A DNA stretch of 64,000 nt. Source: Mobula hypostoma. Its lineage: Eukaryota. Made by a program: the position numbers and the translations under genes. Positions within the stretch are counted from its first letter, which is position 1. Every line of letters starts with the position of its first letter. Of the stretch, positions 1 through 64,000 are shown piece by piece. Location of the stretch: assembly GCF_963921235.1 (NCBI RefSeq), contig NC_086097.1:127970001-128034000 (forward strand). The letters are read 5' to 3'. Under the pieces are notes generated by a model, which saw nothing but the letters and a program-made list of their open reading frames with translations, made no database searches and had not been told where the DNA came from.

Positions 1-839
1 TGTTCTAACTTCCATTTTCACTGATGTAACCTGGAGTATGCAGTAAACACAAAGGTGTATGCAGCATGGCAACGTAACAGTTAATGCAATGTTTTACACT
101 GCCTACGATCAGTGATTGGGGTTCAATTTGTGCCATTGTAGGTCATCTGAGAGAAAGAAATCAGTTGATGGGAGAAAGATAACTGGTACCTAATTCCTGA
201 ATTAAATAAAATTAAATTGATTTTGACCATTTTTGCCTGTGTGTATGTGTCTGTATTTTTTTGCCTTTCAGATATTGAACATTTGTTTAATTATTGTACA
301 TTATTATTTTGGAAAAGGTGTGGGCCTTTATTGGCCGTCAGTCATTCTATGAGTGCAGATGAACTGAGTCAGGCTATATGCAGAATTAGTCCAGGCCAGT
401 GAGCCGACTGGTGCATGCTGGGAGAAACGGTTTGACTCAAGGACAGGTGGCCAGGAATCTTAGGACACAAGAAAATCTGCATCATAATGTCACTTACTTT
501 CAGGCAAGGTATATTCCTCACTGTGTGACAATCTCTGAGCTTTCTTTCATGAATAGTGGCAGCCAAGAGAAGTGAAGAAGCCCAATAGCTCTTGGTTTGT
601 GTCATCAATGCAGGATCAATGAATGAGGGTGCCTACAGTCTGAAAGATTGCATATGAAAGTTGTATCTAGAAGATAAAATGTCTCTCACCAATATTATAA
701 TGGCAATTTGCAAAGTCCAAGAACTCAAGAAAACAGGCACAGAGGAGTAATGGCTATAGGTGCATTGGGGAGTGGGTATGCCAATAGGGTCATGTTGGAA
801 AGAGTATGCCCTGGGCATGTTTGCTGACCAGTCAAGCAC

Positions 840-2825
840 ATGATTTAGGACATTGCCTTTAAGTGCACTATACAGCGGGAGGGTAAGTTCAACAGCTTGT
901 GGAATGAAGCATTAGTGGAATTTCACCACACCTAAAAATTCTTGTAGTTTTGTTTTGTAATGTGTGGCAGTGGGAAATCCATAATAGTGGCTACTTTTAA
1001 TGGGAGGGGTTTTGTACATCCTACAGAGATGTGATGGCCTAGAAAGTCAATGGTTGACAACAACCCAAACTGGCATTTAGCAGGATTAATTGTTGGCTTA
1101 AGCACTTGTAAAGTGTGCAGAGATGTGATACATTTCTGGATTTAGATGTATTAGTGACAATTATGTCATCCAGGTAAACAAAAAGAAAATCTAAGTCTTT
1201 AATATAGAGTCCATTAGCCATTGGAAAGTCTGTGCTGCATTTTTCAGCCCAAATGACATGGGCAGAAACTCGAAGAGGCCAAACAGTTAACACAGCCATT
1301 TTGGGAATGTCCACTAAGCACACAGGCACCTGATGGTAGCCCCTAACTAAGTCAACATTAAAAAAATTAACTTTCTGGCTAAAGGTCCCAAAAAATCTTG
1401 GTTGCGTGGGACGGTGTAATGAATGGGGGTGGTGATTGATACATGGGTGGCAACCACAACTGAACTTAGGGACGATATGGAGGGGTGAAGCCCAGGGGTT
1501 ATCTGACCTGTGTAAAATGCCAAACCTTTCCACGTTGACAAACTCGGCCTTTGCGGTGGCCCGTTTTTCTGGGTCCGGTCGACACACGTGGGCATAGAGC
1601 GGCAGACCAGTTGTGGAAATGTGGTGCTCGACCCCATGTTTTGTGACTGTAATGTTGAATGTGGGCTTGGTGAGGTTTTGGATTTTGCCCAGCAGTCGAG
1701 GAAACGCACATGCGGTGGTACATGCACTTGACAGAGTTGTTGTGGGGAACTTACTGGGGAAGCAGGATAATGACCCAAACTCCTTGACATCCACAAGCCG
1801 GCAGTTCTTAAGATCAACCAACAGTCCTTGGGCACACAGGAAATCTGCGCTGAGCAGAGATATAGCCACTTCATCCAGAACGAAGTCCCTTGTATAATGT
1901 CACCCATTGAAGCAGAGCGTCACCCATCATGTCTCGTAAGTCTGGATCCTGTTGCTGTTGGTGGCTTCCAGTGAGGTTTTGCGCTCTTTGCCTTCTGATC
2001 AATAGCACACCCATTTGAGCAGCCGGGTCCCATAAGAAGCGTAGCCCTGAAAGGGTCTCCATATTGAACAGTAGATGACCCTGGCAGCTGGAATCCACAG
2101 TATTCACAGACCTCTGATGCCATGATGTGCCAGCATTGTCAAAGATGCAAGTCAGTTGGTACTTCCTAGCGTTCATACCAAAATAAATGTAGTAAAAGCA
2201 CAGACCTGGTGCTGTCTGTTTCGCAGCCCCAGGTGTGTGTGTGTTAGAGGCCCTGCTGACCAGGCTTATTGAGGAAGGGAAAGGAGGAGGAATGATGTAC
2301 TACTGCTTAGCTGAGTGTAGATTATCAGCCATTTTAGCAATCTCCCTGTTGTCCTTCATGGGTGCATCAGCGAGGGCAGTGTGAACATGATCAGGCATTT
2401 GCTGCATGAAGAGTTCTATAAAAATAAAACAAGGACGGTGATTAGCAGGAGAGACAGCACGTGGTCCATTAGCTCTAAAGGCTGAGCATCCCCAGGCAGA
2501 GCGAAGAGAGCAACTGTTTGGCGTGCTCAGATTTTGATAGGGCAGAAGTCTGTAATAGGTGAGTTTTCAACGTGCCATACTTATTGCATTCAGGTGGGTG
2601 TTCAAGCAGACTCACCATTCTCACTGCTGTGGAACTACTGAGCGACACGATCATGTAGTAATATCTGGTGCCATCTGTGGAGATTTCTTGCAGTGCGAAT
2701 TGGACCTTGCTTGTACAAACCGAACCACGGCATTTTGCTCCCAAAACTCCGGCAGTTTCAAAGCAACTGCATTGGCTGACATGGTGAATAACTCCAGAAT
2801 CGTCCTAGAGCATCAGGGTCATCAA
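840..2825 (-). mobile_element. Degenerate Ty3/gypsy LTR retrotransposon, internal region (gag-protease-RT), 3'-truncated
   Basis: Frameshifted ORFs give gag-like (MSANAVALKLPEFW; YGTLKTHLL), protease-adjacent (LLSADFL...GLLVDLKNCRL) and RT motifs (WASPLHIVPK, DLVRGYHQVP, FVYLDDII). A PBS-like TTGATGACCCTGA lies on the minus strand at about 2813-2825. Confidence 0.85.
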
Positions 2826-2838
2826 CATAGATCTTTGT

Positions 2839-4845
2839 AAATAAAATGGCAGAGGCGTCTAAGAGGGAGTTGTATGACATGTATAGGAAACGGAGTAAAT
2901 AAGGTGCTTAAGGAGTATAAGAAGTGCAAGAAAATACTTAAGAAAGTAATCAGGAGGGTTAAAAGAAGATATGAGGTTGCCTTGGCAGTCAAAGTGAAGG
3001 ATAATCCAAAGAGCTTTTACAGGTATATTAAGAGCAAAAGGATTGTAAGAGATAAAATTGGTCCTCTTGAAGATCAGAGTGGTCGGCTATGTGCGGAACC
3101 AAAGGAAATGGGGGAGATCTTAAATAGGTTTTTTGCGTCTGTATTTACTAAGGAAACTGGCATGACGTCTATGGAATTGAGGGAATCAAGTAGTGAGATC
3201 ATGGAAACTGTACAGATTGAAAAGGAGGAGGTGCTTGCTGTCTTGAGGAAAATAAAAGTGGATAAATCCCCGGGACCTGACAGAGTGTTCCCTCGGACCT
3301 TGAAGGAGACTAGTGTTGAAATTGCGGGGGCCCTGGCAGAAGTATTTAAAATGTTGTTGTCTACGGGTGAGGTGCCGGAGGATTGGAGAGTGGCTCATGT
3401 TGTTCCGTTGTTTAAAAAAGGATCGAAAAGTAATCCGGGAAATTATAGGCCGGTGAGTTTAACATCGGTAGTAGGTAAGTTATTGGAGGGAATACAGAAT
3501 CTAAGAGACAGAATCTACAAGCATTTGGATAGACAGGGACTTATTAGGGAGAATCAACGTGGCTTTGTGCATGGTAGGTCATGTTTGACCCATCTATTGG
3601 AGTTTTTCGAGGAGGTTACCAGGAAAGTGGATGAAGGGAAGGCAGTGGATATTGTCTACATGGATTTCAGTAAGACCTTTGACAAGGTCCCGCATGGGAG
3701 GTTAGTTAGGAAAATTCAGTCGCTAGGTATACATGGAGAGGTGGTAAATTGGATTAGACATTGGCTCAATGGAAGAAGCCAAAGAGTGGTGGTAGAGAAT
3801 TGCTTCTCTGAGTGGAGGCCTGTGACTAGTGGTGTGCCACAGGGATCAGTGCTGGGCCCATTGTTATTTGTCATCTATATCAATGATCTGGATGATAATG
3901 TGGTAAATTGGATCAGCAAATTTGCTGATGATACAAAGATTGGAGGTGTAGTAGATAGTGAGGAAGGTTTTCAGAGCCTGCAGAGGGACTTGGACCAGCT
4001 GGAAAAATGGGCTGAAAAATGGCAGATGGAATTTAATACAGACAAGTGTGGGGTATTGCACGTTGGAAGGACAAACCAAGGTAGAACATACAGGGTTAAT
4101 GGTAAGGCACTGAGGAGTGCAGTAGAACAGAGGGATCTGGGAATACAGATACAAAATTCCCTAAAAGTGGCGTCACATGTAGATAGGGTCGTAAAGAGAG
4201 CTTTTGGTACATTGGCCTTTATCAATCAAAGTATTGCGTATAAGAGCTGGAATGTTATGATGAGGTTGTATAAGGCATTGGTGAGGCCGAATCTGGAGTA
4301 TTGTGTTCAGTTCTGGTCACCAAATTACAAGAAGGATATAAATAAGGTTGAAAGAGTGCAGAGAAGGTTTACAAGGATGTTGCCGGGACTTGAGAAACTC
4401 AGTTACAGAGAAAGGTTGAATAGGTTAGGACTTTATTCCCTGGAGCGTAGAAGAATGAGAGGAGATTTGATAGAGGTATATAAAATTATGATGGGTATTG
4501 ATAGAGTGAATGCAAGCAGGCTTTTTCCACTGAGGCAAGGGGAGAAAAAAACCAGAGGAGATGGGTTAAGGGTGAGGGGGGGAAAGTTTAAAGGGAACAT
4601 TAGGGGGGGGCTTCTTCACACAGAGAGTGGTGGGAGTATGGAATGAGCTGCCAGACGAGGTGGTAAATGTGGGTTCTTTTTTAACATTTAAGAATAAATT
4701 GGACAGATACATGGATGGGAGGTGTATGGAGGGATATGGTCCGTGTGCAGGTCAGTGGGACTAGGCAGAAAATGGTTCGGCACAGCCAAGAAGGCCCAAA
4801 AGGCCTGTTTCTGTGCTGTAGTTTATATATGGTATATATGGTTTG
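2839..4845 (+). mobile_element. 5'-truncated CR1 LINE, young copy
   Basis: Long RT ORF, CR1-type 3' UTR and degenerate octamer tail (TATATATGG repeats, about 4824-4840). A short TTTGT match flanks both sides. Confidence 0.95.
2874..4646 (+). pseudogene. CR1 ORF2 reverse transcriptase (lacks endonuclease; frameshifted near 3' end)
   Basis: 590 aa with KSPGPD, NYRPVSLTS, GVPQGSVLGP, KFADDTK and RPNLEYCVQFWSP. The reading frame shifts at the G-run near 4603-4610. Confidence 0.92.
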
Positions 4846-5018
4846 TGGGAAACCGAATCAACTCATTTTATTTTCAACCAAACACAGAACATAAAGCGCG
4901 GTAAATAATTCCACGCCATTACATCATGATGTCAGCCACAGCTTCTTAAAGTGAACTCCAACTCAGCGTTGGTGGTTGTGAATTATGCGTGTGTTTCTAC
5001 CACTTACGTTACCCGACA
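4846..5018 (-). repeat. Remainder of the 5' LTR of the gypsy element at 840-2825, split by the CR1
   Basis: Joins 2826-2838 across the CR1 (ATCTTTGT|GGGAAACC). The minus strand starts TGT at 5018 and has AATAAA near 4866-4871, and the rejoined LTR sits next to the PBS. Confidence 0.5.
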
Positions 5019-5045
5019 GTTATACTGTCCGTTATATTATGCTTT

Positions 5046-5206
5046 CCATAGAAACCATAGAAACCATAGAAAAACTACAGCACAGAAACAGGCCTTTTGG
5101 CCCTTCTTGGCTGTGCCGAACCATTTTCTGCCCAGCCCCACTGACCTGCACACTGACCATATCCCTCCATACGCCTCCCATCCATGTATCTGTCCAATTT
5201 ATTCTT
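5046..5206 (-). mobile_element. CR1 3'-end fragment, same family as 2839-4845, inverted
   Basis: Near-identical reverse complement of 4690-4840, with a (CATAGAAAC)n-type tail. Confidence 0.9.
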
Positions 5207-5682
5207 CTCGGTATTACAGCTGCTGTTTGTAAGGACAAAAGTTAGGCCATACCTGTTGACTTAATATCATGTGAGACCATATCCAAGAAAGCTGTTCTGG
5301 AAGAGGAAGGCCTGAGAGCATGTAATATCCACTGAATGTTTGGTTTATACTTCTCCGTTCCTTCTTTAAACTGACATGTCAAATTGAGCTCGGCAAATAT
5401 TAGGTAGCAAATATGGCTGAGTGTCAAATTTTTTGGTCTAATATTCATGCAAAGTGTCTTGGGAATTATTACCATGTGAAAGCAAAGATATGAATAGAAA
5501 CTGCTGTTGATGCTGCATTTTAAATGGATTATTGCTCCAGCTAAAAAGCAAAGAAATTTAATATATAAAAACATCGCATATTCTTGGCCAATGTTCAAAG
5601 ATCTATTTGCAATGTCAAAAAAGTGAAATGAAGGCTGCATATTGAGTTGGAGTTCTGGCTTGATTCCATTTCAACTTGACAT

Positions 5683-5766
5683 AGAGAGAGAGAGAGAGAG
5701 AGAGAGCAGAGAGAGAGAGGGAGAGAGAGGAGGAAAGAGAGAAGGGAGAGAGAGAGAGAGAGAGAA
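5683..5766. repeat. (GA)n microsatellite, imperfect
   Basis: Direct reading of the sequence. Confidence 0.95.
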
Positions 5767-8074
5767 ATGTGCATTTTCTGACTGATAGAAAAAGTATGAT
5801 TACACAAAACCACAAGCAATCTGAAATTTGATTTGCTTGATCATGTCAAAAGAAAGAAATTGGATCTCTAAATGGATAAGGTTGCAATGCAAGTAACAGA
5901 TTAAGGCTTTACAGAAAGTCATAGCCATAGAGCACAGAAGGCGGCTATTTTGCCCAACACCTAGAGCTGGTTATTTGAAAGATCCGCTCCCCCCTTTTAA
6001 ACTGATTAGATTTGAAACCTAGTTATATCTAATTCCCTCTAGTAATTTGCTAATGAATGTGCTTTCAGCTGGTGCAACAATTCGCTGGGGGGTGTTGGGG
6101 AGTGGGAGGAATTTACCCTCCATCTGTAGCACTGAACTTGAACTATGTAGCTGCTGAATGTTGTACTCCACTTCCAAAATTGACTTCCACGAGTTGGGAG
6201 TAATGGCGAGACACAGACGCTTAAAGGCACAACGTAGAATGTGATGATAAGTCTTTGATATAAGTGAATAATTAGACAAGATTCCTGTTGCACAATGCTG
6301 AATAAAGGCAGCTTTCTGTATCAAAATACTGTGCATGGTCAGAACTGTAAACAGTGTTAAAGAGGGCTTCCACTCACAGTATTTATAGAAAGAGAATGTG
6401 CTCATGTAAAATAACAATGCAAGGAGTAGGCCATGAACTAACCACTACCAATACTGATGTGGTTTGGTAAGGTTAAAGCTAGGAAGGAGATTTAACACAA
6501 CGGTGTTCCATTTTCCTGCTGTTTCCATTGTAGAAATATCCCATTCTCCTTGTTATTGGTGTCAATTATTAACAGCATCCAACTGATGCAATTCGATCAC
6601 ATTCAAACCTTAAAGACAATTCCACTTTACATTGGAATGTGTGACAGCTCATAAGTGTGTAAGCACAAACGAGAAGCAAAATATGTGCTACAAAAACATT
6701 GAGAAGACAGTACATGCATTTTCTTTTCATTAGTGAATTAATGGATCATGGATACTTTGAAAGTTAAATTAAACATGAATTACCTCAAGGCTTAAACAGG
6801 CGAGCCTACCATATGAGTGGCATGACAAGCTTCCTTAAATAAATTATATTCTTAAATATTTGCTTGCCTGTGTCTTTTTCTATCAGTCTTTTAATTGTCA
6901 CTTGACAGCCTTTGTACTGCAAACTCTTAGGCACAGACATGTATAGACAGATATGAGTCTGTGTGATTGACTACCTTGCTGAATTAGTTGGCTCTAGGCC
7001 TTGTTTACCACTTCAAATAGAAAAGCATGATTTCTGTTTTTAATAAAGCTGGCATCCAAGGTGAATCGTAGCTATCTCTCAACTCAATCATAATGAAAGA
7101 GGGATTACTGGCTGACACCTTTGAATTTAATGTATCACGCAATAGTTTCGTTTGCTGAAACCATTTAGGACTGAATATTCTTAGAGCAGTCATATAAATA
7201 CTGGTGAAGCAAACCAATTTTTCATTAAATCATTCTACATACATCTATTGTATATATTGTACATGTCAAGTATCATTAGGCAATCTATGATATAGCATTG
7301 TTACTCATGCACTCGGCTATAGAAGTAAATTTCTATCCGACCTTAAGTCTGTGTTGTATAATATTATTTCCCCAGCGATGGAACTTTTTTTTTATTGATA
7401 GTAGCTATTTTAGTGCCTAACTTGATATATATCTGTTCTTGTGCAAGGTTCCAACAAATGTCACAAATATAAATGTTTATCAGAAAAATGTTATGCCTGA
7501 TTAGAGGTAATGTTATACCTGAACACAATAGGCTCAGAAAAGTAGGACAGTTAGTGGTGATTTATAATCAACATGCTATGAAATCAAGATTCCAGTATTC
7601 TGAGGCCAGTGTGTAATTTGTTCCAAGTGACCTTTTCAGCGACACTTAAGTGAAATATTTCAGAGGATTACGAACTTGTGGCGGAAGGAACATTTTATGA
7701 ACAAGATGATCTGTGTGACTTATTTTACTAACATTTCAGCTGAAGTTTCCTAAGCGAGATGGTTGAATGGTAAGTTTCAACTAAACACCCATCCTCTATT
7801 CCTACAATGGTTCTCATTGTTTGAAAAATGACAAATGAACAAAGGGGACAATCAAATGAGTAACGTTATCATGATAATTTCTGACAGTCTATCTGGTTTT
7901 CTATTTTGATTAAGTGTCATCTTATTCACTCACATATAAGGGTCAGATGGTGTTCCCACAAAAGCTGAGAAGGAGGTGGAGGCAGACATTTTTGTAATAT
8001 TTAACAAGTACCTGGATGAATAATTGAATATGCAAAGAATGGGAATCTATGGACCAAAGGCTGGTAAATGACTG

Positions 8075-8490
8075 AGGACATCATGAAGGTCTCCCACCAT
8101 CCAGGTCCATCATTAAGGACCCCCACCATCCTGGCCATGCTCTCTTCTTGCTTGTGACATTAGGAAGGAGGTACATGAGCTTCAGGACCCATAACACCAG
8201 GTTCAGGAACAGTCATTACCCCTCAACCATCAGACTCTTGAACCAGAAGAGATAACTTTACTCAACCTCACTCACTCCAACACTGAACTGTTCCCATAAC
8301 CTATAGGCTCACATTCAAGGACTCAAGTTCTCCATATTATTTATTCATTTATTATTGTTTTTGTTTTCTTTTTGTATTTGCAAACGTTTTGTTGTTTGTC
8401 TCGTTGCACATATCTTTCATTGATTCTATTGTGTTTCTTTGTATTTACTGTTAATGCCCGCAAGAAAATGAATCTCAGGGTTGTATATAG
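8075..8490 (+). mobile_element. Rex1/Babar-like (L2-related) LINE 3' remnant
   Basis: Encodes a decayed IKDPHHPGHALFS...GRRY...TRFRNS motif followed by a T-rich 3' UTR. Confidence 0.7.
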
Positions 8491-9128
8491 AGTCATAAAG
8501 TCATAGAACAATACACTACAGAAACAGGCCATTCAGCCCATTTAGTCTGTGCCAATCTATTAATCTTCCTAGTCTCAACAACCTTCCTACTCAAACCACT
8601 CCACTACCCTCCCATCCATGTACCTATCCAAATTTCTCTTAAATGTTGAAATCAAGCCTGAGTCCACTACTTACGTTGGAAGTTCATTCCACACTCTTAC
8701 CACCCTCTGAAGCACACCCTTATATTCCCCTTAAACATTTCACCTTTCACCCTTAATCCATGATCACTAGTTGTAGTCTCACCCAACCTCAGTGGAAGAA
8801 GTCTGCTTGCATTTACCCTTTCTACACCTCTCATCATTTTGTATACCTATACCAACTTCCCTCTCAATCTTCTACATTCTAGAGAATAAAGTACAAACCG
8901 ATTCAACCTTTCTCTTAAACTCAGGTTCTCAAGACCTGGCAACATCCTTGTAAATTTTCGCTGCACTATTTCGATCTTATTGATATCTTTCCTGCAGATA
9001 GGTGACCAAAACTGCACACTGTACTCCAAATTAGGCCTCACCAATGTCTTATATAATTTCAACATAACACTCCAACTCTTGTACTCAGTATATTGATTCA
9101 TGAAGGTCAATATGCCTAAAGCTCTCTT

Positions 9129-11310
9129 CAGTGGCGGTGCCAGAGATTTTTTCTTGCTGGTGCTACAGTGGGGATGAATTATTCAGTGATGGTGCTGAGG
9201 GATGTACTGTATGGTAATATGTATTCGCAAGGTCAGACGCATGACATTCAAAAGTCAGTTTCAAGCATTATGTGCCGACTATAAACGCCTCTGTTGATTC
9301 ACAAGCAACAGCAATTGACAGATCTAATATAGAAGTGAACTGTGACAGTGTCAACAGCATCGGAGACAACCCGGGCTACACAGAGCATAAACAAACAAAC
9401 CAACAGAGCATCTGACCCACAGCGCACAACATGAATCACACACCAATCCCACAATCAGCGTCAAATGCATGCTTTTCAACTGAAAAACACAGCACTAACC
9501 CACAATGTCCAGGGCTATTCACATTACATAGACAGCCAATGCCAAAAGATGCACCGTTATTAAAGTCAAATAAGGCAAAGAACAGATGCAAGGCTTTACC
9601 AGGAGTTGGACAAATCGTGCTCTGACCATGCAATACCTCAATTAATTCGGCTATTGAATTTAAAACAAAAATCAACAGAATCGCCACTTGGAAGTTTAAG
9701 CAAAACCAGTAGGCTTAATAGCAGTAAATGTAATATTTTTGGATTTGCAGGAAACATAAGGACTATGGGGTATCCACCACAAAATAGTAATAATAATCAG
9801 CATTAGTCTTGGAACAAATTAAAAAAAAATCAGCTGCACTCACCATTAATGTTTTCAGAGAAGCTCAATCTGTCTTTAGCTGTGATTGGTTGCGAAAGCA
9901 TCAATGATTTTCTGGATGTCAAGTGCCCTAGTCCTCCAGCTGTTTATGGCCAATAGGGCCGAGTTGCTGTTCCGAGCATCGCCGCTGCTATTCCTTAGGT
10001 AGTTTTTGAGGCGTCTGAGGCAAGAGAAACTCCATTCGCATGAGGCAGATATAACAGGCAGAGTCAGTGATATGCAGATTAGTTGGTATAAATCTATAAA
10101 TGCATCGCGGTAGGGTCTCATTAGAGCTCGAAATTCCACTGTGTCATTCACTGTCTGTCCTTGTTAGAGACTCAACCACAGCTCTCGTATACTCACGATT
10201 TTCTTGGACAATCTTTGCATGTCGTTTATCAAGCATATTTCCCAATCTTGAACTGTCTTGTTTTCTCAATCTGAATTCGATCCATGCCTCCATAGCAAAC
10301 TAATGAGCTGCACTTACATGGTGGGTTTTGAAAGCTGTTGTAGCTTTCCGTCAGTTGCAGTAACCGGTGACAGTGAAGGTAGACTCAGAATGGAACCCAT
10401 GTCCTCCACACAGGAAATGCCTGCATGCGAAGCGGAATGTAGTATTTTTTGTGATCGAATATTCCAGCCAGGAGTACAGGTCAAACCAGCCACGAATAAA
10501 ACTCCTTTGCTCATTGCCAAGCTGTTGCGGGCAGCGAAGGGTACTTTTTCAATGCTGGCCAATGGGGTCTTTCCTCGGGCTGCTGGCTAACATCGCTAAC
10601 AGTATTCCCACTAGCACTAAGAGCAGCTTCATCCACGTTCTCTTCCAAATCCTGCTCCATTTCTTGTTCCTGTGCTTCGCCCTCACTGAATGAACTGCTC
10701 GATGAACTGCTGTCGTCCTCATCCCCACTTACTCCTTTCTGCATGTCACTTTCAACTAAGACAGGCTCAGGCTGAGACACCACTGATTCCTCTGGACGAG
10801 GTAGTTTTCTCACTAAAAATCATTCCATTTTTCACGCCGGCCAAAATAACGCACGTTCCAGGCCCACGCTATCTTGTAAAAGCACGATGTGTGTGAGTGT
10901 GTGGCATCCGTTAGTCTCGCGAGACCATGGATCTGCGCCTGGATGTATACTATCAATCTCTCGCATGAGTGAGAGTGAGTGACATCACCACCTTAAGTGA
11001 TCTTAGATCAGCTTAACTGATCTGAAGACAACAATGGCAAGACATTGACAACGAACAAATAAGCAGAAATGTAGAGTGGATCTGACAGAGTTTATAACTT
11101 TACTGCTGCGTGGGTGCTACGGTAATTGGGGGCGCTGTTTCACTAGATCAACTAGAGAAACAAGCTGTATTCAAAACTATACAGAGAAAGCAAGGCAGCT
11201 GCAATTTGTATGTGAAATTTCAGTTGATTTCTTGGTAGTGCTCTAATGGTGCTATTGTAATTTCTGCTGGGGCTATAGCACCAGCTAGCACCACCTTAGC
11301 ACCGCCCCTG
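9129..11310 (-). mobile_element. Non-autonomous hAT DNA transposon (internally deleted ZMYM1-like transposase)
   Basis: Perfect 8-bp TSD GCTCTCTT (9121-9128 and 11311-11318). Terminal inverted repeats (TIRs) CAGTGGCGGTGC and CAGGGGCGGTGC. TTF-type zinc-finger motif FIRGWFDLYSWLEYS (about 10455-10500) and hAT dimerization motif LPVISASCEWSFSCLRRLKNYLR (ORF 9876-10151). Confidence 0.93.
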
Positions 11311-13076
11311 GCTCTCTTTATGACCCTATCTACCTATGACATCACTTTCAAGAAATTATGGATCTGTATTCCCTGATTCCTCTGTTCTACTACATTTCTC
11401 AGTGCCCTACCACTCACCGTGCAAGTCCTACCTTGGTTGGTCCTCCTTAAATGCAACACCTCATACATGCCTGCATTACATTCCATCTGCCATTTTCAGC
11501 CCATTTTTTGAGCAGATCCAGATTCACTACAAACTCTGATAGTCTGCTATACCCCTAATTTTGGAGTCATCTGCAAATTTGCTCATTCAGTTTTCCACGT
11601 TATCATCCAGATTATTGGTATAGATGAAAAACAACAATGAACCCAGTACCAATCCCTGCAGCACACCACTAGCTACTGGCCCCCAGTTACAGAGGCAACA
11701 CTCTCTGGCTTCTCCCACAAAGCCAATTTACTACCTCATCTTGAATGCCAAGCAATGGAACCCTCCTTGACCAACCACCCATCTGGGACCTTGTCAAAGA
11801 CCTTGTTAATGTCCAAGTACACAACATCCACTACCTTGTCTTCATCAACTTTCCTGGTAACTTCCTCAAAAACCCCATATGATTGGTCGAACATAGCTTA
11901 CCAAGCACAGAGCAATGTTGACTATCCCTAATCAATCCCTTTTTATCCAAATACGTATAATTCTAGTCACTCAGAGTACCTTCCAGTGATTTTTCCACTA
12001 CTGATGTCAGGCTCACTGGCCTATCATTTCCTGATTTATTCTTTGAGCCTTTCTGAAACAACAGAACAATATCCTCCAATCTTTTGGCATCTCACCCATC
12101 ACTAAAGATGTTTTAAATATCTTTGCAGAGCTCCCTGTAATTTCTGTGCTAGCCTCCCACAATATCTGAGAGAGCACCTGTCAGGCCTGGGGATTTACTC
12201 ACCCTAATTTGCCTTAAATCAGCAGGCACCTCCTCCTCTATAATCTGCGAGACCATGACCTCACTGTTGCTTTGCCTCACTGCTATAGACTCTATGTCTG
12301 TCTGCCAAGTAAATACAGAAGCAAAAAAATCCATTTAAGATCTCCACCATCTCTTCTGGTTGCACTCTGATCTTCCAGAGGACAAATTTTGTCCCTTGCT
12401 ATCCTTTTGGTCTTAATATATCTGTAGAAGTCCTTTGGGTTCTCCTTCACCTTGGCTGCTATTAACCCTGCTAATTTTCTTCTCAAGTGCTCCCTTGCAA
12501 TTCTGATTTTCCACAAGTACGGTACCTCATTTGTTCCTACCCGCCTCTACCTACTGTGAATCCCCTTCTTTTTCTTAATCAGGGCATCAATATCTCCTGA
12601 AAACCAAGGTTCTCTAAACCAGTTATCCTTGCGTTTTATTCTGACAGGATCATATAAATGTTGCACTCACAAAATTTCACTTCTGAAGGCCTCCCACTTA
12701 CCAAGTACACCTTTGTCAGAAAACAACCAATCCCTACTCACCCTTATCAAATCTTTTCCTATACCATCAAAGTAACCTTTCTCCAATTTAGAATCTCAAC
12801 CCAGGGACAAGATTTATTGTTTTCCATAATTACTTTGAAACTAATGACATTAAGATCACTAGATGCAAATTGTTCCCCTACAACACCTGCACTGTCTCAT
12901 TCCCTAATAGGAGATCCAATATTGTACTCTCTCTAGTTGGGACTTCTATGTGCTGATGAAGGAAACTTGTCTGAGCATATTTGACAAACTCTATCCCACC
13001 TAGTCCTTTTACAGTAAGGGAGTCCCAGTCAATATGTGGAAAGTTAAAATCACCTACTATCACAATCTTATGTTTC

Positions 13077-13280
13077 ACACATCAAAGTTGCTGGTGAACG
13101 CAGCAGGCCAGGCAGCATCTCTAGGAAGAGGTACAGTCAACGTTTCAGGCTGAGATCCTTCGTCAGGACCGAAACGTCGACTGTACCTCTTCCTAGAGAT
13201 GCTGCCTGGCCTGCTGCGTTCACCAGCAACTTTGATGTGTGTTGCTTGAAGTTCCAGCATCTGCAGAATTCCTGTTGTTT
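13077..13280. mobile_element. 204-bp palindromic PLE pseudo-LTR derivative
   Basis: 70-bp inverted arms (13077-13146 and 13171-13240, 1 mismatch). 15-bp TSD ACAATCTTATGTTTC / ACAACCTTATGTTTC. Sequence matches the ends of the PLE at 49297-50588. Confidence 0.88.
13134..13169 (-). ncRNA. Minimal hammerhead ribozyme motif (variant)
   Basis: Minus strand reads gtc-CTGACGA-aggatctcagcct-GAAA-c-GTT-gactg. Core present, stem II weakened, GUU triplet. Confidence 0.55.
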
Positions 13281-14053
13281 ACAACCTTATGTTTCCTGAC
13301 TCTGGCACCTGGTAGGCAACATACCATCCAGGAATTTTGATCTTATCCACAGAATCTCCTTTCCATTCCCCAATCACTACAGCTCGCCTCTTCTCTCCAC
13401 TTCCAGTTACCTGTGTCCTGTACCTTGGGAGTAACTATCTCTCTGTATGTTCCTGTCATATCAACCCCACAGCCTCCTGAATGATCCTAAGTTCATCCAG
13501 TTCTAGCTCCAACTCCTTATCACAGTATGTTAGAAACTGCAGCTGGATGCACTTTTTGCAGGTGTAGTCATCAAGGGTGCTGGAGATCTCCTTGCCTTCC
13601 CATATCTTGCAATAGTAGCATTCCACTTTCCTGTCTGGCATCCTTACCACTCTAAATGTGCAATAATAAATAAAGAATAAATAATGAAAACATCTACCTA
13701 TGTCCTATGCCTCTCCTCGCCGAAGCCTTGATAAGCCAATGCCTCAATTCCTCACTCTAACGCTGGCCCTCTCACACAATGGCCACTCCTCTTAAACTTA
13801 ACTTCTTTATATTGCAATAGTAGCTTAATACTAAATACATACCGCTCCTTAATGGTAGTCTTCTTCCCCAGAACCAGGACAGTGGTAAGCAGGGAGAGCT
13901 GATGTTGCTGTGCTTGTTGTCAAGTGTCGACAAGACAGTAATGAGAGGAAGAGAGTTAAATACAACCACAATGGTTGGAATGTGCATACACATGTGCATG
14001 ATTGCAGAACCCTCCTGTGAGGGAGCACAGACCCTGCATGGTTGTGACATTTT

Positions 14054-14350
14054 GGGTCGCACCATGGTGCAGTTGGTAGAGCCTCTACCTCACAGTGCCA
14101 GAGATTCGGTTTCGATCCTGTCCTTGGTCATTAGTTCTTCCTGAGGTCACATGGATTTCCTTCAGGTGCTCTGGCTTCCTCCCATGTTTCAAAGACCATT
14201 GTAAATTTCCCTTGTGTGTAGGTGAATGTTAGAATCTGATGAGAACTGATCAGAATATGGGATGAATTAAAGAAAAGAGCAGTATTAATACAAATGTAAA
14301 GGTGGCCATTCAAAGGGCTTTTTCTTTTGCTGTATTTCTTTATGACTCTA
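14054..14350 (+). mobile_element. tRNA-derived SINE (HE1/V-SINE-like), degenerate
   Basis: A-box-like TGGTGCAGTTGG, B-box-like GTTTCGATCC, V-domain-like GGTGCTCTGGCTTCCTCCCA and a CR1-like tail. Confidence 0.65.
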
Positions 14351-15653
14351 TCAACATCCTGATTTGAGAATAAGTATAACGTGCTTCAAACAGTAAATTC
14401 TATTATGAAAATTGTACTATGCACTGGAACTATTTGACTTGTACTGGGTATTTCTTTATTATGTGTGAAAGCATATTTTGATTCCTCAATACACAGACAT
14501 ATTTCCTAAATGCAGTGTATGATCATAGATATAAAACCTCCTTAGCCACTGTACATAAAGGAGAATACTGTATTACAAATACATTACATGTTTTGTCTTA
14601 ATATTCAAGATCAAATCCCCAGTGTGATGGTCCTGGAGCTACTGAATGTTTAAGTGCTGCTTTGGGAGCAATGGGTTGTAAAAGACAGCAGTGAATTAAT
14701 TTAATGGAACAATGGCAATATCAGGAGACCAATTTTCAACAGATCAGTTATTTTATAGTCATTTACATATCTCTTGTTCATTATAGGCACTGTAGAGAAG
14801 GTTTTCTTGCTCCACAGACATGTTCTTTCTGTATTCTTGCCACGTGGAATTGAAACCATATTTGTGATCCTACTCTCTGCCCTTCAACACCTTTTATCAA
14901 ATACACCACACTCATCCCACAGCTGTACCTCTTAGAACTTCCAGTTGGGTTCAGTGAATCAGCAGAAGGAAGAGTATCGAGTCAGACTCTGATAAGTAAG
15001 AATCATTTCATACACTTGCATTCTGGAGGAGGAGATTCTTCACAGAACATGTAATGTCTTCATGGGCAGTGATGCATAGCTGTCTAGATATTAGATTCTA
15101 CTCACTTTTCCCGCACTAAACATGTTTTTAGCCCCAGTGCCTTATCAGAAGGATAAGCTTCTATCCTAACTTTATTGGACATTTGAATGCATCTATTGCT
15201 AAAGATGAAATATTGATCTGCCAATCTACCTTGCTCTGGCCCTTGCACTTTATTTGTTTCCCTGCACTGCACTTTCTCTGCAGTTGCAACACTATACATT
15301 GAACTCTGTTTTTCTTTTTACTACCTTGATATATTTATGAACAAAATGATCCATCTGGCATGCAAACAAAAGCTTTTCGCTGTATCTCTGCACATATTAC
15401 CCTAATTAATCAAAATAAAACTGAATTTGATGAAATTTCTCTTACAAAAAAGGTTAGAGTGCTTTTTCTCCCCGCTGAGGAGAGCTTAAAAATAATCATT
15501 GTGATATCCAGCAGCAGCTCTCCACAGCTGTACACTATTGCCTTTAGAAAGCACAGGAAGCTGATCCTGGGTTTAAAAAGCACTCTGTGGTAGTCATAGA
15601 AAGAAAGGCAGATATGCAGGCTAGAGGGCAGGTCCGCATACTCTTCCCCCAGT

Positions 15654-18600
15654 TGTGATTAGTACCTCCAAAACACGAAACTAATTGAAAGAAAAAACAC
15701 TGAGTCTGGAATGTGTGTGCTTAATTTTGTTTTTACTATTAGTGAGGTGAACATTTATGACATGGTGGCATGATGACATTTGCCATTCATATACTTTTAC
15801 ATATAACCCACAATGCATTATGTGAACAACAAAGAATACTTAATCAAACAATACATTTAAAATATTACTCAAATATTAAATGCACAACACGCCTCACTGC
15901 TCAGCTATAAACTCCAGCTCAACATAGGATGCATCTTCACTCAAATATGTATTGTATTGCTCTCTAGTCATTATATACATATAATGCATGGATTTTGCTG
16001 GTTTCCCTTTGGATCATCTCTGCCGAAACAGGGAGACTTTCAATTTGCGTTAGGGAGAATAAATATAGAGGAGTGTCTTCTTTTGTAAATTTTTCAAGTA
16101 TTTCCTTTTCCAAGGATAAATGGAACAATTCTTCAGCATTTCCATGATTAGTTGTCCTCTTGAATTCGTTCTTGTAATTGTGTCCACCAAGAAACAGAGC
16201 CCATCTCTGCATTCTTGTTGCTGCTATTAGTGGATTGAAAATGGACACTAGTGGTTGATGATCAGTAATGAGGGTAAATCCTCTCCCATACAAGTACTGG
16301 TTGAAAGCTTTTTACATCCCAAACCAGACTGAAGGCTTCTCTATCGATCAATGTGTAATTGTTTCTGCAATGGTAAGCGAACGTGATTCAAAGGCTGTGG
16401 GGCGTTCACTTCCATCACTTATAACGTGTTAAACAACTCCACCTATAACATAAGGCAAGGAGTCACAGTCAAGCTTCAGTGGACGATGTGGATCATAATG
16501 TGTGAGTACAGTGTCTGACGTCACCATTTCCTTGACCTTTTTGAAAGCCACCTTACACTGCTTTGTCCATTGCCATTTCTTCCCACTCTGTAGTAATGAG
16601 TTCAAGGGGTGGAGGACAGTAGCCAGGTTTGACAGGAATCTGCTATAGTAATTGATAAACCTTAAAATGGACCACAACTGTGACATGTCCTTTGGCCTTG
16701 GTGCATCCACCACTGCTTGAATTTACTCAGCACACTTGTGTAATCCTTGTATGTCAATGGTATTACTACAGTAAATGATGCTTGGTTTAAAAATTCACAC
16801 TTGTTGCGCCGTGCTCTGAGCCCATAATCTTCCAATCTTTTTAACATTGTCTTGAGATTTTGGAGATATTCTTCGTCATCCTTATTGGTAACAATGATGT
16901 CATCCAGGTAACACTTAAGTGCCAGGACAGCCTTGCAGTACCTGGTCCATAGCTTTCTGCCAGAATGCAGGTTCTATCCCAGAAATAAGCCTATTATAGC
17001 AATAAAACCCTTTTTGTTTATGGAGAAAAACACTTTGGACTCTTTTTCCATCTCCATCTGTAGGCAGGCCTCAGCTAAGTCCACTTTTCTGAAGTGTTTT
17101 TCTCCAGAAAAGTTTGCAGAGTTATCCTCTATCCTGGGCAGAGGGTGTTGATCTACTTTCAGTATTGGGTTGATGGTGACCTTAAGATCACCACACATCC
17201 TGATAGACCCATCCTTCTTGGCTACTGGGACTACTGGTGTTGCCCATGAGCTCCAATCAACCTCTGGCCACTGGCAACTCTATCATAGATGGTACATGGT
17301 ATCGGACGGGCTTTGTAAAACTTGGATGTGGCATTTTTATTTAACACTATTTTACCCTTGATACATTTGAGTTTTTTAATCCCATTCTTGAACACTGCTG
17401 TGACATCATTCAATACTTTTCTTAGTTTGCTTTTGGTTGACTCTGTTGCAGGAGATGTAGCATGTAAATGGTGGACCGATCTCCAATGAAGTTGTAGTTG
17501 TCTCAGCCACTCACAGCCCCACAATGCTGGCCCTCCTGTTTTTACCACATACAAGCCCAATGTGGCTTGATGGTTGTTATATTTCACTGTTATGAATGTC
17601 ATTCCCATAGGAATTATCTTCTCTCCAGTATAAGTTCTTAGTTGGATATCCATAGGCTTCAGTTCAGTATCTTTGAAATGCCATCCATATTCATTTTGTG
17701 GAATGACTGAAACAACAGAGCCAGTGTCCAGTTTGATGTATACAGTCCTTCTGGTGTGTAAGCCATATTGTTTGTTTATTGTTAGTTTTCACACAATAAA
17801 TCTGAAGGCTACTCAGTCCTGTGACATTCTCATTACTATCAGATTTTTCATCAACATTACGCAGATTGGTGCTCTTTATGAAACTGCAACTTGACTTTTT
17901 ATTGTTTTCCCTTCTCCGTGCAGTCCATTTATTTTCCTCTACCTGGCGTGCTCTTTGGTGTGTCCCAGTTTGTTGCATTTTCTGCAAGTTTCACCTTTAA
18001 ACCTGCATTGGATGTGAGCCCCTGTCACAATGGTATCACAATTTGTTCGGCAAGCCAGGCCTCTGTCTAATCTAGGGTTTACAACCCCTTTTTATGCCAT
18101 GGACCCCTACCATTAACAGAAAAGTCCCATGGCTCCAGGTTACAAGCTACTCATCTAGACACTGTAATTTTGTTCACACTCACTTTCATTCCTGACTGCA
18201 ACTCAATTACATCTCTGTCTGTTATTTCCATCGATGCAGCTATTTCAACTGCTCTTTTACATGTGAATTGTGCTTCAGTTAGACACATTTTTGAATGCTT
18301 TCTTGTAAGATTGCACAAACAAAACAATCTCTCAGTGCACTATTAATGCCATCACTGAATAGACAATGCTCAGACAATCTCTTTAATTCAGCAATGTAGT
18401 TTGAAATAGACTCCCCTTCCTTTTGATTCCACTTATGAAATCTGAAGTGTTCTGTAATCAGCAATGGCTGTGGTTCTAAATGTTCCTGCATTGCATTCAC
18501 AATAACAGCACAGCTCATTTCAGCTGGTTTGTTTGGAGCAGTTAAACTTCTAAGCAAACTGTATGCTCTTGCACGTAATGCATTCAGCAAAACTGGCGCT

Positions 18601-19203
18601 CGTTTCTCATCAGCTATTCCATTTGTTCTAAAAATATTGCTTAATTTGCTCAGTATACATCAGTCAGTTACCTTTTGTGCAACTGAACACATCTACCTTT
18701 CTGGTGCGGCCAGCTATTTCTAGTCCTTTTTTATTTATAATTATTATTATCTTTTACTCACTGTTTATGAACCTGTGAACTCATCCGTTTTCTGCCTTTT
18801 TTAAAAATCTTGACATCTTTTTCCCATTTTAACGAGCAGTTGTTGCAATTTTTAAAAACTTGACTCCTCGTACTTTTTTAAAAACTCAAACATCTTGCTG
18901 AGCTTCAACAGGTAGGTAGTCATCTCGAGTTTGTTTAAAACTTCCCTGTTGCACTGTTATGTTTTGTTACTTCAAAAAATAAAACTAATTGAAAGAAAAA
19001 ACAGTGAGTCTGGAATGTGCGTGCTTAGTTTTGCTTTTACTTTTAGTGAAGTGCGCACTTATGATGTGATGGTGCGATGACATATGCATTCATGTACTTT
19101 TACATATAGCCCACAATGCATTATGTAAACAACAAAAAATGCTTAACCAAACAATATATTTACAATATTACTCAAATATTGCTGAAATATTAAATGCATA
19201 ACA
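15654..19203 (-). mobile_element. Degenerate Ty3/gypsy LTR retrotransposon with both LTRs and no integrase
   Basis: Direct-repeat LTRs at 15654-15889 and 18955-19203 (TG...CA) with flanks CCAGT / CCACT. Remnants of gag (AYSLLRSLTAP, LRDCFV), protease, RT (CGDLKVTINP, HPLPRIED, YLDDIIV) and RNase H (FTLITDHQPL, RMQRWALFL). Confidence 0.9.
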
Positions 19204-20874
19204 CCACTTACCCCATTTCTAAGATTTAAGCACTTGAAGTTTCAATCATGATTTCATCTTGTGGACAGAGGTGCTGGAAAGCAGCTGTAGGTGCTCAAGC
19301 AGAAGTTTATAATGGCATGAAGGAGTAGAGGCTGGTACAAATAATAAGATTAAAAGAGATTTGGACAGGTACATGGATAGAAAAGGCCTTGAAGGATATG
19401 GCCCAAACACAGGTGAAGGACATTAGCTGCGGTAAGCTTTGTCAGTATGGTTGAGTTGAGCCAAAGGACTTGATTCTATGCTTTATAACTCTACATTTCT
19501 ATGATCTGCTGCACAAGTCCATTTGCCTAGGAAGCAGAAGTGACCTCGCAATTTCAGTGATCTAAAATAAGGTCCTGACCTCAGGTGTTGCCATTTTGGT
19601 GTTTGTACATTCTTTGTGACCATGTGGGTTTCCTCTAGGTTGTCCAGTTTCCTCCCATATGTCAGCGATATGCAGGCTAGCAGATGAAATGGCTACTATG
19701 AATTTCCACAAATGTGTAAGTGAGAGATAGAACTTTGAGTGGTTGATGGAATGAAATGTAATCTCTGTACTTTGGTATTAGAAGGTTATCTCATTGGGTT
19801 AAATATCCCATTTCTATGCTATGTCACCATGGCTAAATAACACTACTGTTGTTGCTATTCTATCTAATTTACAAACAGATCCTTGTTTAGTAGTAAGCAA
19901 AAATTGCAGATTATAGTTTGCTTTCTTCCATCAATTTTAACCATTAATGAAGAACTGAACACTGTGCATGTTGGTAATACCTTTAGCTGTATAAATGACA
20001 CTGATGTAATGACTCCTCTGCTATGGTGAATCCCAGCTGGGAATATCCAGACCAATTAATTCCCTTATGGATGGGACTTCAATTGGAAATAGATGCAATC
20101 ATGTGAAAGCATATGCAAGGTGCTTTCACGTGCATGTTCTGCATAGAAATTGGTGCACCTTATCGTTCTAGGTGCAGGTGATCCTTGGGTTACATAAAGG
20201 TTCTGTTCCTGAGAGTTGTCCATAAGCTGATCTCAGAGATGAACGGTTACTCCAACTTAGTAATATGAAAATGTATTCCTTAACAGTCCTTTTGGAATGA
20301 CTTTCAAGAAGTAGACTGTGGAAGGTCAGTGTAGGTGACAGGAATTGTTACCAGCAAGTGAATGATGATGAATGTTCATCTGAATGCAGCCCCGGTGAGT
20401 GATGGGGGGGGGGGGGGTGAGGCTGATCTTACAATCACTGAGAGAACAACCACAGTTTATAAATTAAAGTATGAAAGTGTGTTGATGAAAGGTGAATCCA
20501 GGTTTGTATTGCTTCTTCTGAACTGGAGACTTTCGAGGGGATATCTGCTTTTCTATGGATGATCTCAGTGCTGCTTCCTGGTGAAGAGTTGGAGTACTAT
20601 GCCAGGCAGCAAAGTCTGAGAGAATTACTGTTGAGTCTGATTTCTGTCAGCCAGCTCTTCCATAATCTGCAGAGCCCTGTACTAGGCAAGGCACACACAC
20701 ACACACACACACATGAAAATAGTGTATTGAATCCCTGTTTTACAAGGCTTAAGTCAATAAGAGTGGGTGGGGGATATCAGAAGTTGAGATGTGGACAGTG
20801 AGAGTAGAATTCACATCTGTAACGATAGCACTGATCAATGGTCACGGGACAGTGATGGTGGTTGATTGGGGAAG

Positions 20875-21290
20875 ATTCATTTAAGTTTTTCTCTGTCAAA
20901 ATCAAAGGCAAGTGTATTATCTTATGCACAAGGACATGTACGCACAGGTGCAATACAGGTACTCACTTGCCACAGCATAACAGCCAAAAATCTTTAACGG
21001 TACAACATTCACAAGAAAAACATATATTAAACATAAATTGTACAAAATTAACAAGAAAGAATGCTGATGGAATAAATAAAACAAAATCCATTGCAGTGTA
21101 AAGTAGTCATGGTATTGCTATACTGAGATAATAATTAGCATTATGCAGATAGGTTCAAGCACTGAATGGTTGATGGGAAGTAGCTGTTTTTCAACTTGGT
21201 GGTGTGGAACTTCAGGTTTCTGTACCTCTGACCCAATAGTAGCTGCGAGAAGATGCCATGGTCCAAATGGAGGGGATCTTTGTGGCAAAT
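20875..21290 (-). mobile_element. Rex1/Babar-like LINE 3' remnant
   Basis: Reverse complement of the same C-terminal motif and 3' UTR seen at 8075-8490. Confidence 0.55.
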
Positions 21291-21809
21291 GCTGCATTAT
21301 GAACTAGTAGAACATACCAATGAGTTGCAGAAGATCGAGTCATCTGTTGCAGAAACCAGAGGTTGAGGAATGAAATCTAGTTCTTCTTCCTGTCACCTTA
21401 AGTTTCTGTCATTCACTTTGTCATTCATAACAATCCCCAATGCTTTATACTGCTTTGCTACAAGATGACATAATTTGCATGCAAAATATTCCCGATACCT
21501 TTACTGGGACAACATAATTCTCACAGATGGTCTAAAGCTTCTGAGGACGATGGTGCTAATAACTTAGCTAAAGTTGCCTGGTTTAATGTATGCTTATTAA
21601 CAGAGCCCCACTGTCTTACATTTGGCTGATATAGGCAAGTAATCTCATGGTCACTTCACTTTGCAAACCATATTTCTAAGCAGCCAGCAACCTCACCCCA
21701 CCCCGACACACCCACTGTGTGTGAGTAGCCTGTGCTCTGTAACACTGTTTGTAAAGCTGTGTTTTTAACTTTAAACCGATTATTGCCTGCAATTTATGGT
21801 ACATTAAGA

Positions 21810-22725
21810 ACTGAAGGAGGTGGCGCAGCAAGCAACGCTACCAAAGGTGACATCCTCAAGGTGGGCCACGAAGCAACTCCTTTCACTTCATTTATATCTC
21901 CTTTTTATTTCAGGTATGGCTCTGCTGCTGTTAGAACCTGTTATCTACCTTCTGGCAGTGTGATTTTGGGCCGATCAAGTGATCTGGCGCTTTGCTGTCT
22001 CTGAGAGTTTTCCACAAGCCTGTGACCAAAGTGTGCGACATAGAGGCCGGGCAGACAGGAGATGGGGCGCGAGCCCATGATAACTCCATCCCTCACCATT
22101 CTCACTGATTCAACTGCCAAGGAAGACTGAAATCATCAAGGTGGGTCCCGAGGGCAAGCGTTTGTTCAGCGCCGTCCACCAGCCTCTCGCTTGCTGCTAC
22201 TGGAGAAGGTATCTATGCATGGCGGTCTCTCTCTCTCCCTCTCGTTCACTGTTGTCAAGGGAAGGACCTTGCATTTGAATAATCTCTCCCTCCTTTGATG
22301 CTGCCAGTGGAAAAAAAAACTGGAGCACGGTTTAATTGATGCATTTTGTAGATTTGGATTCTAATTCAGTTTTCATGGTGTGTTCTAGTTTCTAGTTCTA
22401 GTTCTGGTCGTTCTTTTCTGTTACTACTTCTGGGCGAGCTTTGAATTGGGGTGGCCTGCAGATGATAAACACTGAGCTGTGCAGTACTGAAGTACGCCTT
22501 TTGATTTTGAGTTTTATATTCTGTGTTTTTCACTCAGTTTTTGTTATTGTTTGCGTGGCTTTTTTGTGCGCGGGGCAAGAGGGTTTGATGTTTGATGTTC
22601 TTCTTTGGTTCTGTGGTTCTTTGTTTCATGACTGTCTGTGGGGGAACATGAACTTTGTGGTTGTATACTGGATAATACTTGGATGATAAATGTAATTTTA
22701 ATCTTTGAATCTGAACTGAACTGTT
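21810..22725 (+). mobile_element. Non-coding retroposon-like repeat with a LINE-type (TGAATC/TGAAC)n tail
   Basis: GC/CpG-richer 5' part, T-rich 3' part, and an ending ATAAATG...TGAATCTGAACTGAACTG like the local Rex tails. Confidence 0.45.
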
Positions 22726-23124
22726 CTTGCTTACATCAAGAAGTTGAGCAAGGAAACTTTGTTAGAAGTTTAACTTTGTCACAGACAACTCTGACCCTTT
22801 GCAAAGATCATGCTGCTGTATTAGAAAACCAAGGTTACCAGTAAGCCCCTTGAGTTCTGGAAAGTGAATATCTATAACAACCTTAGTTATTGAGATTCTT
22901 GTAATTGAAGGGGGAAGTGGAGAGATTTAGAAGATAATTTGAAGGATGGAAGCACCACTGAATATCATCAGAACTGTTCGTTTTGAACTTTTTGCAATCC
23001 ATTCAGCTCTACCAGAGAGCCACAATAGCAGGTCTTATATAGTCATACAGCAATGAAAAAAAGCTAATTAGTCTGCAGAGATCATTGAGCACCCATTTGC
23101 TCTAAATCTAGTTTAATCCTTGGA

Positions 23125-23350
23125 GAGATGAGAGACTGTAGATGCTGGAAACTGAAGCAAATAAACAATGTGCTGGAGAACCTCAATGGGTCAAGTAGCA
23201 ATTTGTGGGAGGAAAGAAATTGTTGGCATTTTGGGTCACAACCCTGCAGGTGTCCAAATACAGATTTTTGACCTGAAATGTCAACAATTCCTTTCCTCCC
23301 ACAGATTATGCTTGATCCGTTGAGTTCCTCCAGCAGGTTGCTTGCTGATC
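23125..23350. repeat. Old degenerate palindromic PLE pseudo-LTR derivative
   Basis: CTGTAGATGCTGGAA...CTGGAGAACCTCAATGGGTCAAG is inverted against CTTGATCCGTTGAGTTCCTCCAG. Confidence 0.6.
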
Positions 23351-24231
23351 CAGTTTCAACCCTTTTTTATTCTCCCAGTATTCCCATCATCTCACCACAG
23401 GCTTTGCTACTAACACTATACTTGTCTACTCCATGGGGGGCTATGAAACAACCAATACACATGCTCCTGCTACATAGGAGGGATCTAGAACGCTGGATGG
23501 AAACGTGCAATCACAGGGAGTATGTGCAAACTCCACACAGATAGTACTGCAAGTCGGGACTGAACCCAGGTTGCGGTTCTACTAACTGTGTCTCTGTGCT
23601 GCTTTACAGCACTATAAGGCCAGATTAATTAGTACTTGCCCTCACAGTTATGTATGAACTTATGAAGTGTTGATATATGTATAATCTTCTGAAATGCTGC
23701 CATTCCAGTTTCCTTCGTAGATCAGATTGTGAAAGAGGAAGATAAAAAGAGTGAAATAGAAACACAGATCAAAGTACAAAGAAGAAACAGCAAAGTAATC
23801 CAGTGAGACATTTATAGCATTAGAGAGCAATATATTTTGTTCCTTTACTTGTGCCAATGCCAAGGGAGATTACCCACTGGTATGTAATAGAACTTTATTT
23901 GTTATCCACAGTCTTGAAGTTGAGGGACTACTGTTATTTTAGTTCTAATTGTCCAATACATCAGAATGACTGTGGCTGTGAGATTTCTCTCACATCTATT
24001 TCCTAAATGCCACAATCTCAATACTACAAAATGCACGCACAGATAAATTTTAAGTGAGAGTGAGAGACACACAGATATATTTGGTGTAGATTTTTCAATT
24101 ATCACAGAGCTAGGTGTTTAATTTACTGGGAATATTATATAGTTTATCTTTTGTGCATTATAAAAGATAGAAAGGGTATATTCGTCAACTTCGAGATGCA
24201 TTGATAAACAGATCCCCTTCTGGTTAATGAA

Positions 24232-24410
24232 GCTACAAGAGACCGCAGATGCTGGAATCTGTAGCAATATACAAAGTGTTGGAGGAGCTTGGTGAGTCAG
24301 GTAACATCTATGGAAGGAAGAGGGCAGTCAATGCTTTGGATTGAGAACAGTCCAGATGAATGATCTGACCCAAAATTTCCCTCTGACCTGCTGAATTCCT
24401 TCAATGTTTT
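24232..24410. repeat. Old degenerate palindromic PLE pseudo-LTR derivative
   Basis: GCAGATGCTGGAATCTG head, decayed hammerhead-like region and a partial inverted arm. Confidence 0.5.
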
Positions 24411-25194
24411 AGACCATTGACTCTTCTGATTAGTCCTCATTATTTCAATTCAACAACATCGCTTCCTTATTTTTAGGTTGTTCCACATTAGACATGGAGA
24501 CATCGTCATAGAGTCATACAGCAGCAGACCCTTTGGTCCCTCAAGTCCGTGCTGACCATCGTCAACCCAGATGCACGAATCCTATTTTATTCTCCTACAT
24601 TCTCATTAAGTTGAAATGGGGGAAGAGAAGAATAGAGAGAAAGAACGTGGAGGTGTTTATCGGGTGGATTCAATGCCATAAGTAGTGGTGGTGTTGGCTG
24701 TAGGAAGATAGTATCTCTGGAGAGAATGTAATCAAGGGTTTGAGTTTGAGATATCAACAAAAAACAGACAGAGAAAAACACTGCATGTTGTAAATGTGAG
24801 GTGAAATAATGGACTGGATGATCATCTGAAATTATTGTATGCAATGCTGTGTCCCAGAAGGCAAGTTAGAACTGTTAGGCAAATATTTCATGCTGAGGCC
24901 TTTAGATTCATGACTTGACCGTTGGTTGTTAAAGTTTCCAACCAGTGGTAGCCAAGCCATGCACCTAAAGCCTTCAGCTCCTGTGGGCTCATGATTTGGT
25001 TTGGAGCTCACATGGCCCCGCTCACAGTGGGTCAAACAAACTCAAAGGGTGCAGGCTTCGAGTGGCAACTAGGCCATGGTCGTCATATCCTGGGCTCTTT
25101 TGCCTGAATGCCCCAGCAGTTTTTGTTCCAAACCTATGGCTTTGAGCAGTTTTAAATGTCTCTGATAGAGATATTTGAAAATAGTCCACACACT

Positions 25195-25555
25195 ATGAAT
25201 CAGATTCAGGATCAGGATCGGGTTTAGTATCACTGGCGAAATTTGTTAACTTTGCAGCAGTAGTACAATGAAATACATGATAAATATAGAAAAAAAACTG
25301 AATTACCCTAAGTATATATGTGTATTAAATAGTTAAATTAAAACAAGTAGTGCAATAACAGAAATAAAAAACAAGTAGTGAGGTAGTGTTCATGGGTTCA
25401 TGTTCATTTAGGATTTGGATGGGTGAGGGGAAGAGACTGTTCCTGAATTGCTGAGTGTGTGACTTTAGGCTTCTGTAGCTCCTTCCTGATGGTAAGAATG
25501 AGAAAAGGACATGATCTGGGTGATAGGGGTCCTTAATGTTGGACACTATCTTTCT
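25195..25555 (-). mobile_element. Rex1/Babar-like LINE 3' end
   Basis: ORF IKDPYHPDHVLFSFLPSGRSYRSLKSHTQQFRNS with a (TGAATC)-like tail. Confidence 0.75.
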
Positions 25556-26049
25556 GACTCCATGGCTTTATACTTAAATAACCTTAGAAACTGACAAATA
25601 TCTTTTAAAATACTAATAAATGAATACAATATAGTGAAGTGACTGACATACTTGTAGGCACAGAGTTAGTGACCACACTTAAATTAGGTGGGGGTATTGC
25701 AATTCTTGCACCCAACCTCCCTGACATAAAGCGGAGGGACCAGGTATGAAGTGCATTTGTCTGTGTCTCTGCACGTCATTGACCCACTGCTCACCGTTAG
25801 ACTCTAGTTGAGTATCTGTGAAAGTCGGGAGACGAGTAGAGCTGCAAATGGCAGTGTAACAGGGAGAGGAGAGTTGATTATCTTCGAACATGGATCTAAA
25901 ACTTTTCTAAAAACATGAAGACTCTCGTAGGTGGCTGGAGGAAAGTTCACTGGGTTGGCAACCTTCCTGGCTACCTTAAACAGGCTCCAGAACTCACCCC
26001 ATTTCTCTCCTACCCAACCTTGCTATTGATCGGTAGTTGTTAACTCCCT

Positions 26050-27289
26050 TGCCGAACAGTCTCATTCCTCTACTTCCACAGAAGGCTAAGGAAATTTGGC
26101 ATGCCTCTGCTGACCCTTGCCACTAAAAGCATCCTATCCAGATGCATCGCAGCTTGGCTTTGAAACTGCTTTGCTCAAGGCAACAAAAAATTTCAAGATA
26201 TGAACACACTTCAGTCCACCATGAAAATTAGCCTCTTGTCCATGGGCTCTCTCTACTCATTTTGCAGCCTCTGAGAAGCAGGCAACATATTCAATGACCT
26301 CTTCTACCCTGGTCATTCTTTCTTCGCCCTCCTTCCATCAGGTAAAAAATACAAAAGCTTCAGAACCTCTATAACCAATTCATGGACAGCTTCTGTCCTG
26401 CTGTTATAAACCATTGAGCAGACCTCTTGTACAATGAAGATGAACTCCTGACCTCACAATCTACGTCATCATAGCCCCTGCACCTTGTTGTCTGCCTGCC
26501 CGTACCATGTAACTGTAACTGTAACACTGCATTCTGTCATTGCCTTCCTGCATCACCTCAATCTACATATTGTGAAATGATCTGTATGGATAGCATGCAA
26601 AATTAAGCTTTTCTCTGTATCTCGATTCCAACTTGCCAAAATGATTATTTCACTGGGGGTTGCTCAATGCCAATCTGTAAAATGGTTGTTAAAGGACAAG
26701 TCTTCATGCAAAAGCACTTCATTCACTTTCCCCTCGTCCCAATCTCCCAACCAGAAGCAGCAGGAAGATACTTTTGAATCTGGGTTACTCATCCTCTTCA
26801 ACAGCTTGAAGGGTCTGTCCTCGGCTGAACACATTGATGTAATCATAAAAGGGTGTGCTAGCAGCTTTACTTTGTTCCGAATAGATGTACTATGAAGACC
26901 ATTCTGATTGGATACATTGTAGCCTGATTGGATGGGTCAAGTACGAAGGATCGCAAGAGGCTGTGGAAGGCTGTAGACCCAGACAGCTCCGTCAGGGACA
27001 CAACTCTCTCTCCAGCAACAAGGACATCTTCAAGAGCTGGTGACTCAAGCAGGCAGAATCCAACACTAAGGAACTTCCCCACCCACGACATACCCTCTTC
27101 TTGTTACTACCACTGGGGAGGAGGTACCCACACTCAACATTTCAGGAACAGTTTCTACTCCTTCACCCATTTGATTTCTGAACCCATAAATACTACATTA
27201 TTCCTTTTGTTCACTTGTCTTTTGTAATTTTGAGTAATTTTCTGTCTTTGCACTGTCCTGCTGCCACAAAACAACAGATATCATGTGAT
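26050..27289 (+). mobile_element. Two tandem degenerate Rex1/Babar-like LINE 3' remnants
   Basis: Decayed C-terminal motifs at about 26050-26630 and 26760-27289. The tail of the second resumes at about 28618-28655, after the RTE insertion. Confidence 0.55.
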
Positions 27290-28617
27290 ATCATCATCAT
27301 CATCAGGTGCCGTGCCCAGTTTGAGCTTTGACTGCCATGGCCCACACACTCCTGTTTCGGGTCAAGTGGATCAATTCATTGGTATTCATTTCCAGTTCTC
27401 TGGCTGCTGTCTCCTTCATCATTTGTCTTTGTCTTCCTTTTGCTTTTTTCCCTTTAATCTTTCCCTTAATTACCGTGCATTCTAACTCCTCTTTCCTATT
27501 CACATGTCCAATGAAGTTACATTGCCTTTTCATGATCTCATACATTATTTCTCTTTTTGTTTTCTCTGTTCATGACATACTCGTTAGCTATTCATTTCAT
27601 CCATGATATTCTTTGCATCCTCCATAAAACCACATCTTTGCTGCTTCAATTCGTTTCCTCATGTTACTAGATATTGTCCAACATTCTGACCCATATAACA
27701 TAACTGGATAAACGTGATATTTCAGTACTCTGAGGCGGGTTGTCATGCCTAGTTTAGTATTGGTCAGTATACTCTTCATTCTCGTAAAGGTGTCTTTTGC
27801 CATCCCTATTCTTCTTTTGATATCTGTGTCGCACCTGCCATCTGATGTTACCCAGCTTCCTAAGTAGCAAAAGTTCTGTACTTGTTTTATGTCTTCTCCG
27901 TTTATTCTCAGCCTGCAGATAAGATTCTCCTTCTTTTTGGATATCACCATACATTCTGTATTTTTGCAATTCATAGACCCATTTTTGCACTTTCTTCAAC
28001 AACTGTATCAATTAAGTTTTGTAGTTCTTCCTCTGTACCTGCAATTAACACAGTGTCATCTGCATATCTGAAATTATTGATGTTTTCACCACCAACTTTG
28101 ATTCCCAAGATGTCTCTTACTTTTTGTAGTATTGTTTCACTGTACACATTAAATAAATCAGGGAAGAAAACACACCCTTGTCTAACGCCTCTCTTGATTT
28201 TCGTAAACTGACTCACTTCTCCATCTATTCTTACAGCGGCAGTTTGTTCCCAGTAAAGATTTCTGATTAGGTGGAAGTCTTTTGAATCTAGATCTAGAGT
28301 TTTCTGTAATGTTTCAAATAACTTATTGTGCTTCACTTTATCAAATGCTTTTGTGTAGTCGATAAAGCAAACAAACAACTCTTTTTGCATTTGAATAGCT
28401 TGTTCTGATGGTGTCCTTAACATCAATATTGTGTTTTTTGTACCTTAGTCTTTCACAAAACCACATTGTTCTTTACCTATTTCAGCTTGTATCTTACTTT
28501 TAGCTCTTGTCATCAAAATTCTTAGAAGTATCTTGGTGATATGACTCATTAAACTTATGGTCCTATGTAATTCACATTCTATTGCTCCAGGTTTCTTAAG
28601 AAGAGTGATAAGTACAG
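27290..28617 (-). mobile_element. 5'-truncated RTE-clade LINE
   Basis: FIDYTKAFDKV, GVRQGC, NFRYADDTVL, FCYLGS, LYGSECWT and a (GAT)n 3' tail at about 27290-27304. Confidence 0.9.
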
Positions 28618-31306
28618 TGATCTAGGTCAGTGATAATAAACCTGATTCTGATTCTCTGGAGGTGCAAGCTGTGATTAAATTCCAACTGAGTATTCATCAT
28701 CCTTGTGTAAAATCGATTGGCCTAACGATTCAAAGGAAAAGTAACTGCTACTGAGTCAATAATTAAATATGATATTAATAATGCATCAAATGCATCTCAA
28801 AGAGATGAAAAGTACACGAATGGGCCATTCAATCTTTCAGTATCTCTAGCATTGTGGTCCTACCTGAACCTGGCTTTCTTGCATTCGTCCCGTATTCCCT
28901 GAAGGCCTTATTTCATAAGATTCTCAATGATGGAATTGCAGCAGCTTTTGGAGGAGAGGCATGAAGAACTCCATATTCCCAATGATATTTAAGTGAATGA
29001 GTCCTTATGGGCTTGGGCAAGCAGTTGCCATGCCAACCTGTGATGCACCCAGGTAAGTTCTATTTATTGATCCTTTTGGCAGAGAGTATTACTAATTTTC
29101 ATGAACAGTTCTGTTGAGATGTCCTCCCACAGGGCGTTTAAGCAGACATGAACACACATAGACTCATTTCAATAAAAATGTGGCTGTCTGTAAACATGGA
29201 GAATGAAGCTAAGAATAGGTGGCATGAGCAACCTTCTTAGACTACTGCCATGTGTTTTCTTTCAGTGATAACGTCGTTGGAAAGGATGGAAACAAACGGC
29301 AAACATCATTGATCACCGCCATCAAAGCTAGTCTTCAAGCTAAAAGCCTAATTCACATCTTCAGATAAGATAGTCAAGGAAACTATTGAGAAAAGATGAA
29401 AAATGCGGCTGCATTGCAAATTATTAAGAATAATAAAAGCAGTCATTTTCTCTATAACGTGAGCTAAGAAAATTCAATTGTTATGCATTGTAAAATGTTT
29501 GCTTTTCTACCCTGTAATCAGTTGTATTGTAATTCCAATATAAGATAGCATATCATGAATAAACATCCAGCAATTTAAATCACATTAAGACATCAGCAGG
29601 CTGTTATATTTAATGAAGAAGTAAATCCCTTCTTCAAATGATATCTAAATGAAGACCTTCCTCACCCTTCATACTTCAGTAGCTCACCAGACACAATCAG
29701 AAACAGATGAGTGTTGTTTTAACAGCCACTTTCAATTAAGGCACATTAAACATCTGTCAGTTAATATGCCAAGACCATTAGTATAAACACTGGTATCCAA
29801 TACTATCAGGCAACTCCCAGCTACCATTAAATAATCCTATGATTATAATCCTCATTAATGAAAACACAAGAACTTTTATTGCTTTGCTAAGGATGAAACA
29901 CTTATAACAAAGAGATAAGAAATAAAAGCTGATAAGATCTTTTGGATAATTGCAAACAAGCTTTAAGACTGCTAACAGTCTGCGGTCTTTATACCGCGTT
30001 GCGGACAGTTCCTGTTGCTCATTCTTCACCAGTACCCTGGTGCTTATTGTGGCAGCAGGGCACTCAGGACCTCCTCTCCATGTGGGGACCCTCACTCTCA
30101 CATGGGGAGCGTGCTACTCTCATGGTCGGTCTGAGAACTGGTGACCCACAGCCTGACAAAGAGGTGTACGTTCCTGTGCCAGGTGGTCCTCAATGTTTGG
30201 AGAATGTGAGGGTGTCCACTCTGGAATCAAGATAAAATGCTTTGTTACTAGCTGGAAGTTGTGGTTGAAAGGCTGGATTGAAATGTTAACAAACCACTAA
30301 TAACATGTCCCAAGGAACAAATGGAATCAAATACTGGTATTGATCTCAGGAGGTTAGAATCCACGGAGAAGATCCCTGAACTATATAACAGTTAAAACAT
30401 TAACTTGAATTTTTTTCAACAGGGTAGTGTTCCTGTACCCTCTCTATTTCCTCAATATCTTCCCTTTGGTGTGGATTCTAACACTTTATGTAGAATCCCA
30501 CTGCAGGCTTACTTGTGTTTTATACAGATTCGCCATCACAGATTAATATTTTTCCCAATGTAAAGGGCTACCTGCAATCAATAATAATCACTGGCCATTT
30601 GTACTACTGCATTCAAAAGATGTAGCCGATAGCTGCTTTATTTACAGGTGGTCTCACGTCACCAAGGCACAGATCAAAGGGTAGACCCTAAACCTGGGGC
30701 AGTTGCTTTGAACGCCAGATGTTGCTGAGACCTTTTGGGAAAGGGGACAGGTTTACTCTGTTGCAGCCAGCTTGAGGTTAAGAGCTTCTGCGTTACAGAA
30801 TTAGATTAGGACCTAGCTTCAGGTTTCAAAAACTTCATCACCGTACTACTCTCATGGGCATTAAGCATAACACTGGCTGTTTTTCAACTATTAGTTTAAC
30901 AAGAAACCTGGGCTGATTTGCCGTGACGCACAGCATATATAGAAAAGCCACGTTTAGAAAGGAAGGTAAATTATATCTTTATAACTGTTTTGTACATATG
31001 TAGATAAAGCAAATATTAAACTTTTTCGATGTTTAACGTGACATGTACAAATTAAATTGATAGTACAAAAGCTGCACCTTATAAGAACATAAGAAAATAT
31101 CAGATATATCAAGGTTTCAAACCCTATCCATATAGATGAGGTTTAGGGGGCAGTGTGGTCACTACAAGACACAATGTATTGTTTCTAGGATGATGTACTC
31201 AAATGAGACATAATGCTAGAAGAAAATAAAAGCATGAGTAGGCCACTCGGCCCCTCAGTCATATCCCACCATTCAATATGATCATGGCTGATCTGCCCCA
31301 GGCCTC

Positions 31307-32150
31307 ATTAGATTAAATTAGATTAGATTCAACTTTATTGTCATTGTGCCGAGTACAGATACAAAGCCAATGAAAAGCAGTTAGCATCTGACCAAAAAAG
31401 CAAAGAATAGTGTTATTTACAAAATAACTGTGAATAAAAAGTAAGTGCTACAGCATACAAGTATAAAAGTACTGAGAGTACAATATGGGTGCAATACTGC
31501 TTAGCGCTGTGATGTGAGGTTCAGCAGGGTCACAGCCTCAGGGAAGAAGCCCTTCCTGTGCCTGCTGATGCGGGAGCGGAGGCTCCTGTAGCACCTACCA
31601 GATGGGAGGAAAGTAAAAAGTCCATGGTTAGGGTGAGATGCATCCTTGATGATGCTTTTCGCCCTGCCCAGGCAGCGCTTATGGTAAATGTTCACAATGG
31701 TGGGCAATTGGGTGCAGATAATCCGCTGGGCAGTTTTCACCACATGCTGGAGTGCTTTGCGGTTCGATACGGGACAGTTACCACACCACACTGAGATGCA
31801 TTTGGCGAGTATGCTCTCAATGTACAGCAGTAAAAGTCCGTCAGTATCCTGGGACAGAGGTGAGCTTTCTTCATGCTCTGCAGGAAATAAAGGTGCTGTT
31901 GCACCTTTTTGATCAGGATGGAGGAGTTCATGGACCAGGTGAGATCCTCGGAAATGTGGACACCAAGGAATTTGAAGCTTGATACACGCTCCACTACAGC
32001 TCCGTTGATGTAGGTGGGGACGTGAGTGTGGCACATAGCATGCCTGAAGTCCACAATGATCTCCTTGGTCTTCTTGTGTTAAGGGCCAGGTTGTTGTCGG
32101 CACACCACGTGGCCAGGTGCTGGACCTTGTCCCTGTAGACTGTCTTGTCA
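31307..32150 (-). mobile_element. 5'-truncated Rex1/Babar-like LINE
   Basis: FKFLGVHISEDLTW and LPSGRCYRSLR motifs, with a (CTAAT)n tail at 31307-31327. Confidence 0.85.
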
Positions 32151-32409
32151 TCCTTTTCTGTGCAAATTCCACATCCCCAAACTTTACAAAATCTTCCTTC
32201 TTTTTCTTTAACGACCTCCAGTTTTCAAGCCTTCACAAACATCTGGGGCAGAGAATTCGAGAGATTTGCTACCAACTGTGTGAAGTTACTGCAATGCATT
32301 TCAGTTTTAAATGACCATTCAGTATGATCAAAACCCCATATCCCAAGGCCATCCTTTGGAGAGTAGCTGAATGCTGAACATGTAATGCCTTTTAAAACAA
32401 ACATAAAGA

Positions 32410-33385
32410 AAAGGTGGGTGGGTGGAGGAAGCAGATGATGTAAGAAGCTGGGAGGTAATAGGTGGAAGAGATAAAAGGCTGATGAAGAAGGAATCCAATA
32501 GGAGAGAACAGTGGATCATGAAAGGAGGAAGGAACCAGAGAGAGGTGTCGGGCAAATGAAGAAAACAGAAGGAGTGAAAGGATAACCAGAATGAGGAATG
32601 GAAAAAGAGAGAAGGAGAAATCGGAGAGAAATTACTGGAAGTTGGAGAAATCAGTGTCCGTGGCATCATATTAGAGGTGACCCAGATGGAGTAGAAGGAG
32701 CCACTCCTCCAACCTGTGTTTGGCCTCATCATGACAATTGAGGAGGCCATGGGCAGACATGCCAGAATGGGAATGGGAAGTCATATTGAAATGGGTGGCC
32801 ACTGGGAGAACCTCTCTTTGGCAGAGTGCTTGACAAAGTGGTCCTCAATCTGTGTTGGATTGTTGGGTCTCACTGATGCAGAGGAACCCGCACCAGGAGC
32901 ATCAGGTACAACAGACTCACAGGTGAAGTGATGCCTCACCTGGAAGGGCTGCTGGAGCCATGAATGGTGTTGAGGGAGAAGATGTAGGGCCAGGTGATGC
33001 ACTCATCCTACTCACGGGGATAAGTGCCAGAAAGAGATCCGTGGGACTCATGTAGAGAGTGATTCCTATGGAAAGCAGAGAATGGGGTGGGGAGAGCAGC
33101 TATGACGTGCTTGGCGGAATCCTGTTATAGATAGCAGAAGTAATGAAGAATGATGTGCTGGGTGCAGAGGCTCATGGAGTGGTAGGTAAAGACAAGGCAA
33201 CCCTACCTTTGTTATGACAGCTGGAGGACGTATGAGGGCAGAGTGCGGACAGGTGAGGGCAGCAGCAAAAGTGGTGGCATAGAAAGTGTATTTTTTGAAA
33301 AAAGTGGATTCCTCAGATTTTCTAGAGTAGAAAGGTTCAACTAGAGAACAAATGGGGCAGAGACGAAGGAACTGAGAAAAATGAA
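32410..33385 (-). mobile_element. Degenerate PLE with GIY-YIG remnant
   Basis: QPFQVRHHFTCES and HFVKH...PPIS motifs are homologous to ORF 49723-50184, with the same purine/pyrimidine-skewed UTR. Confidence 0.75.
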
Positions 33386-35455
33386 TATAAGACCATAAGA
33401 CACAGGAGCAGAATTAGGACATTCAGCCCATCTAGTCTGCTCCGCCATTCCATCATAGCTGATTTACTATCCCTCTCAACCCAATTTTTCTGCCTTTTTC
33501 CCATATCTAGCGATGTCCTGACTAATCAAGAAACATTCAGCCTCTGCATTAAATATATGCGATGACTTGGCCTCCACAGCCATCTGTGGCAATAAATTCC
33601 ACAGATTCACTGCCTTCTGCCTAAAGAATTTCCTCCTCATCTCCGTTCCAAATGGACAGCCTTTTAAACTGAGTCTGTGCCCTCTAGTCCTAGACTTACC
33701 CACTCGAGGAGCATCCTCTTCACATCCATTCTACCTAGGTTTCAATGAGATACCCCTCATTCTTTGAAACTCCAACGAGTACAGGCCCGGAACAATCAAA
33801 TGCTCCTCATACATTAACCTGTCATTTCCTGGAATCATTCTCGTAAATCTTCTCTGGATCCTCTCCAATGCCAGTACATCTTTTAGGTAAGGGGCCCAAA
33901 ACTTCTCACAATACTCCAAGTGTGGTCTGACCAATACCTTATAAAGCCTTGGCATTACATTCATGCTCTTATACCCTAGTCCTCTCGAAATGAATGCTAA
34001 CATTGCATTTGCCTTCCTTACCACCGACTCAATCTGCAAGTTGACCTTTTAGGAGTCCTGCGTGAGAATTCCCAAGTCCTATTGCATCTTTGATTTCTGA
34101 ATTTACTCCCCATTTTTTAAATAGTCTATTCCTTTATTCCTCCTACAAAAGTGAAATACCATACCCTTCCCTACACTCTATTCCATCTTCTGCTTCTTTG
34201 CCCATTCTCCTAATCTGTCTAAGTCCTTCTGCAGACTCCCTGCTTCCTCAACACTACCTGCCCCTCCACCTATCTTCGTATCGTCCATAAACATGGTCAC
34301 AAAGCCATCAATTCCATTATCCAAATCATTGACATATAAAGTGAAATGAAATGGTCCCAAAACTAAACCAGTAACCAACCAGAAAGGGCCTTCTTTATTC
34401 CCACACTGTGCCTCCTGCCAGTCCACCAATCTTCTAATTATCTTTCCAGTAATACCATGGGATCTTATCTTGTTAAGCAGTCTCCTATATGGCAGCCTGT
34501 CAAAGGCCTTCTGAAAACCCAAGTAAGCACTTACTGACTCTCCTTTGTCTAACCTGCCTGTTATTTCCTCAAGGAATTTCAACAGATTTGTCAGGCTAGA
34601 TTTCCCCTTAAGGAATCCATGCTGACTTTGACATCTTTTTCATGTGCTTCCAAGTACCCCGAAACCTCACCCTTAATAATGGACTTCAACAACTTCCTTT
34701 CCACTGAGGTCAGGCTAGCTAGTCTATAATTTCTCTTTTCTTCCTCCCTCCATTCTTAAAGAGTGGAGAGGCATTTGATTTTTTTCAGTCCTCCAGAACT
34801 ATTCCAGAATCTAGTGATTCTTGAAAGATCGTTACTAATGCCTCTCAAGATCTACAGCTATGTCTTACAGAACACTAAGATATAGTCCATCTGGTCCAAC
34901 TGACTTATCTACCCTGAGACCTTTCAGTTTCCCAAGTACTTTGTCCTTATTAATAGCAACTACACTCATTTCTGCCCCTTGACACTCTCGAATTTCTGGC
35001 ACTCTGCTAGCATTATCCACAGTGAAGAGTGACATGAAATACTTATTTATTTCACCTGTCGTTTCTTTGTTCCCTTTTACTACCTCTCCAGTGTCACTTT
35101 CCAGTGATCCAATATCCACTCTCACCTCTCTTTTACTCTTTATATAGCTGAAAAAACTTTTGATATCCTCCTTTATATTTCCTTAATATTTCATCTTTTC
35201 TCTCTTTATGGCTTTATATTTGCCTTCTGTTGTTTTTTAAAGCTTCACTATCCTCTAACTTCCCACTAATTTTTGCTATATTATGTGCTCTCTCTTTTGC
35301 TTTTATGCTGTCTTTCACTTGTCAGCTACAGTTGCATCATCCTTCCTTTAGAATACTTCTTCATCTTTGGGATATATCTATCGTGCACCTTCCAAATTGC
35401 CCCGAGAAATGCCAGTCATGGTCTCTCTGCTGTCATCCTTGCTAGTGTCCCCTTG
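33386..35455 (-). mobile_element. Degenerate CR1 LINE
   Basis: Fragmented RT ORFs (33476-35125) and a (CATAAGA)-type tail. Confidence 0.88.
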
Positions 35456-37975
35456 TGAAATGTTCTATGTTTGGATATTTCACAGGCATGGGTTGTTTTT
35501 GGTTACCAGATACCTCAAGACCAAAAGACCGTAAGATACAGGAGAAGAATTAGGTCATTTGTCCCATTGAATCTACTCCACCATTTCATCATGGCTGCTC
35601 CAATTTTCCTCTCAGCCTCAGTCTTCTGCCCTCTCCCCATATCCCTTCATGCCCTGACCAATCAAGAATCTATCAATCTCTGGCTTAAATATACATAAAG
35701 ACTTCGCTTCTACAGCTATCTGTGGCAAAGAATTCCACAGATTCACCACTCTCTGGCTAAAGAAATTCCTCCTCATCATTGTTCTAAGAGGACATCCCTC
35801 TATTCTGAGGCTGTGTCCTCTGTCTTAGACTCTCCCACCATAGGAAACATCCTCTCCACATCCACTCTATCAAGGCCTTTCACCATTTGATAGGTTTCAA
35901 TGAGGTCACCCCTCATTCTTCTCAATTCTAGGGAATACAGGTCCAGAGCCATCAACTGCTCTTCATATGACAAGCCATTCAATCTTGGAATCATTTTCAT
36001 GAACCACCTTTGAACCCTCCCCAGTTTCATCACATCCTTTCTAAGAGAAGGGGCCCAAACCTGCTCACAATATTCCAAGTGAAGCCTCAGCAATGCTTCA
36101 TAAAGTTTCAACATTACATCCTTCTTTTATATTCTAGCTCTTTTGAAATGAATGCTAACATTGCATTTGCCTTCCTCACCACAGGCTCAACCTGAAAGTT
36201 AATCTCTAAGGAATCCTGCACAAAGGCTCCAATGTTCCTTTACATCTCAGGTTTTTGTATTTTCTCTCCATTTAGAAAATAGTGAACCCTTTCATTTCTT
36301 CTATCAAATGCATGACCAAACACTTTTCGACACTATACTCCATCTGCCATATCTTTGTCCATTCTCCTAATCTCGCTAAGTCCTGTAGTATCTCTACTTT
36401 CTCAAAACTACCTGCTCTTCCACGGATCTTCATGTTGTCACCAAAATTTTCAACAAAGCCATCAATTTCATCGTCCAAATCATTGACATATAACATAAAA
36501 AGAATTGGTCCCAAGTCAAACCCCTGTGGAACATGACTAGTTCCCGCAGCCAGTCAGAACAGGCTCCCTTAATTCCCACTCTTTGCCTACTGTCAATTAG
36601 CCACTGCTTTATCCATGCTAGAATCTTACCTATAAAATCATGGGCTCATAGTTTGTTAAGCAGCCTCATATGCAGCACCTTGTCAAAGGCATTCTGAAAA
36701 TCCAAGTACACAACATGAAATGATTCTCCTTTTTCTTTCCTGCTTGTTATTTCTTCAAAGAATTCCAACAGATTTGTCAGGCAAGATTTTCCCTTGAGGA
36801 AACCACACTGACTACAGCTGATTTTATCAAGTGCCTCCAAGTACACTGAGAGTTCATCCATAATAATTGACTTCAGCATCTTCCCAACCACTGAGGTCAA
36901 ACTAACTGGCCTATAGATTTCATTCTTCTGCCTCTCTCCCTTCTTGAAGAGTGGAATGACATTTGCGATTTTCTAGTCTTCTGGAACCATTCCAGAGTCT
37001 ACTGATTCTTGAACAATCATTACTAATGCCTTCACAATCTCTTCAGTCACCTCTTTCAGAATCCTGGGTGTATACCATCTGGTCTAGGTGTACCACCTAC
37101 CTTCCCACCTATCAGCTTTCCAAGAACCTTCTGTCTAGTTATAGTAATTTCACACGCTTCATGTCTCCTGACACCTGGGACTTCCAACACACTGCCTGTG
37201 TCTTCCACAGTGATGACTAATGCAAAATACTTATTCAACTCATCCGTTATTTTGTTGTCCCCCATTACTACCTCTCCAGTATTGTTTTCCAGCGGTCTAA
37301 TAACCCCTCTTACTTCTCATTTGCACTTTAGGTACCTGAAGAAACTTTTGGTGTCCTCTTTAATATTATTGGCTAGCAGACTTTGGTATTCCATCTTTAC
37401 CTTCTTAATGATTTTTTTTGTTGCCTTTGGTTGGTTTCTAAAAGCTTCCTAATCCTCTAACTTCCCACTAATTTTTGCTCTATTATATGCCCTCTCTTTG
37501 GCTTTTAAGTTGGCTTTGACTTCTCTTGTTAGCCACGGTTGTGCCATCTTTCCTTTAGAATACTTGTTCCCCTTTAGGATGTATATATCCTGTGCCTTCC
37601 AAATTGCTTACAGAAATTCCAGCCTTTGCTGCTCTGTCGTTATCCCTGCCAGTCTTCTTTTCAATCTATTTTGGCCAATTCTTCTCTCATGGCTCTGTAA
37701 TTCTCTTTAGTCTACTGTAATAATGATACATCTTACTTTACCATCTCCTTTTCAAATTTCAGGGTGAATTTGATTGTATTATGATCACTTTCTTTTACTT
37801 TCAGCTCTCTGATCAATTCTGGTTCATTGGATAACACCCAATCCAGAATAGCTGATCCTCTAGTGGACTCAAACACGAGCTGCTCTAAGAAGACATCCTG
37901 CAGGCATTCTAGAAATTTCCCCTCCTGTAATCCACCATCAATTTGATTTCCCAATCAACCTGCATATTGAAGTCT

Positions 37976-40274
37976 CAACATGTCGAGGAACCGACTAGAG
38001 AGCAGGCTATTCTGGACTGGGTTTTGAGCAATGAGGAAGGGTTAATTAGCGATCTTGTCGTGAGAGGCCCCTTGGGTAAGAGTGACCATAATATGGTGGA
38101 ATTCTTCATTAACATGGAGAGTGACGTAGTTAATTCAGAAACAAAGGTTCTGAACTTAAAGAGGGGTAACTTTGAAGGTATGAGACATGAATTAGCTAAG
38201 ATAGACTGGCAAATGACACTTCAAGGATTGACGGTGGATATGCAATGGCAGGCATTTAAAGGTTGCATGGATGAACTACAACAATTGTTCATCCCAGTTT
38301 GGCAAAAGAATAAATCAAGGAAGGTAGTGCACCCGTGGCTGACAAGAGAAATTAGGGATAGTATCAATTCCAAAGAAGTAGCATACAAATTAGCCAGAGA
38401 AAGTGGCTCACCTGAGGACTGGGAGAAATTCAGAGTTCAGCAGAGGAGGACAAAGGGCTTAATTAGGAAGGGGAAAAAAGATTATGAGAGAAAACTGGCA
38501 GAGAACATAAAAAACGGACTGTAAAAGCTTTTATAGATATGTAAAAAGGAAAAGACTGATAAAGACAAATGTAGGTCCCTTACAGACAGAAACAAGTGAA
38601 TTGATTATGGGGAGCAAGGACATGGCAGACCAATTGAATAATTACTTTGGTTCTGTCTTCACTAAGGAGGACATAAATAATCTTCCAGAAATAGTAAGGG
38701 ACAGAGGGTCCAGTGAGATGGAGAAACTGAGCGAAATACATGTTAGTAGGGAAGTGGTGTTAGGTAAATTGAAGGGATTGAAGGCAGATAAATCCCCAGG
38801 GCCAGATGGTCTGCATCCCAGAGTGCTTAAGGAAGTGGCCCAAGAAATAGTGGATGCATTAGTGATAATTTTTCAAAACTCGTTAGATTCTGGACTAGTT
38901 CCTGAGGATTGGAGGGTGGCTAATGTAACCCCACTTTTTAAAAAAGGAGGGAGAGAGAAACCGGGGAATTATAGGCCGGTTAGCCTAACGTCGGTGGTGG
39001 GGAAACTGCTGGAGTCAGTTATCAAGGATGTGATAACAGCACATTTGGAAAGCGGTGAAATGATCGGACAAAGTCAGCATGGATTTGTGAAAGGAAAATC
39101 ATGTCTGACGAATCTCATAGAATTTTTTGAGGATGTAACTAGTAGAGTGGATAGGGGAGAACCAGTGGATGTGGTATATTTGGATTTTCAAAAGGCTTTT
39201 GACAAGGTCCCACATAGGAGATTAGTGTGCAAACTTAAAGCACATGGTATTGTGGGTAAGGTATTGGTGTGGGTGGAGAATTGGTTAGCAGACAGGAAGC
39301 AAAGAGTGGGAATAAACGGGACCTTTTCAGAATGGCAGGCGGTGACTAGTGGGGTACCGCAAGGCTCAGTGCTGGGACCCCAGTTGTTTACAATATATAT
39401 TAATGACTTGGATGAGGGAATTAAATGCAGCATCTCCAAGTTTGCGGATGACACGAAGCTGGGTGGCAGTGTTAGCAGTGAGGAGGATGCTAAGAGGATG
39501 CAGGGTGACTTGGATAGGTTGGGTGAGTGGGCAAACTCATGGCAGATGCAATTTAATGTGGATAAATGTGAAGTTATCCACTTTGGTGGCAAAAATAGGA
39601 AAACAGATTATTATCTGAATGGTGGCCGATTAGGAAAAGGGGAGGTGCAACGAGACCTGGGTGTCATTATACACCAGTCATTGAAAGTGGGCATGCAGGT
39701 ACAGCAGGCGGTGAAAAAGGCGAACGGTATGCTGGCATTTATAGCGAGAGGATTCGAGTACAGGAGCAGGGAGGTACTACTGCAGTTGTACAAGGCCTTG
39801 GTGAGACCACACCTGGAGTATTGTGTGCAGTTTTGGTCCCCTAATCTGAGGAAAGACATCTTTGCCATAGAGGGAGTACAAAGAAGGTTCACCAGATTGA
39901 TTCCTGGGATGGCAGGTCTTTCATATGAAGAAAGACTGGATGAACTGGGCTTGTACTCGTTGGAATTTAGAAGATTGAGGGGGGATCTGATTGAAACGTA
40001 TAAGATCCTAAAGGGATTGGACAGGCTAGATGCGGGAAGATTGTTCCCGATGTTGGGGAGGTCTAGAACGAGGGGTCACAGTTTGAGGATAGAGGGGAAG
40101 CCTTTTAGGACCGAGGTTAGGAAAAACTTCTTCACACAGAGAGTGGTGAATCTGTGGAATTCTCTGCCACAGCAAACTGTTGAGGCCAGTTCATTAGCTA
40201 TGTTTAAAAGGAAGTTAGATATGGCCCTTGTGGCTACAGGGGTCAGGGGGTATGGAGGGAAGGCTGGGTTCTGA
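37976..40274 (+). pseudogene. CR1 ORF2 (partial endonuclease plus RT) with a single frameshift
   Basis: ORFs 37943-38524 and 38601-40274 join across an A-run at about 38509-38514. All RT motifs are intact (PQGSVLGP, FADD). Confidence 0.92.
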
Positions 40275-40381
40275 GTTGGATGATCAGCCATGATCATAAT
40301 AAATGGCGGTGCAGGCTCGAAGGGCCGAATGGCCTACTCCTGCACCTATTTTCTATGTTTCTATGTTTCTATGTTTCTATG
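37976..40381 (+). mobile_element. Young 5'-truncated CR1 LINE
   Basis: Endonuclease C-terminus plus RT, 3' UTR stem-loop (GGTGCAGG...CCTGCACC) and a clean (TTTCTATG)4 tail. Confidence 0.96.
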
Positions 40382-41979
40382 ACTATTGTAACATTGTCCT
40401 TTTGGCATTCATTTTCTATTTCCCGTTATAATTTGTTGGCCATATCCTAACTACTGTTTGTTGGTCTGTATACAACTCCCATCAGAGTCTTTTTACCTTT
40501 GCGGTTCCTGAGTTGTATCCACAATGATTCAACATCTTCTGACCCTATGTCACCTCTTTCTAATGATTTAATTTCATTTTTTACTAACAGAGCAAATCCA
40601 CTCCCTCAGCCTTCCTGCCTACCCTTTCAATACAATGTGTGTCCTTGGAGATTAAGCTCCAAGCTATAATCTTTCAGCCATAATTCAGTGATGCCTACAA
40701 CATCATACTGCCAATCCGCAACTGTGCTGCAAGTTCATTTACCATGTTTACTGCGCACATTCAGATACAATACCTTCAGTCCTGTATTCACTCTTTTCGA
40801 ATTTGTCTGCCTTTTACATCGAGACTCATCCTGTTTACTGCAATTTTACGCTTTCAACAGCCTCTCCTCACTACACATTGTCTCTGTTTGTAAACCAGCT
40901 ACCTTACCTTCAGCACTATTTATCCGTATTTTAAAATTGTATTTTAATACAGGCAGCTCTGAGAATCGCGTTCTCACCCACAGAACCTCCTGTCCGTTCC
41001 CCTGACTAATGAATCTCCTGTCACCATAGCATGCTTCTTCTGCCCCCTTCCCTTCTGAGACACAGAGGCAGAATCAGTGCCAGAGAGCCAACCACTGTGA
41101 CTTTCCTCTCTTAGGTCATTACCCCCCCCCCACCTCGATTAAGAGGGATGGCCACAGGGTTACTCTGCACAGGCTCCTTAACCCCTTTCCCCTTCCTGAC
41201 TGTCACCCAGTTTCCTGTGTCCTGCATCTTGGATGTAACTAATTCTCTATACGTCATATCTCTCACCCCTTCAGCCTCTCAAATGATCCGAGTTCATCCA
41301 GTTCCAGCTCCAACTCCTTAACATGGATTGTTAGAAGCTGCAGCTGGATACGCTTCTCATAGTTGTAGTTGTCAGGGAAACTGGAGGTCTCCTTGACTTC
41401 CCACATCCTGCAAGAGGAGCATTTCACAATCCTGCCGGTCATACCCACTGTCCTAGCTGAGCAGATATAAAGAGAGAAGGAAAGAACTTGAACTTCTCTT
41501 TCCTTTGCTTTCTCTGAGTGAAGTCTCTCTTCACTGAAGCCTCGAAGAGCTGAAGCCTTAGGATCACCACTCTGACTTTGTCCACTCTGGAGATGGGCAC
41601 TGCAATGATGGCCACTGTACTTGTCCCTGCCTTCCTTTAATTTGCTCTTACTAATCAATCCCAAGTGCCGACTGATTGCTGGTCAAAGCTCTATTGTGCT
41701 GCTGCGACCCGATCCTGCCTTCAATCCTCGGACAGTGGACCTGATTGAAGTCCCTTCCTCTCCAAACTTTTGATGTCCGGATTGGCTGCTGGTCAAAGCT
41801 TTTGAGGATTATTTATGAATATGAGAAATGGTGTTCAAATTTTTTAAAAAAGCAGATGTGCTAATGCCCAAACATAAACAAGTGAGGGGCAATGCATAAT
41901 GACATCTTCAACATTTGGATTGGACCTCAGGCTCTTATCTAACCGATCATCTCATACTTCTATCATTCTATTTTATTTT

Positions 41980-42230
41980 GAGATACACTGTGGAATAGGC
42001 CCTTCTGTTCTAGTGAGCTCTATCGACCATCAACCCAGCTATTTAACCCTAGCCAATTTACAATGACCAATTAACCTACTAACCGGTACAGATTGGAATG
42101 TGGGAGGAAACTAGAGCATATGGGGGAAACCAACGCACTCATAGGAAGGATGTACAAACTTCTTTCAGATAGCATCGGAATTGAACTTCGTTCTTTGACA
42201 CCTCCAGCTAACCATTACACTACCATGATG
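41980..42230 (-). mobile_element. HE1/V-SINE-like tRNA SINE, degenerate
   Basis: GTGGGAGGAAACTAGAGCA (reverse-complement V domain) and a decayed tRNA head at the right end. Confidence 0.55.
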
Positions 42231-42361
42231 CTCCATGAGCATTGATGATTGATGAACACTAAACCCGGAAGGTCTTGCTGGAATTTCATCGGGTAGCTTC
42301 CGGGCTTGAGGATAGATCAACCAGAAAGTTGGTGAATTTATCCAACATTCTGATAACCACT

Positions 42362-42575
42362 GGAGACACAAGAAACTGCATATGCTGGAATCTGGATGTT
42401 GAAGGAACTCAGCAGATCAGGCCACATCTGTAGAGGAAAATGGACAGTCAATGTTTCAGGTCAAGCCCCTTCTTGAGGGTTGAATCTCAACCCAAAATGT
42501 CGATTGTCCATTCCCTTCCAGTGATGCTGCCTGACCTGATAAATTTCACCAGTAGAAAATTTTCTAGTGTGTTGA
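42362..42575. repeat. Old degenerate palindromic PLE pseudo-LTR derivative
   Basis: AATGGACAGTCAATGTTTC is inverted against AAAATGTCGATTGTCCATT, with a PLE-type head. Confidence 0.65.
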
Positions 42576-42633
42576 TTCTGAGAGAATTAACAGTTGAACA
42601 TCTCCACAGACTGCAGAGTTTGGAACAAGGGGC

Positions 42634-43362
42634 TGATGTGATTGATCGAAGTCACTGAAGAGACACTGAAGCTGGTGATATAGAAGTCTTTATTCATCAC
42701 AACAAACAGGCATTTTCATAGAGACACTCTCAGTAGAGGCTCACAAAACCAAAACTACATCGCATTTTTATACCATTACGATCAAAGGTAATGGTAGGTG
42801 ATTCAATACAAATTCAATAGTTACAATGACATTGTTTATTTAAATACTTGGGATTGTCAAATGGTGCCATTGAGATATGCATTTGCAATGGAAGCACACT
42901 GCAATTGACAAGACACCTCTGAAGTTTCAAATGCCTTTGCTGAGAGAAAGTTTAATTAACACAAATATTCTAAAAACTTCTGAAGACAGAGAACCAGACA
43001 CCAGAGTGTACAATAGATTAGTACTGACTGCAACTATACCTGTGACTATGTTTGATATGTTAAATGACAACATCAGCCTGGGCTGCCAGCTTGAACTCAG
43101 TCACAATGGCGTAAATAACTTTGATATATTGCCTGGTTTAATGCAAGCCAATGAACACAACCCCATTGTCTTAAGATTTGGCTGATACATATGCACCTCT
43201 TAGTATGTAGGTCAGTTTAACTTCAATTTACAGCTTGCAATTTACAATAAGAATGGAAGGCTAATGGCAAGCTTCCTGAATGTATCTACATTTACGATAC
43301 AGACTGAAGTCTTGTTCTTCTCTTGAATTAATATCTTCTATATTCACGTAACTCTAGAATAT
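42634..43362 (-). repeat. ERV 3' LTR (its 5' edge and polypurine tract lost)
   Basis: About 85% identical by eye over the first ~125 nt to the LTR starting at 54397. The minus strand has AATAAA near 42690-42695. Confidence 0.85.
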
Positions 43363-43375
43363 GAGGATCTGATTA

Positions 43376-43455
43376 AGCACCACCTGCGATCTTATCCAGC
43401 TGGGAACAAACCCTGCCTTTTCAGGCAGCTCCTTTACCATTATTTGGTCTCCCAT
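43376..43455 (-). pseudogene. ERV integrase C-terminal (GPY/F-like) remnant
   Basis: Manual translation MGDQIMVKELPEKAGFVPSWIRSQVVL resembles GDxVxVK...PRWxGPxxVL. Confidence 0.6.
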
Positions 43456-43473
43456 TTATGGGGGGATTATGCT

Positions 43474-45998
43474 AAGAACATAAGATATAGGAGCAGAAAT
43501 AGGCCACTCAGCCCATCGAGTCTGCTCTGCCATTCAATCATGGGCTGATCCAATTCTTCAGTCATCTCCATTCCTCTGCCTTCTCCCCATACCCTTTGAT
43601 GCCCTGGCTAATTAATAACCTATCTATCTCTACCTTAAATACACCCTATGACTTGGCTTCCACAGCCGCTCATGGCAACAAATTCCTCAGATTTACCACC
43701 CTCTGACTAAAATAATTTCTCTGCATCTCAGTTCTAAATGGACGTCCTTAAATCCTGAAGTCGTGCCCTCTTGTCCTAGACTCCCCTACCATGGGAAATA
43801 ACTTTGCCATATCTAATCTGTTCAGGCCTTTTAACATTTGGAATGTTTCTATGGGATCTCCCCTCATTCTCCTGAACTCCAGGGAATACAGCCCAAGAGC
43901 TGCCAGACGTTCCTCATACGGTAACCCATTCATTCCTGGAATCATTCTCCGGAATCATTCTCCTGAATCCTCTCTGAATCCTCTCCAATATCAGTATATC
44001 CTTTCTAAAATAAGGAGCCCAAAACTGCACACAATACTCCAAGTGCCTCAACATCACATCCCTGCTCTTATATTCTATACCTCTAGAAATGAATGCCAAC
44101 ATTGCATTCGCCTTCTTCACCACCGACTCAACCTGGAGGTTAACCCTTAGGCTATCCTGATCAAGGGCTTCCAAGTCCTTTTGAATCTCTGCATTTTCAC
44201 TTCTCTCCCCATCTAAATAATAGTCTGCTTGTTATGGTTAGGCCACACTTAGATCCCCTCCAGTTTGCCTACCAGCCCTGACTAGGAGTTGAGGATGCCA
44301 TTGTCTACCTGCTGAACCGTGTCTACGCCCACCTGGACAAGCCAGCGAGCACTGTGAGGGTCATGTTTTTTGACTTCTCCAGTGCATTCAACACCATCTG
44401 CCCTGCTCTGCTGGGGGAGAAGCTGACAGCAATGCACGTGGATGCTTTCCTGGTGTTATGGATTCTTGATTACCTGACTGGCAGACCACAGTATGTGTGC
44501 TTGCAACACTGTGTGTCTGACAGAGTGATCAGCAGCACTGAGGCTCCACAGGGGACTGTCTTGTCTCCCTTTCTCTTCACCACTTACACCTCTGCACAGA
44601 GTCTTGTCATCTTCAGAAGTTTTCTGATGACTCTACCATAGTTGGATGCATCAGCAAGGGAGATGAGGCTGAGTACAGGGCTATGGTAGGAAACTTTGTC
44701 ACATGGTGTGAGCAGAATTATCTGCAGCTTAATGTGAAAAAGACTAAGGAGCTGGTGGTAGACCGGAGGAGGGCTAAGGCACCGGTGACCCCTGTTTTCA
44801 TCCAGGGGGTCAGTGTGGACATGGTGGAGGATTACAAATACCTGGGAATACAAATTGACAATAAACTGGACTGGTCAAAGAACACTGAGGCTGTCTACAA
44901 GAAGGGTCAGAGCAGAGCTGTCTCTATTTCCTGAGGAGACTGAGGTCCTTTAACATCTGTCGGACAATGCTGAGGATGTTCTACGAGTCTGTGGTGGCCA
45001 GTGCGATCATGTTTGCTGTTGTGTGCTGGGGCAGCAGGCTGAGGGTAGCAGACACCAACAGAATCAACAAACTCATTCGTAAGGCTGATGTTGTGGGGAT
45101 GGAACTGGACTCTCTGACGGTGGTGTCTGAAAAGAGGATGCTGGCCAAGTTGCATGCCATCTTGGTCAATGTCTCCCATCCACTACATAATGTACTGGGT
45201 GGGCACAGGAGTACATTCAGCCAGAGACTCATTCCACCGAGATGCAGCACAGAGCGTCATAGGAAGTCATTCCTGCCTGTGACCATCAAACTTTACAACT
45301 CCTCCCTTGGAGGGTCAGACATCCTGAGCCAATAGACTGGTCCTGGACTTATTTCCTGGCATAATTTACATATTACTATTTAATTATTTATGGTTTTATT
45401 ACTAATTAATTATTTATATAATTTCCAGCTGTAATGAAAACCAATTTCCCTCGGGATCAATAAAGTATGACTACGTCTATGACTATGACTATTTCTAACA
45501 CCAAAGTGCATGACCATACACTTTCTAACATTGTATTTCATTTGCCACTTCTTTGCCCATTCCCCTAAACTATCTGCAGGCTCTGTTTCCTCAACACTAC
45601 CCGCTCCTCCACCTATCTTTGCATCATCGGCAAATTTAGCCACAAATCCATTAATCCCATAGTGCAAATCATTGACATACATCATGAAAAGCAATGGTCC
45701 CAACAGTGACCCCTGTGGAACTCCACTGGTAACCAGCAGCCAGCCAGAATAGGATCCCTTTATTCCCACTCTTGGTTTTCTGCTGACCAGCCAATGCTCC
45801 ACCCACGCTAGTAACTCTCCTGTAATTCTACGGGCTCTTATCTTGCTAAGCAGCCTCACGTGCGGCACCTTGTCAAAGGCCTTCTGAAAATCCAAGTACA
45901 CCACATCTACTGCATCTCCTTTGTCTACCCTGCTTGTAATTTCCTCAAAAAATTGCAGTAGCTTAGTCAGGCAGGACTTTCTTTTCAGGAAACCATGC
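43474..45998 (-). mobile_element. 5'-truncated CR1 inserted in the ERV integrase, itself split by a Rex-like LINE
   Basis: RT fragments at 43748-44174 and 45490-45998. ATGCT occurs at both junctions. Confidence 0.88.
44233..45491 (+). mobile_element. 5'-truncated Rex1/Babar LINE
   Basis: [35 protein letters not shown] and a (TATGAC)n tail. Confidence 0.9.
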
Positions 45999-46063
45999 TC
46001 TCCCCATGGTTCTCGCCATTCAGGAATGTATTGCTGTAGTTTTGCTTGGTCCTTCAAAACTTA

Positions 46064-46289
46064 GTGTTGGGCACATGGCCAAGTGATTAAGGCATTTGTC
46101 TAGTGATCTCAAGGTCGCTAGTTCGAACCTCAGCTGTGTCAGCGTGTTTGTGCCCTTGAGCAAGGCACTTAATCACATTGCTCTAGTCTGTGCGAGGAGT
46201 GGCGCCCCACACAGACTTCCAATCTGCGCCTTGTAAGACATGAAAATACCCGACGCAGGCTTCTCATGGTCTGAGTCAACATTCCCTCC
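46064..46289 (+). mobile_element. tRNA-derived SINE with a 13-bp TSD
   Basis: A box TGGCCAAGTG, B box GTTCGAACC, CORE-like CCTTGAGCAAGGCACTTAA. TSD CCTTCAAAACTTA / CCTTCAACACTTA. Confidence 0.8.
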
Positions 46290-46302
46290 CCTTCAACACT
46301 TA

Positions 46303-46790
46303 AAGTTGGTTACAGAGGTCCTTTACATACTGGCTCATTTTATCCTTATAGGTTTCAGGTTCACTGCAACCTATGAATTGCTCGGTCCTTCAGTAATTCA
46401 GTAATTCATAGCTAAAAATCAATATGCAGTTTGGGATTACTCACAATCTGGCAGTACATCAACCTATTTTTTTTCTGCCTCTGTTATACCTTGACCTAAA
46501 GCCGTTTTGACTGTTCAGTTCATTCGTTCTACCATTCCTGAGCTCTGAGGGTGGCAGGATACGCAGAATCATTGTCAAATCCCCAGCAACTTGCACATTT
46601 CCTTCAGCAGTTTCCCTGTGAAATGTGCTTCCCAATCCAAGTGCACCTGAGCTGGGGTTCCCCACCTGGGAAGGATTTCATGAGCTAAAAATCTGTGCTG
46701 CTGTGCTGGTTTTCTTTGGGAAAGCCTCTACCCACCGGGTGAAGCGATCTATGATCCAGTGATCAGACAGTAGCTTTTCCCCTGATTTTT
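46303..46790 (-). pseudogene. ERV integrase catalytic core remnant
   Basis: Manual translation gives IDRFTRWVEAFP (about 46717-46752), EILPRWGTP (about 46653-46679), HFTG and HPQSSGMVERMN (about 46518-46553), with stops and frameshifts. Confidence 0.88.
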
Positions 46791-46965
46791 GACAGGGGCT
46801 GATCTTAAATTCCTGATGCTGTAGTACTTTCAAAACACTCACTATTGCCCCACAGTGTCCTACTTCATCCTCAAAAGTGACTAAAAAAACATCTGCATAC
46901 TGTAAAATTGTACTATGGTATCATGGTTCAAGTCAAGCTTGCTCAAGGTCTGTGCCATGACTTTA
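46791..46965 (-). pseudogene. ERV reverse transcriptase fragment (YxDD region)
   Basis: VMAQTLSKLDL...LQYADVFLVTFEDEVGH...VLKVLQHQEFKISP, a decayed LQYVDD-type motif. Confidence 0.65.
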
Positions 46966-48760
46966 TCTCATAGCTGTGGTATATTCACTCTGTGTATTCC
47001 ATGGCAGGTTCTTTGGCCTTCTGAACAATTGACATTATCACTTGCCAGTCACTCTCTCCTCCTCCAAGTCACAGCTTCACTTCTTCCTTAAAATTCCAAT
47101 ATCTTTCTTCATTGCTGGCATTCCCATGTTCCAACCTGCACCCTTGGGGTCATACTGTCCCATATATTTCTTAGGCATTTAGATTTAGCCAATATGTTTA
47201 TGCCTTTGGGATGCATCTGGTGGCATCGATCATTTCTTCAAACTTTCGGCAAAATTCTGCATTGCTGCAGGCAACTCTAAGTGGGAGCAGTTCGGATAGA
47301 ATGCTTTGATTTTCCTTGAGGGTGGATGGCCAGTGAATGGTGGTGATGACTGTGAGAATCTGGCTGGGAGCACTGGAGTTCTGAGCCTGTCATTGCCTGG
47401 TCTCGACTGCTGCTATTCTGACAGGCAGTACTGGGTATAATCTCTCCTGTTTGTGGGCACTTTCCCACCTGCAACTCCCTGCTCCAGTGCTTCCCAATTC
47501 ACCACATCACCCACCTCTGTCACAGCCACGGATTTGGCAGCGCAGCAGATATGGCAATTGCGCTCGTGGATATGCACATGTTAGCTAATTATTATTTCAT
47601 TGTGATGGTATTTAACTCCATTCTTTTCATCGTAGTGCTTATGGAGACTTGAGCAAAGCACAGCAAAGTTTCGCTGCCTGCTTGCATTCAACCTAGCCTG
47701 AGAAATTGAACTGTCAAGTCAACTGACTCTGAAGACTAGCGGTATTTGTTTTATATTTAGTTATTCCTTTCAGCCGCATTGTTGGCTTTGTTGCCCATTT
47801 AAGAGTTTTAGTTAATGGCCCTGTTTGGCTAACATTTATTGTTTTCTTTTCCCTCTAGCCCTGTTCGCATTAAAATCTATGAACTATCCACTCACTTCAG
47901 TACCTTTCGCTCTGCACTTGGGCCATATCTAAATGTCATGACATCCTCAGCAATTATTCCCATGGCTACTTCCCAGTGAGTACCCACCTGCTGGACCTTG
48001 TCCTATTTACCTCTCAGTCTGCCCAGATCCCTGACTAATCCATTCTCTTATTGTTCTAATTGTTCTGCCTGTTTGTTTTCACACCACATCTCTCTCTCTC
48101 TCTGTAACTGTTCTAACTGTTCCTTCAATCTGTCCAGCTCTACTTGCACCCTGTCTTGCTATTCCCTGTATTCATCCCCTTCCTTCTGTAGCTCTACTAT
48201 TTGTACACTATGTAATTCCAGGCACTTTGTTCTCTCTTGCAAATGTACATGATGTAGAATGACTGCTGCTTTATCTTCCTTCCTCTTTGACTGGCTTTTC
48301 CACCACTATCAATGTTCCTCCAGGCTCCAGCTCTTAACCCACCCAGCCTTGTCCATTCCCTGTTCAACCTTCTCAAATTTATGGAGTTATATTCTGTGAG
48401 TTCTCCCTTCTTCATAATTGAGCTCGTGACATTGCTGTGTCCCTTTTACATGGGAATTTAATATTTCTGCACTCTCACCTGTCTTAGGTGTTGATTTTCA
48501 AGTTTTCCCCACATGCAAGCGCCCCAAAAGTGTATACATGCACCCTCCGACATCCCAAATGGTGCCTCCACTTCACCCAATTGTTCTCTGTAACCACACT
48601 GCACATATTCTGTTGCCCATTGAATGAGTGTACATGCACCCTCTGACATCCTGGATGGCCAGTAACCTCCTTTCACAAATAGTGGCTCTGTTTTTGGCAA
48701 ACTACCCTGCGCTATCTGTAGCTCGTTCCATACACATAACATGGAAACATACCCACAACA
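46966..48760 (-). pseudogene. ERV gag-like remnant, interrupted by a solo LTR
   Basis: IVQKAKEPAMEYTE*IY (about 46980-47030) resembles the capsid major homology region (MHR). A purine-rich coiled-coil-like stretch lies at about 48000-48420, positioned between the PBS and pol. Confidence 0.55.
47518..47943 (+). mobile_element. Solo LTR of another family
   Basis: TGTCA...TGACA termini, flanks ACCTC / TCCTC, and ATTAAA near 47869. The gag frame reads through once it is removed. Confidence 0.75.
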
Positions 48761-49394
48761 GAATTGGGTTTAATATCACCTGCATATGTCGTGAAGGTTG
48801 TTAACTTAGTAGCAGCAGTGCAATGCAAGACATGATAAATATAGAAACAAATAAGTAGATCAACTACAGTAAGTATAGAAAAGTATATTAAATAGTTAAA
48901 TTAAAAATAGTGCAAAAACAAAAATAATAGAAGAAGTGAGTTAGTGTTCATTGGTTCAATTTCCATTTAGGAATCGGATGACGGGGGAAAGAAGCGGTTT
49001 CTAAATCGCTGAGTGTGTGCCTTCAGGCTTCTGTACCTCCTACTTGATGGTAACAATGAGAAGAGGTCATGCCCTGGGTGATGGGGGGTGTTCCTTAATA
49101 CTGGACACCACCTTTTGGAGGCACCAATCCTTAAAAATGTCTTGAATACAATGGAGGCTGGTACCCATGACAGAGCTGACTAATGTTACAAGTTTCTGCA
49201 ACTTATTTTGATTCTGTGCAGTAGCCCCCTCCCCCATAACAGATGGTGATGCAGCCAGTCAGAATGCTCTCTACGCTACATTTGTAGAAGTTTACGTAAA
49301 CATGAGGAATTCTGCAGATGCTGGAAATTCAAGCAACACACATCAAAGTTGCTGGTGAACGCAGCAGTCCAGGCAGCATCTCTAGGAAAAGGTA

Positions 49395-49432
49395 CAGTCG
49401 ACGTTTCGGGCCAAGACCCTTCGTCAGGACTA
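49395..49432 (-). ncRNA. Minimal type I hammerhead ribozyme motif, intact
   Basis: Minus strand reads tagtc-CTGACGA-a-gggt-cttg-gccc-GAAA-c-GTC-gactg. Stem I is uaguc/gacug, stem II is 4 bp, and stem III is the palindrome ACGU. Confidence 0.75.
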
Positions 49433-49722
49433 ACTGAAGGAAGAGTTAGTAAGAGATTTGAAAGTGGGAGGGGGAGGGGGAGATCCAAAATGACAGGAGA
49501 AGACAGGAGGGGGAGGGATGGAGCCAAGAGCTGGACAGGTGATTGGTAAAAGGGATATGAGAGGATCATGGGACAGGAGGAACAGGGAGAAGGAAAAGGG
49601 TGAGGGTGGGAAAAGAAACCCCAGAGGATGGGCAAAGGGTATAGTCAGAGGGACAGAGGGAGAAAAAGGAGAGAGATAGAAAGAACCTGTTTTCTGCAGG
49701 GATCGCTCCCTACGCGACTCCC

Positions 49723-50184
49723 TTGTCCATTCGTCCCCCCCCATCCCTCCTCACTGATATCCCTCCTGGCACTTATCCTTGTAAGCGGAACAAGTGCTAC
49801 ACATGCCCTTACACTTCCTCCCTTACCACCATTCAGGGCCCCAGACAGTCCTTCCAGGTGAGGCGACACTTCACCAGTGAGTCGGCTGGGGTGATATACT
49901 GCGTCCGGTGCTCCCGATGTGGCCTTCTATATATTGGCGAGACCCGACGCAGGCTGGGAGAACGTTTTGCTGAACACCTACGCACTGTCCACCAGAGAAA
50001 GCAGGATCTCCCAGTGGCCACACATTTTAATTCCACATCCCATTCCCATTCTGATATGTCTATCCACAGCCTCCTCTACTGTAAAGATAAAGCCACACTC
50101 AGGTTGGAGGAACAACACCTTATATTCCGTCTGGGTAGCCTCCAACCTGATGGCATGAACATTGACTTCTCTAACTTCCGCTAA
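49723..50184 (+). pseudogene. PLE GIY-YIG endonuclease domain (C-terminal part of the PLE ORF)
   Basis: CKRNKCYTC...GVIYCVRCSRCGLLYIGETRRRLGERFAEH...VATHF...LEEQHLIFRLGSLQPDGMN, open to the natural stop. The N-terminal RT is absent. Confidence 0.9.
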
Positions 50185-50494
50185 TGCCCCTCCTCCCCCT
50201 TGTACCCCATCCGTTATTTATTTACATACACACATTCTTTCTCTCTCTCTCTCTCTCTCTCTCTCCTTTTTCTCCCTCTGTCCCTCTGACTATACCCCTT
50301 GCCCATCCTCTGGGTTTCCCCCCTCTCCCTTTTCCTTCTTCCTGTTCCTCCTGTCCCATGATCCTCTCATATCCCTTTTGCCTATCACCTGTCCAGCTCT
50401 TGGCTCCATCCCTCCCCCTCCTGTCTTCTCCTATCATTTTGGATCTCCCCCTCCCCCTCCCACTTTCAAATCCCTTACTAGCTCTTCCTTCAGT

Positions 50495-50532
50495 TAGTCC
50501 TGACGAAGGGTCTCGGCCCGAAATGTCGACTG
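50495..50532 (+). ncRNA. Minimal type I hammerhead ribozyme motif
   Basis: tagtc-CTGACGA-a-gggtctcggccc-GAAA-t-GTC-gactg, with a C>T change in stem III. Confidence 0.68.
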
Positions 50533-50647
50533 TACCTCTTCCTAGAGATGCTGCCTGGCCTGCTGCGTTCACCAGCAACTTTGATGTGTGTAGAAGTTTT
50601 CGAGTGTTTTCACTGACAAACCAAATCTCCTCAGACTCCTAATGATG

Positions 50648-50790
50648 TGTCCCACTTTCAAATCTCTTACTATGTCTTCTTTCAGTTAGTCCTGACGAAG
50701 GGTCTCGGCCTGAAACGTCGACTGTGCTTATTCCTATGGATGCTGTCTGGCCTGCTGCATTCCGCCAGCATTTTGTGTGTGTTGCATGAA
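50648..50790 (+). mobile_element. Second PLE pseudo-LTR fragment (different subfamily)
   Basis: Similar to 50459-50588 but with a distinct downstream sequence (GTGCTTATTCCTATGGATGC...). Confidence 0.8.
50687..50724 (+). ncRNA. Minimal type I hammerhead ribozyme motif
   Basis: tagtc-CTGACGA-a-gggtctcggcct-GAAA-c-GTC-gactg. Confidence 0.7.
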
Positions 50791-51131
50791 ATGTAGTCGC
50801 TGTCTTGCCTTCTTTATTCAACATTTTGTGTCCAGGTTAAGTAAGGCCAGTCCTCAGAGATGTTGACACCCAGGAACTTGAAATTGCTCTACTCTCTCCA
50901 CTCTGATCCTTCTGTGAGGATTATGTTCCTTCATCTTACCCTTCATGAACTCCACAATCGGCTCTTTTGTCTGACTGACGTTGAGTGCATGGTTGTTGCT
51001 GCGACAGTACTTAATTAGCGGGTATGTCTTGCTCCTGTGCACCCTCTCATTTCCATCTGAGATTTTACCAACAATGGTTGTATTATCAGTAAATTTATAG
51101 ATGGCATTTGAGCTATACCCAGCCACACAGT

Positions 51132-51280
51132 CCATAAGACCATAAGATATGGGAGCAGAAGTTGGCTATTCGGCTTATTGAGTCTGCTCCGCCATTCAAT
51201 CATGGGCTGATCCAATTCTTCCAGTCATCCCCACTCCCCTGCCTTCTCCCTATAGCCTTTGATGCTCTAGCTAATCAAGT
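51132..51280 (-). mobile_element. CR1 3'-end fragment
   Basis: (CCATAAGA)2 tail and CR1 3' UTR. Confidence 0.8.
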
Positions 51281-51967
51281 ATAGAGGGTGTAGAGCAGTG
51301 GGATAAGCGCGTCAATGTCGATCATTAGCAAGGAGAAGATACTATTACCGATCCGCACAGATTGTGGTCTTCCGGTTAGGAAGTCGAGGATCCAATTGCA
51401 GAGGGAGGTATGAAGCCCAGGTTCTCTGTTGCTTACTAATCAGGACTGTGGGAATGATGAGCTATAGACAATGAATAGCATCCTGACATCGGTGTTTGTA
51501 TTGACCAGCTGATCTAAGTCTGTGTGAAGAGCCACTGAGATTGCACCTGCCATTGATCTATTGTAGCAACACATTGCAGTGGGTCCAGGTCCTTGCTGAG
51601 GCAAGAGTTGACTCTAGTCATAGCCAACCTCTCAAAGCGTTTCATCACTGTAGATGTGAGCAATGACTAGAGGAAAGTTATTAAGGCAACTCACACTACT
51701 CGTCTTGGGCACTGGTATAATTGCTGTCCTTTTGAAGGAGATGGGAACTTCCAACTGTAGCAGTGAGAGACTGAAAATGTCCTTGAATACTCCCACCAGT
51801 TGGTTGGCACAAGTTTTCAGAGCTTTACCAAGTACTTCATCAGGGCCTCTGCCTTGCGAAGGTTCATCTTCTTTAAAAGCAGCCTAACATCGGCCTCCGA
51901 GACAGAGATCACAAGGTCACTGGGAGCAGCAGTATTTCTTTACTGTTGAAGTAGCCCTCTGCAAGTC

Positions 51968-52322
51968 CATAAGACCATAAGACAAAGGAGCAGAAGTCGG
52001 CCATTCGGCCCATCGAGTCTGCTCCGCCATTTTATCATGAGCTGATCCATTCTCCCATTTAGTCCCACTCCCCTGCCTTCTCACCATAACCTTTGATGCC
52101 CTGGCTACTCAGATACCTATCAATCTCTGCCTTAAATACACCCAATGACTTGGCCTCCACTGCTGTCTGTGGCAACAAATTCCATAGATTCACCACCCTC
52201 TGACTAAAAAAATTTCTTTGCATTTCTGTTCTGAATGGGCGCCCTTCAACCCTTAAGTCATGCCCTCTCGTACTAGACTCCCCCATCATGGGAAACAACT
52301 TTGCCACATCCTCTCTGTCCAA
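51968..52322 (-). mobile_element. CR1 3'-end fragment
   Basis: (CCATAAGA)2 tail and the motif RNFFSQRVVNLWNLLP. Confidence 0.88.
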
Positions 52323-52774
52323 GTCATACCTGGTTTTCTTGTACAGACAGACCTGGGTCACCGGACATAAATGCCACATATCTAACCCTCAGCTGATGAC
52401 GAACGCCCTGGTTCATCCATGGCTTTTGGTTTGGGAATGTACAGCAAGTATTCGTAGGCACACACTCACCCAGACAGGTTTTAATGAAGCTGGTAAACAA
52501 CTGCAGCATACTGATCCAGATTCGAAGATGAATCTCTGAATACAGTCTAATCCATTGAGTCAAAGCAGTCCTGTAGGTGCTCCTGTGTTTCCCTTGACTA
52601 TACCTTCTTGGTCTTCACTACTGGCGCTGCAGTCTTCAATCTCTGCCTATTATCACAGAGTAGAAGTACAGCCAGGTGATCAGACTTCCTGAAGTGAGGA
52701 CATGGAATTTCACGATAAATACTCTTGATGGTGGTCCAGTGTGTTGTTTCCTCTGGTACTACAAGTGTTCACAG

Positions 52775-54006
52775 ACTTCAGTTCAGCATTCAACACAATC
52801 ATTCCTCAGCGCCTGATTGGAAAGCTGAAACTGCTGGCCCTGAACACCATCTCTGCAACTGGATCCTAGACTTCCTGACTGGGAGACCTCAGTCAGTCTG
52901 GATCGGGAGCAGCATCTCCAACACCATCACACTGTGCATGGGGGCCACCCAGGGCTGTGTGCTCAGTCCACCGCTAATCACTCTGCTGACCCACGACTGT
53001 GCAGCAATACACAGGTTGAACCACATCATCAAGTTCGCCAATGACACGACCGTGGTGAGTCTCATCAGCAAGAACGACAAGTCAGCATACAGGGAGGAGG
53101 TGCAGCGGCTAATGGACTGGTGCAGAGCCAACAACCTGTCTCCGAATGTGAACAAAACAGAAGACATGGTTGATGACTTCAAGAGAGCACGGAGCAACCA
53201 CTCTCCGCTGAACATTGACGGCTCCTCCGTTGAGATCGTTAAGAGTATCAAATTTCTTGGTGTTTACCTGGTGGAGAATCTCACCTGGTCCCTCAACACC
53301 AGCTCCATAGCAAAGAAAGATCAGCAGCATCTCTACTTTCTGTGAAGGCTAAGAAAAGTCCATCTCCCACCCCCCATCCTCACCACATTCTACAGAGGTT
53401 GTACTGAGAGCATCCTGAGCAGCTGCATCACTGCCTGGTTCGGAAATTGCCCCGTCTCAGATCGCAAGATCCTGTAGCGGATAGTGAGGTCAGCTGAGAA
53501 GATCATCGGGGTCTCTCTTCCCACCATTACAGACATTTACACCACACGGTGCACCCGTAAAGCCAACAGCATTGTGAAGGACCCCACGCACCCCTCATAC
53601 AAACTCATCTCCCTCCTGCCATCTGGCAAAAGGCACCCAAGCATTCGGGCTGTCACGATCAGACTATGTAACAGTTTCTTCCCCCAAGCCATCAGACTCT
53701 TCAATACCCAGAGCCTGGACTGACATCTACCTCATTTATTATTATATTGTAATTTGCCCTCTACTGTACCTATCATCTTGTTTATTATTAATTGTACTGC
53801 CCTGAACCATTTTGTGCACTTTATGTAGTCCCGTGTAGGTCTGTAGTCTAGTGTAGTTTTTGTGTTGTCTTATGTAGTCTAGTGTAGCCTTGTGTTATCT
53901 CATGTAGCACCATGGTCCTGGAGGAACGTTGTTTCATTTTTACTGTGTACAATACCAGTAGTTTATGGTCGAAATGACAATAAAAAGTGACTTGACTTGA
54001 CTTGAC
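52775..54006 (+). mobile_element. 5'-truncated Rex1/Babar-like LINE
   Basis: [32 protein letters not shown] and a (TGACT)n tail. Confidence 0.9.
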
Positions 54007-54376
54007 CTGATTTGTTGATCATAATCATTTAGTGACTTTTTCAGGTTGGCCTGGTTATAAATCCCCCAAAATTATGGTGAAGGCATCAGGGTGTGCTGTT
54101 TTGTGCATATTGATCACATTGCTCAGATCATCTAGAGCCTGTTTCACATTGGCCTAAGCTGGAATGTACACCACTACCAAAATGATCACAGAAATATCCC
54201 GTGGCCGGTAAAATCGCACTTTAATGTCTACCAGTTTAACTCTCCGTCATCTGTTTTGGTACTTCTTGATCCTATGGCTGACGACCTAAACATATCTAAC
54301 TGTGGGTGGTATTTAAAAAAAAAACTCACTCCTTTAGGCTGCAGAAGTCAATGACCACACAATGAGTCACAAACGT

Positions 54377-54394
54377 ATTCTGGATGAGCCCCCA
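54377..54394 (-). promoter_or_regulatory. tRNA-Pro primer-binding site of the ERV
   Basis: Minus strand TGGGGGCTCATCCAGAAT matches the Pro PBS TGGGGGCTCGTCCGGGAT at 15/18 and lies 2 nt after the LTR end ...AACA. Confidence 0.85.
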
Positions 54395-54396
54395 GA

Positions 54397-55861
54397 TGTT
54401 AGGACTGTGATCGAAGTCACCGGACAGACACTGAAGCTGGTGGTATAGAAGACTTTATTCATCACAACAACCAGATATTCTCATGGAGACACTCTTGGTA
54501 GAGGCTCACAAACCCAAAGGTACTTCACATTTTTATACCCTTCAGATCAAAGGTAACAGTAGGTGATTCAGTACAATTTCAACAGCTACAATGACATTGT
54601 TTACTTTAATACTTTGGGTTGACAAATGGTTCCTTTGAAGTACATATTTACAATGGAATCACATTGTCATGAATATTCAATTGCCTTTGCTGGAAGGAAG
54701 ACTAATTTACACAAATATTCTAAAAACTTCTGAAGACAGAGAACCAGGCATCAGAGTACACAATAGGTCAGTATCAACTGCAACTGTACCTGTGACCATG
54801 TTTGATTTGTTAAATGAGAACATGAGCCTGGTCTGCCAAATTGGTTTAATGGAAGCCAATTAACACAACATCATTGTCTTAATGTTTGGTTGTTGCATAT
54901 GCAATCTCTTAGGCTACGTCCACACTACGCCGGATAATTTTGAAAACAAAGCATTTTCTCTTCATTTTGACCTTCCGTCCACACTGAAACGGCGTTTTCA
55001 GCCGCCAAAAATGGAGATTTTCAGAAACTGTCTCCAGGGTGAATGAATCTGAAAACGCCTAATATCTGTTGCAGTGTATATGGGGTAACCGGAGCTTTTT
55101 AAAACCGCTGTCATGACGTGCCACAGCAGATGGCAGCAGCACGGCATTTCATTGTTTTATTATTATTATTATTACTTTATTGTCACCAAACAATTGATAC
55201 TAGTGTGTACAATCATCACGGCGATATTTGATTCTGCGCTTCGCAGAACCTAACAGTTTCAGAACAGACGTCACCGAGACTGAAGCCAGAAGAGTTAGAA
55301 ATGTACTCACCAAATACTTTGACCCATAGCTTACTGAATAAATAAGTATACTCACTTTGCCCTGTTTTCTGTCCTTGCTTGTATGAAGGTAAGGACAGAA
55401 AACCCCTCCGCCACCTCCAGTTTAAATTCCATGCAGAATATTTTGGAGGATCAAGAACCAAGAACCAAGAACCAAGGTGGTTTACCTATTTATGCAAGTG
55501 CTTCTCTGACAATAGATGTGTAACAGCCTAATGTAACATTGTATGGAAATACAAGATAACACTGATGCAGACATGTTTTTATACATTTAACAAGGTACTT
55601 TATTAATGCAACAGAGTTAGTCAGTTTTTCAATGTTCGTCGTCAGCCGGGACATACTGTTCGTGAATTCCAGCATAGTGTGGACGTAGCCTTAGTCTGTG
55701 GGTCAGTTTAACTTCAATTTACTGCATGCAATTTACAACAAGAACTGAATGCTATCTGCAAGCTTCTTGAACCTATTTACATTTACAGTAAGAACTGAAT
55801 ATGCCTTTTGCTTGAATTAATACCTGCTATAATTTAATCACTCCAGAAATACTCTCTAACA
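54397..55861 (-). repeat. ERV 5' LTR (about 680 bp once the Harbinger insertion is removed)
   Basis: TGTTAG...CTAACA termini; homologous to 42634-43362. Confidence 0.85.
54912..55690. mobile_element. Non-autonomous PIF/Harbinger DNA transposon
   Basis: Perfect 16-bp TIR GGCTACGTCCACACTA and TTA TSD. The empty site is visible in the other LTR at about 43200. Confidence 0.9.
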
Positions 55862-56899
55862 GGGGCTATAGAGTCAAGATAAGGGGTTAGCTATTTAAAA
55901 CTAAGAGATGGAGAAATGACTTTGCTCTGAGGATTGTAAATCCTTGGAATTCCGTCTCATCGAGCTGCAGATCCTCAGTTGTTGGGCAATATTGAAGGCT
56001 GACCTTAATCAGCTATAAGACATAAAGGGAATGGCAGGATGCAGTGATTGGGTTGGAAATTGATGTAATGTCAGGATATCTCTCTCTACAGGTGCTGCCT
56101 AACCTGCTGAGCATTTCCAACATTCTCTGTGTTTATTTGAGATACCTGGCCTCTACAGTTTTCAGTTTTGCTTTTGAATGTTATCTGTGACTTCGATTTG
56201 AACCTGTTTGGAGGAAAAGATGGAGAGGTAAAGGCATTTGTATTATTCTGGGGTTAGGCTTGAAGGTAAGTTGCCTGGACAGTGGATTCAAGTACTTGAA
56301 TGAAAAAAAGGTTAAAAATGGACTGAAAGTTTCTGCAAAGCCAAGAGGTTGATCTGGGCTCTTCTGAGGATAAATCCTATGAAGTATTGTGAATGATAGC
56401 TTTGAAAGGAAGGATAACATTCTCTAATCCAGGCTAATATTGATGTCAGCAAACATGGTACTAATAAAGGGATTGGCAGCTGGAGAATGTGGTTGTAATT
56501 GAGGAGCATCAGTGAGCTTAGTTTGGAAGTGATGTGAGCCCCTGAACATTTAAAAACTATTAAATAATTTTAAATTGCTAAAATAAAGTAAATTAACAAT
56601 TTAAATAATCACAAATCACTTCGCATTTCACAAATATTTTCCCTTTCTGACTTGCTTTCCTGCAACCTTCATAGGGGTCATTGTGAGGGGATAAAGCCAA
56701 ATCTTTATTCCCTCCCCCACCCCCGGGGTTATATTGGACACAAAATATACATACTCAATAACGCTTCTCAAAGTACCTGCCCATCCCTGGCCACCACCAA
56801 GACTGCTGGAGAGTTGTGATCATATTTTGCCTTTCCTGAAGCATCCCTTGTGATATACCTTTAGCAGTATCTGCCTAGTACATGCTGGGGCTACAGCCG

Positions 56900-57340
56900 A
56901 TAGGTGAAACCAGGTGAGTGGGAAGGGAGAAATCCATGTTCGCACCATCAGGTTGGAGGCTGTCCAGATGGAATATGAGGTGTTGTTACTCCACCATGAG
57001 AGTGGCCTTCTGGTAAAACTATCTATTACCTTCCCTCATCTTCTATTCCCCTCTGGCTTTTTACCTCTCCTCTTCGCCTGCCTATCACCTCCCTCTGGTG
57101 CCCCTCCTTCTTCCGTTTCTCCCACGGTCCACTCTCCTCTCCTATCAGATTCCTTCTTCTCCAGCCCTTTATCTTTCCCTCCTACATGACTCCTCTTCTA
57201 TCATCTTCTCCCCAGCTTTTGATTCTGGTGTCTTCTCTCTTCCAGTTCTGAAGAAGGGTCTCAACCCAAAACGTAGACTATTCATTCATTTCCGTAAATG
57301 CTGCCCAGTTCCTCCAGCATTTTGTGTGTGTTGCTCTGGA
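56900..57340 (+). mobile_element. Degenerate PLE remnant with a decayed hammerhead
   Basis: Short inverted 5' part and pyrimidine-rich UTR. CTGAAGA-agggtctcaaccc-AAAA-cgtagac lies at about 57248-57278. Confidence 0.65.
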
Positions 57341-58594
57341 TTTTATGATGAAAGAACAGACTCTTTAGTGTCAATGGTGAGGAATCTCAATAAAGTCCTA
57401 CTCCACCACCAGATTTCCCAGAGAAAATAATGGGAGACCTCAGCCTAGTAATGGTGGATTTTAGCTGTGCCTTCAGGGATGTGCAGAATTGTAACAATGA
57501 CCCAAAAAACTCTAAGTCATGATGTTCAGTGCAGATTAATTTCACACTGTACTTGACAGGATAACATTTGATTAGGATTATAGAATTGAAACACCATATA
57601 TCCCATCAAGTCTGTGCTCACTCTTTGGGTGAGTCTATTGATCTTTTGGTGATGAGGGGGAGGGCAGTTTTGCCAGGACCTGCCCCCCCCCGCTTTTTTT
57701 TTGTTGCCTTCATCAGCTTGCTTCATCTGTATCGGTGAAGGATATGAAGTGAGTAATCCAATTCCATTTGAAACAGGATTAAGTCGCACTAGAGAAAAAT
57801 AATGGAATGCTGATGGTGTTGAAGTAAGTGGAAAGAGGTTGGTCTGGATCATAAATAATGGTATAAGCCAATTGAGTTACCTGGTCTGTTTCAACATTAT
57901 CCATTTTAATTAACAGCATTTTTTTCGTAAATCATTAATAACAAGAAAAATGAAGCAAGACAGAGTTTATGCCGCAGATCAACCATTTGGAGTAGGTTAC
58001 GGAAGTTAGTGGGCTACAGATGCTCCTATGTCAATCAGCTAATTTCATTCTGTTCATGTGACAGTTCTTGCTCATAGTAATTTCTAAATTTTGAATCCAA
58101 ATTTCAGCTTGGAATGAGAATCAAATTGTCTGGCCTTGAACAAGAGGACAAATAGCACTTTATACGGTGTTTCTGTTGACAGTCTATGAACAACGCTACA
58201 GTTTGGCTCCCCTTGGCCAATGGTATGCTGGTCAAAAATACTTAAAAAACAAGTTCATTACCATAACAGGTTATTTACATACAAGGAATATAAAATAAGA
58301 AATGCCTTTATGATGTTTCTGAAATAATCCGAATTATTCACAAATGTGAACTTCTCATCTTAAACCTATGGTCTCCGCTTCTTGATCTACAGCCTGGGAA
58401 AAAGATAGTGTGTGTCCACCCTGTCTAGGCCTCTCATGACTTTATACACCTCTTTAAGATCACCCCTCATTCTCTTATTCTCCAACAAATAAAGTACCAG
58501 CCTTCTCAATCCTGCCCCATAACTCATTTCCTCATGTGCTGATACCATTCTCGTAAATCTCCTTAGTGTTCTTTCCAGCTTAATGGCATTTTGT

Positions 58595-59390
58595 ATTCAG
58601 ATTCAGATTCATTTATTTATCACATGTATATCAAATGTGTCATTTGCTTTAAAAACCAACATAACCTAGAGACGTGTTTGGGGCAGTGATCAAGTGTCAC
58701 TACACAATCGGTAGCAGTGTAGTATGCTCACTGTGTTCATCAGAACACCACAAGACCACAATAACAACAACACAACAACAAAACAGCAACATTAAAACAA
58801 GGCCCTTTTGCATCCTCCCACCCACTCACACACACAGAAAGGCCTCCAACCACGGGACAGTCCACCTCTGGGCCTCTGATCACCAGGCCTTGGCCCCGGA
58901 CTATCCAACTTGCAGACATTGGGCCTCCATCACAGTGACTTTGGTCTTTAACCTTTACCAGTACTTGCTAATCGCGTGATTTTGACCCTGGGTCTCAACC
59001 TCTGGACTCGCACTGTCATTCACCGTGGGACTCACTGATCTTGGAGGGGGCACTGGCATTCGTGCCTCATGCATACGTGGCTCTCCAACCCTGGAAACTG
59101 TTGATCTGCTAGTCACCAGCCCTCACCCACAGGGCCCCTGTTGACTTCAGTCATTGACCATGGGGATTGTTGATCTTTGTCCTCAGCACCTTTTGTCCAC
59201 GGGGATCACAGGGCTTCAACTGCGGAGAGCTCTGACCTGGACTTCAATCACTGGCTCCTGCCCCTGCCCTCTAACTCCCCACCATCCCTGTCCCATAATT
59301 CTCTGCACTATTCCCCAAATTCACCCCAAATGAACCCAACAGACAACTTTACGGACATTGGAGCTTGATGCCAACTTCACCAGAAGTTAG
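58595..59390 (-). mobile_element. Non-coding retroposon-like repeat with a (TGAATC)n tail
   Basis: ATTCAGATTCAGATTCATTTATTTATCAC tail on the plus strand and a GC-richer body. Confidence 0.45.
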
Positions 59391-59689
59391 GTGTATTGTG
59401 TACCATGGGGAATGGGAAAGATAATTTCCTTCATTGGGTTTGACATTAGTTTTAGTCATTCTGATGATTCGTCGCTGTACTACCCTTACCTGCACACTTT
59501 CCGTCTAATTTCTCCCTAAGTATATTTTTTGGAATGGCAAGACCATGATTTACTCTGTATTCTTAGTTGCCTTTGAGAATGTGCTGGTAAACTTATTTCA
59601 TGAACACTACAAGTCATCTGGTGACGGCACTCCCTCTGTGCTGTTGGAATTAGAGTTCTAGGATTTAGATGAAGGATTTGGCTCCAGTG

Positions 59690-60780
59690 AAGATGCAGGA
59701 TGAATGGATATATTCCCAAACAACAAAAAAAAAAGAAAACTTCTGGGGGATTCAACAGGTCGGCGAGTACTTGTGGAGGGAAATAGTCAATATTTTGGCT
59801 CATGATCCTTCATCTAAACTGAAAGATAGAGGTGAGATAGCATTATAAAAAGTTGAGGGGAGGGATGCAGCAAGAGCTGGCAAGTGATAGGTGGATCCAG
59901 GTGAGGAAGGGTGCGAGGCAGATGGAGCAGGGAAGAGTGGAAATAATGAGAGAAGCTGGGGGGTGATTGGTTAGAGGCAACAAACGTCTGCAGATGTTGG
60001 AATATGATAGGTGGAGCATAGAAGCAAATAAGGTGGGGTGGGCAGATGATAAGAGTGGGGGAGGAGCTGGGGACCTAATAGGAGAGGTTGTGGGTAATGG
60101 GCAACTGGAGTAAATGGGGAAGGGAAAAGAAACTGTGCGATCGGTGAAGGAGTGTAGGTGTTGGGTGTGTGTATGAGGAACTGGGTAGATCAGGAGGAGA
60201 GAGAAATGGTATCAAAGGGTAGCAGAGTGGTGTGGGACTTAGAGGGGTACCACAGTGGGGTAATATTTGATTGACCTTGCTGCCTTTGTCTATTCTGGGG
60301 GTTTTCAGAGTTACTAAGACAAGTAAAAGCAGTGCATTTTACAGATGGTACACATTGTGTGTTAGTGGTAGAGAGAATGAATGTTTAGAGTGTTTGATGT
60401 GGTGCCCATCGTATGAGCTGATTTAGACACTCAAAAGGTAGTGAGGCTGGAGGCTGGAGCAACACAGAAGATGCTGGAGGAACTCAACAGGGAAATAGAG
60501 AGTCAACATTTTTGATTGAGAACCTTCACCTTGACTGAAAGGTAGTGGGGAGGTGCCCAGCATAAAGAGATGGGGAGAAGGAGTGGAGCAAGAGCTGACA
60601 GGTAATCCATATGAGGGAGCTGGTAAGCAGGTGGGTGGGGAAGAGCGGGAAATGGCATCTGAAGCTGGGAGGTGATGAGTGGAAGTAACAGAGTGTTGAA
60701 GATATTGGAACCTGATAGAAGAGGAGGGTGAAGCAGGGACTAAAGGGAAGGAAGTGGGGATGGGAACTAATGGAGGGGAG
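59690..60780 (-). repeat. Two degenerate PLE pseudo-LTR remnants (about 59690-60200 and 60445-60780)
   Basis: Purine-rich tracts and GCTGGAGGAACTCA-type heads, homologous to the PLE ends elsewhere in the window. Confidence 0.55.
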
Positions 60781-62859
60781 GGATGCTGCTTTGCTGTAGA
60801 TAATCCTGCATTTCTTGAGACATGAAAAATGCACTCATTCAGGCAAGTGAAGAGTTTCGACCACAATCACACTTCTGCATTTTTTGCTGGTGGGAAGAAT
60901 TTTAATGGATCCATATCAAATTCTTGCATGCTTTTCACTGAACAGAGTACTGGTTAGTGAATTTTCTTCCAGGAAAACCAAATAGAATGCAGTTCAGTTT
61001 CAACATAAGTGACGCAATTTTCTTTGGGAATATAATCAGGAATTTATGCACCACTTGCCAATATTGAATTTGAACCAACTTTACTGCTAAATTCATTAAT
61101 AAACACTGGGTCTTATAAAATGATATTAAAGGTCAGTTATGCAAAAAGTCTATTGGCATCTATTTTTTCATTCATGCAACCAATTAGCTTCACATTTCAT
61201 TGCCAAAGGGTTTGAAGTTTTTGTAAGACATTAACGGATGCATTCAAAGAAGTAGAAAAGCAGTGTAAATCTGAGAAAAGTTACATAAAATGAAATATTC
61301 AAAAAAATAACATTCTGGAATATTTTGGCAAACCTAAACTTTATTTGTGTATAAATTGGCCAACAAGTAACAAAAAAGAAAGTAAGTTATTTTACAGTCT
61401 AGAATTAGTTTTGGAAAGTTATCACATTAAATGTGCACATTATTATTAGTTTGAGTGTAATGAGCACAACGATTTGATTACAGAATTCACATGATATTAC
61501 TCTTCCCCACCTCCTGCTACAACTTGTGGGGAAAGCGTTATATGTACCCTGTGAACTTTGAATCACCGAATGATATGCAACATCCACATTAATGGGATGA
61601 AAACGGCTTCTTATCCTTAACTTCTCTATCTGCTGCAAGGGTTCATGAATTAACCTACTAAATTTGCCACTACAAGTTAAATCTATTAACTAATAACATC
61701 AGCACTATTTGAAAAACCCCTCTAATCCAGGAAGTAGACAATCACAAGTGTTCATTTGCCTTATTTCAGGCTATGAGCTATCTTAAAAGTTTTAAAATTT
61801 AAAATAAGAAAACAGCACTCGGTGTAATAGAGAGCAGGTCAGGAAACAGGAATGTTAGCTCTATTTCTCTTCCCACAGCCTAACCTCCTGAGTATTTCCA
61901 GCATTTTTTTTTTGTTTTTATTTTAGATTTTGGGCACTTGGTTTTTTATTTGTTTCTGAAGTTTCCTTTAGAATCATAGAATAAAAATCACGTAGTAACA
62001 TAACATAAAAACAGGCCCTTTAGTCCAATTGGTATGCTGGTCAGGTTGCCTACCTGGGCTATTCCCATTCGCCTGCATATTGCTCACATTCCTAAAAGCC
62101 ATTCCTATCCATGAAACTGCACAAATTCTTTATAAAAATTACAATTTTATCAGCCTTTATCACCTCCTCTGGCAGGTTGAACCATATAACCACTATCCTT
62201 CTGTGTGGAAAAACCTGGCCCTCAGGTTCCCTTTATAAATTTTTCCCTCTCACCTTAAACCTTTGCCCTTTGGGTTTCAGCTCCTTTGAGCTCAATTTTA
62301 TGCCCATCTTGAACCAGGAAATATTCATGTGTGCAACATTATTTCTGCTTTGGAGATAGCAATCAAAAGCCAGAAATAAGAAATAATAAAATTAGTCATC
62401 CTCGTGCATTATTAATATGTCTGAATTTCCTCACAAGGGATTTCTGCCTCATCATGGCAGCATGACTTCAATTTAGCATTATGCTGAATTGATGATGTGA
62501 TAAGATAACTAATTTGATAGATAACTATTTGGAATTCTTTGAGTATTTCCAATAGATCTTTTCCAAGTTATTTGGGAAGGAGAAACTCTCTTGACATCAT
62601 GTTCTTAGTGCAATTAGTCATTTCATATGAGCTTGTTGGTGGAGAGTTAACCTGCTTATCTAGTGACAGCATGGAAGACCAGAGAGAGACAGAGAGCAAA
62701 ACTATATGTTCTAAACTTGACATGTCACCAAGTATCAGTGATTTATGACAGCTTGCAAACATTCAAACAATATTTCAGCTTAATCTCTCTGCATCTCTGG
62801 TTCTTAACAGAGTAAGTTCATAAACAGTGTGAGAGTGTTCAGATCCAGATGTTGTGGTC

Positions 62860-63190
62860 CACATTGATATGAGGTAGAAAGAACAAGCTTATGCTAGGCA
62901 AATCACAAAGAGGTGAAAAAGCAGGATCGTACGTTATTTCAGAACTATTCCCAGTACCACATGCCAACAATTGCAGAATGAGGAGGACAGAGCAAATGAG
63001 TGTATGGCTCGAGAGATGGTGCAAGAGAGAGGTCCTTTCAATTTCTGACACACTGGGACTATTTCAGAGATGGGACGTCCTACTCAAGTTGAACTAGTTA
63101 CTCTTCAACAGCACTGGTCCAATATCCTCACAAGGGTGTTTGAGAGTGCTTTTGGGAAAGGTTTTAAGTAGATTGCAAGGACACAGGAAC
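62860..63190 (+). mobile_element. CR1 ORF1 esterase-like remnant
   Basis: VISELFPVPHAN...QMSVWLERWCKRE resembles the SGNH-like domain of CR1 ORF1. Confidence 0.55.
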
Positions 63191-63399
63191 CAGGGAGAGA
63201 AAAAGAGCTGGAAGTGGAAGTTAGAAATGTAGTAAAACAAACAAAACCAGTAAGTGGAGTCAGAGTGTGGAAAATGGTAAAAATCCAAATTTAAGGGCCT
63301 TTTACAACAATGGCATCCACTAATCATGTGGCAACTTGTAAAGAACAATCCTTTTGACAGCTCCAATCTAGTTCATTACTGCCCAAGAATGCATCTTAT

Positions 63400-63900
63400 C
63401 AGGATTTATTACGGCTTGTTGCCCCTGACTGCAAACAACTGCAGAGAGTTATGGACACAGCTCAGCACATACAGAAACCAACCTTTCCTCCATGGACTCT
63501 GTCTGTACTTCTTGCTGCCTCAGCAAAACAGCCAGCATAATCAATGATCTAATCCATATTGGAGATCCTTCCTTATCCCTTCTCCCATTGGGGAGAAGAT
63601 ACAAAAGCCCAAAATCCTAAGCCACCAGGCTCAAGAACAGATTCTACACTGTTGTAACACTATTGAATAGATCCTTGGTATGATAAGATAGACTCTTGAC
63701 TTCACAATCTACTCATTTTGACTTGGACCTTATTATCTGCTTACACTACAATTTCTCTGTAGCTGATAAACTTCGTTCTGCATTCTGTTGTTTTAAACTT
63801 CTACTACCTCAATGTACTGTGTAAGGAATTGATTTGTAAGAAAGCTTTTCTCTGTGCATTGGAACAATCAGCAATAGTAAACCAATTCCAATTCCAATCT
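63400..63900 (+). mobile_element. Degenerate Rex1/Babar-like 3' remnant
   Basis: KQLQRVMDTAQHI...LPLGRRYKS...TRLKN-like coding remnant and an AAACCAATTCCAATTCCAAT tail. Confidence 0.6.
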
Positions 63901-64000
63901 TCAGCAACATCGTTGAAGTTGTCATTGACAGTACAATCCAGTGGCACTTACTCACCTATATCATGCTCACCAAAGAGCTGCACTCCAGAGTTGAGGCCTG

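Follow-up and report, generated by a model that had tools for sequence, protein, structure and literature searches.

Endogenous retroviruses (ERVs) that belong to neither class I nor class II are not a monophyletic assemblage, and the relatives of SnRV and Ovex1 are unclassified (PMC4299795). In cartilaginous fish the reverse transcriptases (RTs) of ERVs mostly fall into clade III, according to a passage in PMC11089739, and published screens have already assigned thousands of RT loci from chondrichthyans to clade III or clade Huo. The SnRV-like ERV of the elephant shark carries an env gene (PMC4422223). For ERV3 and ERV4 a target site duplication (TSD) of 5 bp is the norm (PMC4299795 Table 1; PMC8278194), and ERV3 is defined by the absence of zinc fingers and of GPY/F, by a dUTPase in pol and by the RT motif YIDD (PMC4299795 Table 1; PMC8278194 Table 2). 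Our comparison with SnRV-like, clade Huo and clade III elements draws on PMC4422223, PMC6001957 and PMC11089739.

The window, i.e. the whole stretch of 64,000 nucleotides of Mobula hypostoma DNA analysed here, harbours one dead, heavily deleted copy of an abundant ERV family of a kind which is already known. The preliminary description had announced an ERV of 13.2 kb; a provirus is indeed present, but only about 3.7 kb of this length are proviral while the remainder consists of later insertions. The gene order on the minus strand reads 5' LTR, tRNA-Pro primer binding site (PBS), leader, gag, a piece of RT some 170 bp long, the core of the integrase and 3' LTR. By ascending coordinate, the features are:

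42629..42633, unstranded: left copy of the TSD, GGGGC, 5 bp
42634..43362, minus strand: 3' LTR ending in ...CA, without about its first 10 bp, AATAAA at about 42694
43375..43470, minus strand: C-terminal integrase remnant with a GPY/F-like region, abutting the LTR
43473..46289, unstranded: nested later insertions, namely pieces of non-LTR RT elements (LINEs) in both orientations, tentatively labelled CR1-like and Rex1/RTE-like, and a short high-copy repeat
46290..46799, minus strand: integrase core remnant with stops and frameshifts
46796..46966, minus strand: RT remnant around a degenerate YVDD motif
46978..47517, minus strand: remnant of the gag capsid region
47518..47943, unstranded: solo LTR of another high-copy family within gag, TG...CA, flanked by GAGGA/GAGGT
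47944..48757, minus strand: N-terminal gag remnant with a coiled-coil-like stretch, homologous to Heterodontus P0092
48760..54217, unstranded: later elements nested in the stretch from leader to gag, among them LINE pieces
49645-50184, within the preceding insertions: GIY-YIG (Penelope-type) piece
54218..54376, minus strand: 5' leader, common to other copies
54377..54394, minus strand: tRNA-Pro PBS, 15/18, 2 nt inside the LTR
54397..55861, minus strand: 5' LTR, TGTTAG...CTAACA, interrupted by a MITE
54912..55690, unstranded: the MITE, 779 bp, its terminal inverted repeats 15 bp long, TTA duplicated, presumably of PIF/Harbinger type
55862..55866, unstranded: right copy of the TSD, GGGGC, 5 bp

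The RT remnant is flanked by two deletions, one of about 1.4 kb (end of gag, protease (PR), start of RT) and a second one of about 1.6 kb (end of RT, tether, RNase H, integrase zinc finger). Compared to other copies, the 3' (left) LTR has lost roughly its first 10 bp, and some 1 kb upstream of it, the polypurine tract (PPT) included, is gone, which is why the C-terminal integrase remnant lies directly against the LTR. A replicated non-autonomous subfamily sharing these deletions was considered and found no support, as the junctions are spanned by none of 39 other matches; the breakpoints of the other deleted copies (11 loci examined) differ, which likewise argues against it. All five peptide motifs checked, as earlier read by manual translation, lie within 46535-46752 of the minus strand, spread over two frames. 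The Pfam signal of the window's own frames is weak (rve, E=0.054) and the classification therefore rests on other copies of the family and on the integrase (IN) tree. An Rfam scan of positions 40000-58000 yielded no match. The provirus is now devoid of coding function.

The two LTRs, initially described as same-orientation repeats of about 700 bp, do form such a pair (82% identity over 446 nt and 78% over 144 nt), although the right one spans 1465 bp instead of the approximately 685 bp of the LTR proper because the 779-bp MITE sits inside it. Their divergence amounts to p=0.163 (K2P=0.186; 656 aligned sites). In the LTR tree, which is star-like for the family, they are mutual nearest relatives among 33 copies (sister support 97/91), and they share a single TSD, the GGGGC which had been noticed outside them; two independent solo LTRs can thus be dismissed. 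The PBS, found as initially reported, matches in 15 of 18 positions the 3' end of a tRNA-Pro gene of the same genome plus CCA. Across the genome, 1372 sites match the PBS-type pattern, as against 0 for the reversed control. Exact 5-bp flank matches are present in 5 of 17 other family LTRs (mismatched pairs: 0) and exact 4-bp matches in none of the 17; in the sister subfamily, 2 of 9 flanks match exactly over 5 bp and 2 of 9 over 4 bp. The suspicion that a 5-bp TSD marks an unusual lineage does not hold, since this length is normal in ERV3 and ERV4.

Fuller copies of the family encode gag with a coiled coil and two zinc knuckles, PR, RT, a tether plus RNase H, and IN. Their open reading frames (ORFs) match zf-CCHC, RVP, RVT_1, RNase_H, Integrase_H2C2, rve and, weakly, MLVIN_C, while Gag_p30, zf-H3C2 and dUTPase gave no match in those family ORFs that were scanned. 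RNase_H is present in the nearest Atlas clusters, in that of rank 2 together with RT_RNaseH; the tether and the second RNase H in pol are present in other copies and deleted in the window copy. At the gag-pro junction the codon is a stop in 2 of 12 copies and a sense codon in 10. The distance from IN to the PPT measures 855-1168 bp in 18 of 19 copies and contains no env. None of the Pfam envelope families was detected in this stretch (5 copies, 3 frames each), and a TLV_coat match lies within 10 kb of 0/117 family RT matches versus 12/33 distant RT matches. PF00523 (F-protein-like env) has no match in the genome in a search run without a positive control, 18 of 19 copies leaving no room for it. 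One of these searches having been a stricter first look and another lacking a positive control, they set floors, so that env may still exist in a rare master copy or in a very divergent form. Lacking a recognisable env, the family has likely spread by copying inside cells, and since env loss is known in ERVs (MuERV-L), the absence is no bar to Retroviridae-type membership. What is observed comprises the LTR pair, PBS, TSD and gene remnants of the locus and, for the family, the layout gag-PR-RT-tether-RNase H-IN and the env-free IN-PPT gap of about 0.9-1.2 kb.

Placement of the family was obtained from an RT tree of 73 rows by means of other copies (the window holds only about 170 bp of RT). 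The family and shark-cluster proteins form a clade (99/97) which is next joined by Pimephales and unnamed proteins (97/84). Support is 99/94 for the retroviruses without lokiretroviruses, 100/99 for class I, 100/100 for the foamy viruses, whose rows are of primate origin only, and 100/99 for the lokiretroviruses, whose rows were labelled through motifs that match Dataset S3 of PMC7947760; labelled ERV-L, ERV-S, ERV4, class II and fish foamy-like sequences are not among the rows of the trees. The family RT lies outside both the spuma and the lokiretrovirus clade. A 100/99 branch sets gypsy apart in the RT tree as well as in the IN tree, and in the latter the window's own IN core (78 columns) groups with the family (100/97), across this branch from gypsy. 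Ty3/gypsy membership, which the preliminary description had named as its possible refutation, is hence contradicted, and the old retroviral integration which it proposed is borne out, as is the chondrichthyan setting, the nearest named relatives being shark proteins. Compared with solved structures, the RT reaches 108 bits with the MLV type, 99 with foamy viruses, 52 with Ty3 and at most 38 with HIV, and it is solely from the low lentiviral scores that exclusion from class II is judged. A scan of viral contigs revealed no relative, and a metagenome scan gave one contig of 26% identity, which was not used. A search of published papers returned none on this family, and its exact RT motifs are absent from 300 of the 318 supplement pages of PMC7947760. 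These trees assign the family to the retroviruses and exclude it from gypsy, lokiretroviruses, foamy viruses and class I. It likely belongs, judging from its position, to the loose non-class-I/II ('class III', snakehead-retrovirus-like) grade, although a sister relationship to SnRV was not recovered in the trees.

That the family is a class I ERV, MLV-like or epsilon-like, whose 5-bp duplication is unusual, appears very improbable. The tRNA-Pro PBS, the MLV type as best solved-structure match (108 vs 99 bits) and the weak MLVIN_C match would suit such an element, yet the class I clade (100/99) excludes the family, its grouping with class I is rejected (p-AU 0.0043), and neither Gag_p30 nor zf-H3C2 is matched. 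Moreover, a sister subfamily with the same pol carries a tRNA-Leu PBS, for which reason the PBS is no pointer to MLV; the comparison with MLV drawn at the outset is not supported. Slightly less credible still is a lokiretrovirus, which would be the first for cartilaginous fish, or a Ty3/gypsy element. A coiled-coil gag and two RNase H domains are lokiretroviral traits too, and the five chondrichthyan genomes screened in PMC7947760 (Table S2) gave no lokiretrovirus match. The separate clade of these viruses and the motif RCPFGY of fish lokiretroviral RTs versus RLPQGF in the family speak against the former, the branch towards gypsy in both trees against the latter; PF00523 gave no match in the search without a positive control.

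More serious, if still rather unlikely, is a deep, unnamed lineage of retroviruses with members in sharks, rays and some bony fish, which would stand apart from every named group, class I and foamy viruses being as distant as SnRV and ERV-L. It would have lost env, become a mass retrotransposon independently of ERV-L and switched its primer tRNA (Pro vs Leu) together with the LTR while keeping pol. The compact clade with the Mustelus-cluster and Heterodontus proteins fits this proposal, as do the lack of any named virus closer than about 40% RT identity and the non-monophyly of the non-class-I/II ERVs. Counting against the SnRV-like placement, RT identity to SnRV is 38%, no higher than to class I (31-40%), and a 98/92 branch of the RT tree splits the family from SnRV. 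Against the separate lineage, the deep nodes are weak, a grouping with SnRV is not rejected (AU p=0.079), CmiERV lineage I shows by eye a similar coiled-coil gag and similar RT motifs, and the published clade III/Huo loci of chondrichthyans probably include the family. We give even less credit to spread by reinfection or by env borrowed in trans, with the sampled copies as env-deleted derivatives. The genome does contain 78 TLV_coat matches from other ERVs, the SnRV-like ERV of the elephant shark does possess env, and a short conserved peptide-like stretch occurs in the 3' region of both subfamilies; however, this region is equally short in the two subfamilies, as it is in 18 of 19 copies, and no family RT match is close to an env match. 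In our view the locus is probably one dead provirus, belonging to an abundant ERV family outside class I, foamy viruses and lokiretroviruses, likely of the 'class III'/SnRV-like grade, without recognisable env and likely multiplied by intracellular retrotransposition in the germ line.

According to this preferred reading, tRNA-Pro would have primed the reverse transcription of an LTR-driven transcript, whose integration, with a stagger of 5 bp, would have formed part of a burst of the whole family; afterwards the copy would have lost most of pol and the PPT, received about 9.5 kb of other elements and become fixed by drift. The same insertion is present in three other organisms (B, C and D), while in organism E (share 0.04) no reliable locus-specific piece was found; among the joints and loose ends listed in four runs no empty site was seen. 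Conversion of the LTR divergence at 2.2e-10 per year, the rate assumed in PMC4422223, leads to an implausible age of about 420 My and an arbitrary rate of 1e-9 to about 90 My, neither of which was adopted; the measured shark mutation rate is given per generation (PMC10587355). Taken alone, the locus amounts to ordinary genomic debris. The family, which is of moderate use, is a large and old group of ERVs without env from a vertebrate class that has received little study; its place, with class I, foamy viruses and SnRV around it, is in a part of the retrovirus tree that is unresolved, and orthologous insertions across species could calibrate the slow chondrichthyan clock. If it truly were a lineage of its own, it would represent an independent reversion from retrovirus to retrotransposon, parallel to ERV-L.

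With MLV and class I the family shares the tRNA-Pro PBS, YVDD, the WVEAFP and PQSSG motifs and a GPY/F-like tail, but its RT lies outside class I, its TSD has 5 instead of 4 bp, gag carries two zinc knuckles without a Gag_p30 match, and env is missing. Foamy viruses, in contrast to the family, have no gag zinc knuckles. ERV-L/ERV3 elements (MuERV-L, HERV-L, XtERV-S) show the same 5-bp TSD and TGT...ACA LTR ends (PMC8278194), their tRNA-Leu PBS resembles that of the sister subfamily, and MuERV-L has amplified without env as well; in the family, however, YVDD replaces YIDD, gag has two zinc knuckles, IN carries a GPY/F-like tail and dUTPase is without a match. ERV4 of crocodilians and turtles (PMC4299795) agrees in its 5-bp TSD, the lack of dUTPase and a non-class-I/II RT, while it lacks gag zinc fingers and GPY/F and retains env, the family being opposite on all three counts; zinc knuckles and the GPY/F-like tail are at odds with both the ERV3 and the ERV4 definition of PMC4299795. 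SnRV and CmiERV lineage I share with it the non-class-I/II RT motifs DGSxRLTIDY, YTWTRLPQGFH, LQYVDD and GLFNxCR, and both have env, which the family does not. CmiERV-I, from the same host class, likewise has TGTTAG...CTAACA LTR ends, whereas its PBS differs from the Pro or Leu type of the family; its likeness in gag and RT is one judged by eye, CmiERV-I not being part of the trees. The nearest relatives with a name are two proteins annotated as uncharacterized, XP_067870587.1 of Heterodontus francisci (P0092), with 49% RT identity and a homologous gag, and XP_078069418.1 of Mustelus asterias (P0283, cluster of P0088), with an RT identity of 62% (P0088).

The provirus in the window is old and degraded, and its family is a retroviral one that lacks env and likely falls in the non-class-I/II grade. 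Comparison of the window with itself yields a direct repeat (42643-43342 versus 54408-55831; 82% over 446 nt and 78% over 144 nt), which bears out the LTR pair of same orientation noted in the preliminary description. Along the minus strand, TGTTAG opens the right repeat and CTAACA closes it. Two nucleotides beyond the end of this LTR, the minus strand harbours the primer binding site (PBS) TGGGGGCTCATCCAGAAT (54377-54394), whose complementarity to tRNA-Pro in 15 of 18 positions, as claimed earlier, is confirmed with the 3' end plus CCA of a tRNA-Pro gene from the same genome. Likewise, the GGGGC reported as an exact duplication is found outside both outer LTR ends. The right LTR owes its excess length to an inserted 779-bp MITE with terminal inverted repeats and a TTA duplication. 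The K2P distance between both LTRs amounts to 0.186 (656 sites). Within a tree of 33 LTR rows they form a sister pair (97/91, from a bootstrap that had not fully settled) and a single GGGGC pair flanks their outer ends, which argues against two independent solo LTRs. The remaining 31 rows lie at distances of 0.18-0.25 in a star-like tree, suggesting a burst of the family around the time of the window insertion.

The proviral remains were delimited by comparing the window with other copies of the family.

Proviral remains between the LTRs of the window provirus
54218-54376, minus strand, leader
47944-48757 and 46978-47517, minus strand, gag remnants
46796-46966, minus strand, RT remnant
46290-46799, minus strand, integrase (IN) core remnant
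43375-43470, minus strand, IN tail remnant

All five integrase peptides read previously are present at 46535-46752, spread over two frames. The ERV described as 13.2 kb long proves to be a real provirus, but only about 3.7 kb, LTRs included, are proviral, the other 9.5 kb consisting of LINE pieces, a GIY-YIG element, a foreign-family solo LTR and the MITE. Compared with L089, another genomic copy, the provirus has lost about 1.4 kb between gag and its RT remnant and a further 1.6 kb or so from RT to IN; moreover, about 1 kb upstream of the 3' LTR is deleted, including the polypurine tract (PPT). None of 39 other matches spans the deletion junctions, so that these losses seem unique to the window copy. 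Without protease (PR), RNase H, the PPT and most of RT, this copy is inert. The nested solo LTR (426 bp) belongs to another, very abundant family and is 85-87% identical to many other copies. An integrase zinc-finger scrap of the provirus's own family is located at 56665-56897 (minus strand), roughly 800 bp beyond the 5' LTR. At 16150-17100 (minus strand), RT and RNase H sequences of gypsy type survive in decayed form.

Logan contigs crossing the locus-specific junctions are present in three further organisms, B (70 differences in about 3100 bases), C (4 in 242) and D (about 283 in 2900). Those of organism D include both edges of the nested solo LTR (47518-47943) and also join the left flank to the 3' LTR; hence, the insertion predates the split from D. 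In D (run X13) the locus has suffered further deletions (window 42420-42795 and 46795-47218), which take out the left target-site duplication (TSD) region and the RT remnant. For an age in years, the rates published in PMC4422223 and PMC10587355 yield implausible to unusable answers.

A first look at the 3.48-Gb host genome gave 3197 LTR, 492 IN and 6745 RT candidates, which are not copy numbers. Forty 10-kb stretches reveal the layout of the family: LTR, PBS, leader, gag, PR, RT (YVDD), tether, RNase H, IN, about 1 kb, PPT and LTR. Gag combines a coiled-coil-like N-terminal part with two CCHC knuckles, and its homologue, the shark protein P0092, matches retroviral Gag clusters of the Atlas with scores of 0.92-0.94. 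TSDs were sampled at those 17 of 31 LTR loci which have both ends and no PBS behind, at least three of them being 3' LTRs and not solos; an exact 5-bp duplication occurs in five of the 17, an exact 4-bp duplication in none. In L044, two PBS-bearing LTR-end segments (17-52 and 623-660) about 600 bp apart suggest a duplicated or chimeric 5' end.

A sister subfamily (L049, L050, L055, L057, L062, L083, L086, L087, L090, L100) has related pol and leader sequences but differs in its LTR (about 570 bp), in its PBS, which is of the tRNA-Leu(CAG) type, and in its Gag N-terminus, which is shorter and hydrophobic. Its LTR pairs are mostly younger (87-94% identical in nine of ten; 77% in L057), and of 11 loci nine passed, two with exact 5-bp and two with exact 4-bp duplications. 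Shorter copies of about 5-6.6 kb (L047, L049, L050, L055, L057, L062) retain gag, protease and integrase with RT apparently absent, and possibly represent a replicated non-autonomous form.

From the C-terminal IN motif to the PPT, 18 of the 19 copies in which both were found measure 855-1168 bp; the 19th contains a LINE in between. Within this stretch no envelope family match was obtained in five copies and, among the 150 RT matches listed, TLV_coat lies within 10 kb of none of the 117 family members (at least 41% identity) and of 12 of the 33 distant ones, both searches giving lower bounds. These 33 distant RT matches represent an ERV group more remote from the family (RT identity 31-37%), exemplified by C64:31415787-31420117 and C5:89997517-90001072. 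Both subfamilies share a short peptide-like stretch, C-x-E/D-x-W-L/F-x-x-V-D-D, between IN and PPT (L043:7900-8100, L052, L047, L089, L090), which is without Pfam match and possibly represents what is left of a decayed accessory gene or of env.

The observed parts and their order underlie a scheme drawn from standard retroviral replication. The 5' LTR would drive transcription and the zinc-knuckle Gag would package the transcript; tRNA-Pro would prime the minus strand and the PPT, with RNase H acting, the plus strand, followed by integration with a 5-bp stagger. Since the family is env-less, it most likely spread by germ-line retrotransposition.

Against solved structures, a family RT reaches 108 bits for MLV-type, 99 for foamy, 52 for Ty3 and at most 38 for HIV enzymes. 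Among its best relatives in the database are P0088, in whose cluster a Mustelus asterias protein is found, the unnamed P0087, P0092 (Heterodontus) and P0089 (Pimephales). The shark proteins among them point to a probable cartilaginous-fish host. The RT tree comprises 73 rows selected from the fetched proteins, near-duplicates and most gypsy rows being excluded; foamy rows were labelled by source name, class I and gypsy by Pfam content or position, lokiretroviruses and SnRV (P0202) by their agreement in motif or sequence with Dataset S3 of PMC7947760, and ERV-L, ERV4, class II and fish foamy-like references are absent from the RT and IN trees. The family joins the shark cluster (99/97), and its place is within the retroviruses exclusive of loki (99/94), separate from class I (100/99) and from the foamy viruses (100/100). 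A constraint uniting the family with class I is rejected (p=0.0043); one uniting it with SnRV is not (p=0.079), the latter grouping being absent from the unconstrained tree. As to a Ty3/gypsy affiliation, in the IN tree (65 rows) the core encoded in the window itself joins the family with support of 100/97 and the shark cluster with 97/90, and is set apart from gypsy.

The 5-bp TSD, previously taken as a possible sign of an unusual lineage, does not support this view: according to PMC4299795, TSDs measure 4 bp in ERV1 and 6 bp in ERV2, whereas ERV3 and ERV4 have 5 bp, and PMC8278194 likewise gives 5 bp for ERV-L-type elements. The window locus is ordinary and its TSD expected. The family may so far be unnamed, and its loci may already be contained in the supplements of published ERV screens; PMC11089739 counts 2843 RT loci of clade III across six genomes of chondrichthyans, and PMC7947760 lists five cartilaginous fish without loki marks. 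Clade Huo is defined around SnRV (PMC6001957) and an SnRV-like ERV of the elephant shark carries env (PMC4422223). With SnRV itself, the present family shares an RT identity of only 38%.
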